Source: Takakia lepidozioides
Taxonomy: Eukaryota; Plantae; Bryophyta
Assembly: GCA_030704615.1 (NCBI GenBank)
Contig: CM060731.1
Coordinates: forward strand, 48,360,001-48,424,000
Direction: 5' to 3'
Length of the DNA stretch: 64,000 nt
Of the stretch, positions 1-64,000 are shown piece after piece; the stretch's first letter is position 1; each line of letters starts with the position of its first letter. The position numbers and the translations under genes are program-made. Below the pieces are notes generated by a model. It searched no databases. It was not told where the DNA came from and worked only from the letters and a program-made list of their open reading frames with translations.

Positions 1-280
1 TGGAATAGTGTTGGCTCAAGTTTGCTAGCTCTTTTTACTAGACTTTGGGGTATTGTATATATGCCTCAGTACAATAATATCTTTTTTAGTTCCAAAAAGA
101 TGAGATTAAAGCTCGTCTCAAGAATTGGAGGCCGATTACATTACTAAGCACAATGGACACAAGAATCTTGCAAAAACTCTTGTCATTCGACTATAGTCTG
201 TACTCCTCTATTTGGTTAGACCTAATCAAACGAGCTTTGTGAAAGATCGAGGTCTACTCGACAATGTTATTGTATGGGCA
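1..280 (+). mobile_element. Degenerate LINE (L1/Tx1-type) reverse transcriptase fragment
   Basis: Manual translation gives NWRPITLLSTMDTRILAKTLVIRL*SVLLYLVRPNQTSFVKDRGLLDNVI, matching the LINE RT 'NWRPITLL..YKILAK..RL...Q.GF..GR...DN' segment; contains a stop. Confidence 0.75.
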
Positions 281-949
281 TTATAGGACATCTCAACGAA
301 TCCCGAGCCATTCCAATGAGGAGACTCCGTCAATTTAATCTGGCTTTGGTGATGAGAGGATACAAAATGCCTTGGCTTCACTATAGGAGAACGTGGTTTT
401 TATGACTACAAATATGACTGCCCCACAGTCATGAAAAAGTATATATGATTGTAGGGCCCATATATACTCATGCAGAGAGACCCTGTAACTTTTTTTGCTA
501 TAGATGGTCATAGTCATAAGCGCCATACAATCACATGTATCAAATCATATCCTTAACTGTTATTGATCATCAGATTGAATTTGTTACAAAATTGTGATGT
601 GGGTTGAACAGAACTTATAACATTCAATGATGCGGAGGATGATTTTGTGGACGTCATGAGTTCTGGTGAAAGTAAAACAGGGTCATTTAAAGAGCCCTTT
701 TGTGTATCAAGAATTATGGACACATGGCTGCTCCAAAGCTTCTGAAGCTTTTTGTGAGGAGAGTGTGAATGACTAGTTTAGTGAATTGTTGCTACCTACA
801 GCTCAAATGAAGAGCCTCTCTATGCATGTACATCTGGCCTTATGTTCTACTTTAGCGGTTGATCAATGAATGCATCATATGATGCAAGTTGGAAGGGAAG
901 TTAAAAATTCCGAATCCCTGTGACGATCTACTATCGAAGGTAATCCGCC

Positions 950-3130
950 TTAGCAGCGCTGGGCAAAAGGGCCGGGTGTCCCAGTCCAACCGTCCACGCA
1001 TTTGAGAAGAGGACCCACAAGCTTGCCTTGGGAGATGGCATTGTACACCTTCTCAATCTCTTGACCAGGAGACACAGTCCTCAAGCCTGATAGCAACTGG
1101 GTCCCTAATTCTGACCTCACAAATCTGTAGAGAGGGTATGTCCTGCAGTCTTCAATCCGGTTTGGCACTGCCGAATACCCCTTGTTATCGTACGACTCCC
1201 GGACCAAAGGTACAGCAATGTTCAGGCGCGTCTTCAACTCCTCTTCAAAGATTGCAATCCTGTGGAACACTGATGTAGTCTCCGATTTTTCATTCTTGGG
1301 GTTTTGGAGCGCATGACTCACCAAGACTTCCCTTAGTTTCTGCATCAGGGGGTAAGTTTCACTGCTGGCATCATCGATGTAGCTGAATACAGGCTGGCGA
1401 TCCACCAGGCTGAGAAGGTCCTTCTCGCAGAACCGTGATGGCAAAAGTGCGCCGTTACTGCCTGTGAAGAGCGTCTTCTTGGCGACGTGGGAAACAATTT
1501 GCCTCACTGTCGTCTGCATCGTCTCCTCGATGTGGCGAAGGTCCACGGCCTGGCAGAGGCCCACCAAGAAAGTGGAGCTCATAAGCTTCAGAATCTCAAT
1601 AGATTCCTCGGTCTTTCTTGCAGACACTAAACCCAGCGAGTTGACATCCTGGTTGTGCTGCTCAGCACTTTGCACGTGGGTGGTCACTGGGTTGGCTAAG
1701 TAGTTCAACTCCGAGAGGTATGAAGCCATGGCGATCTCCCCGCCCTTCATTCCGTAGTCCAGACTTGGGTTAGGTCCTCCACTGAGGTTTGAAGGAAGCC
1801 CATTGTTGTAGTAGTCGTTTACCAGCTCAGAGAACTGTGCAAACATGAGCTTCCCAATCGCAGCAACGGCCAACCGCATGTTGTCCATGGAGACTCCAAT
1901 GGGGGTTCCTTGGAAATTCCCGCCATGCAGGGCCCTGTCCCCGGCAGCATCAATGATTGGGTTGTCGTTGACAGAGTTGATTTCTCTTTGAATGGCATGT
2001 GTGGCATTGCGAATCACCTCCACCTGTGGGCCGAGCCATTGTGGGGAAGTCCGTAGCGCATATCGATCCTGCTTGGGTTTCTTCAAAGGGTCGGTCTCAT
2101 GGAGTTTTGCTGCTGCCTTCATGTATGAGCTTCCATCGAGCACCCACTCCATAATGGCAGCCGCCTCCATCTGGCCTGGGTGGTGCTTCAGCTTGTGCGT
2201 CAGGGGATCAGCAAACTCGGGCTTTCCTTGCATCACCTCACAGAACAGGGCCGAAAGAACCTCAGCCAGTAGGACCATCACATTCGCGTCAAAGCAGACA
2301 GTGGATGCCAAGGCTGACCCCACCGCTGTTCCATTGACAATGGCCAGGCCTTCCTTGGGCTGCAATTCAAAAGGTTTCTCGACCCCGGCCAGTCTCAGAG
2401 CTTCCAAGGCTGACACTTCCTGTCCGTCCTCGGTGACAGCTCTGGAGTTGGGCCTGGCAGTAAGTAGTCCCGCGATGTAAGATAAAGGAACAAGGTCTCC
2501 AGAAGCGGTGACGGTCCCTCGGAGTGGCAACTTGGGTGTGACATTTGCATTCAAAAGCTTTTCCATGGCTTCCAGGATCTCCCAACGAATGCCAGAGAAT
2601 CCCTGCATTAACGTGTTGGTGCGCACAAGCATGGCTGCCCGCGTGGTGCACGCAGGGAGGGTGTTGCCCTTGCCCAAAACTCCCGCATTCAGAAACCTAA
2701 TGAGCTCTCTCTGGAGCTCCACCCCTTGCTGTGTACGCCGGTGGGAGGTGGCTCCGAAACCAGTTGTGACGCCATAGATATCCCCACCGTTCATGATCTT
2801 CTGGAGAACCCAGTTGGAGCTTTCGTCCACTCGATTCTTGGCATTGGCCGCATCCAGCACCACTCTCACCTCTGGTCGGCGGGCCACGGCTGCCACTTGA
2901 GCAACCGTTAAGGTCACCCCTTCAATGGCTACTTCGGTTGCGTCATAGAATGTTTTCACCATATCTTTAACCTCGTCCAGGTGATTGCCTTGCAGGGCTG
3001 AGGCTGCTCGCCCCCAGTTGAGAGGGTCAGCAGGCTGTACCTTTGTGCAAAAAGATTCCAAACTAGCCTCGTGCTCAGCTTTGATGCCACTGCCATTGAC
3101 GCTCACCCGAGCTCCGTTGGCCGTCACCAT
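950..3130 (-). CDS. PAL: Phenylalanine ammonia-lyase, intronless, 726 aa (copy 1)
   Basis: MIO-forming [50 protein letters not shown] and [12 protein letters not shown] motifs. ELIRFLNAG carries Phe at the substrate-switch position, indicating PAL rather than TAL. Confidence 0.99.
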
Positions 3131-3376
3131 CCTCGCAGAACTTTAATGGAGACCGTGGAAAGAAAACTAAATAAGAATTATATACCGTCCCCGCGAGTGT
3201 TGAGAAAGGAACAGAGAGAAGAGAGGCCTGTTGCGAGCTACACGGATCACAGAGAAGGGAACCTCTTCAATGGATGGAATTCCAGGTGATCTTAGTGCTG
3301 TTGAATTCAATATCTCTGAGACACCCAATCCGGAGTTTGATCGGAGAGTGATGAGAATGAGAGTCCTGAGGAGCTG

Positions 3377-3384
3377 TATTTATA
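3377..3384 (-). promoter_or_regulatory. Probable TATA box of PAL copy 1
   Basis: TATAAATA on the minus strand about 250 bp upstream of the ATG, followed by a pyrimidine-rich leader. Confidence 0.6.
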
Positions 3385-4565
3385 AGCAGTGGACATAAGA
3401 GCTAGTCATGTGGGACCCAGGGGCTGATACGAAGCTGGCTGGCAGGCTCCAATACATAGGCAGTCCACGGCTGCGTCGCGACTCGCCACACCTCAAATCT
3501 GCACGCGGCCTTACTTGACTAGGTCACGCAAAGTTGAAAAACAGACCAGTATGTGATAGAATACATATATATACACAATGCACCATCTCACAGGTGAAGT
3601 GTTGATCGGCTGAGCAGCAGCAGCCTCTCGAGAATGTGAGCAGACCATGTTGACCAGCTTCTCTCCACAACACACGTTGCTAGTGAGGCGAACTGGGAAA
3701 CGCGCTGCCAAATGTGAGCACCACCTCTTTGACTATTTGAAAACCGTCCAAAGCCAACTACATACACTTCTTTGACTGAAGCATGGAAGATGAGGAGCAC
3801 GTTGACAATTGAGTCAAATTGGGAGTATGTTTAAATATCTTATTTATTTATGGAAGTGGAAAACTCCAATTTGAAAACAGAACTTGGGTTCTGTGTTCCA
3901 GTACCTGGCTGTTGTTTTTGAGCACTCAAGAAATTTGAAAATGTGAAGACGAGTCATCTCACATGTAATACGTGACACTCATGCGATGGATTGAGGCGGA
4001 ACGAAGACTGAAAGGAGAGAGGAGAGAGCACAGAATAGATGTGGGCTACATATGTCGGAAAGACGAAGAGAAGAGGAGTCCTCAAGAGACCCTAAACCGA
4101 GTGTTCAAAGTTGTTGTTGTGAGTGAAATTGTGTGCATGTGCAAAGTAAAATTCACAAAACCGAGGTGTAAGATAATTTTGAATGCTCACAAGAGGGCAT
4201 TTGCAGTTATTTCAGGTAGACCTACATATAGTGGCCCTAATGTGTCAGTGCAATTGGCATCATGTGCCATTCGCTGGCTGTACAAACAAATTGGGATTAC
4301 CTGTGAGTATGTGTTCGTGGTAGGCACAGAGATGGTTTGTTTCCTGGTCTTCATGCTAGGCTTTGGTTTCTGTTTTGAGTTTGTTTAGAATGGACACCCT
4401 ACATCTCGCGGGTATGTTGGTGAGAGGGCAAGACGGCACGGCCTGGTTGCTCGAAATTCCCCTATGCTTTGAACTTTGAAGAAAGAGCCTTTCCAGGCCG
4501 TCGCTAACCAGGCTAGCCTGTCCTTAAGAGCCCTGCCAAATGGCATGCGGTTGGTTTGGCACATA

Positions 4566-4712
4566 ATAGTTGGAGAATTCTGCCACTGACCAAGTTTGAA
4601 AAATGTTTTATCACGAGGGCTGTCTCTTGGACAGTGCCAAATAGTAGGAGAATTCTGCCACCAGTTGACCAAGTTTGAAAAATGTTTTATCACAAGGGCT
4701 GTCACTTGGACA
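4566..4712. repeat. About 75-bp tandem duplication upstream of PAL (also at about 37301-37447)
   Basis: Two adjacent copies of ggagaattctgccac...tgaccaagtttgaaaaatgttttatcac.agggctgtc.cttggacag. Confidence 0.85.
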
Positions 4713-5364
4713 GGGAGTGAATAAAAGAAACGAGGTGTCAGCACAGTAAGAGAAGCCTAGGCTGCATGTATACAGTCCGTATGCAGTTCTGTCATTGATG
4801 ATTGAAATGTACTGCAATGTGCGCATGGTCTGCATCCAACTGTCGTAGTGATCCCCTGGTTTCGATTCAGCAGTCGCGGGAACCCTGAACCCCACGTACG
4901 AACTGTGTTAGTTCTAGACTAAACGAGTTCTAGACTCGATATTTGATCAGTATGAATTATCAAGCTCTAGATACGTTTACAAATCGTAGAGCTAGATTGA
5001 ATGTTTAGGACTTCAAATTAATCCAGCTTCAAAATGTCACTCTGGATGATTTAAGGTACATATATATCTCAACTTCGGGAGATATATTTATGACGATGCC
5101 AACCGAAGTTCCAGAATTGTAACAGCTGTGTAACTAGTGTATGATCTATAGACCGCATACCTAGATTCTAGCTGTGGTTTCCAAAAAATGTAGCATTCAT
5201 GAAATAGATACGTCGGATAAGTTTGAATTTACAAACCTGTCCATGGTGTGTGTAATTACAACTCGTCGAAGAAAATGCACATGGCACCGCTCTAGCCCTC
5301 GAATCCACATCCTGATCGTCATTATATTGCTATTACAGAGAAGCAGCAGCAAGATACATGCAGG

Positions 5365-7417
5365 TTACGAAGAGATCATGGATGCTGCATAGTCGAATGA
5401 GGAAGCTGCTGTGATCTTAGCATAAATCTAAGTTAGCCCCTAAACTCTTCTACATAAATTTTTTCTTATTTAGGCATATCAAGTTTAGCATTATCTTCAA
5501 GACAGTTTGCTTCAAGCGTTGTGACTCAGTTGGAAAATACATTCCACTGATCCATATATTTAAGACCGCCCCTGTAAGGCTTATGTAGTTGTATGGTCTA
5601 CTTTGAACTTCGACACACTATAATGTAGTGTCTATGATTGTAAGTAGTTTTAAAGTGCAGTGAGAGCTACATACAGATTGCATCACGTTGCTGAGTTGTG
5701 AAATGTGGTGTCGCCAGCCTAGTGTACCGGCGGTCTAGTTGCTGATGATGCGGACTACATGGAGCTTCGCCACCTTGTATAGGATATGAATAGAGCTGGC
5801 AGTTCGATTGCGAGTTCGGTCGACCAGAAGCCGTATGTCCGATCTCAAGCTTCCTTGGATTGCGATATAATGGAGTACCCAACTGAATATTTGAGCACAC
5901 TGGATGTTGAGAGTGATCATTGCCATGGAGGCAAAAGCGTAGTGACTCGTACATTGTACAAGCTGCATGCTGAACAATATCCTCAATGGGTGATTGACAT
6001 TGTGGCACCGGTGGCCTTATTGGAGCATACCGCCGTGGCTGATGTTGCAGAGGCGCAGGGTGTCCTGTCGGTGTGGGATGTTGGCCAGGTAGAGATGTCT
6101 GTCCCAGAGATGAGAGTTGGAAAGAAGATCTCATGTAATGACCATATGGCTCAGGCAGTGCTTGGCACTTAGCTGCAATCTCCATGACGCTAGGAAATTG
6201 TCGATTGGCCACCAAATCACTGGTTTCTGCAGATTGAAATCATCACAGTTGGCCTTAGTCTAGGATACTTGGGATGTACGTTCGAGGGAAGTTTTGACCA
6301 AAGTATTTAGTTACGAGCTAGTTACTCACATGTATACAACTTAACTTCACCATCCTGCAATTATACTCCACACATGGATCTTGGGGCAGGGGTCATCTCT
6401 CTAGGCCAAATATAAGTTGAAACAAGCTATGATCGAGTAAGATTTCTAGAGTGAATACTTAGTCATAAATCACAAATTGAACATCACAAGTGATAACCTG
6501 GGACATGCAAATAGCAGTTCATATGTGACAACTTTGTGATAATTCAGGGGGTCACATGATATACCATAAAGCAATCTCAATGATCTGCCCGTATTCTGAA
6601 GATCTTGGAGTCTCCCTTGATCGAACATGATGAGGGTGCAGTAGCAAACGTCTGACAACATATTGAAGTAGTAGTCGTCCTGCATTTCAAGGAGTGCGCA
6701 GTCAGTGTCTAAAAATCCCTGTATCTCATGAAATGCATTTCCTTAAACCTTAGTAGCTAAAATCCATGCTACGAGAAAACTGATTTACGTCGTTTAAGTA
6801 TGTGCATCTGAGCTTGAACAAGACAAGTATCACGGGTAACTTAGTCTGTTATGCAAAATTTTGAACACTCAATTGAGGGTTCAAGAGACTTTTACGAAAT
6901 ATTATAACATTCATAACAAACTCAATAGTTTAAAGCATACCAATTACATTTCAAGAGTAGATTTTTGCCAACCTTAGCCGCTTATAGGAATATCTAGAAT
7001 GCGTAACTTGGGCCAAGTGAGAAAATAAATACAGGATTGGGAGCTTGCAGCCAGACCCCTTCCTCACAACCCAAAGCTGTGAGCAAAAGATCAGGGAAAT
7101 TCATTCCAAGCTCACGAGTGTCGGCAGGCGTTATCCCTTCCATCCTGCAGGAGAATAATTAACATTGACTTTATCATATCATGAGGAGCATATGACTACT
7201 GACCAAAAGTAGACTACCTCTATGCAAGCACCCCCATCAAACCCAAATCACCACTAGGGCTACAACTTGTATTAGGAATGTCTTATACTTACAGTCCCAC
7301 CAAGCACAGACCACGGAAAACAGTGCTGGAGCCAAGCAGTCCCTCATCCAGAGCAGCTCTCCAATCACCCTGCGCGGGACGAACAAAGCCATAACAGCGC
7401 CAAGAGTCGGAAGCCAT
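5365..7417 (-). CDS. Unknown 5-exon gene, 315 aa (copy 1): join(7293-7417, 7033-7144, 6565-6679, 5675-6226, 5365-5408)
   Basis: All four introns are GT-AG with compatible phases (2,0,1,1), giving a 948-nt uninterrupted ORF (MASDSWRCYGFV...AASMISS*). Splice sites are conserved in three copies, and exon 2 and exon 4 indels between copies are in-frame. Confidence 0.7.
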
Positions 7418-7814
7418 TGCAAGAGTCTAAGGTTCTATAGCGCCAGAGGCAACACAAGTGACTTAGGATAGAAACACAGAGCTCCGGGGACTAACCATTG
7501 AAAGGTGCTTAAATAGTCCTCCCCCAGACCTCCTCTCAAGACTAGTTACGGGAGGGTACTATCGTAGAGAGAGAGACCGATCGTGCCAAAATCAAACATC
7601 ATACCCCCAATGAAAAATTTCAAAGAATATTCAGGAAATATCCTTTAAACTTCCATCTTTCAGTAACCCAAGTCTTAGCGGAATCTTTGATGGCCCAAAT
7701 AGAAAGAACAGAGTATCTAGAAATAATATGTATGAACATATGTATCTCTGAAAGATCATGGGCAGAGAAAGAAATATTGATCTTCGAGCCCCTTGAAAAG
7801 ATTCTAGTGAAAAT

Positions 7815-8245
7815 GTTAAAGATGCCATATCTGGTTTTTGTGGTATGGCAGGAATATGTTACACTATGTTGCAAATGAAGAATATTTTGTTACACTCTGG
7901 TCAATAATCTGTAGTGAGCAGTTGTTTCCCTCATGTCACCAAGTATTCTCTCCCTCTCATTGCATGGATCAGAGTAGTTGGCTATGAGAGATGCATGGGG
8001 GAAGGGATTGTGTTGCTCACTAAGGTCAGCACTCCAACGGAACCTACTCATGCTGTGGCAACCGACTGTCACAAGTGGAACCCTTTCTAGTTTAAGCCAA
8101 ATTGAAGTAGGTCTGAGATACTGAATGGCAGATAGAAGCAAAAGGTGCTCAATGTTGTAGATCAGTCTCTCTCGTTGCATATTTCTTTTTCCCCAACCAA
8201 AATGAAAATCAACCAAGCACGTAAATGTAGGTGTCCAAATATATC
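7815..8245. repeat. About 450-bp segment present four times (also about 40560-41000, 54340-54780 and 62557-63022)
   Basis: Shared ttaaagatgccata...gcatgggggaagggattgtg...ccccaaccaaaatgaaa block. The 62.5-63 kb copy is the PPR-TatC intergenic region. Confidence 0.9.
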
Positions 8246-8325
8246 CGGAGCGTGCATGTGGGCCCCAATCTTACTCTTTTCTTACTAAAAGAGTGCCATA
8301 AGTATGACCTTTCAACCCTCACATA

Positions 8326-9400
8326 TATTGAAAATACTGATTTCACTGCTTGCTCATAGCTATTTACAGAGTAGCCAGTAAGTTATGAAGAAGCTATCCA
8401 ATACTATTGAAACACTAAGAAGTACACGACTTATCAATCTACAAGGCAATCCATGGAATCAATGATGCTCACGCATCTGTAAGTTTTTACTACACCACGC
8501 TATGAACATACATAAAAACTAACTGAGTATCGTCTGCCACCAAAAAAAATACATGTTCTACAAAGTGTAGGAGATCCAACTAGCTAGAGATTCAAAATGT
8601 GATTGACTGGCATCTGTGATTGTGACTGCTTGGTGGACTGCCACCTATTTGCTGACTATGACTATTCGACCAGCATGGTCCAAATGTCAATGACGGACTG
8701 GATCTTCGATTTCAACACTCCCACTCAGTCCGACATTGTATGCATGCTTCAAAGATCGCTTGCACAGAGAGATTGCTTGCTGGGGAATGCAACCCAAGCA
8801 TGAGCGAAAACGAATGAACTTGTCTGGACCAAGAGCCTTCGTAAAAATATCGGCAATCTGATCATTCGTGTGAATATACTGAATGTCAATTTCTCCCTTC
8901 GCCTTGTTCTCGCGAATGACATGGTACTGAACATCTATGTGCTTTGTTCGACGATGGTACTCTGGATTGTGAACCAGTCTGATGCAACTCTGGTTATCGC
9001 TGTGAAGTGGGGTGGGTGTCTTCTGTGAATGTCCAAGGAGTCCATGAGTCTCCGTAACCAAATAATCTCCCTGGCTAGCCATGTGAGCCACAACATACTC
9101 CGATTCAGTTGTCGATCCAGTAGTACACACTTGTTTCCGACTACTCCAAACAATTGCTCCTTGGTTCAACATAATGAGAGATCCGGATCCGGATTTTCTA
9201 TCATCTATGTCACCAGCATAATTTGCGTCGCAAAATCCTGTGAGGTGTCCTGCTTCCCATTGTAGATGTTCCCTTCAAGTATTTCATGATCCGTTTCACA
9301 GCGTTGCAGTGCACAGGTCTGTGTCTTGATGCGTATTTTGCCACTGTACTCATTGCATATGAGATGTCATGACAACTCCCGATGCTTGCAAACATCAAGC
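8326..9400 (-). mobile_element. Ty1/Copia 3' remnant: RT end and RNase H, PPT, 3' LTR (about 8326-8717)
   Basis: WSSRKQ...STTESEY...DNQSCI...HRRTKHIDVQYH...DQIADIFTKAL. A purine tract (GAGTGGGAG) precedes TGTTGAAAT, and the LTR ends in a matching inverted repeat. Confidence 0.9.
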
Positions 9401-11435
9401 TGTTAAATTAGTAATGCAAGCATTAGTGTACCATTGATTATTCAGCCCTCAGGTTTAATGTCTTCACTATATTCTCGCGGGTAGCAGTAGATATGCCAGT
9501 TGGTTAGCAGTTAATCCACCACCATAGTAGGTAGGATAGACTTCATTAGTTGGTAGTTAATTACTTCTGCAATTACTTTCTACAGCTCATGAGTCCATGA
9601 TATAAGGGCCTGAGGTTCACTATGCAACTATTCTAGCCTTCGATCCTCATGTAGTTGGTACACTGCTCATTCTACATGGTATCAGAACTCGGGGGGCAAT
9701 AGAATCATAGTTTCTAAGTTCAGGGTTTGAGGTCACTAGGAAGCACCTCTGGTGTGAAGCACTGTTCCACCATCGTTGGATGTCTTGTTGATTTGATTTT
9801 GTGATCCTTTGAGCTCTGCTTTAGAACTGTTGTTTTATTGCAAAATTCTTGTTCCAAAATTCTTTCCACTCTAGAAACTTCTCAAGGGCCTGTAGTTCTC
9901 ATGCACCTCTCAATTCGTGTCTATGAACGTCATCTTTCTTCCACTCACTACTTTGTAAAAACAGATTTCTCTCGAGATCCATCTTCCTCTCTCTTGCCAT
10001 CGTCCTTTAGTTATTTATTGATTTAATTATTTTCTTTCTAACCTCCTTCAGCAGCCGTCATGGGAAATGGATCAGACTTGATCATCCCTCAGCAAGACAA
10101 GCTGACAGGGAAAAACAACTACTCAGTATGGAAGTTCAAGGTCACAAACTATCTGCTGAGGGAGGATATTCTTGAGCTTGTCCAGAAGAAGGTGGTCCTA
10201 GAAGCAGGTCAGGATAAGGAAGAGCTTAGAAAGAAGAAGCTCAGGGCTCTTACCATTATAAATCTCTCTCTCAGTGGATGACTCATCTCACAGAGCCAAA
10301 GGCTGTGTGGGATGCTTTGGCCAAAACGTACGATGACAGGTCATCATCGAGGCAAATGGCTGTGAGGAACAAGTTTCATGGACTTAAAATGGAAGAAGGA
10401 TCTTCCATGGAGGAATTCCTTGAGACCATTACTAATCTTGTGGCTCAACTTGCTGCCTTTGGTGAAGAAATTGAGGAATATATCATTGTTGAGCACATTT
10501 TGAATGCCTTACCTGACACGTATACTGCCTACGGTGACGCAATCATGGCGCAGAAAGAGCTTCCTAGTGTTGCAGAACTAACTTCGAAACTGTTGCACGA
10601 GGAAACCAGACGGGAATTGAAGGGACGAAAGGCAAGATGAAGCCTTGTGGGTCAAGTTTGAACGCTTCAGTAAGGCCTATCAACGCCAAGGACAAGGTGG
10701 AGGTCGACCTTCATCACAAAGATCTTCTATTATCACCACCTGCAACCGATGCGGCAAGGAGGTTTATTGGACGAAGAATTGTCCGGTTCCGTACGAAGAG
10801 ATTTTGAAGAACCGTAATCAGCATGCCAACATGGTTGAAGATGCACCTGACGAATCTGACGAAGACGACTGCATTGGGGCAGCTGAAATGCTGGAAGTAG
10901 CCATGGCCGCTCTCGACATGCAAAGAGATCTCACTGCCGGGGAAAAGAAAGCTTCCTGGATTATCGACTCCGGTGCTAGTAAGCACGTGACCGGCAACTC
11001 AGAAATTCTTCATGATCTGGAGGGTTGTAGCAGCACTTCTAGTGTGCGATCCGCTGGTGGCACCTACCACAATGTGGAGGGAAAAAGCCATACCAATGTA
11101 TTACAAAATGGATCAATAAAGCTCATTACTGACGTTTTGTACGTCCCTGGCATGACGAGGAATTTATTATCTGTTGGTGCTTTGGCTGATAAAGGACATC
11201 TTGGAATCTTTGATGCCACGAAATGCTTGTTTATAGAAAAAGAAAGACCTCACAGAGTAGTTCTTCATGGAGAACAAATTAAATCTACTGGATTGTACAA
11301 CCTAAAGTCATCTGATCAAACTTTATTTGAGGCCAATAGCTGAATGGAATCTGACGAGATTATTCGACTGTGGCATAGGAGGCTTGGTCATCTTAATTAT
11401 CGCAGTCTCCATTATCTGAGCAACAGTGGCAAAGT
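9401..11435 (+). mobile_element. Ty1/Copia 5' part: LTR 9401-9676 (TG..CA), tRNA-iMet PBS 9677-9688, gag, protease, GAG-pre-integrase; truncated
   Basis: TGGTATCAGAAC PBS, gag KLTGKNNYSVWKFKV, degenerate CCHC knuckle, WIIDSGASKHVT and LWHRRLGHLNY. It abuts the preceding Copia. Confidence 0.92.
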
Positions 11436-12372
11436 CGACCGCTATGTTGGCGGTCGCTTCAATTTATTGTTTTAAAAAAACAAGATTGGCGGTCGCCTAA
11501 TTCAAAAAAGAAAACAAGCGACTGACGTATTGGCGGTCGCACGATAGCAAATACATTTTTGAAAATTAACAAAATGAACGTGACCGCCAATTATGGCGGT
11601 CGCTTTGTTTTTCGAAATTTAAAAAAAAAATAGCGACCGACGTATTGGCGATCACTTCAATTTATTTTTTTTAAAAGCGAGATTGGCGGTCGCACTGGCG
11701 GTCGCTTTATTTTTCGAAATAAAAAAAGAAATAGCGACCGCCATATTGGCGATCGCTTCAAATTTATTTTTAAAAAAAACAAGTTTGGCGGTCGCTTTAT
11801 TTTTCGAATTAAAAAAAGAAATAGCGACCGCTATCTTCAATTTATTGTTTTAAAAAAACAAGATTGGCGGTCGTCTAATTTAAAAAAGAAAACAAGCGAC
11901 TGCCGTATTGGCGGTCGCACAATTTTATAAATATGTACAGACAAGCGACGACCATATGGCGGTCGGATAATTTCAAAAATATATAAAAAAAACAGCGACC
12001 GCCATTGGGCGGTCGCTTAATTTAAAAAATATATAGAAAAACAAACGACCGCCATAAAATATAAAGATTGAAAGCGACCGCCTTACTGGCGGTCGCGTTT
12101 TTTTCAAAATATTAAAAATAAAAGCGACCACCATATTGGCGGTTGCTTTATTTTAAATATATTAACAAATGAAGCGACCGCCATACCGGCAGTCGCATTA
12201 TATTTTGAAATAAAAAACAATAGCGACTGCCATACGGGCGGTCGCTTCAATTTAAAAATATAGTGACCACAATATTGCACAAAATGAAAGGAAATAAAAG
12301 CAACCACAGTAGTGGTGGTCGCTTGTTTTTCATAAAAAATAAAAATATGGACCGTAGTATTAGCGGTCACTT
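11436..12372. repeat. Palindrome array 1: GCGACCGCC-N5-7-GGCGGTCGC units with A/T-tract spacers
   Basis: Roughly 20 full or half units visible, with a period of about 50 bp. Confidence 0.95.
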
Positions 12373-12789
12373 AATTTCAAAATTACAACAAATATGGTTG
12401 TACAGCTTTTTTCGGGTGGGCGCTATTGGTTCGTCATTTATTCATTTCACTTTCATCATTTTTGGATCATATATAAGGGATGATGGTCACCAAGCTCTTC
12501 AGTTCTTTTGGCGCAAATACTTGAGGTTGTTTTGAATGTTCTCTTCCATTGAACGAGAGTGTAGCCCAAGAGGAGGGTGCGCACCTTTTGCCATTGTGGC
12601 TTCCACCAAAGCCATTTCAGCAGATTGTGTATAAGCTCAATACTACAACCCACATCGACCCACTTGAGTTGTTGACATGTGTAGAAGTGTTGGGCTATCG
12701 CATTGCACTTTACATTCACAACGCGTTCATTTATAGGTGACTGTTTTTTTGTTGTTTGCATCGCTAGGTCTGAGGGGAGTGGATATTGG

Positions 12790-13290
12790 GTGAAGATGAG
12801 GGAGAAATTGAGCCCTTGGTATACGACAATCCCGAACACTGTAAGTGCCACTGGTAGTGTTGAGTGCAACCTATGTGGATTAAAGCTTTCTTATTGTAAG
12901 GATCGGTTGCTCGCTCACCTCGGCTATAAAGATGTGAAGAGCGTTGGGTGGGGTTTATGCCCCAAAGCATCTATGCGGGTAAAAACCACTTTGCCCAGTG
13001 TGAAGGCAATATTTCAATGTCTTTGGATATGGACATGACCTCTGAGCAGAACACTCCAGCTTCCCGTCAGGATGCCTCGATTAGTACCCAGGGCGACTCT
13101 TGTGAGGCTTCGGGTGTCCTTGGACAAATGGGTTGTGTCGGAGCAACACCTGCTTCAACACCGTTTGATGAGTCAACAAGAGCTCGGGTGTTAAAGGAGC
13201 AAGCGGTGCATGTGTTAAGCATGGTTTCAGTTTGTGGGAGTCTTCAACTTCAAGCTTAGGAGAGCTATGAATAGAGGCAGACATCTGATT
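12790..13290 (+). pseudogene. BED zinc-finger N-terminus of a hAT-like transposase, frameshifted and truncated
   Basis: SPWY...VECNLC...KDRLLAHLGY...WGLCPKAS fits the W..CxxC..H..C BED pattern. TATATAAG lies upstream at about 12470. Confidence 0.65.
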
Positions 13291-13769
13291 TCTCTTTGGG
13301 GCAGAATAGTGTATTTGTAGAGCATGTTTTGAGTTGGGGTTTCAATCCCAAGCTTGGGAAGAGCATGTCTATGGAAGTGGCAAGTGCAGGGCTGGATTAG
13401 GAGCTCTAAGAGGTGCACTATGGCCATAGAAGGAAACATTATGAGTGCATACGATGGCTAGAAAAGGGTATGCCATAGAAAGCTCAATAGCTTGTTCTAT
13501 GCTTGTTTCAATAAGTTCTATAGAGAAAGAGAGCTTGTTGTGTGACAACTAGCTTGCTCAGGGAGTTAGAGCCACTCTTGGTGGTCTATTGATGCTCAAA
13601 AAACCAAGAACAGCACCTCTGGTTGTTCCATAGAAGCCATAGTTTGTTGCAGCAATCGCAGAGGCAAAGCGGCGCAAACTCTAGCTTGGGAACGCGTGGG
13701 AACGCTTGTGAACTCTTTGGGAACTCGTGGGAACATTGCCCCAGGGTTGGGAGCACCACTATTGTCCTA

Positions 13770-14110
13770 TCGGATGAACTATTGAGCCAGTGGATGAAAA
13801 TCGGCGCTCCTGGATGAGAATTGGCTGTAGTGGATGAAACTGTGCCAGCGGATGAACTATCGCGCTATCGGATGAAAAATCGCGGCGACGGATGAAACTG
13901 CGTCAGTGGATGAAATCGTGGCAGCGGATGAACTATCGTGCCATCGGATGAAAAATCGCGGCAACGGATGAAACTGCGCCAGCGGATGAAATATTGCGCC
14001 AGTGGATGAAATATCGCACCGACGGATGAACTATCGCGGCGGATGAAATATCGAACCTGCGGATGAGAAATCGCGGTTTTGGATGATTTGGTCAGTGACG
14101 GATGAAAAAT
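13770..14110. repeat. Minisatellite with an approximately 20-bp unit and GGATGAA(A/C) core
   Basis: More than 15 copies of (c/t)ggatgaa(a/c) at about 20-bp spacing. Confidence 0.9.
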
Positions 14111-14144
14111 TGACTGACTGTGGATATTTTTGGAGCCTTAGGGG

Positions 14145-14790
14145 GGCTTGTTTGAGAACTATTTGGGGTCTGTTGAGGCCAATATCTAGCAGGTATTGGG
14201 GCATGTTTGAGGACTATTTGGGGTCTATTGAGGCCAATATCTAACAGGTATTGGGGCCTGTTTGAGGACTATTTGGGGTCTATTGAGGCCAATATCTTGC
14301 AGGTATTGGGGCCTGCTTTTAGGATTATTAGGGGTCTATTGAGGCCAATATCTTGCAGGCTTGTGGAGCCTGCTTGGGGCTGTTTGAAGGACTATGTGGG
14401 GTTATTTGAGGCCAATGTTTGGCAGGCTTGTGGAGCCTTGTGAGGGCTGGTTGGAGGACGATTGGAGGTCCTTGGATGCCCATATTGGGCAGGTTTATGG
14501 AGTTTTCTAAGAGCTCTTTGGGGGACTATTGAAGGTCATTGGAGGCCAATACTTGGCAGATTTGATGAGCTTCTTAAGGGCTGTTGGAGGATTGTTGGAG
14601 GTCCTTGGAGGCAAGTACTTGGCAGATTTGAGGAGCTTCTTAAGGGTTGTTGGAGGACTGTTGGAGGTCCTTGGAGGCCAATACTTGGCAGGCTTGTGGA
14701 GCCATTGTGAGGGCTGGTTGGAGACCTTGGAGGCCAGTAATTGGCGGGTGTCTAGGGGCTTTTGGTGGACTGTTTAGAGTCCAAGTTTGC
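14145..14790. repeat. Tandem repeats of about 53-bp and 67-bp units, probably TE-internal
   Basis: tgtttgaggactatttggggtctattgaggccaatatct occurs 4-5 times; ttggaggtccttggaggccaatacttggcag occurs about 4 times. Confidence 0.85.
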
Positions 14791-15039
14791 GAACTTCTTG
14801 AACCTCGGTGGGTCTATGTTAGGGGCTGATTGAGGGCAGATTTCAGAAGTTCATGGCAATAATTTGTGGGCTCTTGAGAGTTATTTGAGAGGTTCTTTAA
14901 GGATAGTCTTATCTATTGCTTGAGCAAGAGTGAGTGTGAAGATAGGGGGAGTAATAGGATGAGAGCATTCTGGGCTTAGAGATTGCTTTAGCTTTATTTC
15001 TCTATAGTCTTCCATCATTCTTGTAGGCCAAAGCTTTTC

Positions 15040-16575
15040 CTGCCGCATCTCAACTCCTCATGGGCATGGCGTACCAATCGCGCTCGTTGTGTTGGATGAG
15101 GCATAATCCTCACTCGTCTATCCTCCCATACCCGGAGTAGGTGAGTCCCCTCCCACTTGAACCTCTTGGCTCGTTGTAGGACCCGATCCCTCTCCTTAGC
15201 AGTCACACTAGCTGATGTCTCTCCGGTACGAAGGTATACCAACACTGCTGCATCTTCATGCACATCTTTAGCACCACCAAACTCCTCACTAGTCTTTGGA
15301 TCGTCATGCACGCTATCTACATGACCAATCGCATAGGATGAACCAGCTTGAGTTCCCATTGCTAGAATGCACAAAAAGGCCGATGCGTGCCATCCTGGCA
15401 CCATCTCCTTAATCCGTCTCACCATGCCACCAAGCTCCAGTATCATCATGCTCGCTCGTGCATGGATTACGACTCAATCCATCTGCATCCCGATTGACAA
15501 TACCGGCTCGATGCACCACCTGGAAGTCGTACTCTTGAAGCATAAGTGCCCACCGTGCAAGCTTCCCTGTAAGCTTGTCTGACTCCATCAACCACTTCAA
15601 TGGTTGGTGATCCGTGACAAGGGTGAAGATATTGTCATAGAGGTAGCATCTAAAATGTGTCACTGTCCATACCGCAGCTAGACACTCCCCTTCATAAGAA
15701 CTATACTTTGCCTCGGCATCATTGTTCGAACGGCTAGCATATGCCAGTACGAACTCTCTTCCCTCATCATCCACCTGTGTGAGCACTGCTCCAATCCCCA
15801 GCATACTCTAATACGTATATAGCCGGAAACGCCGCTCCCAAATAGGCCGCCTCAAAATAGGTGCAGAAGTCAATTGAGCCTTGAGTTTCTCAAAGGCTTC
15901 ATCTTGCTCCTCCTCCCACTGCCACTCCTGACCCACCTTGGTCTACTTGGTAAGAGCCTTTGCAATGCTGCTAAATCCCTTGACAAACTGTCGATAGTAG
16001 TTTGCCAATCCCATGAAAGCACGAACTCTGCTCACATCCATGGCGCGTGGAATGCATGCAATGGCCTCCACCTTTGTCTGTTGAACACCTAATCCTCCAG
16101 GGTATATCATGTGGCCCAGATATTCAATCTGATTGTGGAAGAACTTGCACTTTCCGGGGTGCAGTTTCAACCCGTGCGCTCTCAAGCGCTCAAACACCAC
16201 CTGAAGGTGTCTCTCATGCTCCTCAACCGTAGCACTAAAGACGTGATGTTATCAATGTAGCACCGGGCAAAGTCTAGCCCGTGAGAATCCTATCCATGAC
16301 CCTCTGAAACTCTGCATGAGCATTTTTCAACCCAAACGGTAAGAACCGCCATTAGTACAAACAATCCTTCCCATGTTGGTCAATCCCCCATAATGTCGTC
16401 TTTTGCTTGTCAACCTCATTGATTGGCAACTGGTGGTAACCGGATCGCAAGTCCAATGTGCTAAACACCTTTGTATGCCCAATGACATCAAAGATCTCAT
16501 CTGGAGTTGGCATGGCATATCTATCGGACTTAGTCTGACGGTTCACAGGACGGTAGTCCCCACACATCCTTCTTT
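15040..16575 (-). mobile_element. Ty3/Gypsy pol fragment (RT, RNase H, start of integrase), degenerate, non-chromovirus-like
   Basis: RMCGDYRPVN..TKSDRYAMP...FSTLDLRSGYHQ, GLKLHPGKC, GIGAVLTQ...AYASRS...YSSYEGECLA and TDHQPLKWL; several frameshifts. Confidence 0.92.
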
Positions 16576-16579
16576 TGTC

Positions 16580-19240
16580 CAACGTCAGGAGAAGCGATCT
16601 GGATGGTCGACGACGCACCATGTTGCTGCTACTACAACACCAAATACAACGATCCATCAGACATCCGGTAATGATCATATGCAGATTGATGCTGTCCGAT
16701 TCAAACCATTGACGCCACAAGAAAAACAAAGACGGTGCTCGAATGGATTATGCCTTTATAGCGGAGAAGATGATTACATGGCATTAAACTGCCCCAACAA
16801 GAGAAGATTCAAAGCTCAGGACAGCACTCAAGTGTTCGATACGAGGAGGTCGGAAAACGAAGATGTCCAGTCACAGTAAGGACCATGCGGCTGAACACCC
16901 CAAATTCCTCACCAAAAAAAGATCTATTTCTACCTCCAGATCCTGTACCTTGTTTCACAGTTCCAGTAAAGATCAGGATGCAACATCGAGATATCTCCGT
17001 AGAAGCACTTTTGGACTCGGGCGCTTCAGCGTGTTTTATTGACAAAGACTTTGCGAAACAACACAATTTAACGCTCGTAAGAAAGAAATTTTCGGCCCAT
17101 GTTGAAGTCATCGATGGACGACCGTTAGCATCAGGAAATATTGACCATGAAACTCGACCCCTTGAAGTGAAGCTTAAAAATCAAGCATCACAGATTGTTT
17201 TCAATGTTATGCAGTCTCCAACGAATCCTGTGATCCTTGGACTTCCCTGGTTTGTACTTCATAATCTTGACATCGACTGGCGATCACGAAATATTTCGGC
17301 AAGACAAAAATGCAAAAGTACCAAAGGTATTCAACCCATGTTTCTTGGAGCTAGAGCCTTTATGAGAGCTACGAAGAAAGACGCGACATTTGCACTTTAT
17401 GCGACTTCAATCAAAACCACAACAGACCAAGGTACTTCGACATTACCCACTCAATATCAAGATTTCAAGGATGTCTTCGAGAAGAAAAACGCAAACATGT
17501 TGCCAGAACATTGACCTTATGATTGTGCAATTGAGTTGCAAAAAGGAGCTCAACCACCATTCGGCCCAATCTACAATTTATCTCAGACAGAGCTGGATGC
17601 TTTGCGCGAATACATTGATGAAAATTTGTCAAAGAATTTCATTCAACATTCGAAATCACCCACGGAAGCACCTATCTTATTTGTGAAGAAGAAGGACGGA
17701 TCGTTACGTATGTGTGTGGACTATCGTGGGCTCAACAAAGTCACTATAAAAAATCGTTACCCACTACCGTTGATTTCCGGACTCCTCGAACAACTTGGAC
17801 GAGCAATTTTTTTCACAAAGATCGACTTGAGATGAGCTTACAACCTTGTACGAATAAAAGAAGGAGACAAATAGAAAATTGTTTTTTGCACAAGGTATGG
17901 ACATTTCGAATACAGTATTATGCTTTTCAGTCTTACAAATGCTCCAGCAATTTTTCAACACATGATGAATGATATCTTTCGAGAATTTTTAAATGACTTT
18001 GTAGTCATCTATTTGGACGACATTTTGATATTTTCACATAATGAAGAAGAACATGGTCGCCAGGTACGCCTTCTCCTTGATAAATTGAGGGAAAAAACAC
18101 TATATGCCAAGTTGAAAAAATGTCTTTTCCACCAATCTGAAGTCGAATTTTTGGGCTACATTATTTCCGACAAATGAGTCTTTATGGATCAGAAGAAAAT
18201 ACAAACCATCATCGAGTGGATTAAACCAACTTCGGTCTGAGATGTACAATGTTTTCTAGGATTTGCAAATTTCTATAGACTCTTCATCTAGGACTACTCC
18301 AAAATTGCTGCACCAATGACACGACTCACAAGGAATGACAAATTTGTATGGGACGAGAAGGCTGACCAAACATTTGAGAGGTTGAAGCAGACATTTACAA
18401 CGGCTCCAATACTGGTACATGCAGACCCATCTAAACCATTCTTTTTTGAAGCAAATGTATCGGACTTTGTACTTGGCGCGATACTATCTTAATACGGTAC
18501 AGATGGTCGACTTCACCCTATTGGTTTTCGTTCTCGCAAATTTTCCACTGCGGAGATCAATTATGAAATCCATGATAAAGAACTTCTAGCGATTATCGAT
18601 GCTTTTGAGGAGTGGCGTCATCTATTGGAGGAAGCTCAACATCAGGTCATTGTCTATATCGATCACAAAACCCTCGAGTATTTTATGAGTGCTCGTATTT
18701 TGAATCGACGTCAAGCAAGATGGAGTATGTCATTAACAAGGTTTGATTTTGTTATTACCTACCGTCCCGGACATCTTCAAGGAAAACCAGATGTTCTTTC
18801 TCGACAATCGTATCTTTGCGCCAAAGGAAGGGGATGCAGCTTTTGACCAACAGAAATCCATCATTTTGAAACTAGCAAATCTCCAATTGAATAAGTTATC
18901 CATGTCCACCTATGACGATGCAGAGATCATAAAAGAGATTCAGGAAGCACTGAAGAGCGACCAATTTGCTACAACACTACGAAGTCAACTAAATCGACCT
19001 CGAGACAACCCGCATGTTACAAACGACTTCAAGTTCAAAAATGACTTACTTTATTTCAAATGACTTCTCTATGTACCTCAAGGACCTACACGACTTCGAA
19101 TTCTTCAAACATGTCATGATCTTCCAGCTGGAGAACATTTCGGCTTCAACAAAACAATATAAATTTTATCCAGGGACTATTGGTGGCCGCAGATGTGGAA
19201 ACTCGTGAAAGAATTTATAAAATCTTGCGACACGTGTGCC
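16580..19240 (+). mobile_element. Ty3/Gypsy (Tcn1/chromovirus-like) gag end, protease, RT, RNase H and integrase HHCC start; degenerate, truncated at both ends
   Basis: MQIDAVR...GLCLY..NCP gag knuckle, [22 protein letters not shown]...[30 protein letters not shown] and HFGFNKT...WWPQMW...SCDTC. Confidence 0.93.
16852..16893 (+). other. Putative -1 ribosomal frameshift signal between gag and pol (G GAA AAC plus pseudoknot)
   Basis: Pol is in the -1 frame and is open from the heptamer. Downstream pairings GTCC/GGAC and CAGTC/GGCTG can form an H-type pseudoknot. Confidence 0.6.
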
Positions 19241-19453
19241 CTAATTATCATTTCTGACGTGACGTGGCGCTGACACGTCAGCCGTCACGTATGATGTGCG
19301 TCACGTCACGTCCAATCCGGACGTTTATCCATGTAATATTTTTTACATTTGACTTTTATGATTTACTTCTACCCTTTGTAATGACATGGCAGCCATGGTG
19401 TAAAACAGACGTGGCTAATTATTAATATTTATTAATTCTTTTTAAAAAATGAG

Positions 19454-19872
19454 TCCGCCTATATTGGCAGTCGCATATAATTTATTGTTTTTAATAAAAA
19501 CGACCGCCCATATTGGCGATCGCTTGTAATTTAATATTTTGTTGAATTAAGCGACCGCCAGTATTGGCGGTCGCCGGTAATTTATTTATTTTGAAATGAA
19601 GCGACCGCCCATATTGGCGGTCGCCCGTAATTTATTTATTTTTAAATGAAGCGACCGCCCATATTGGCGGTCGTCCGTAATTTGTTTATTTTTAAATGAA
19701 GCGACCGCCCATATTGGCGGTCGCTTGTATTTTATTACATTTTAAAATAAGTGACCGCCTACATTGGCCATGTGGCGGTCGCTCTTCTTGTTTTTATAAA
19801 TATAGCGGCTGCCATGCAGCGGTCGAGTGTTTTTTTTTTCCTTAGAAATCCAGGGACCCGCCGTGTGGCGTT
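19454..19872. repeat. Palindrome array 2 (about 9 units, 50-bp period)
   Basis: gcgaccgcccatattggcggtcgc-type units at about 19501, 19551, 19601, 19652, 19701 and 19751. Confidence 0.95.
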
Positions 19873-19911
19873 TTGTTTTTTATTTTTAATCATGAAGCGG
19901 CGCCTCGGCCA

Positions 19912-20129
19912 GCCACGTGGCGAGGTGCCACAGGTGAGGAAAAATTGAAACAAATGGGATGGGGGGAGGTGGTTTTGAACCCTTGACCTCTCCCATGTGG
20001 GTGCGCGCGGCGAGGTGCGACTGGCCCGTCGCGTCGCGCTGACACGTGGCGAGGTGCCACTGGCCTGTCGCGCCTTTTCAAGCATAATGCCATTTGTTTT
20101 TGGGGGGGGGCTGGTGGCGCCTATATAAA
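19912..20129 (+). promoter_or_regulatory. Kinase promoter: G-box/ABRE motifs and TATA box
   Basis: GCCACGTGGC at 19912-19921, GACACGTGGC at 20041-20050 and TATATAAA at 20122-20129, about 320 bp before the ATG. Confidence 0.55.
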
Positions 20130-20444
20130 CCATTTCCCCTCTTCTGATCATTTTTGCCCCTCTTGTGGTGCGGTTCCTTGGCATCATGTAGTCCTTTCGG
20201 ACTTCGTTGCTTGGCACAACCAACGGGAGGTGCAAAGGGGATTATTTGGGGGGGAAGGTTTTGTCGGTTTTTTATTGGTCAGTCCCACACACTTGTTCAC
20301 GGTACAATCATCGTATCACCATTTTGCCGTTTCCGGATCTCCGGCGGCCTGTTTTTTTGTAGAAAACTACGAAGACACCATCCATATTCGTTCATTGCCA
20401 TTTTTATGAGGTTTTGGACCCTGTAGTGGGCAAAGGTTTATACA

Positions 20445-21906
20445 ATGTCGGGGGTTGTGAATTCAAGTTATGGGGCGGGATCGGCTGGGGGGCGAAGGAA
20501 GAGAAAACGTGCCCACGAGCGAGATAGCCAGGTCAACAAGCTAGACTACCCGGGACCGGATGCCTTGGATAGGGAGAAAGAAGTGGTAGTGGATTATTTC
20601 AAGGGTAGGGACATGATGAGGTTGGAGAGTGCTTATGTTAGGCATGGATGTGAGGGGTTTCAGATTTTTCAGCAAAATATGGAGAAGAAAATGACAAACG
20701 CTTTGGCGGGGGCTAAGTGGACGGCGGACAGGGACAAGCTGAAGTTCAATCGGTGGATCCAAAGCAGGGCGAAAGACGCCACGTGGAATTTGAGGCAACA
20801 AATGAAGACATGGAAGGGTAGAACAAGTGAAGGTCGAGTGCCCTCCGCCGAAGCTGAGTTAATGCGGCGTGTTGAGTATTGGGCTTGCTTGACAAGTCAG
20901 AAGTCACATCGCTGGACTAGGGTTGTCCCTTGGAAGGCGGGGTCATCAGGCAGAGGAGGCACAACTGGTCTTTATTACTTGAATTCTACTGCGAAGGTGG
21001 TAGAGATTGGCCCTTACAAAGAAAGAGGGTATGCTAAGGTCCATCACTGTAGGATTGTTGGCGATTCTAGAATACCGGAGAGTTGGGAGCTCGCGGGAAA
21101 AAAACCCAAGTCCAAAAATCCAGAAAAGGCGTTGAGACAACATAACGACGAGTGTTTGGCAGTGAAGTTCCAGTATCCGGGTGTTATCTCGTATTTTGCT
21201 GTGAATGCACGTGAGGTAGAGGGTTACACTCACTGGTGGAATGGGGGGACAATACGCGACATGATGAACCTTGACAGAAAATGGGGCAACGATTCGGACA
21301 ACATGGTGATTTTGGAACAAATGGGAACGGAAGCAGAGTTCCAGGAATGCGATCGCTTGCTTCATTTCCGGAAAGTGCGTAGTAAACTTGCATGGGCATT
21401 GGTGTGCATCATGGATGTTGTCCACAATAACGGTGTCCTGCACAACGACTTGTCCTCCGACAACATCTTGTTACATTTTCCAGATGGCACCGAAGAGATC
21501 AAGATTGGGGTGTGTGATTGGGGCTTAGCCACCCCATTGGGCATACGCAAAGCCTCGCCATACCAGTTTGAAAACCAAGACAAGCTGGACCGGGAACTCG
21601 CGAAAAGATGGTGGGTGGAAAAAGATATTGCATCGGTTTTCAATGCGAATGCCACGCCCCCCCTCCCAGGACATGACGTCAGAGGCCTTTGTCGTTGGAA
21701 AGATAGTGGTACGAATAAATGGCGGCGCTCATTATGATCTAAGTATGTTCCATGACCAATTTACAGGAGGTTGTTGGCATTCAATGCTACAAAAGTTGTA
21801 CGACAACAACAAGAATGAGAGAGTCACATTAGCCCATGTAGTACTTTGGTTCATGGGCAAGCCATTCAATTGGCCTGAGCCGAAAGACGTATATAGGACG
21901 GAGTAG
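20445..21906 (+). CDS. Intronless atypical Ser/Thr protein kinase, about 486 aa if one extra C in the 21657-21663 run is removed
   Basis: Degenerate Gly loop (ERGYAKV), LAGKK, catalytic loop LHNDLSSDNILL and DWG. Subdomains IX and XI (SEAFVVG, ERVT) continue in ORF 21568-21906. N-terminal basic patch RRKRKR. Confidence 0.8.
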
Positions 21907-22579
21907 ATCATAGTCTCGTAGATATGAGATTTATGGCGGTACAATGGTTCTTTTATGAAGACATAACTCAATTTTGATCATGCATGTAATAAATAAAGTC
22001 CCATTGTAAATACTACATTGCATATACTTGACCCTGACACATGTCATCGCAACATAAATGGTTTGTGTACTGGCTCACTGTTTATATTTATAATGTTCCA
22101 AGGTTTCGGATAGGGTTATGAGAAAACGATGTATTAATTCCGTAGGAGTTAGACAACAAACCTCTCATCTCATTCAACTGTGCGACACTACCATGAGAGG
22201 CATGGATCGGAAAATAATAGGTGCACATGCGACCTCCGTACGTTTGATACTAGGTCTCTACTTAAACGTGCGGAGGTCGCATGTACACCTATTATTTTTT
22301 TATCCATGTCACTCATGGTAGTATCGCACAGTTGAATGAGATATTGAACGTTTGTTGTCTAACTTATATGGATCCAATATATCATTTTCTCATTACCCTG
22401 TCAGAAACATTGAAACATTCGCAGTTACAAACAGTGCCACAATACACGGCCGGTTTTGTTGAAATGATATTTGTGAGGTTCGAGCGCATGCAATTTATTA
22501 TTTACAACGGAATTTTATTTACTTGGGGGACCGGTACTGATGTTGGAGCGCAACTGATGGTACGAGTTCTCTATTGATT

Positions 22580-22975
22580 AGAGCTGTCACAACCAATGTC
22601 AACAATCATATTTACGGTAAGGTGTTTAATGTTATTGTTGTTCTTCTAGCTGAATTCTGTAGTACTATTTTTGCTATTCCCATGCCAACGTCCTCTGAGA
22701 CTGTCATGTTCAAACAGACGTATCAGCCACCCCGGCCAGCTTGCAGGCTACAGCCATGGCCCACCATAAATTGAATGAATTGGAGATTTTGTGCGAAGTT
22801 CCTGGTTTCATGTCCGTGATGGCTGATACAGAATTCGGAATATGGCAGTCGCAGTGGACCTGATGTTGTTGGCATGGGAGTAGCAAAACGATTCATAAAT
22901 AATTCTGCTACATGAACATTGGCAGTATGAAATACCTTGCAGTACATATGATTCTTGAGATTGTTTGTACGGATT
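22580..22975. repeat. Old imperfect inverted repeat (arms about 22580-22695 and 22865-22975)
   Basis: The plus-strand NNHIYGKVF...AEF...FAIPMPTSS mirrors the minus-strand KNHMYCKVF...AEL...FATPMPTTS. Confidence 0.7.
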
Positions 22976-23261
22976 AGTTGTGTTTGTGCTTTCAAGTGGC
23001 GAACATTTCTGCCATGGTGCGGAAGACGTGCATTAAACGGTTGATGTGATACCACAAATGTATCACATCGCATTTGTGAAAATGTATCACATGAACCGTT
23101 CCATGTGACATACGGGAGTTTTCGATAGGTACGAGATCAATGTGGCCTACGAGATCTGCTTCCACCAACAAACATGTGATCATTTCAGAAGCGCTAGAAC
23201 TTTGAAGCGACGATGGGCAAGGTTCTTCATCCAGATGTTCAACATGCTGAGGTTTTCTATA

Positions 23262-23535
23262 ATGTCTCTTGCTTCGTAATGAGGTGCTTCTCCAACTCTT
23301 ATTTTTTCAATGCTAATATCTTTCATCTGGAACATATCCACACATGCGTATATAACTTAAAAAAACAAATGACCATCAAAACTGGAAGCTGGGAATGAGG
23401 CTTATAAAAGTTGAGATGGTCATTTGTTATTTTAATGATTTCTGCACACATATGTGGATATGTTCAAGGTGGAGAATATTAACATATTGGATAAAGTGGA
23501 CATGGAGAAGCACTGCATTACGAGGCCGGAGACAC
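23262..23535. repeat. Imperfect inverted repeat with about 115-bp arms and a TATA-containing loop
   Basis: cgtaatgaggtgcttctcca pairs with tggagaagcactgcattacg, gaacatatccaca with tgtggatatgttc, and acaaatgaccatc with gatggtcatttgt. Confidence 0.85.
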
Positions 23536-24396
23536 TACAAAAAGAGCTTCAAATGGCATACCATGTAACAGGAGGATCGGATGCCCATAGGTTTTTAATA
23601 CAATCGACACCACCTCCCATTGGATAGGCTACCATACACATTTCTGAATTGTGTGCATTGGGGCAAGAACTTGGTATGAAATGCAGACAAAGAGATGCAT
23701 GGCATACATGCCGGAAACCTGGCATACATAAAAGATCCCCAGTATTTATGGGTCACATCTGATTGGGAGATAACCATACGTGCGGGAGATATTCGAGATT
23801 GGTGGGAGAGAGAGCAGTTTTGCCACAATCTGGGAGGGCATTGGAGTCAAAGAAGGTCCAGGTTTATCCGGCTCCCACAGGTTCAATGGGTGCCGGAGGA
23901 GAAAGAATTGTATGACCGACAACCGATTGGGAGATATTTGTTGTTGTCCGAACTGGAAGATGCTATAATATGTCAACGCCGAATGAATGATGCGTACGAG
24001 GTGGCTTATCGTCGAAACGACACAATGGTTATGGACAGGGCCCGCGAGAGGCAGTTGGAAAGTATCAAAAGTACCATCAAGGCAGTTGTAGAGAAATGGA
24101 GGCGATTATGGACATACCGTTATCATCGTGTTTCGGGGGCTGAATTGCCGGATGTGGACGGTCTCGTTGCCGATTTGCATGCAGCTCGAGCACTTATTCT
24201 CGATCCACCTCCGCCACGTCGTGAGAGTGAAGAAGAAAGTCAACTTTCACCGCGAAGTAGGCGGATGCAGGCCAGAATTAATCACATGTCATTGGGCCCC
24301 TCATTGACCACGAGATCACGGTCGCAAGCTCTGGCAATTGGCAGTGCAAATCAGGCCACAACATCAAATTCCACATCCTCGGACAGTGACGACTAG
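23416..24396 (+). pseudogene. Unknown cargo ORF B (intact part 23695-24396, 233 aa; possibly starts at ATG 23416 with three internal stops)
   Basis: Long intronless ORF with a Trp-rich N-terminal half and an acidic/Ser-rich tail; no family recognised. Confidence 0.45.
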
Positions 24397-24844
24397 GCTT
24401 TTAATGACTGGCAGCGTAAAACATATACAATATGCATTTTTGTTGTACCTTGAATATTGTTGGAAAACACAGTGATGGCATTCCGCCAAGTTTGTACATC
24501 ACCAATTTTGTTAATACACAATGCACATGTGCAGCACCTGCCAATTTCAATTGCATGAGCAGCATTTTTTTCACATTTACACTTGTGTGATGGGGAAGAA
24601 GTAGTTCACCCTGTAAACAAATTTACAATGATGTCATATTTGATCATGACGTGTATATGGGTATTTGCAATGAACTCCGAAAGCTGGAGAACAATGAACA
24701 TTGATGTTAACAAATAAGTTATAACGAGTTACGAACGGTCATCTTCCAAACAAATTTCGCCTGGTCCCTGCGTATTTTATAATCATTTCGCAAAATCTAT
24801 GATCTTTTTATGAACATACCCACAAAGTTCTCAAAGCACAAAAT

Positions 24845-25203
24845 AATTTCGATTGATCTCATATTACACTGGGACGTATCAGATGGTACATTGAACACAC
24901 TGGCCAAGTTTCAAAGCGAACGAAAATCATTTGGATGGGCAACCATCCGTTGGGCCATTGAACGAATTTCTATTGAACTCATATTACTGTGGGGCCTCTT
25001 ACATGGCACATTGAATATAGTGGCTAAGTCTCAAAGCGCACCAAAATCATTTCGATGGGCAACCATCCGTTGAGCCATCGAATGAATTTCGATTGATCTG
25101 ATATTAGTCCGGGACCTGATACATGGTATGTTGAACATAGTGGCAAAGATTGAAAGCAAACGAAAATCATTTGGATGGGCAACCATTCAATCGCCCATTG
25201 AAT
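24845..25203. repeat. 120-bp tandem repeat, 3 copies
   Basis: aatttc.attga.ct.atatta...aaaatcattt.gatgggcaaccat units start at about 24845, 24965 and 25085. Confidence 0.9.
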
Positions 25204-25220
25204 GAGGGTTTCGTCTTCGA

Positions 25221-26363
25221 TTACACGCTTGATGCGATGCGGAGATTGTTATACCTTTGCATGTTCGTATAAATGCTATCCACGCTACGGTTTGACATGC
25301 GTGCGACACGTTGCAAGCCTGACAGTGCCCGCTTTACCCGTGCTTCTCTGGAGGCCAAATGGGTCGTTCATTGTACCCAATTCTCCCAATCGCCATTCAA
25401 TGGGACCCATGCCTGAATCTCCAGCGTTTTGGACAAGCGCCATACAGTTGCCATGACAATGTCCTGCTCCTTTGTAACGCGGTCGACATCTAATATCGGG
25501 TTCATCTCCGATTGAATGGCGACCCTCGATTATTCCCCGGTTTCCAGTACTGGTTCTTTTCTTTTTCTCCTTCTCTCATCCGCAATTCGCTGTTCCTCAA
25601 CCATGGTTTCATCGGCCATAGGGTCAAGGACGTCCGTAACTTCCTGAATGATGAGGTCAATACTGCGATCGAGCATCGCAAACTCCGCGTCCATGTCCAC
25701 GACGTTTGTTCGATCCTCATTGTGGACAACAGTGCCTTCATTGTTTGGAGGTATGTCTTGCAATCTAGCTTCCAACTCGGCTATGCGCAGTGTTTGTCAG
25801 TCTAGTCGGTCCTGCAGGGTCCTGATTCGCTGGTCTCTTTCTGCCAGTTGTTCCTCTAACGTTGCAGCCGGTTGTATTTCGAACGTGTCCAGGATGTACT
25901 CCAAATCGTATAGCAACCTTGCATTCCTCCTACTAGCAGTTTGCCAATTCACTGGACGCAAGAGTATGACCTCCAAGTACAACATGGTTGCCAAGGTATA
26001 CGGGATTTGACCCTTTAAGAGAGGTTGACCCCACAATGTGCAATGCACCTCATTCGCCCTATGCTGGAAATGCAAGTTCGTGCAAGACCTGGACTCTACG
26101 TAATTGTTTCGGGTTTGCACGTCATGCCTATCCAAAGGCCACAATCGATTGATGTGATACCATTTTAGGATTTTTTTGCATCTCGCCATCCGCCATCAGA
26201 ATTCTTCTGGAACGTCCTCCCAGCCCTCTTCTGCTAGTATGCTAGGGTCACCAAATACTTCCCAATTCAAGTCTTGTCTTTACCCTTTGATTTTCTTAGG
26301 GGGCGGTCCATGTTCATTGGGGTCATCTTTTCCATAACGGTCATCGTCCTGGCCCTCTGCCAT
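25221..26363 (-). pseudogene. Unknown cargo ORF A, about 380 codons in one frame with five internal stops
   Basis: ORFs 25797-26189 and 25530-25775 are in frame with ATG 26363. It contains an NLS-like PPPKKIK, a coiled-coil (LEEQLAERDQRIRTLQDRL...IAELEARL) and RRRKRK. The stops are TAA/TGA, consistent with C-to-T decay. Confidence 0.6.
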
Positions 26364-26729
26364 TCTACAACAATCGGAGCAACACTAAACGAGGTTTTCT
26401 AAAAAGACGTAACTCTAAACCCTTCCCTCGTTAAGTAGGTTTGAGTAGGTGTCAAAATAGTTCTTAAAAGCTAATTTTGTAGAATAAAATGATCCTGGAA
26501 GCCAGATGAGGGCCTATGGGAGCATTCTGCAACGACCTCACAGAAATCGTGGCAAAAAATACCCCCCATCCAACCAATGGCCTCCTTCTCCACGTGACTA
26601 CGTGTCGGGGATAATTAAATGTCACGCATACAGAAGTTGTGTGGAGAAGTGAGGGGAGAATAAGCCTCTCTTGGCGTATATCCCCCCCCCCCTCATTTCT
26701 CGGGCCACGTACGGGGCGAATATTCTAGA

Positions 26730-26962
26730 AGCGACCGCCAACTTGGCGGTCGCTCGATTTTTCGGAAAATAAAAAAATAAACGACCGCCAGAACTGGCGG
26801 TCGCTCCATTTTCTGGAAAGAAAAAAAATAAGCGACCGCCAACATAGGCGGTCGCTTCATCTAAAAAAAATTTAAAAAAATAAGCGACCGCCAACATAGA
26901 CGGTCGCTTCATTTTCAAAAACTTAAAAAAAAATAAGCGACTGCCAACATAGGCGGTCGCTT
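26730..26962. repeat. Palindrome array 3 (5 units, about 52-bp period)
   Basis: gcgaccgccaacataggcggtcgc-type units at about 26731, 26781, 26832, 26885 and 26937. Confidence 0.95.
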
Positions 26963-27429
26963 CATTTTCATTTTCATCCAGTCTCGTCGACTGTACAATG
27001 GGTTCGACACAATCGTTTGTATAAACATGGTTGCGTATGTCAATCGGTCCTGGCAGTACATCACCCCTAAGCTCCATTGGGGCACTACCGGTGGCTTCAG
27101 CGTGTAGTGGGAGGTGAGGGTCGACCCCAACTTCATTTTGAGGACCATGTTCTAGGGATAACACAATTGCAGCTTCACCTTCATCTGCGATACGTCTTCA
27201 AGAAGGTCATTAAAGGTCGGCTGGATATAAGCATCTTCCTCTGTGAATGTAAACGGGTCATACGCATTTTCGAGAGCATCATCGGATCCATCTTCACTAT
27301 CGGAGGCAGATGATTCCCTCTCAGATGATTATCTCTGAGGCTCAGTATCATCACTCATCGAATCAGCCTCAGAAGCAGATTCTTCGGAATGCAAATTCCT
27401 CTCATACCATGCTGCAGCATCATCCGCTG

Positions 27430-28975
27430 TCCTCTCACGTAGCAGTCGGCAATTGGTATACACATACACCAATTTGTCAGCCCTCGCGGGATTCAACCTG
27501 TTGCAAATCTTATTGTGAACAAATGAGTAACTACTTCAATTGCGTTCGCAAGATGAGGCAGAGCACACTTGAGCAATAATGCGCTTCGCAATGGGAGCCA
27601 ATGTTATTGTTTCAGCTCTAATCAGATCCCACCATTCATGTGGCAGCATATTGAGCTCTTTTGGATCCGACATGTCCTCAAAATGGTCGCGGCGATCTGA
27701 GAAGCATTGGTACTCGGATATAGCTCTCTCTGCATGGTTCGGCGGAGCTAGTCGCATGAACACTCGCACGAGGCCGGCCTTGGCATCAGCGTCGTCTCGG
27801 AGCATGGTATTATCGAACAAGAATGGATTGAGCAAAGTCCCCGCATAATGCAAGTCCGTTTGAACCATCAAACGACAATCGTAAAATGCATCCTCAGCAC
27901 TGTTCGCAAGTTCAGGTTCCAAGGAGAAGGGATGATGCATCAAGGATTGGACGTGCTTCTCAAGATTTTGCATTAGTAACCATGTCTTGCCCATTACTGG
28001 TTGCTTTCCATCAAACTCCCGCAAGACGATTAACACCGGCTCTACCATATAAACAAAGTTTTCACATTTCTTCCAGAAATCATCGCTGCGAATGCTATTT
28101 CGAACTTTTCAACTTTTGCCCAATGGCTTGCTTTTCTGGAGTCCCGCAATGTCCGTGTGTACGCAACCCATTGATGATCGATGATGGTGTGCCCCAGACT
28201 GCTCTTCACCGTCACCAACCGATCCACCATCAAGAAGTTAGTGACAAAACGAGTTTCGCTTGGATTGCGGAGGCTGTATTTGGTTTCGTGCCTCCTATAT
28301 ATTGCCAAAAGGATGTGGTATATGCGGATGAACGACACAACAGTCTTCACTCGCTTGACAAGTTGTTTCACCCACTGTTCTTTTCCCCAATCTTCCAAAA
28401 AGAGGTCAATGATATGAGTAGCACAACCTTGAAAGTACATATTAGGATAACGTGCCAACAACATGTCTGCAATGTTTCTCATGTTAGCGGCATTGTCTGT
28501 GCATATTTGCACAATTCTATCACTTCCGACCTGTTCGATGAAGTCCGTCAATAGTTCTCATTGATAAATGTTCATCTTTCTTCTCGCCGCTAGAGTCGAC
28601 TGATCCCAAGAATTGTTCCCCAGCTGGACATACGAGCATGACATTGAACAACAGTCTATTTGTGACAGAACTCCAACCCTCGGCACATATAGTGCTTCCA
28701 TATTTTCTGATGCACTCGCCCGTCCTATCGTTGACCTTTTGGATAAGCTCCGTCATGGCGTCTTCTAGCAATCATGTGCGGAGATTGTGATGAGTCGGAG
28801 ACACGTACGTGGATCTGGACTCCGAGGTTGCTCTAACGGCAGAAACAAATGTCGGAAGCCTTGCCACATTAAATGGTATGTTGGCCTCGAAGAAAAACTG
28901 TGCCCATTTTTTATCCACCTGTCTTTTCGCAGACAACTTAAGACCTTATTGCATGGATTGCTGCCGTAATCTTCT
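27430..28975 (-). mobile_element. hAT-superfamily transposase core (DUF659 plus C-terminal dimerisation domain), pseudogenised, N-terminus missing
   Basis: WAQFFFEANIPFNVA, GSTICAEGWSS, IVQICTDNAANM, CATHIIDLFLED, ETRF, LHYAGTLLNP and EWW...SASSCERN*; contains frameshifts and stops. Confidence 0.9.
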
Positions 28976-28987
28976 ACTCCGTTAAAG

Positions 28988-29665
28988 TGTAGGGGTACAA
29001 ACCCTACAACACTTGCAGAACAAGAGCTTCTTCACAAGCTCTCAAACTTTTCAATGGGGCTCTCCTTGAAGACCTCCTCTTGTATATAAACACCACAAGA
29101 CTTTCCTCTTGCAAACCCTGCAACACCTTGTAACTTAAGAGCTATCTATCAAGCCCTCTTCCACACACAAGTGCTAACTATGCTAACACCTTGCACTCAT
29201 AGATGTAAGCAGGTCTTCTTCTAGTGATACGAAAATGGTGAAAATAGGAGAAACCACTCTATCACGTTATATAAGTCAAGCCAATGGCACCTTTGCTAAA
29301 GAACTCCACCATATAAACCTCACCCACTCTCCATCTCAAATACTAGAGCTGTGGCGGCGAGAGAGGCCTCGGGAGGCTCGACTAGAAGAAGACGAGCCTG
29401 CCTATGTCTCACGTGGAGATAACCTCTCCACGTCCCAAGTGAGGTTCGCCACCTCACTTGGCACATGGAACCAAATGAAGTCCCAATGCCAACAAAATAC
29501 AAATATAAATGTATAATATCTTAATTAGCTAGAAATAACTATTTCTAACTAATCACAAACAAAACCATGACACCTCTTTGCAACCCCCTTGTATTCTCTT
29601 TGATCATAGCTACCATCTTAACTTGGAGTTAATCAACTCTCTATGAAATCAATGTGCCCCAATCA
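28988..29665. mobile_element. Probable LTR (TG...CA, about 680 bp) truncating the hAT transposase
   Basis: Termini TGTAGGGG...CCCCAATCA form an imperfect inverted repeat and there are internal TATA-like motifs. No TSD was found. Confidence 0.4.
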
Positions 29666-32439
29666 ACTGCCGCCGTCGAAATCTAATGAATCAAGACATT
29701 ATCGATGAAATTTAATGAAAAAGGGTGCCGAATTTTAGAAAAATCGGATGAAGCTTGGATGAAAAAGTTAAAATTGCCATTAAGCCTGCCGAACCTAGCA
29801 TAATTCCGGGGGGGTTTAATGATTCCGGCAGGGGTCTGACGAAATAGAGCGACCTCTACGGTATACATAATGACGTGGCACATCAGACGTCATGTTCAGA
29901 CACTCCATTTGGTTTAAGTCATGTCTTAACTAGGCTTGATTGAATTTGGGCCGCATCTGTGGCTTCCACTAGCTAAGGGTTTGTAAAATGCAGAAATATC
30001 CATCGTTGTTCTTAAAAACAAGTCTGATCAGCTATTATATTGTTCCAATCTCATTGTCCATTTGTTGTATTGTTACTAGATCAGCAAGAATTCCATACGT
30101 TCTTAGGCAGTTTTAAAATTTGGGCCCTGTCTTGTCTTCATTGAGTTTTTTCTTCATCCAGCTTTAAGGTCTAATTCAGAGCGGGCGCTTCAGCTCTGAA
30201 TAGAAAGGTGATTATTGTATTGTGACCCTACATCCAATGAAGCAAAAAAATGACAATTTAAGTACAATGACAAAAACATAGTCACTAGGGAGTGTTTATT
30301 TTTTTGTTTACTTTAGACATATCAAAGATTGGACAGAGATTGCCCCATACTCAAAATCAGTGAATCCATTTGGTTGAGTCCATTCATGTGAAGACAATAA
30401 ATTGGTCATAGAGAGCAATGTACAAATAAAAGAGCAATGAATCAAATATCAGAAGAATAAAAGTCAAATAGAATTAGGATCCAAATTAACCACCAAGTAT
30501 GAAAAAATTAAAGAGTAAAAAAGGACATCGATCAATGATAGCCGAGTACAAAGTTTTGTTCTGCATATTATCAACACAACAAAGCGAAATTAACTATTGA
30601 AGATAATCAGAAAATGATCATTTGAACTACCGGAGTCTGAACAAATTCAATGAATGAATTCATTGAAACGAGGGAGATGAAGCGTGTATGTACATGTACG
30701 TGTCTGTGGATGTGAAAAATTTAGACATTTTGGAGATTTGATTTTTTTTTATAAGAGAACCCACTGGTAGCTGAGCCTCTGCTCATCTCTTCTCATAAAA
30801 TATTAGATGGACCAATGCACTGCCATCAACCTCTCATTGAAGAAGCATACAGACCTCGTTGTAGCGCAAGGTTGGTTGATGTATGCAGTAGTCTCTCTTG
30901 AAGTCACACAACATCCTTCTCAATGTGACACATCCCACTTTTGAACCAAGTGGTCGCTCAAATTTCAATATATGCCAAATACCATATCTGTAATCAATTT
31001 CATGTATGTTCATGCAAGATTGGGTGTTGGGAAGAACATATGTGTGTCCCATCTTTGGAGATAGAGTCGGAGATGAGGACGATCCAGCGACAGTCATGTG
31101 AGTTGAGACACCTATATTGCATGTTGAGCTCGATCCATCCTTAGAACAACCTGTGGGCACTGATGGATCAAAGGCAAATGCAAAAGGACTAGCAGTTCCA
31201 CCTCGTGGACGGCCTCCAATGTCACGCTATACGAGCACATCGTCTGCTCCATTTCCTAACTCAATAGGCAAGAAAAAAAAAATAGCAGCCAGGGTGTAGC
31301 ATTGAAGAGCACAGATCCTTGCCACGACCTCCTACATTGGAGTCCGAGTGACGGGCCTTGATGTCCTCCACGGACGGAGGAGGCCAGGGGGGAGGCGCTC
31401 CTACAATATTGGTGGGAGGAGGCCAGTAGGAGACAATCATCCCAAAATAATCCTATCAAAAGTTTTTGCATTAAAATGACTGACAATAGTGTTTGTCATC
31501 GTGGATAATGTCCACTTGCAAAATTTTCAAAGAGTAAAACAAAAAAAATTCAAGAATGTCAGCTTGAAAAAAGATATAATAACGGTGTGTGACTCGTAGA
31601 AGTTGCAAATGATCGCATGTCATTTTTATAGCAAGAAACTTGAGTCTTCGAATTGTTGTTAAATAGAGCATAATTCAAATCCCATGAGTTAAGATGCAGA
31701 TGACAAAATCCAAAACGTTAAGACCTCTCACTTCGAAGAACAACACTTCGAACAGACTAGTAGATATGACTGTGAAGAACACTGCTCTAACAACAACTTT
31801 TGTGGGAACATCGACCTCAATTGGCTGTCGATTTGCGTCTCTTAGGAGCAGTTGTGATGAGATATTGGGACTCTTAACGCTTGACCTGCCCACTGGGTTT
31901 TTAATGTTTGTATTTCTATGCCTGAGCTGCGAGGTTACCGACCGACTCCATCGGAGAAGTGACAAGTCCCCAACAAACAACACAAAAGGCTCACAAGCAG
32001 GTAAAACTTTATTCTTATATTTATAATCAGTATTCCTTGCTTTGTTTTGAGTTTTCTAATCAGTTGCACTCTATAGTTTTTTTTACAACTTAACCCATTG
32101 AATTCTAGGATTCATTGAAAGGGTGCGTGTGCACAATTGGAACGACAAGACTTTATTTGAAACACTGACAAATGCTTTATATTATGGCAAATGTTATGTT
32201 ATGTTAAGGCAAATGTTATGGAATATGTGGTTAACATGGTAAGTATGCCCATGTAGCCACATGGAGTAAGTGTTAGGATTGCGAGCAAAGAGTCCCATTT
32301 GCAACAGAAAGACGTTGTAGATAGCCCCTAATGGTTCTCTGCCAACTTTATGCTGTGGGGACGTCGGATGTCACAAACCCCCTTTAGCCGTTGAAGTGCG
32401 ATGAATTCAACATCAAACCAAAAAGAGATCTAATTGCTC

Positions 32440-33015
32440 TATTTACTTACACAAAGAAATCCAGGACAAAGCTTAATTTACTAATTCACAGTCTATCCGA
32501 CAATCAACTCATGAGTATGATGAATGAGACTACAACAAAGAGGATTGAGATATTGCTCTCACTAAACAACACGTTGACAAAAGGCTTGCTAGCAAGATTT
32601 TTTTTGATGAGGAAGTTCTTAATGATCCGAATAAACCCTGTGGACACAAAGGAGCGTCACCTCAACTTGCTCTTGAGTCTCTCTCCAAGGGGAAAACTCC
32701 AAGATGGTTTTCCTACCAAAGTTTTTCTTGACTTATGGAATAGTGTTGGCTCAAGTTTGCTAGCTCTTTTTACTAGACTTTGGGGTATTGTATATATGCC
32801 TCAGTACAATAATATCTTTTTTAGTTCCAAAAAGAGGAGATTAAAGCTCGTCTCAAGAATTGGAGGCCGATTACATTACTAAGCACAATGGACACAAGAA
32901 TCTTGCAAAAACTCTTGTCATTCGACTATAGTCTGTACTCCTCTATTTGGTTAGACCTAATCAAACGAGCTTTGTGAAAGATCGAGGTCTACTCGACAAT
33001 GTTATTGTATGGGCA
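32440..33015 (+). mobile_element. Fused Copia gag fragment (about 32440-32670) and LINE RT fragment (about 32680-33015)
   Basis: LIHSLSDNQL...FLMRKFLMIRI...ERHLN is gag-like, followed by DGFP..F...W and NWRPITLL from LINE RT. Confidence 0.6.
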
Positions 33016-33684
33016 TTATAGGACATCTCAACGAATCCCGAGCCATTCCAATGAGGAGACTCCGTCAATTTAATCTGGCTTTGGTGATGAGAGGATACAA
33101 AATACCTTGGCTTCACTATAGGAGAACGTGGTTTTTATGACTACAAATATGACTGCCCCACAGTCATGAAAAAGTATATATGATTGTAGGGCCCATATAT
33201 ACTCATGCAGAGAGACCCTGTAACTTTTTTTGCTATAGATGGTCATAGTCATAAGCGCCATACAATCACATGTATCAAATCATATCCTTAACTGTTATTG
33301 ATCATCAGATTGAATTTGTTACAAAATTGTGATGTGGGTTGAACAGAACTTATAACATTCAATGATGCGGAGGATGATTTTGTGGACGTCATGAGTTCTG
33401 GTGAAAGTAAAACAGGGTCATTTAAAGAGCCCTTTTGTGTATCAAGAATTATGGACACATGGCTGCTCCAAAGCTTCTGAAGCTTTTTGTGAGGAGAGTG
33501 TGAATGACTAGTTTAGTGAATTGTTGCTACCTACAGCTCAAATGAAGAGCCTCTCTATGCATGTACATCTGGCCTTATGTTCTACTTTAGCGGTTGATCA
33601 ATGAATGCATCATATGATGCAAGTTGGAAGGGAAGTTAAAAATTCCGAATCCCTGTGACGATCTACTATCGAAGGTAATCCGCC

Positions 33685-35865
33685 TTAGCAGCGCTGGGCA
33701 AAAGGGCCGGGTGTCCCAGTCCAACCGTCCACGCATTTGAGAAGAGGACCCACAAGCTTGCCTTGGGAGATGGCATTGTACACCTTCTCAATCTCTTGAC
33801 CAGGAGACACAGTCCTCAAGCCTGATAGCAACTGGGTCCCTAATTCTGACCTCACAAATCTGTAGAGAGGGTATGTCCTGCAGTCTTCAATCCGGTTTGG
33901 CACTGCCGAATACCCCTTGTTATCGTACGACTCCCGGACCAAAGGTACAGCAATGTTCAGGCGCGTCTTCAACTCCTCTTCAAAGATTGCAATCCTGTGG
34001 AACACTGATGTAGTCTCCGATTTTTCATTCTTGGGGTTTTGGAGCGCATGACTCACCAAGACTTCCCTTAGTTTCTGCATCAGGGGGTAAGTTTCACTGC
34101 TGGCATCATCGATGTAGCTGAATACAGGCTGGCGATCCACCAGGCTGAGAAGGTCCTTCTCGCAGAACCGTGATGGCAAAAGTGCGCCGTTACTGCCTGT
34201 GAAGAGCGTCTTCTTGGCGACGTGGGAAACAATTTGCCTCACTGTCGTCTGCATCGTCTCCTCGATGTGGCGAAGGTCCACGGCCTGGCAGAGGCCCACC
34301 AAGAAAGTGGAGCTCATAAGCTTCAGAATCTCAATAGATTCCTCGGTCTTTCTTGCAGACACTAAACCCAGCGAGTTGACATCCTGGTTGTGCTGCTCAG
34401 CACTTTGCACGTGGGTGGTCACTGGGTTGGCTAAGTAGTTCAACTCCGAGAGGTATGAAGCCATGGCGATCTCCCCGCCCTTCATTCCGTAGTCCAGACT
34501 TGGGTTAGGTCCTCCACTGAGGTTTGAAGGAAGCCCATTGTTGTAGTAGTCGTTTACCAGCTCAGAGAACTGTGCAAACATGAGCTTCCCAATCGCAGCA
34601 ACGGCCAACCGCATGTTGTCCATGGAGACTCCAATGGGGGTTCCTTGGAAATTCCCGCCATGCAGGGCCCTGTCCCCGGCAGCATCAATGATTGGGTTGT
34701 CGTTGACAGAGTTGATTTCTCTTTGAATGGCATGTGTGGCATTGCGAATCACCTCCACCTGTGGGCCGAGCCATTGTGGGGAAGTCCGTAGCGCATATCG
34801 ATCCTGCTTGGGTTTCTTCAAAGGGTCGGTCTCATGGAGTTTTGCTGCTGCCTTCATGTATGAGCTTCCATCGAGCACCCACTCCATAATGGCAGCCGCC
34901 TCCATCTGGCCTGGGTGGTGCTTCAGCTTGTGCGTCAGGGGATCAGCAAACTCGGGCTTTCCTTGCATCACCTCACAGAACAGGGCCGAAAGAACCTCAG
35001 CCAGTAGGACCATCACATTCGCGTCAAAGCAGACAGTGGATGCCAAGGCTGACCCCACCGCTGTTCCATTGACAATGGCCAGGCCTTCCTTGGGCTGCAA
35101 TTCAAAAGGTTTCTCGACCCCGGCCAGTCTCAGAGCTTCCAAGGCTGACACTTCCTGTCCGTCCTCGGTGACAGCTCTGGAGTTGGGCCTGGCAGTAAGT
35201 AGTCCCGCGATGTAAGATAAAGGAACAAGGTCTCCAGAAGCGGTGACGGTCCCTCGGAGTGGCAACTTGGGTGTGACATTTGCATTCAAAAGCTTTTCCA
35301 TGGCTTCCAGGATCTCCCAACGAATGCCAGAGAATCCCTGCATTAACGTGTTGGTGCGCACAAGCATGGCTGCCCGCGTGGTGCACGCAGGGAGGGTGTT
35401 GCCCTTGCCCAAAACTCCCGCATTCAGAAACCTAATGAGCTCTCTCTGGAGCTCCACCCCTTGCTGTGTACGCCGGTGGGAGGTGGCTCCGAAACCAGTT
35501 GTGACGCCATAGATATCCCCACCGTTCATGATCTTCTGGAGAACCCAGTTGGAGCTTTCGTCCACTCGATTCTTGGCATTGGCCGCATCCAGCACCACTC
35601 TCACCTCTGGTCGGCGGGCCACGGCTGCCACTTGAGCAACCGTTAAGGTCACCCCTTCAATGGCTACTTCGGTTGCGTCATAGAATGTTTTCACCATATC
35701 TTTAACCTCGTCCAGGTGATTGCCTTGCAGGGCTGAGGCTGCTCGCCCCCAGTTGAGAGGGTCAGCAGGCTGTACCTTTGTGCAAAAAGATTCCAAACTA
35801 GCCTCGTGCTCAGCTTTGATGCCACTGCCATTGACGCTCACCCGAGCTCCGTTGGCCGTCACCAT
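33685..35865 (-). CDS. PAL: Phenylalanine ammonia-lyase, intronless, 726 aa (copy 2, identical protein)
   Basis: Translation identical to copy 1, as are all overlapping alternative-frame ORFs. Confidence 0.99.
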
Positions 35866-36111
35866 CCTCGCAGAACTTTAATGGAGACCGTGGAAAGAAA
35901 ACTAAATAAGAATTATATACCGTCCCCGCGAGTGTTGAGAAAGGAACAGAGAGAAGAGAGGCCTGTTGCGAGCTACACGGATCACAGAGAAGGGAACCTC
36001 TTCAATGGATGGAATTCCAGGTGATCTTAGTGCTGTTGAATTCAATATCTCTGAGACACCCAATCCGGAGTTTGATCGGAGAGTGATGAGAATGAGAGTC
36101 CTGAGGAGCTG

Positions 36112-36119
36112 TATTTATA
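36112..36119 (-). promoter_or_regulatory. Probable TATA box of PAL copy 2
   Basis: Same motif and context as 3377-3384. Confidence 0.6.
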
Positions 36120-38100
36120 AGCAGTGGACATAAGAGCTAGTCATGTGGGACCCAGGGGCTGATACGAAGCTGGCTGGCAGGCTCCAATACATAGGCAGTC
36201 CACGGCTGCGTCGCGACTCGCCACACCTCAAATCTGCACGCGGCCTTACTTGACTAGGTCACGCAAAGTTGAAAAACAGACCAGTATGTGATAGAATACA
36301 TATATATACACAATGCACCATCTCACAGGTGAAGTGTTGATCGGCTGAGCAGCAGCAGCCTCTCGAGAATGTGAGCAGACCATGTTGACCAGCTTCTCTC
36401 CACAACACACGTTGCTAGTGAGGCGAACTGGGAAACGCGCTGCCAAATGTGAGCACCACCTCTTTGACTATTTGAAAACCGTCCAAAGCCAACTACATAC
36501 ACTTCTTTGACTGAAGCATGGAAGATGAGGAGCACGTTGACAATTGAGTCAAATTGGGAGTATGTTTAAATATCTTATTTATTTATGGAAGTGGAAAACT
36601 CCAATTTGAAAACAGAACTTGGGTTCTGTGTTCCAGTACCTGGCTGTTGTTTTTGAGCACTCAAGAAATTTGAAAATGTGAAGACGAGTCATCTCACATG
36701 TAATACGTGACACTCATGCGATGGATTGAGGCGGAACGAAGACTGAAAGGAGAGAGGAGAGAGCACAGAATAGATGTGGGCTACATATGTCGGAAAGACG
36801 AAGAGAAGAGGAGTCCTCAAGAGACCCTAAACCGAGTGTTCAAAGTTGTTGTTGTGAGTGAAATTGTGTGCATGTGCAAAGTAAAATTCACAAAACCGAG
36901 GTGTAAGATAATTTTGAATGCTCACAAGAGGGCATTTGCAGTTATTTCAGGTAGACCTACATATAGTGGCCCTAATGTGTCAGTGCAATTGGCATCATGT
37001 GCCATTCGCTGGCTGTACAAACAAATTGGGATTACCTGTGAGTATGTGTTCGTGGTAGGCACAGAGATGGTTTGTTTCCTGGTCTTCATGCTAGGCTTTG
37101 GTTTCTGTTTTGAGTTTGTTTAGAATGGACACCCTACATCTCGCGGGTATGTTGGTGAGAGGGCAAGACGGCACGGCCTGGTTGCTCGAAATTCCCCTAT
37201 GCTTTGAACTTTGAAGAAAGAGCCTTTCCAGGCCGTCGCTAACCAGGCTAGCCTGTCCTTAAGAGCCCTGCCAAATGGCATGCGGTTGGTTTGGCACATA
37301 ATAGTTGGAGAATTCTGCCACTGACCAAGTTTGAAAAATGTTTTATCACGAGGGCTGTCTCTTGGACAGTGCCAAATAGTAGGAGAATTCTGCCACCAGT
37401 TGACCAAGTTTGAAAAATGTTTTATCACAAGGGCTGTCACTTGGACAGGGAGTGAATAAAAGAAACGAGGTGTCAGCACAGTAAGAGAAGCCTAGGCTGC
37501 ATGTATACAGTCCGTATGCAGTTCTGTCATTGATGATTGAAATGTACTGCAATGTGCGCATGGTCTGCATCCAACTGTCGTAGTGATCCCCTGGTTTCGA
37601 TTCAGCAGTCGCGGGAACCCTGAACCCCACGTACGAACTGTGTTAGTTCTAGACTAAACGAGTTCTAGACTCGATATTTGATCAGTATGAATTATCAAGC
37701 TCTAGATACGTTTACAAATCGTAGAGCTAGATTGAATGTTTAGGACTTCAAATTAATCCAGCTTCAAAATGTCACTCTGGATGATTTAAGGTACATATAT
37801 ATCTCAACTTCGGGAGATATATTTATGACGATGCCAACCGAAGTTCCAGAATTGTAACAGCTGTGTAACTAGTGTATGATCTATAGACCGCATACCTAGA
37901 TTCTAGCTGTGGTTTCCAAAAAATGTAGCATTCATGAAATAGATACGTCGGATAAGTTTGAATTTACAAACCTGTCCATGGTGTGTGTAATTACAACTCG
38001 TCGAAGAAAATGCACATGGCACCGCTCTAGCCCTCGAATCCACATCCTGATCGTCATTATATGCTGTATTACAGAGAAGCAGCAGCAAGATACATGCAGG

Positions 38101-40161
38101 TTACGAAGAGATCATGGATGCTGCATAGTCGAATGAGGAAGCTGCTGTGATCTTAGCATAAATCTAAGTTAGCCCCTAAACTCTTCTACATAAATTTTTT
38201 CTTATTTAGGCATATCAAGTTTAGCATTATCTTCAAGACAGTTTGCTTCAAGCGTTGTGACTCAGTTGGGAAATACATTCCACTGATCCATATATTTAAG
38301 AGACCGCCCCTGTAAGGCTTATGTAGTTGTATGGTCTACTTTGAACTTCGACACACTATAATGTAGTGTCTATGATTGTAAGTAGTTTTAAAGTGCAGTG
38401 AGAGCTACATACAGATTGCATCACGTTGCTGAGTTGTGAAATGTGGTGTCGCCAGCCTAGTGTACCGGCGGTCTAGTTGCTGATGATGCGGACTACATGG
38501 AGCTTCGCCACCTTGTATAGGATATGAATAGAGCTGGCAGTTCGATTGCGAGTTCGGTCGACCAGAAGCCGTATGTCCGATCTCAAGCTTCCTTGGATTG
38601 CGATATAATGGAGTACCCAACTGAATATTTGAGCACACTGGATGTTGAGAGTGATCATTGCCATGGAGGCAAAAGCGTAGTGACTCGTACATTGTACAAG
38701 CTGCATGCTGAACAATATCCTCAATGGGTGATTGACATTGTGGCACCGGTGGCCTTATTGGAGCATACCGCCGTGGCTGATGTTGCCGTTGCAGAGGCGC
38801 AGGGTGTCCTGTCGGTGTGGGATGTTGGCCAGGTAGAGATGTCTGTCCCAGAGATGAGAGTTGGAAAGAAGATCTCATGTAATGACCATATGGCTCAGGC
38901 AGTGCTTGGCACTTAGCTGCAATCTCCATGACGCTAGGAAATTGTCGATTGGCCACCAAATCACTGGTTTCTGCAGATTGAAATCATCACAGTTGGCCTT
39001 AGTCTAGGATACTTGGGATGTACGTTCGAGGGAAGTTTTGACCAAAGTATTTAGTTACGAGCTAGTTACTCACATGTATACAACTTAACTTCACCATCCT
39101 GCAATTATACTCCACACATGGATCTTGGGGCAGGGGTCATCTCTCTAGGCCAAATATAAGTTGAAACAAGCTATGATCGAGTAAGATTTCTAGAGTGAAT
39201 ACTTAGTCATAAATCACAAATTGAACATCACAAGTGATAACCTGGGACATGCAAATAGCAGTTCATATGTGACAACTTTGTGATAATTCAGGGGGTCACA
39301 TGATATACCATAAAGCAATCTCAATGCTCTGCCCGTATTCTGAAGATCTTGGAGTCTCCCTTGATCGAACATGATGAGGGTGCAGTAGCAAACGTCTGAC
39401 AACATATTGAAGTAGTAGTCGTCCTGCATTTCAAGGAGTGCGCAGTCAGTGTCTAAAAATCCCTGTATCTCATGAAATACATTTCCTTAAACCTTAGTAG
39501 CTAAAATCCATGCTACGAGAAAACTGATTTACGTCGTTTAAGTATGTGCATCTGAGCTTGAACAAGACAAGTATCACGGGTAACTTAGTCTGTTATGCAA
39601 AATTTTGAACACTCAATTGAGGGTTCAAGAGACTTTTACTAAATATTATAACATTCATAACAAACTCAATAGTTTAAAGCATACCAATTACATTTCAAGA
39701 GTAGATTTTTGCCAACCTTAGCCGCTTATAGGAATATCTAGAATGCGTAACTTGGGCCAAGTGAGAAAATAAATACAGGATTGGGAGCTTGCAGCCAGAC
39801 CCCTTCCTCACAACCCAAAGCTGTGAGCAAAAGATCAGGGAAATTCATTCCAAGCTCACGAGTGTCGGCAGGCGTTATCCCTTCCATCCTGCAGGAGAAT
39901 AATTAACATTGACTTTATCATATCATGAGGAGCATATGACTACTGACCAAAAGTAGACTACCTCTATGCAAGCACCCCCATCAAACCCAAATCACCACTA
40001 GGGCTACAACTTGTATTAGGAATGTCTTATACTTACAGTCCCACCAAGCACAGACCACGGAAAACAGTGCTGGAGCCAAGCAGTCCCTCATCCAGAGCAG
40101 CTCTCCAATCACCCTGCGCGGGACGAACAAAGCCATAACAGCGCCAAGAGTCGGAAGCCAT
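38101..40161 (-). CDS. Unknown 5-exon gene, 317 aa (copy 2): join(40037-40161, 39777-39888, 39309-39423, 38413-38970, 38101-38144)
   Basis: Same splice sites as copy 1, with a 6-nt in-frame insertion in exon 4 (LQRQHQ). Confidence 0.7.
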
Positions 40162-41082
40162 TGCAAGAGTCTAAGGTTCTATAGCGCCAGAGGCAACACA
40201 AGTGACTTAGGATAGAAACACAGAGCTCCGGGGACTAACCATTGAAAGGTGCTTAAATAGTCCTCCCCCAGACCTCCTCTCAAGACTAGTTACGGGAGGG
40301 TTCTATCGTAGAGAGAGAGACCGATCGTGCCAAAATCAAACATCATACCCCCAATGAAAAATTTCAAAGAATATTCAGGAAATATCCTTTAAACTTCCAT
40401 CTTTCAGTAACCCAAGTCTTAGCGGAATCTTTGGTGGCCCAAATAGAAAGAAAAGAGTATCTAGAAATAATATGTATGAACATATGTATCTCTGAAAGAT
40501 CATGGGCAGAGAAAGAAATATTGATCTTCGAGCCCCTTGAAAAGATTCTAGTGAAAATGTTAAAGATGCCATATCTGGTTTTGTGGTTTGGCAGGAATAT
40601 GTTACACTATGTTGCAAATGAAGAATATTTTGTTACACTCTGGTCAATAATCTGTAGTGAGCAGTTGTTTCCCTCATGTCACCAAGTATTCTCTCCCTCT
40701 CCGCATGGATCAGAGTAGTTGGCTATGAGAGATGCATGGGGGAAGGGATTGTGTTGCTCACTAAGGTCTGCACTCCAACGGAACCTACTCATGCTGTGGC
40801 AACCGACTGTCACAAGTGGAACCCTTTCTAGTTTAAGCCAAATTGAAGTCACCCAGGTTTCAGTAGGTCTGAGATACTGAATGGCAGATAGAAGCAAAAG
40901 GTGCTCAATGTTGTAGATCAGTCTCTCTCGTTGCATATTTCTTTTTCCCCAACCAAAATGAAAATCAACCAAGCAGGGTAAATGTAGGTGTCCAAATATA
41001 TCTGGAGCCTGCATGTGGGCCCCAATCTTACTCTTTTCTTACTAAAAGAGTGCCAGAAGTATGACATTTCAACCCTGACATA

Positions 41083-42182
41083 TATTGAAAATACTGATTT
41101 CACTGCTTGCTCATAGCTGTTTACAGAGTAGCCAGTAAGTTATGAAGAAGCTATCCAACACTATTGAAACACTAAGAAGTACGCGGCTTATCAATCTACA
41201 AGGCAATCCATGGAATCAATGATGCTCACGCATCTGTAAGTTTTTACTACACCACGCTATGAATATACATAAAAACTAATTGAGTATCGTCTGCCACCAA
41301 AAAAAATACATATGCTACAAAGTGTAGGAGATCCAACTAGCTAGAGATTCAAAATGTGACTGACTGGCATATGTGATTGTGACTGCTTGGTGGACTGCCA
41401 CCTATTTGCTGACTATGACTATTCGACCAGCATGGTCCAGATGTCAATGACGGACTGGATCTTCGATTTCAACACTCTCACTCAGTCCGACATTGTATGC
41501 ATGCTTCAAAGATCGCTTGCACAGAGAGATTGCTTGCTGGGGAATGCAACCCAAGCATGGAGCGAAAACGAATGGGCTTGTCTGGACCAAGAGCCTTCGT
41601 AAAAATATCGGCAATCTGATCGTTCGTGTGAACATACTGAATGTCAATTTCTCCCTTCGCCTGGTTCTTGCGAATGACATGGTACTGAACGTCTATGTGC
41701 TTTGTCCGACGATGGTACTCTGGATTGTGAACCAGTCTGATGCAACTCTGGTTATCGCTGTGAAGTGGGGTGGGTGTCTTCTGTGAATGTCCAAGGAGTC
41801 CATGAGTCTCCGTAACCAAATAATCTCCCTCGCTAGCCATGTGAGCCGCAACATACTCCGATTCAGTTGTCGATCCAACAGTACATGCTTGTTTCCGACT
41901 GCTCCCAAACAATTGCTCTTTGGTTCAACATAATGACAGATCCGGATTTGGATTTTCTATCATCTATGTCACCAGCATAATCTGTGTCGCAAAATCCTGT
42001 GAGCAGATTTGTGTCATGCTTCCCATTGTAGGTCAAAACAAAATGAGATGTTCCCTTCAAGTATTTCATGATCCGTTTCACAGCGTTGCAGTGCACAGGT
42101 CTGTGTCTTGATGCGTATTTCGCCACTGTATTCACTGCATATGAGATGTCAGGACGACTCCCGATGCTTGCAAACATCAAGC
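41083..42182 (-). mobile_element. Copia RT/RNase H plus 3' LTR (41083-41474), duplicate of 8326-9400
   Basis: RPDISYAV...AVKRIMKYLKGT...GFCDTDYAGDIDDRKS and RTKHIDVQYH. Confidence 0.9.
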
Positions 42183-44106
42183 TGTTAAATTAGTAATGCA
42201 AGCATTAGTGTACCATTGATTATTCAGCCCTCAGGTTTAATGTCTTCACTATATTCTCGCGGGTAGCAGTAGATATGCCAGTTGGTTAGCAATTAATCCA
42301 CCACCATAGTAGGTAGGATAGACTTCATTAGTTGGTAGTTAATTACTTCTGCAATTACTTTCTACAGCTCATGAGTCCATGATATAAGGGCCTGAGGTTC
42401 ACTATGCAACTATTCTAGCCTTCGATCCTCATGTAGTTGGTACACTGCTCATTCTACATGGTATCAAAGCTCGGGGGGCAAATAGAATCATAGTTTCTAA
42501 GTTCAGGGTTTAAGTCACTAGGAAGCACCTCTGGTGAGAAGCACTGCTCCACCATCGTTGGATGTCTTGTTGATTTGATTTTGTGATCCTGTGAGCTCTG
42601 CTTTAGAACTGTTTGTTTTATTGCAAAATTCTTGTTCCAAAATTCTTTCCACTCTAGAAACTTCTCAAGGGCCTGTAGTTCTCATGCACCTCTCAATTAG
42701 TGTCTATGAACGTCATCTTTCTTCCACTCACTACTTTGTAAAAACAGATTTCTCTCGAGATCCCTCCTCTTTCTTGCCATCGTCCTTTAGTTCTTTATTG
42801 ATTTAATTATTTCTTTCTAACCTCCTTCAGCAGCCGTCATGGGAAATGGATCAGACTTGATCATCCCTCAGAAAGACAAGCTGACAGGGAAAAACAACTA
42901 CTCAGTATGGAAGTTCAAGGTCACAAACTATCTATTGAGGGAGGCTATTCTTGAGCTTGTCCAGAAGAAGGTGGCCCTAGAAGCAGGTCAGGATAAGGAA
43001 GAGCTTAGAAAGAAGAAGCTCATGGCTCTTACCATTATAAATCTCTCTCTCAGTGACAAAGTCATCCATTATATTGCTCATCTCACAGAGCCAAAGGCTG
43101 TGTGGGATGTTTTGGCCAAAATGTACGATGACTGGTCATCATCGAGGCAAATGGCTGTGAGGAACAAGTTCCATGGACTTAAAATGGAAGAAGGATCCTC
43201 CATGGAAGAATACCTTGAGACCATTACTAATTTTGTGGCTCAACTTGCTGCCTTTGGTGAAGAAATTGAGGAGTATATCATTGTTGAGCACATTTTGAAT
43301 GCCTTACCTGACACGTATACTGCCTACGGTGACGCAATCATGGTGCAGAAAGAGCTTTCTAGTGTTGCAGAACTAACTTCGAAACTGTTGCACGAGGAAA
43401 CCAGACGAGAGTTGAAGGGACGAAATGCTACTCAAGATGAAGCCTTGTGGGTCAAGTTTAAAGGCCTATCAGAGCCAAGGACAAGGTGGAGGTCGACCTT
43501 CATCACAAAGATCTTCTATTATCACCACCTGCAACCGCTGTGGCAAGGAGGGCCATTTGGCGAAGAATTGTCCGGTTCCGTACGAAGAGATTTTGAAGAA
43601 CCGTAATCAGCATGCCAACATGGTTGAAGATGCACATGACGAATCTGACGAAGACGGCTGCATTGGGGCAGCTGAAATGCTGGAAGTAGCCATGGCCGCT
43701 CTCGACATGCAAGGTGATCTCACTGCCTGGGAAAAGAAAGCTTCATGGATTATTGACTCCGGTGCTAGTAAGCACGTGACCGGCAACTAAAAAATTCTTC
43801 ATGATCTGGAGGGTTGTAGCAGCACTTCTAGTGTGCGATCCGCTGGTGGCACCTACCACAATGTGGAGGGAAAAGGCCATACCAATGTATTACAAAATGG
43901 ATCAATAAAGCGCATTACGGACGTTTTGTACGTCCCTGGCATGACGAGGAATTTATTATCCGTCGGTGCTTTGGCTGATAAAGGACATCTTGGAATCTTT
44001 GATGCCAGGAAATGCTTGTTTATAGAGAAAGAAAGACCTCACAGAGTAGTTCTTCAGGGAGAACGAATTAAATCTACTGGATTGTACAACCTAAAGTCAT
44101 ATGATC
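42183..44106 (+). mobile_element. Copia 5' LTR (42183-42458), PBS, gag and protease; duplicate of 9401-11317
   Basis: TGGTATCAAAGC PBS, CNRCGKEGHLAKNC knuckle and WIIDSGASKHVT. Confidence 0.92.
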
Positions 44107-44399
44107 TCATCTCATATCACACATGTAGTTCAGATCTCAGGCCCTCTCTTCAAATCATCTGTCCTTCTCCTCAATTCAGGCCTGCTCCAAAAGCCCGCGC
44201 TGCAACCATACTTTTCCTTGTCGCGCCCTGCATTTTCTTCTTCACAAATCCCTAGTTTCTTGAAACCACCAGCTTGCCCAGTCCTTGTCACCTGCAGGTG
44301 TCTGTAAAGATCAGCCCCGCAGGTTCAGCGGTTACGTTCTTCTCTGATGGGCTGGTCCGCTGTTCCAGTCCAGGCTCCATAGGCACCTAACATCTGCAG

Positions 44400-44705
44400 A
44401 ATGATATCTGACATAATTCCAGCTTGGACAATATCATCATAGACCTGGTTGCCCTTTCCAAGGGCTCCTAAGCTGGCACAAGCATTGAGAACACAAAGGA
44501 ATGTAATCTTGTCGGGTGTCACCCTTTTCAACATCATTAGCTCATACAGCTCAAAAGCAAGCCTGCAACACCTGTGCTGAGCATATCCAGTGATCATCAC
44601 ATTCTATGGTACCACATCTCGTTCAGTCATACTGTCGAATATTTGCCTTGCATCCTCTATGCTCCCACATTTTGCATACATGTCAACCACGGTATTCCCC
44701 AGTCT
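44400..44705 (-). pseudogene. PLS-class PPR gene fragment
   Basis: [31 protein letters not shown]...MITGYAQH...PDKITFLCVLNACASLGAL, with an internal stop. Confidence 0.85.
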
Positions 44706-45429
44706 GGTGAGCAAACCTTTGGCCCACCACTGTGAAGGATCGGAATGGAACTCCTGCCAGAGTCGTTCTTTGCTCATTGCTTGACCTGCGTGCAAAAACC
44801 ACATCATATGACAATCTTCCGATTGCATTGGCCCTCTACAGAGGAGCGCTGGTGCTTATACAAAATCTTTCTTAACTCTTAATTGATCAATCCCCTCTAC
44901 GCCTGTCTATCTTTTGATGTGATGTGTTGGCTCCTTGCCCCAGAGACTCTACGGGCTTCTGATGCACATTGTACACACACACTCTCTCTCTCTCTCTCTC
45001 ACTCCGTCACCTTTCTAAAAAACGGAGTACTGGCAGTGCAATCACAGCCGTGGAGAATTGGGGGCAATAGAAGCAGTAGTTACTCGCATCAAATCAGTGT
45101 TGTCCAGCATAATGCCTATACCTGCCCCCACATCAACACTCAATTCCCTACAACAGCAATATCATTGACTTCGCCAGAGCCATGTGGCGTTTGCGGTCCG
45201 ATTTCCCACACCCTAATGGGCTAGAACCCCCAAAGTATGAAGTACGCAAATATTTACGCCCCCATACCTGTCTTCAGTATCCGTGGATTGTGGTAATCCG
45301 TTGCAGCGATCCCTTGCAAAGTCCTGGGCTCCAGCATGTTGGATCCACACTGCAGTTCACAACTTCGATTTGTCATCTTACCCCTGTAAAAGACGGTGAT
45401 GTAAAGCCCATAAAAGATAGGATGGATTA

Positions 45430-45730
45430 TTGGCGCGAAAAGTTCTATGTTCTCTGTTCTTTGGCGCCTTGGAGTTGGGTTCATGCGTGTTTAAGCGTCA
45501 CGCTCTGCCTTATTAGTGCTTGGCGCCATTTGCAAGTGTGGGCTCTTTAATTTGGAAGGCAGAGCGCGTTTACCTTCTTGGTGCAAGGCTCCAGACCAGG
45601 ATTTTCCTGGTCTGGCTTCTTGATCACCTTGGCAGGAGCTAGCGGTGAATTGAAGGTGGTTGATGCCAGCTCTTCTCTTGCGAAGGGAAGCAGAGCGTTA
45701 ATTGTAGCTCTTGGAGCAAGGCCAAACGTA
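45430..45730 (+). repeat. Inverted copy of about 60128-60428 (region upstream of the MCM10-like gene), including an E2F-like site
   Basis: ORF 45578-45766(+) mirrors 59994-60398(-). TTTTCGCGCC lies on the minus strand at about 45432-45441. Confidence 0.9.
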
Positions 45731-46679
45731 AGATGCAAAGTAAAATTCACAAATGCAAGGAGCTGACAAAGTGTTCCGGCACGTTGGAGGTCGAGGGGGT
45801 CTTGAATGAATTATCAGACTCTAGATACGTTTGGATCTGAGGCTCAAGATTGGACAAGAAATCTTAGAGCTAGATTAAGTACTTAAATATAATCCAGCTC
45901 CGAAATATAACTGTGAACTCTAGCCCACCCTCGAAAGGGGCAGTAGCCGGAAGGCGAAGTGGCTCTTAGTTACGCCGGCTGCGGCTGGAGTCTTCTCTCT
46001 CCTCTGTGAATCTGGATGTCTGGATAACTTCAAGTCATATATATATCTTGAGCAATTTTCGGAGAGCTCTAGATCCATAATTGTAACAGCTGTGTACATA
46101 ACTAGTATATGCTCACATCTAGGTGTGGTTTCCGAAAAATTGTAGAGCATTCATAAAACAGATACGTTGGAAAGTTCGAATTTGCAAACATGTCCATGGT
46201 GTGTACTGTAATTTCAACTCGTCAAACAACATGCTTTAATTCTGATGCACATGGCATGGCTCTATATAGTAAATATACTATATAGTTTATGCTTGCTGTC
46301 TCCCTACGTAAGACCTTTAAATATGATTTCTTGAAATGCCGCAGGGAGCAGATTGTTCACATACTTTGGGCACGATGATTTTGTCTTATTCACCATCGCA
46401 AGGCAAAAGGTGTTAGCATTCAGCATCAGTCAACGCTCATGGAGGTGGCTTCCTTGTTGCTCCTTTCTGCGAGGCTTCGCACGCCGGTTCGCCACTTTTG
46501 CCTATGAGCCCTGCTTGGACGCTGCGGTCTAGCGTGATATCCTCCATCAGTTACAAGGCAACTGGAGCATCACAGCATTTACTGAGGATCTCCGGCGCGA
46601 TGGTGGGCAATTCTGTGGGAGTGTCTTGAACCAAGCCGATTAGGATAGGCCGCTGAAGTCGATACTCCCAGATGAGGAT

Positions 46680-47050
46680 TTGCAATTTGCAGAACGATAC
46701 TTGGGGACAGCATTTTAGTACAAGGAGGGGAATTTTCATTGTATAAAACGGCTGAGCTTGGGAACTTGAGTGGTGCAAACAATGATAGGAACAAAAAGAC
46801 TATTCTTGACAAATTACTAGAGAAACTGTGGAAACAAGAGAAAACTTTCTTCTTGTGTCGAAGACAGTTCACCACGGTGCTTGACACCTTCAAGTTCCAC
46901 ATAGTTGATATGGTGGTTTACAAAGCTGTGTTGTCTGTCTCTTTGCATAGAAATGTGGCAAGGAATCTGCAAAGAATCTGCAGGGACTTGCTGTGGACCA
47001 TGCAACCATGCAATGGACTTGTAGTGCCCACAATCAAATCCCAGCTCATA
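46680..47050 (+). mobile_element. Highly degenerate LINE ORF2 segment downstream of RT
   Basis: RYLG...W....F...LQRICRDLLW resembles the LINE 'YLG...W...LS..GR...I.R..RNFLW' region. Confidence 0.4.
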
Positions 47051-47639
47051 CAGGTCAAAGTGATCATGGGTTGCCAACCCTTCCTTCCCACATTGCTTTT
47101 TAAGCTTTCTCTAGAAGCTGGCTATTTGCATGGTGTAGTATGCAATATGAATTCCCAGAAACAGTTGATATGTACAAGATTCATGCCTAGTAGTTTGACA
47201 ATTGAAAGAAGAAAACAAATATCACTTCCATTCTCGGTGTATAATGCTTCCAAGTACACTACCTTCCAAAGACATAAGAGTGGAGTAGAAAGATGGTTTA
47301 CAGACGTCAAGAAAAATCACTTTGTAATGAATTCTAACATATGTGTTGCAGTTACATCTATAGCATTTTACTGTGTGGACACATGGACTGCAACTTTTCA
47401 GTTCCTAAATATTACAACCACACTTCATCCACAGATGGATTTGAAGATAAGAACACAGAATGCCCATGCTACATACCTTTCATAACCTGAATGCTTGGAC
47501 CCTACCATGCAGTTTCTATGCATTTGAATTGCCCCCTCATAGCTTGAATTTCTTGCTTGCCAACGAAAACACAAATACAACCTCATGCTCATGCAGCTAC
47601 ATTAGGGGTATAATGACATACAGTGACAGTGGTCTGAAC

Positions 47640-47946
47640 TGTTGGAAGTAATTAAACATATCTAGAAGACTAAGAGTCTTGAAGGCCAAAGGCTTAGAAG
47701 TTTAAGACACTATCTTGTTTAACTCACCTTTGGAAGGTGAATGGCTAGAAGGTGGATGGTCACCATAGTGGAAGTGGAAGTGACCAAGTAGGACTTTCTA
47801 GAGACCTTCTTGTACAAGCTCGGGGGTGAAGCCACTAGTCGAAGTGTAAGAGTATGATGGTGGCTTCTATGGTTGGGAGGAGAGTTTTAGTTTTAGCTTT
47901 AGTCTAAGACTTTAGTTCTTGTTCATGTTCTTGCTCAATTCTAACA
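47640..47946 (+). mobile_element. Solo LTR (307 bp) with a perfect TGAAC TSD, related to the LTR at 51393-51661
   Basis: TGTTGGAA...TTCTAACA termini, TGAAC at 47635-47639 and 47947-47951, and shared ggcttctatggttgggaggagag in inverted orientation. Confidence 0.9.
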
Positions 47947-50900
47947 TGAACAACCTTCTCTGAGAACTAAAGCAGTCATTTAGAGCAAGCTTACAAGAAC
48001 ATAGAACAGGATTGTAAGGAGATGTTGAATGACGTCAGCAATGGATTTTACAACGGATGTGCCTGAAAACCCGTCACATTTCCAAGGAGAATACCCAACA
48101 GACTCCCCAATTATCTTGCTGTGTTTCAGTTCTTGGCTCCAACTGCTCAATTCGGCTGCAAGACAAAAGGACAGTATGATTATGTGATTCCAAGCCTCTC
48201 GGACTAAACTACAACTCACTGTCCCTCTTGCTGTCTGCCAGTACCTTGACACAGCTATTACCTTACTCTGCATAACATTCAATTCAATCAACAGTGGGGA
48301 GAGAGAGAGAGAGAGAGGAAAGAAAGAAAGAGACTTCATAATTTGACCCACAGGAAGTTGAAGGAGGTGATGGGACAAAAAGAAAGCAGCAAAACAAGAA
48401 GGAAGGTGGGGCCCTCCACAAGCAGCCCAAGATAACTTTTCATCAAGAGATTCGCAGTTGAAGGCATCTTGCAGAAAGAGAAAACTTTACATATTCATAG
48501 GAACTCAATGAGTTCATGGGGCAAATGAAAGAAAAGAGAAAATGACCATACCACTAGGGCCCTGTTGCGGTCTTGAAATCTAATACTACTGAGCCACTGG
48601 CGCCAATCCATCAGTTAAAGGGTGAGACCATACCTTACAGAAACGGAAGTCTGCTTCAGTGAGAGTGTAGTCATCATGGTGGAGCAGCTTGGGCTCCACC
48701 ATTGCCTTACTACAACATTGCCTGGCTCCCCTGATGAGAACACCCTTGAAAGCTTTACACAGCGACACCTATATTCAAACACACAATTGGGCATGTGGTT
48801 CAGTACATTCCAGATGTCATGAGGAATAACCCCTTGAAATGTATATAGTGGTGCCATACAAGCCCCACAAGCTTTGCTCTCCTGGTGCTATGCCTAAAAC
48901 GTGGCAACAAAAGTGGCAAACAAAACGTGGCAAAGTGGACTTACTTGTTCCTCACTAGCTTCATCCTCCTCTTCATCTTCAAGAGTATGATCTACTTCAT
49001 CTTCAACCACATGGAGATTTTCACATTCTTCTTCAGATTCTATTGAAATCTCATTAGGTGTCTTGTCAGTAGATTGGAAACTTGTTTCTTGATTGGGTTC
49101 TTCTCCCACTCTTGGAAAAGCTATACTTGCTTCATCAAAGACAACATCCCTACTATGAAAGACAGTCTTTGTTTTTTCCTTAAGCAGTTTATATCCCTTA
49201 ACTCCTTCAGTGTAGCCTACGAAAATGCAGGCTTCACTTTTTGAATCCAGTTTCTGTCTCTTCTCTTTTGGGATATGAGCATAGGCTCGACACCCAAACA
49301 CCTTACAGTGCGATACACTTGGCTTCACACCTGTCCACACTTCTTCTGGAGTCATTCCCGAGACTGCTCTTGTAGGCGTTCTATTTTGAAGGTAGGTTGC
49401 AATTCCCACTGCTTCCGCCCAAAAATAATTAGACAGGTTAGCCTGCTTGAGCATGCTCCTAGCACACTCTTGTAGAGACCTATTCTTCCGCTCCGCAACA
49501 CCGTTTTGTTCAGGTGTATAGGGAACCGTTAATTGTCTCACTATTCCGTTATCTTTACAGAATTGGTTGAAGGCATTAAAATGTATTCCCCTCCATTATC
49601 TGACCTCAGAGTTTTGAGGGTTTTCCCTGTCTGTTTCTCTGTAAGAACTTTGTATTCTTTAAATTTATCTAGTACTTGGTTTTTCTGCTTCAGAAAATTG
49701 ACTGTTGTTCTTCTTGAAACATCGTCGATGAAGGTGACAAAGTAGGTGGCTCCACCGAGCAACTTTGTCTGCATAGGGCCGCACACGTCTGAGTGCACAA
49801 CCTCCAACAGACTATTTGCACGTTGACCTCCATCTTTTGGGAGTTTTTGTCGGTGTTCTTTTCCTTCTATTCAACCCTTACATAGACTGGTCTGTTCTAC
49901 TTCCTTTAATGAGAGCCCTTCCACTAGGTGTAGGTCTTTCAACTGTTTCAGTTTCTCAGTGCTAAGATGTTCTAGCCTTCTATGCCATAGTTATGTTTCT
50001 GACATAGTCCTCTCGGATTGTGTAGCAAGAGCTCTCTTAACTGTACAAAATCTCTGTAACTTGTATAGATCATTTTCCAGTATGGCACTTGCCACCACAT
50101 TCCTTTGCTCATCTGAAATGAGACATTGACTATTGTGGAATAACCCCTTATAACCAGCTATGACAATCTTTCTCACAGAAAGGAGGTTTTTAGTTAGGGA
50201 GGGAACATGCAAGACATCTTCTATCTCTCTCATCTCACCCTGGTCTATCATAACTGACACAGTGCCCTCTCCACTAATAGGATGTTTACTGTCGTCACCT
50301 AATAACACATATTGAGTAGGAAAAATCGTTTTGTATGTTAGAAAATTATCTCTGTCCAGGGTCATATGCTGTGATGCCCCAGAGTCTACATACCATATGT
50401 CACTTTGACCAGAAGAAGCTGAAATGGAGACTACAAATAACACAGCACCGTCTTTCCTAGCCATTTTTCTAGTAGCTAGAGTTGCTTGTGAAGTACTATC
50501 ACCATTTTGCTTTTCCTCCGCCATTCGTTTTCTGCAGTTCTTGATCATATGACCAGGTTGCTTACAATAAAAGCATTTTATTTTAGACTTCTTCTTATAT
50601 CCAGACTCACTAGATTCTCCTACCTCTTTTTTTAGGAGACTTCTAAGACTTCTTCTTATTACCAAACTTTCCATAGAATAATGCCTTATCTACTCCTGTA
50701 GATGTTTGGCATTTTCTTCTTATTTCCTCTTTAAGTAATAGCCCTATGACATTATCCACCTATAGGTTGTTTTGCCCTGTTAGTGACACTACAAACCCGT
50801 CATAAGACTCTGGTAATGACCCAAGCAACACTACTGCTGCATGCTCATTTGAAACCTTAGTTCCTACTGCTTCTAGTTGTCTTCTCAAGACATTGAAGGA

Positions 50901-51702
50901 ACTCAAGTGTAACTCTACTCTCTCTACATTCATTTTTAGACTATAAAAACGAGTAGCAGCAAACACATTTGACGTGACATCTTTAGTCTCAAATATTGTG
51001 GCCAACTTGTCCCAGATCGCCATTGCGGTGGAAGCACTAGTTACTAAGTGCATTTGATTATCTCTCAGAATTGTTATAAGACTTGCTCTAGCCCTTTGAT
51101 CTTCCCTGTCCCATGCAGGTTGACCATTGGTTGTGGTTGGCCTCACTAAAGTGCCATCAACTACTGACCACAAGTCCTTGTCTAGGAGGATCATCTCCAT
51201 TCTAAATTTCCAAGTATGATAATTAGTCCCATCAAATCTATCCTCCACTCTAGCATCTTTCCATGGTTCCCTGAACGTGATGACGTCATGAGAGCCTACT
51301 CTCACTAATTACCTAGATGGATTCTCTCTCCACTCATATGGTCCTAAGACCATCTCTCTCTCTCCTTCAGATCTAAGCTGGCTCTGATACCATATAGTAA
51401 ATAACAAAGAGAATTTTTATTAGACAGTGGAGCTCTCCTCCCAACCATAGAAGCCTTATGATCAAGAACAAGATGATCGGCTTCTCCCCCGAGCTCAAAG
51501 TTTACACAGTGCAAGAGGTTCACCTCTTGAGATCTCAAACACACCTGTTTAGATCTATATGTTCAAATCTAGAACGAAGAGTCTTAACTGTTCAGACCTC
51601 CTAGATGCTACTAACTAATAGTAACACCTAATCTGAGTATAGACTAACTACTTCTTCTACACTCTAGCCCTCGAATCCACGTCCTGATTGTCATATGCTG
51701 TA

Positions 51703-53668
51703 TTACAGAGAAGCAGCAGTAAGAGACATGCAGGTTACGAAGAGATCATGGATATTCATGCATAATCGAATCCATGAGGAAGCTGCTGTGATCTAGGCAT
51801 AAATTGTTAGGGCCCCTAAACTTTTTCACCTCAGATTTGCATTATATACGCTTTATCATGTTTGGCGTTTTCAAGACAGTTTACTTCAATCGCTCTAAGT
51901 CAATTGAAAAATACATTCTAGACACTGATCATCCATACACATAAGATACCGCCCTTGCAAGCTTATGTAGTTGTAACTTTTACTTTGAATTTTGAGTCAC
52001 TACGATGTGGTGTCTAAGATGTAATTAGTGTTAACGTAGAGTGAAAGCTACGTATGTACAGATTTCATCATGTGCCTCAGTTGTGATATGTGGTGTCGCC
52101 TGCCTAGTGTATCTGTCTAGTTGCTGATGATACGGACTACATGGAGCTGCACCACCACCTTGTATGGAATTTGAATAGAGCTGGCGCTTCGGTGGGCCCC
52201 GGTTCCCTGGACGAGAAGTTGGATGTCCGATCTCAAGTGTCCTTGGATTGCGATATAAATATGGAGTACCCAACTGAACATTTGAGCACACTGGATGTTG
52301 AGAGCGATCATCGCCATGGAGGCAAAAGCGTAGTGACGCATACATTGTACAAGCTGCATGCTGAACAATATCCTCAATGGGTTGACATTGTGGCACCGGT
52401 GGCCTTATTGGACCATTCCGCCGTGGCTGATGTTGCCGTTGCAGAGGCGCAGGGTGTCCTGTCGGTGTGGGATGTCCACCAAGAAGAGATGTCTGTCCCA
52501 GAGATGAGAGTTGGAAAGAAGATCTCATGTAATGACCATATGGCTCAGGAAGTGCGTGGCACTTAGCTCCAATCTCCAAGACGCTAGGAAATTGTTGATT
52601 CGCCACCAAATCACTGGTTTCTGCAGATTGACATCGTTACTCGCCCTGGTCAAGAGTTGGGATGTCGGAGGGAGTTTTTGACCATTGAAGTATCTAGTTA
52701 GTCACATACAACTTAACTGTGACCATCTTGTGTGCAATGATACGCCACACCTGGATTTAAAAGTGTCATCTCTCTAGGCCAATAGTTGGAACAAACTATG
52801 ATCGAGTAAGATGTCTCTATCTAGAGACAGACGGTTTAACCATAAATCACAAATCGAACATCATGATAATCTGGGATATATAGCATGTGACGACGAAGTT
52901 GTGATATTTCAGGGGGTCACTTGATTTACCATAAAGCAATCTCAACGATCTGCCCGTATTCTGAAGATCTCTGAGTTTCGCTTGATTGAACGTCATGAGC
53001 CGGCAATAGAAAACGTCTGACAACATATTGAAGTAGTAGTCGTCCTGAATTTGAACCAGTGCGCATTCAGTGTCTAAAAATCCATGTTTCTCATGAACTA
53101 CACTTCTTCAGGACTCGGTGCTAGCAAAAATCCATGCGACTAGAAAACTGATGAAGTCATTTAAGTATTTGCATTTGAGCTTGACCAAGCCAGGTATCAT
53201 GGACCATTCAGTCTGCTGTGCAAAAGTTCATGGAATTGAGAGGGAGGAAAAGAGGGAAAATATATACAGGATTGGCAGCTTGCAGCCAGACCCCTTCCTC
53301 GCATCCAAGAGCTGTGAGTAAAAGCTCAGGGAAATTCAAATGTCCAAGCTCACGAGCGTCGTCAGGCGTCATCCCTTCCATCCTGCAGGGAAATAATTAA
53401 CATTAACTTTATCATATCATGGGGACCATAGGACTACAGTACAAAGAGTTGAAGTAGACTACCTCTGTGCTAGCACCCCCATCAAACCCAAAACCCAATC
53501 TCCACTAGGGCTACAGCTTGTATTAGGAATGTCTAATACTTACAGTCCCACCAAGCACAGACCACGGAAAACTGTCTTGGAGCCAAGCAGTCCCTCATTG
53601 AGAGCAGTTCTCCAATCACCCTGGGCCGGAAGAACAAAGCCATAACAGCGCCAGGAGTCGCAGGCCAT
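51703..53668 (-). CDS. Unknown 5-exon gene, 332 aa (diverged copy 3): join(53544-53668, 53268-53382, 52930-53044, 52060-52620, 51703-51785)
   Basis: All splice sites and phases are conserved and the 999-nt ORF is uninterrupted. Exon 5 is read into a different tail. Confidence 0.7.
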
Positions 53669-55228
53669 TGCAAGAATCTAATGTTCTACAGCGCCAGAGG
53701 CAACAAAAGTGACTTAATTAAGACAAGAAACACAAAGCTCCGGGGACTGACGTTGCAAGGTGCGCCATGCCTTGCTCACCACTTGTGTCTACTTTGTGTT
53801 TTTAAATAGTCCTTCCCCAGACCTCCTCGAGAGTACTTACGCCGAAGGAGGTTTCTGCTTTGTGTTCAAGAATAGTCCTCCCCCAGACCTCCTCTCGATA
53901 CTAGTTATGCCGAAGAGGGCTTGTCTCGTAGATAGAGATCGATCTGGGTGATCTCGATCCACACTGTTGGAACCGCCTAAATCAAACAAGATACCCCAGT
54001 TGTAGAATCTGTTGTAAGAGAAAACCTCCAGAGCAGCGGCACTAATCAGACTCAGGAAATTATTTCAAGCAATCCTGGACTGGGGACATGAGACAACTCT
54101 CCGGCCCTGGATGGGTACAGGTTTCAAAGTATATTCTTTAAACGTTCATCATGCCGTAACCCTTGGAGTCTGAGCGGCATCTTTGCTGGCCCAATACTTA
54201 GAAAGAACATTGAGTACAGATAATATGTATGGATCCCCCTATATCTCTTAGAGGTATGTATCTCTAAGAGATTGGGGGCAGCGAAAAGAAAATCGGTTTT
54301 AGCGATCGGGCCTCTTGAAAAGATCCCCTGTGAGAACCTTGTTAAAGATGCCATATCTCGTTTTTATGTATGCAGCGAATATGTTACAACCGGAGCTTGC
54401 AAATGAAGAATATTTTGTGACTGATTGTGGTTAGTAATCGTAGTGTGCACTTGTTTCCTCTCGTCACCGAGTATTTTCTCCCTGTCATTGCATGGATCAA
54501 CAGTGCTTGGCTATGCATGAGAGCCGCATGGGGGAAGGGATTGTGTTGCTCACTAAGATAAACTAGCACTCCAATGAAACCAGCTACTCATACTGTGGCA
54601 ACCAGCTCACTCTCACAAGTCGAACATGGCAAGCCTTTAGCTAAATTGATGGACAGGTCAGTAGGTCTATACTGAATGGCGGATAGAAGCAAAAAGGTGC
54701 TCTAGATCAATCAGTCTCTCTTGCTGCATTTAATCCAATATGTACCCCCAATCGTTTGAAAGTGAAAATTAACCAAGTTAGTGCTGGTCAGGCACAGTGG
54801 TCTCATTTGGTGAGCCATGCTTCGAGGCTGTAACATTTGTGACTGCACAACTACCAGTCTTTGTTCAGGAAAGAATATTAGTGGAACACACTTGTAAGAA
54901 GATCTTAGCATACAGATTTTTCTGTAGAATATGTTAACCTTTCGATTGGAATATGCCATGGTTTATACTAAGTTCGTGATTACTTGCTCGGGAAGTACGG
55001 AGTAGTGAACAAGGTGTTCTCGTAGAGATCAACGGAGTGAGCACGAGTATATAATGCATGGAGATAAGCTTGCTGAAGGGGGAAAAGTGCTCAGTGTGTG
55101 CCTTATGATGTGACATGTAGTTCGTACGTTCTCTGTTTTGTTTTCTAGTTGTTTTACTACTCCGTTTTTTGGCCTGCTCATTGTGCTGCAATCGCCGAAG
55201 CTGTGAGGCTGCAAAGTGGAAGGAATAG

Positions 55229-56611
55229 ATGGCCGTCAGCACGATGCGCAGATCCTTACGAGTACTGGGAATAGTTTCGGTTATACAATTTTGGTTTGCT
55301 GAAGTAGCCTTAGTTACAGCAACACAACTTGACAATGCGGCTTGTGAGGCAACGGTGCAAACGTGGTCTCAAATGGAGACAAAAAATGTGGAGGCGGATT
55401 TGGCTCAGCAAGAATCTCATCACCGATTGGAGATGCGAAACTTGTTGTTCTTACTGCATGTTCCTAGAACATATAGCGATTGCTTACTCCATCAAATGGT
55501 CGGTCCGAAGCACTGGTGTAACAGCTCTTATGATGAGCTGCGCATTGATCTCAGCCAACCCAATTGCGGATTTTTGGCAACGCACCATGATTATAGCATC
55601 TTGAGCAAATTGCCTTCCCACAAGGTATCGGTGGTGACCAACATGCGTCATCCGCTACACCGCGTTGTAAGTGCGTACGAATTTGCAGTGGAAGTGGCAT
55701 CACGCGTTTTGAGCGATCCAAAGCTAATCACAACGACAACCAAAATCTGGCCCTGGAAGTATCTAGTCCCTCTGCTGCATCAGGACCTATTCGACCGTCG
55801 CGAGGCAAGGATGGGCGCAGTAAAGGTTCCTTCATCAGATCTCTCCTATGATGCACCATCGCTTGTCATGCCCCTGAAGGACTTTATCCATCACCCCATG
55901 TCTCAGGATTTAGTACACAATGGTGCGACATTCCAGTTGGCAGGACTCACGAATAACTCGTTCCCAGAAGGTGCAGAGACTCTTAGAAACTGTGTTGGAC
56001 ACCATCCTCAGCTGGGTCGTCATATACTGAAGGTTGCCATGAGGAGGTTGGATGCGATGTTGTTTGTGGCACTAACGGAAAGGCATCAGGAATCCGCTAC
56101 CATGTTTGCTCGTGCCATGGCTGATCAAGGCTCGATTATACTGCAACCGACATCGGTGTATGACAAGTCGCGGTTGCAAGATTTCCAGGACACAAAAAAT
56201 GGGAGTGCAGAGGAGATTAACTCAGATCTCACAGTTCTAAAGGAACAGCAGGTACAAGAGCTGCTCAAGAAATATATCGCATGCACTAGCTGTAAGCAGC
56301 GAGCCCAAAACCTTCTCCGCGCTAAACCTTTTCAAGCCCTTGCTTCTGTCAACTTCTCCAGCGAGCAGCGAAAGCGCCTACAAGAGCAGTTGGTGGAGGA
56401 AATCTTGGCACTCAACAGTTTGGATGTGGAGCTTTATGCCCAGGCACAATCTCTCTTTGCCGCACAAAAGCAGCATTTTCTGACGGCCTCGATGCCAGAT
56501 GTAAGAGGTCGACACTCTGCCAGCCAGTCGAAAACATTCGGCCAAGACGCAATGGGGATCCGTGGAAGATTGGGCCCGGCTGGTTGGTATTTCTTATTGG
56601 GCTCACAGTGA
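55229..56611 (+). CDS. TPST: Intronless tyrosylprotein sulfotransferase-like retrocopy, 460 aa, probably defective or repurposed
   Basis: Signal peptide plus LHVPRT, ATHHDYS, RVVSAYEFAVEVA, IWPWKYLVP, HNGATFQLAGLTNNS and LNSLDVELY, which match plant TPST. The GGRT residues after HVPRT are missing. Confidence 0.85.
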   Translation: MAVSTMRRSLRVLGIVSVIQFWFAEVALVTATQLDNAACEATVQTWSQMETKNVEADLAQQESHHRLEMRNLLFLLHVPRTYSDCLLHQMVGPKHWCNSSYDELRIDLSQPNCGFLATHHDYSILSKLPSHKVSVVTNMRHPLHRVVSAYEFAVEVASRVLSDPKLITTTTKIWPWKYLVPLLHQDLFDRREARMGAVKVPSSDLSYDAPSLVMPLKDFIHHPMSQDLVHNGATFQLAGLTNNSFPEGAETLRNCVGHHPQLGRHILKVAMRRLDAMLFVALTERHQESATMFARAMADQGSIILQPTSVYDKSRLQDFQDTKNGSAEEINSDLTVLKEQQVQELLKKYIACTSCKQRAQNLLRAKPFQALASVNFSSEQRKRLQEQLVEEILALNSLDVELYAQAQSLFAAQKQHFLTASMPDVRGRHSASQSKTFGQDAMGIRGRLGPAGWYFLLGSQ

Positions 56612-57566
56612 CGTTTAACCTTAGATTTCTTTGTCTTCGACGAAATTCTCCAAGCGCTGGATTGAAGCTATCGAAGGATGCTCATCGCCTACCAGGCTGT
56701 AGAGCAGGATTGTAAGTAGTGCATCTGCAGATCATCCCTTCACCAGCTCGAACATTCATTTCTACCATATACAAGTGTGCTTAATTCATTGCCTCAGGTA
56801 CAACTTTGAGCAAGGAGGAAACCACAGTGTATGCTGCTCACATTTCGCGTGTAATAAGTTAGTTACTACATTCCTGTCGGGGTTGAACGTTTGATTCAAA
56901 AGAGAACAAGCAGACGTTCATGTGATGGGTTGCAAAGGTGCTCGGATCAACATTGTTCAAGCTCATGTGCTTACTTTGCACAGCAAAATTAGGTGTTCCA
57001 TCTTTCTAGTCACTGCCCTGATCATGTACATGTCTGGAAAGCCAATTTCAGTTTTTCAATGGCTTGTGTAACACAGCTGTGCAGAGTTCATAGAAATGGT
57101 TTAGTCCATATACTTGGGATGTGTCATGCCGCCATTGCAAAGGTGGATCATGTGAAACATTCACAAGGTTTGAAACAAGTTAGCTTTGCAGCTACCAGTG
57201 AGACATTTGCAGGCAGGGAAAAGATCCAACGTTGGAAGTAGGCAGTTTGAGTGTCTGTAGAGGGACACAAGAAATTAGTGAAACCCCCCACTTGAAACAA
57301 TAAGCAACATGAGTACAGAGGCAACTATCTAAGCGTCATTGGTGAGATGGTTGTATGATATTCAGTTCAAAAGGTGAGCTTTTAGCTATAGGGTACAATA
57401 TGTATAGATTGTACTCATAAGACGTTGTTTGCCGGTACAATATGTATAGAGAACATCACCAACGAGGATGCGTACAAAAACCCACAACAAACAGCCAGAA
57501 GGAAAGCTTCAACTAGGTATATACCAGTGTTGGACTGGTATATAGGGTCTGGCGTGGTATTAAACC

Positions 57567-57714
57567 AGGGTATTGAAGGTTCCCCGGACGGAAATGCGGT
57601 GTCGCATTTTCGTAACCGACCCGGCTGGTATTGGCTTTTGTAATACTATGGTATTGGCAATTCCAATACTGTGGTTGATAACCAGACCGGCTGGAATTGC
57701 CAAGGCAATACCCG
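57567..57714. mobile_element. Possible small MITE
   Basis: CAGGGTATTG...CAATACCCGG imperfect terminal inverted repeats; no TSD. Confidence 0.25.
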
Positions 57715-58729
57715 GGTGCATACCTGTATTATGGGCGAAAACAAGGTAGATGTGGTTGTGGGTTCAAACCATGCTCTGGTGTGTCATGAAGGTGTCCACC
57801 AGGCCCCTTTGAGCTTGTTCCACCTGGTTGCCAATCTGAAATAAAATATATATTAGCTCCGGTACCGAAGGCGGTAGCCCTTCGGGATGAAGTGACACCA
57901 TGAGCTTAGCTTGCTTCGGCAAGAGTCTTCCTTCTTTTATCATTTATTTAGCTCTCAAGAACTGCCTATTTGATGAGGATCCCACATGTATCCGGGCATA
58001 CATAAACCAGTCATGTTGTCTTGGCACTAAGAGAGTCTGAATTGTAGCAACAATAATCACAGTTACATAATGGAATACTCATCAGACACACATTTGCAAG
58101 AGGTTGAAATATGGCTAGTCCAGAATAAGAGGGAATTAACTGCTAGTTAATAGGGGTCTGCTGTGGTAGGGTCTAGAGAATCTTAGAAAGTGTAGTACCA
58201 GAATTTGCATCTTACTTGGAACTAAGAAACATGTGAGGGGATACATACTTGATGCCTTGTAGCCGAACAAAATTGAGATCATAAAACATGCTGTTAAGAG
58301 TGGCAGGTGGGACCAGCCTGTCCCTGTAACCATAGAAGTAATAGCGTCATATCCAGGCCCCCAAGCAAGTATAAAAAGTCTAAAGGGGATGATATCTTCA
58401 ATGAGCTAAACCACTCATTGATACAGTTTTGATGGGGTGTAAACAGCTCATTACTAAGGGTGCTGCTTATGCACAGGTCGCATTACCTTACAGGCTACAC
58501 CAATTAAATTGGTGTGACTTTGAACATCTGACTTTTAAGTCAATTAGACTTTTTATTGGTAAGACTCTGAGCTGTGAGATGTGTATACTGTTATGTTAGG
58601 CATGAAGCTGTACTCCAGGACACCTGAAGTCAACAAGGAGACGGCAGCACTCAAACAGATTTAGCTCCCACTTGGTAATGATCCAGCTGCTACTTTTGAG
58701 AGCACACCAGCCTTATGTTCACAGTGCAC

Positions 58730-59486
58730 CTGATTCTCAGACCAGAGTGCTCATCAACATCGAATCCGTTGGTAAATGACTTGCTGCCTTGCTGAGAGTT
58801 GAAGCTTGCTGGAGCCAAATGATCTGACTCCGGGAGAAAATTCCTTGCGACATCTCTAAATGCTGCCATGGTCACTTTTCCTTTTGGTCTGGGGGCATCC
58901 TCCTCGGAGCAATAACCTTCAAAAGCCAGTCACGTCGTCAATTTGACTTTAAAACCACTGAATGCCGGTATCGTACTAACACCTTGACTTGTTTTGGATA
59001 AAGACTTCTGAGTGCATGAATGGGTGAGCAGAACATGGGGAGAAATTTACCCGCAGTTGGTGCAGGTGCAGATGGCTCGCTTGATAGATCTGGCATTGCA
59101 GCCTTGGAGACCTGTGCAGGCGAGCACAACACTTGCTGCGCCTTGCCTCCAAATCCCTTCCCTTTCTGTAACAACTGCACCCTCCCCGCGACCTCTTCAA
59201 TGTGCTCTGCTAAACACAACCAAAGAGACAGAATGTACTTAGAAGAACAAACTCACATCAAACAGATTGATAGAAATCTGCCGGAAACTCCGGCAGGGTA
59301 GGGAGAACTTGGCCTACATTCCTGTCCAGAAGCAAAGCATGGTTTCTTTTACTCTCACCATACGGAAATTTAACGAAACCTACCGTTTGCATCTCGGGTA
59401 TCACATGAGGCGCGTGGACTTTCCGGTATGGATTTGTCAGACTGTAGCATCATCAGCAGCTCCAAATCATCCTCCTCATTTTCCAT
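58730..59486 (-). pseudogene. MCM10: MCM10-like 5' fragment: join(59384-59486, 58730-58916); downstream OB-fold exons not found
   Basis: MENEEDDLELLMMLQ...PESP / GYCSEED...AFRDV...DVDEHSGLRI resembles the plant MCM10 N-terminus. The phase-1 GT-AG intron fits, and an E2F site lies upstream. Confidence 0.6.
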
Positions 59487-59879
59487 GTATGCTGTAGAGT
59501 ACAAACTGGAAACCAAGCAGCCTCTTGAGGGAAAACGGGGGATCCTCAAGGAATACTAGAACAGAAGTAGCGATTTTTTCTCCCCAATCTGCGTGGAGCG
59601 GAAGTTGAAAAAGTTATTGAACATCTCACCAAGCTTTAGTTCACCTGCCCGCATTAACAATCGGGGAAGCCTAATATAAACCATGTAGGTGTTGGAGGGG
59701 CAAACCAGGGAACATAGGTGGCACTCATTGCTATCAATGGCAGCCAAGTAGAATTGAGCAAGAAGGCAGAGGGAGAGACTAGACAGACTGACGGAGACCC
59801 GCGAACAGAGGCCTCTTGAGGCGAGACCAGCACTAGAGAAACCTTACAGTGAGGTGGGGTGGACAGGAAACAGAGCAGG

Positions 59880-60283
59880 AGGATACAACAGCAATGACGT
59901 GTATGGTGACAGAATGCCACTTATGTTTGGCCTTGCTCCAAGAACTTAACGCTCTGCTTCCCTTCGCAAGAGAAGGGCTGCCACCAACCACCATCAATTC
60001 ACCGCTAGCCCCTGCCAAAGCCGAGTGATCAAGAAGCCAGAGCCGGAAAAAATCCTGGTCTGGAGCCTTGGACCAAGAAGGCAAACAGCATACAACAGCA
60101 ATGAGGTGTATGGTGACAGAGTGCCACTTACGTTTGGCCTTGCTCCAAGAGCTACAACTAACGCTCTGCTTCCCTTGGCTAGAGAAGAGCTGCCGTCAAC
60201 CACCTTCAATTCACCGCTAGCTCCTGCCAAGGTGATCAAGAAGCCAGAGCAGGAAAATCCTGGTCTGGAGCCTTGCACCAAGA
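59880..60283. repeat. About 205-bp tandem duplication
   Basis: atacaacagcaatga.gtgtatggtgacaga...aatcctggtctggagccttg.accaagaag occurs twice. Confidence 0.85.
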
Positions 60284-60417
60284 AGTCAAACGCGCTCTGC
60301 CTTCCAAATTCAAGAGCCCACGCTTCCAAATGGCGCCAAGCACTAATAAGGCAGAGCGTGACGCTTAAACACGCATGAAACCAACTCCAAGGCGCCAAAG
60401 ACCAGAGGACACAGAAC

Positions 60418-60427
60418 TTTTCCCGCC
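60418..60427. promoter_or_regulatory. E2F consensus site TTTTCCCGCC upstream of the MCM10-like gene
   Basis: Matches TTTSSCGC; E2F regulation is typical of DNA replication genes. Confidence 0.45.
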
Positions 60428-60771
60428 AACTTTTCTCACATTATCAGAATTTTGCAGTCTCACCCTAAAAGATTGTCAATGGAGTGAATCCTATCTCCAC
60501 TTATGCCAAGGTACCTCCAATAATTTTTACCTTTGTAAACTGAGAAAAGTTCCATCAATCCACACTTCATAGTCTGCAACAAATGTAAGATTATTTCTCT
60601 GTCTTTTCTCATCATACATGCTTTCCATCCTTGAAGCTTTACTTTCTAGTACTCCCTTTACACCACCTACTTTCAGACCTATGCTTGACACACACGAGAT
60701 GGCCACCCCCTTCACCGCCAGCTCGACCATCTCCGTGGAACTATCCATACACTCAAACTCCAGATTTACAT

Positions 60772-62416
60772 TCATCCTTGTAATTGAGACTCATTATCCA
60801 AAAATTTAACAAGCACAGCTCCACCCATATACAGGCCAATTAGTGGGCCTGCCAAGAGGACCTGAGTTAAGGGATCAGTTGAGGGGGTCAGAATGGCTGC
60901 TGCAATGACAGCCCCTACCACTACATATCTCCACACAGAGAGCATTTGATCACCGGTAACCAGCTTGGTTTGCCCCAGCAGCAACTGGATCACTGGCACC
61001 TGTCAGTCAAGCAGCCAACAGACCCCAAGTCAGCCATGCCATCAAGGTGTTCATGTCCTTTCTCAAGCCTTATGGAAATTAAACAAGCCTAATGCCAGGA
61101 TCCTCTATGAATGCAGATGCCCTATGCTGGGAACCACTACGTATTAGGGAATGGGCAGGCCGCTGGCGACTCTGCAGGGTAAGCTGCCAGACGAGCTGGG
61201 CGGCGCACCCGCATCGCAGGCAAACAACCACACATGGTAACCAGTTAAACTTTCAATTATGTAATAGATTGGTTGGGCGGTAGGAATGGCTGACCTGAAA
61301 AGCTAGACCAGTACTGAACATGAGCACCAGCACAAACTCAAAGTACTGGTCAATTGACCAAAGCGATTCAACAACACCTTCAGCATACGAGACAAAAAAG
61401 TTGAGAGCTGCTGGCGTCAGGACTGCATAAGAGAATCCAAGGCCTGTGTAGAAGAGGACTGAGGACCCCAGAACAATAGGCGCCAGAAAGCGTCGCTCAC
61501 TCCGCGTTAAACCAGGTATAACAAACGCTATAATTTCATATATAATAACTGGGCTTCCCACCAGTAGCCCGCAGTAACCTGAAACCTGTGTGTATGCAAT
61601 ACAAACCTCCACTAATCAGCTCACTTATACCAAGAAAAGGGCCGTCAATGCTCTAAGGGGTGTATCAAACGAATGAAGAAAACTGCTGCATACCTTCAGT
61701 GTAGTGAAAAAATATTCCCCGGGTGAGAGAGCGAGGAACCGTACACCAAGGGAATAGACCGGAGCTTCCAGCAACACAATGAGGTCTTTAGCAAACACAA
61801 AACAGCCCAAAATGGCCACCCCCACTGCCACCACCGAGACCAGGATCCGTTGCCGTAGTTCTTCCAAATGGTCGAATATCGTCATCTCTTTCTCGTCAGG
61901 AAGCTCCTCTGCAGGCGGGTAGAGCCATGATGATAGCCCCTTCTCTGGCAACTCCAAAACCCTGTCTTTTTCTGGATCTTCCAACTGTAAATCATTCCCT
62001 GACATCAATGAACAGGTAACGAGTAAAGCCTCCCTCAAAGAGAGACACAATATATTCTTCTGACGATAGATCCTGTATAGGAAATTACCATAGACAGAGA
62101 ACCTACCAGGTGGGTCTTCAAGGGCAGATCCGGCGCCTCTCCTTGAGCTGCCATCATCACTGTCCGCCCGACACTTCACAACCCTCACTTCATCTCTTTC
62201 TGCAAGGCACCAAAACCCATCTCTTTCTTCGAAAATACGTTCCGCAATTCGGCCGCAGCGTTTAACAACTCCCCAGTTGTCCGAAGAAGCTGCAGACAAT
62301 TTCACACCATGCCTGCCCTTAGGTCTACCTGAGTGGAAAGGAGACACTGAAGGCGTGCTAGGCAGATGATTACAAATACAAGTGTGCGGCAACCAAAGGT
62401 GCAATGCTCCTGCCAT
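60772..62416 (-). CDS. tatC: Chloroplast twin-arginine translocase subunit cpTatC, 377 aa: join(62107-62416, 61694-61998, 61295-61585, 60772-60999)
   Basis: Transit peptide, [42 protein letters not shown] and TPSTDPLTQ. Three GT-AG introns give a 1134-nt ORF. Confidence 0.95.
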
Positions 62417-63059
62417 CTCTGTGTTTGCGAACCACACACCCTCTCCCTCAATCTCCTCTTCCCCCTGCTCTCCTCACTCTACTGTCGATGCAGCAGCTAG
62501 CCTACCTTAGCTTACACTACCAAATAGTTGGAGTCTAATTTGTGATAAAAGTGCTATTAAAGATGCCATACATATCTGCTTTTTATGTATGCAGGAATAT
62601 GTTACAATATGTTGTCAATGAAGAATATTTTGTGACTGACTCTCGTCAGTAATTTGTAGTGTACAATTGTTTCCCTCATGTCACCGAGTATTTTCTCCCT
62701 CTCATTGCATGGATCAGAGTAGTTGGCTATGAGAGCCGCATGGGGGAAGGGATTGTGATGCTCACTAAGGTCTGCATGTCTGCACTCCAAAGGAACCTAC
62801 TCATGCTGTGGCAACCTGACTCTCACAAGTGGAACATGGCAAAGGAAAAGCCTTTCTAGTCTAAGCTAAATTAAAGGACAGGTTCAGTAGGTCTGAGATA
62901 CTGAATGGCAGATACAAGCAAACAGGTGCTCAATGTTGTATAGATCAGTCTCTCTTCTTGCATATTTTTTTTTCCCCAACCAAAATGAAAACCAACCAAG
63001 CAGGGGTAGATGTAGGTGTCCATGTGAAGCAAAGCACTTCTTTTCATGTATTTTCTTTG

Positions 63060-64000
63060 TTTCACAAGTAAACCCCCAAGAACAGACCCCCTCTTGGAAA
63101 TGGTGAAAGGGGTTGGTATTATAACAATTGATCGCCCAACAGTCCTTGAGATGAATTTGGTGGCGGTGTAGCAGTCAGGTGCCCGAGGGGGCAAGCTGAT
63201 GTGCAAAGCAAATCGCCAGTTTCTCACTGTGTTAAGGTAGAAGTTTTTCCTTTTGCTCCTCCTCCAATGCAAATCGTCTACCCAGACACCTTCATCCATC
63301 CAGTCTCAGCTTGGCATGGATTGAGGCATCCTGTGGATCCCAGCGAAGGAGACATTTTGCGACACGTTCTGCCACCCCCACGTTCCCATGCTTTCTGCAG
63401 GCACCAAGCAAGGCCCCCCACACCCCAACACCTGGGTCGATTGGCATTTTGTTGATGAAGTTCTCTGCCTCACACAATCGCCCTGCACGGCCAAGAAGGT
63501 CCACCATGCAGCCAAAATGCTCAACTGTAGGAGTGAGGCCATGATCTCGACTCATGGAATCAAAGTAGTGATAGCCTTCATCCACCAGGCCCAAATGGCT
63601 ACATGCAGAGAGAATATTTATGAAGGTGATACTATCTGGCTTCAAGCCTTCATGTTGCAATTGTTCGAATAGTTGGAGGACCTCCCTGCCACAACCATGT
63701 TGCCCATATCCTGCGATCATGGCACTCCAAGATACCACATCTCGTTTGACCATATTGTCAAACACTTGACCCGCATCCTTCATGCTCCCGCATTTTACAT
63801 ACATATTAACAAGAGCATTCTCCAAATTTGCGTGTGGAGCTATTCCAGCCTTGATGATGTCAGCATGCACCTCTCTGCCCTTTTCAAGGATAGCCAAGCT
63901 GGAACACGCGTTGAGAACGCCAATGAATGTGACCTTATCAGGTGTCAACCCTTCCTGTATCATTTGCTCATAGATCACAAAAGCCTCCCTGCTACACCCA
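63060..64000 (-). pseudogene. PLS-class PPR gene (5' end outside the window) with truncated E domain and decayed DYW domain
   Basis: Intact PPR motifs at 63292-63978, then EEEQKEKLLP*HSEKLAICF, DCYTATKFIS and FHHFQEGVCS spread over different frames. Confidence 0.88.

Follow-up and report, generated by a model that had tools for sequence, protein, structure and literature searches.

Probable remains of a large multi-gene hAT-superfamily transposon, apparently carrying a kinase, in the moss Takakia lepidozioides

A gene-dense block at positions 19245–29972 of a Takakia lepidozioides sequence adjoins a broken Gypsy retrotransposon and contains a kinase, two orphan reading frames and a transposase, raising the question of what kind of element, if any, it represents. 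The window analysed here is the whole 64,000-nucleotide stretch (GCA_030704615.1, contig CM060731.1, 48,360,001 to 48,424,000, forward strand), and all coordinates refer to it. The initial annotation read the block primarily as a Helitron- or Helentron-like element with captured genes and, as a fallback, as belonging to a large family of mobile elements that has accessory genes and promoters of its own and may be mobilised by a hAT transposase. The fallback holds up, and the headline reading fails. The block is probably the larger part of a dead, decayed copy of a big multi-gene hAT-superfamily DNA transposon of mosses, apparently one that carries a kinase. Decay is seen in every gene of the block, and this copy is immobile because its transposase is interrupted by several stops and is missing the first 130 codons, its kinase is frameshifted and its ORF B carries a stop.

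The coding content was surveyed by a Pfam scan of all 77 stop-to-stop segments of at least 60 amino acids on both strands of 19200–32760, which returned only DUF659, Pkinase and a marginal DUF5535. Helitron_like_N, PIF1 and other helicase or endonuclease families had no match among these segments, nor did a Rep/Hel protein with an AP-endonuclease domain, the Helentron/HINE hallmark, or zf-RING; the RING-H2 pattern is likewise absent from the six frames of the 64-kb window. The transposase is represented by two pieces, only one of which lies within the block:

27332–29005, minus strand: hAT transposase body with DUF659, dimerisation region and acidic tail (Pfam DUF659, protein search and tblastn)
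12796–13200, plus strand: BED-like N-terminal finger plus linker, belonging to the same family of transposases, outside the block (tblastn/blastx with P0176, P0027 and P0028)

The hAT core noted previously is confirmed by Pfam on the minus strand, with DUF659 pieces at 28045–28771 (E = 7e-19 and 4e-9). Homology extends from 28993 to 27350 (minus) and corresponds to residues 131–676 of P0176, full-length relatives measuring 980–1043 aa. Over these residues, which include the dimerisation region, the body is 40–54% identical to proteins with PF04937 and PF05699. The transposase thereby combines a catalytic core/insertion domain with a C-terminal dimerisation domain, the pairing by which hAT transposases are recognised. 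The body contains two frameshifts (near 28560 and 28120) and three in-frame stops (28946–8, 28772–4 and 27536–8), and the N-terminal 130 codons are absent from it. In the separate piece, residues 5–72 are secure and similarity continues weakly to about residue 130 (E 2e-7 to 1e-4). Its best match, at 12799–13017 on the plus strand (E = 2e-7), lies about 16 kb from the body on the opposite strand, and a TATATAAG box stands ahead of it at 12470. The two parts complement each other without overlap. Their separation on opposite strands implies either that an inversion of about 15.8 kb (from about 13200 to 29005) split a single gene or that two truncated copies lie side by side, and we regard these as about equally likely.

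Arrays of a 24-bp palindrome, GCGACCGCC-N5/6-GGCGGTCGC, usually spaced at 50 bp, connect these pieces with the other genes:

19451–19826: palindrome array 1, seven units of GCGACCGCC-N6-GGCGGTCGC, mostly 50 bp apart, upstream of the kinase
26731–26960: palindrome array 2, five units at intervals of 50–53 bp, in the opposite orientation to array 1 and lying upstream of ORF B
11435–12393: palindrome array 3, 13 units, outside the block, upstream of the transposase N-terminal finger

The arrays reported inside the block are thus confirmed, and a palindrome search gave 11 near-exact matches against 0.01 expected. Beyond these three, no array was found in the rest of the 64 kb. The two inverted arrays of the block and the third outside it may represent subterminal motifs. 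Array 3 begins at the very point where a Copia gag-pre-integrase reading frame is interrupted (11434), and since it lies directly upstream of the N-terminal finger, it ties the palindrome array to this transposase at a second site.

The kinase gene and the promoter-like region ahead of it are as follows:

20445–21906, plus strand: gene for a divergent Ser/Thr kinase, in which a helical N-terminal domain precedes the kinase fold (Pkinase match)
19860–20140, plus strand: G+C-rich, promoter-like region with repeated CACGTGGCGAGGTGCCAC (direct repeats)

Its presence, already noted, is borne out by a Pkinase match in the reading frame at 20445–21737. One frameshift near 21650 places the C-terminal part in another frame, which continues to about 21903–21906, giving about 486 codons in all, and a TATATAAA box lies at 20122–20129, 323 bp ahead of the ATG. 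The catalytic residues K219, E236, D335, N340 and D358 are all conserved, and the AlphaFold model matches the kinase domains of ULK1 and JAK. The relatives number 25, at 26–52% identity, and include Ceratodon purpureus M758_3G001500; several of them stand for clusters of 15–30 member sequences, and none carries a transposase domain. This is a genuine divergent, conserved family with moss relatives and, judged by its sequence, appears catalytically competent.

The remaining contents of the block are less readily assigned:

21990–22521, 22589–22968 and 23254–23543: three tandem long fold-back hairpins of 532, 380 and 290 nt
23695–24396, plus strand: ORF A, an orphan open reading frame of 233 codons
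24845–25204: 120-bp satellite, about three copies (repeat detection gives 2.8 copies at 24845–25186)
25533–26195, minus strand: ORF B, an orphan of about 221 codons with a coiled-coil-like tail and an in-frame stop at 25797–25799

The long hairpins, the satellite and both reading frames were all described previously and are all present, ORF B with its single in-frame stop. The first fold-back reaches z = -23.7; the fold-backs have no Rfam match and resemble neither the kinase family nor the transposase family. ORF A has no Pfam family, no relatives by word search and no Atlas match, and no relatives were found for ORF B, which sits behind array 2. The genes had been characterised as intronless and unlike those of the host; this contrast is weak, as the neighbouring host PAL gene is also a single open reading frame, of 726 codons.

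The left side of the block has features expected of an element end:

16394–19240, plus strand: truncated Gypsy retrotransposon with gag, protease, RT, RNase H and integrase H2C2 finger (Pfam gag-asp_proteas, RVT_1, RT_RNaseH and Integrase_H2C2)
19239–19330, plus strand: candidate hAT terminus beginning CCCTAATTATC (ACGT-core bin, fold and self-complementarity)

The Gypsy element forms the left flank and is broken at 19238–19242. That its integrase is cut at 19240 is supported by the Integrase_H2C2 match, the last in the element, which ends there. The implied insertion between two flanks is unconfirmed, as the Gypsy never resumes: no continuation follows 29972 up to 32760, and neither an rve domain nor an LTR pair occurs in the window. 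An insertion with two retained flanks is therefore unsupported. Next to the CCCTAATTATC start lies an imperfect palindrome of 57 nt with many ACGT cores (19256–19312), a single 200-bp bin, the only such bin in the window, contains 13 ACGT-core hexamers, and the DNA fold of this end is -20.1 kcal/mol (z = -3.4). The boundary at 19239–19242, which falls within the Gypsy integrase, probably marks a genuine end of the element. No inverted counterpart of CCCTAATTATC occurs in the window, neither a TIR pair nor an 8-bp TSD was found for any boundary choice tried, no exact 8-bp TSD accompanies matching ends, and no 8-mer at the left junction has a partner. Truncation or rearrangement of the copy could account for the missing 8-bp TSD.

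These observations leave alternatives to the hAT reading. The gene set might be a chance neighbourhood, in which a hAT fragment lies beside a host kinase pseudogene and junk reading frames, the arrays are an independent dispersed repeat of satellite or MITE-like kind, and no multi-gene element exists. Such an arrangement would fit the lack of any TIR or TSD enclosing the genes, the orphan status of ORF A and ORF B, the kinase relatives without a transposase domain and the broken, nested Gypsy and Copia surroundings. However, arrays of the same palindrome, in each case with a TATA-like box, precede the kinase, ORF B and also the transposase N-terminus, which lies 7 kb away; the arrays are confined to these sites within the 64 kb; and several kinase relatives represent clusters of 15–30 members. 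We consider a chance assembly unlikely.

Alternatively, the sharp edge at 19239 could be the breakpoint of a local segmental duplication or rearrangement rather than a terminus, with the block lying in a duplicated segment of at least 25 kb that also holds the PAL gene. Positions 1–11317 and 32736–44106 are 98% identical, a local segmental duplication, and the sequence changes abruptly at 11434|11435 and 44106|44107. The unique 57-nt ACGT-rich palindrome at the left edge, as expected of a subterminal region, argues against this account, which is in any case compatible with a decayed hAT copy rather than exclusive of it; as a replacement for the hAT reading it is improbable.

The right boundary is a different matter:

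29006–29972: sequence from the transposase edge to the proposed end, with no protein homology, holding TGACGTGGCACATCAGACGTCA, TCTTAACTAGG and CTAG

Nothing independent supports the end at 29972, and its placement is arbitrary. Homology to the transposase ends at about 28993–29005. The proposed CTAG occupies 29969–29972, and the earlier caveat that C rather than T comes next is correct. The GC hairpin described just before it is weak, at chance level against shuffled sequence (best -3.4 kcal/mol, z = +0.27; 121 of 200 shuffles fold equally well). The TGACGTGGC..ACGTCA motif said to be shared by both ends is indeed present at 19259–19279 and 29871–29892. The 22-nt motif at the latter position, TGACGTGGCACATCAGACGTCA, matches 19287–19308 at 19 of 22 positions (E = 0.7). 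The claimed imperfect subterminal inverted repeat reduces to this ACGT motif, an alignment of only about 20–22 nt, and MAFFT gives no wider inverted repeat. The shared motif is one of nine scattered ACGTGGC motifs (9 of the 11 in the window fall inside the block) and is thus a general motif of the block, not specific to its ends. Both proposed termini are single-copy within the 64-kb window. A weak candidate terminus, ...TCTTAACTAGG at 29934, has an 8/11 terminal match by eye and no TSD.

A Helitron- or Helentron-like rolling-circle element, with 19245 as its 5′ end, 29972 as its hairpin-plus-CTRR 3′ end and the genes as captured cargo, could draw on the CTAG, the motif common to both ends and the internal satellites and hairpins, but is very improbable given that no helicase or endonuclease domain and no RepHel is encoded by any of the 77 segments (0/77, as the caveat of no Rep/Hel ORF anticipated), the 3′ hairpin is not significant, the block starts CCCTAATTATC and so lacks the 5′ TC and A|T insertion context, C follows CTAG, the Gypsy target does not resume past the proposed end, the end motif is general to the block and the sole transposase present is of the hAT type. 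Land plants are not known to harbour Helentrons.

For the hAT lineage from which the block probably derives, its anatomy suggests how a live copy might work. Such an element would encode a DUF659-type transposase of about 1000 aa together with the kinase gene, the fold-back cluster and further small ORFs, each gene start lying behind a 24-bp palindrome array and a TATA-like box. It would move by cut-and-paste, the transposase binding subterminal sequences, excising the element and duplicating 8 bp of target on reinsertion. As putative dimer-binding sites, the palindrome arrays may serve as promoters or enhancers, may be bound by the transposase, or may do both. More tentatively, it is possible, if somewhat short of probable, that the following hold together: that this is an autonomous multi-gene hAT lineage in which an intact-looking, lineage-specific Ser/Thr kinase is kept as a transposon gene rather than as a captured host fragment, that its genes are driven from phased 24-bp palindrome arrays, possibly bound by the transposase, and that the transposase gene here was split by the inversion of about 15.8 kb.

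The block's transposase family shares with plant hAT elements (the Ac/Ds, Tag1 and Tip100 model) DUF659, the dimerisation region and an N-terminal BED-like finger, and the block's inversely oriented palindrome arrays may correspond to the repeated short motifs near the ends of such elements. In contrast, the proposed element is much larger (>10 kb), with several genes including the conserved kinase and a hairpin cluster; long phased arrays of 24-bp palindromes stand ahead of its genes; its transposase family is about 1000 aa long with an acidic tail of roughly 300 aa; and in this copy both TIRs and an 8-bp TSD are missing. The moss Ceratodon is rich in hAT elements (PMC8245031).

Like Helitrons and Helentrons/HINEs, the block is large and carries genes, and it has internal satellites and stem-loops as well as a CTAG close to its proposed 3′ end; it differs from them in having no RepHel, a chance-level 3′ hairpin, the wrong flanking base and a hAT as its resident transposase.

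Multi-gene or cargo-carrying plant DNA transposons include PIF/Harbinger (a transposase and a Myb-like ORF), CACTA/En-Spm (TnpA and TnpD, with subterminal repeat arrays), KAONASHI MULEs (a ULP1 protease) and Pack-MULEs. The block resembles these in having a second conserved gene beside the transposase and in its putatively subterminal arrays, which may bind an element-encoded protein. However, its accessory gene is a full-length, competent-looking kinase with its own promoter, rather than a DNA-binding partner, a protease or a captured exon fragment, and its superfamily is hAT. Few DNA transposons are known to carry their own conserved signalling enzyme, and our literature search found no paper on a hAT element with a kinase.

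The value of this analysis is mainly corrective, in that a false Helitron/Helentron lead is removed and the right boundary is exposed as arbitrary. What is new here is a transposase N-terminus and body separated on opposite strands, each beside palindrome arrays. If the kinase is a true gene of the element, it would suggest that this transposon manipulates phosphorylation, either of its host or of its own proteins.

The block at 19245-29972 is best read as a hAT-family copy that is dead and has been truncated or rearranged. An initial annotation had described it as a Helitron/Helentron-like element; the observation behind that reading is partly confirmed. The features listed there (kinase, ORF A, ORF B, DUF659 pieces, palindrome arrays, a 120-bp satellite and fold-backs) are mostly real, and its fallback reading is supported, namely a family mobilised by hAT that brings along accessory genes and promoters of its own. 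The main features are as follows.

16394 onward, plus strand: Gypsy element (gag, protease, RVT_1, RT_RNaseH, Integrase_H2C2), whose integrase zinc-finger match ends at 19240
19256-19312: imperfect 57-nt palindrome packed with ACGT cores, directly after the Gypsy integrase match
20445-21906, plus strand: kinase gene with one frameshift near 21650
23695-24396, plus strand: ORF A, 233 codons
26195-25533, minus strand: ORF B, about 221 codons with one in-frame stop
44328-44855, minus strand: PPR gene fragment, right after the second copy of a direct duplication

The left palindrome is followed by array 1, a G+C-rich stretch containing a TATA box, the kinase ORF, three fold-backs and ORF A, and then by the 120-bp satellite, ORF B (minus strand), an inverted palindrome array 2 and the DUF659 transposase pieces (minus strand). 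The arrays are built from one palindrome. Array 1 (19451-19826) contains seven units of GCGACCGCC-N6-GGCGGTCGC, mostly 50 bp apart, and array 3 carries 13 units of the same palindrome (11435-12322) directly upstream of a transposase N-terminal finger, its start coinciding exactly with the point, 11434, at which a Copia reading frame breaks off. Outside the three arrays, the 64 kb contain no further copy of the palindrome. One array type thus precedes the kinase, ORF B and the start of the transposase alike, and this is the strongest evidence of the analysis that the three are members of a single element family. The pattern GGCGGTCGC-N20-34-GCGACCGCC is itself an inverted repeat, and a metagenome scan for it therefore yielded 119 contigs that are unrelated and contain no arrays; almost all of them are rich in G+C and look bacterial.

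Broken genes were searched as separate pieces, against reference proteins. A 190-aa transposase piece left open by Pfam (27539-28108, minus strand) has 394 relatives among 1.84 billion representatives, the best being proteins of 838-1043 aa that combine DUF659, a hAT dimerisation domain and an acidic tail of about 300 aa. By tblastn, residues 131-676 of one relative of the 1043-aa class (P0176) correspond to 28993-27350 (minus strand) at 47-54% identity, a body broken by two frameshifts and three in-frame stops (28946-8, 28772-4 and 27536-8). Residues 1-130 are absent right of 28993 by homology search. For the BED-like N-terminal finger of these proteins (residues 5-72), the match is instead on the plus strand, at 12799-13017 (E = 2e-7); an ATG (12796) and a TATA box (12470) precede it. 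The distance from TATA box to ATG is 326 bp for this transposase start (12470/12796) and 323 bp for the kinase (20122/20445); the two leaders have no detectable sequence similarity.

The two transposase parts, 12796-~13200 (plus strand) and ~29005-27332 (minus strand), are complementary, lie on opposite strands and do not overlap at the DNA level. A single inversion of ~13200-29005 would rejoin them, and the resulting element, about 11.6 kb long, would have arrays at each end. Whether such an inversion split one transposase gene or the parts derive from two separate copies is judged an even call. Two copies would have to be truncated independently at points no more than about 30 codons apart, for which the chance is a few per cent; on the other side, the linker is poorly conserved and the search for a breakpoint signature was negative.

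The kinase has 25 relatives by word search, with 26-52% identity, several of which stand in clusters of 15-30 sequences; an alignment search of viral contigs and genome contigs found none. The family keeps the catalytic Lys, Glu, HxD Asp, Asn and DxG Asp (LHNDLSPDNILLHFP, CDWG). Solved kinases are only distantly related to this kinase, whose model combines a helical N-terminal domain with a generic kinase fold matching ULK1 and JAK2 at a Foldseek probability of 1.00. By its sequence, the DNA of the window is of a plant, moss-like kind, and one of the kinase relatives is the Ceratodon purpureus protein M758_3G001500 (KAG0621197.1). Neither ORF A nor ORF B matches a Pfam family, has relatives by word search or gives a usable Atlas match, and a RING-H2 gene is absent both from the six frames of the window (pattern) and from Pfam zf-RING matches. 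The first fold-back spans 532 nt (z = -23.7). The fold-backs fold equally on both strands, with no strand bias, and match no Rfam family; they are not inverted copies of the kinase or transposase, as they resemble neither.

The left edge at 19239-19242 is probably a true terminus, because it interrupts an integrase codon and is accompanied by a unique subterminal palindrome. ACGT-core hexamers reach 13 in one 200-bp bin here, unique in the window, and the 57-nt palindrome folds with z = -3.4. Neither an inverted partner nor an 8-bp duplication was found for this edge in the window, where pairs of terminal inverted repeats with exact 8-bp target-site duplications are only array-internal or unrelated. 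A proposed inverted partner at 14323 falls inside an unrelated tandem repeat, and a 10-mer present at the Gypsy junction and again at 25302 and 63358 matches by chance. By eye, TAATTATC with an ACGT-rich stretch behind it that closes with CACGTGG appears at 19242-19270 (plus strand) and at 26590-26620 (minus strand); the latter patch sits between array 2 and ORF B, in a patch/array order unlike that of the left terminus. A second, different Gypsy fragment with RT and RNase H matches (15018-16248, minus strand) lies back to back with 16394-19240 (plus strand) and, by eye, seemingly ends near the integrase N-terminus.

The initial annotation correctly placed a cut in the Gypsy integrase near 19240, where the zinc-finger match stops. 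Its 10.7-kb insertion with both flanks kept is not borne out, since Gypsy is not resumed: there is no integrase-like frame after 29972, no rve domain among 77 ORF segments of at least 60 aa from 19200-32760, and no LTR partner of the plus-strand Gypsy element within the window. The motif TGACGTGGC..ACGTCA, reported at both ends, is indeed present at 19259-19279 and 29871-29892; it is weak evidence for termini, because ACGTGGC is common throughout the block (of the 11 copies in the window, 9 fall between 19262 and 29873). The GC hairpin proposed just ahead of CTAG reaches -3.4 kcal/mol, and 121 of 200 shuffles fold as well. The ends do not align as a subterminal inverted repeat, the best match being 19/22 nt for 19287-19308 against 29871-29890 in reverse complement (E = 0.7), and a Pfam scan of ORF segments found no RepHel, helicase or endonuclease domain anywhere in the block. 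With no RepHel, a chance-level hairpin, ends that do not align and a Gypsy element that does not resume, the Helitron/Helentron reading is not supported.

On the right, transposase homology ends at about 29005, and 29006-29972 is unassigned sequence. At 29934, ...TCTTAACTAGG is a weak candidate terminus: it agrees with the left end in 8 of 11 positions and is located some 50 nt beyond the motif common to both ends, on its outer side; it has no target-site duplication and could be a chance match. Left of the block, CAGGGTTGGG at 13742 is followed by 15 GGATGAA copies about 20 bp apart (13772-14100) and then by tandem repeats of 55 and 67 bp (14143-14723). This region looks like the subterminal part of another DNA transposon, and CAGGGTTGGG is reminiscent of the terminal repeat of Ac; CAGGGTTGGGAGCAC at 13742 has no inverted partner in the window.

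The block is situated between the copies of an 11.4-kb direct duplication (1-11317 and 32736-44106, 98% identical), amid many broken retrotransposons. Both copies hold an intact, intronless 726-codon phenylalanine ammonia-lyase gene (Lyase_aromatic) together with the 5' portion of a Copia element. They part at 11317/44106, where copy 1 stays Copia to 11434 and copy 2 enters the PPR gene fragment. A macrotransposon, with 19239-44106 moved as a unit into Gypsy, is rejected: the right flank from 44107 onward is this PPR fragment, not integrase. Farther right, a 303-bp inverted repeat (45430-45732 and 60127-60429, 94.7% identity, arms about 14.4 kb apart) may represent the long terminal inverted repeats of a further large DNA element, and its arms enclose a 460-codon ORF (55229-56611) that matches no Pfam family. 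A 270-codon ORF at 61625-62437 (minus strand) carries a partial TatC domain (E = 2.8e-11) and may be an organelle-derived or truncated gene.

In the literature, we found no account of a hAT element that carries a kinase. For Ceratodon, the genome paper describes hAT elements as abundant and reports no kinase cargo (PMC8245031). The present family, with its apparent kinase gene, is an unusual variant of hAT.
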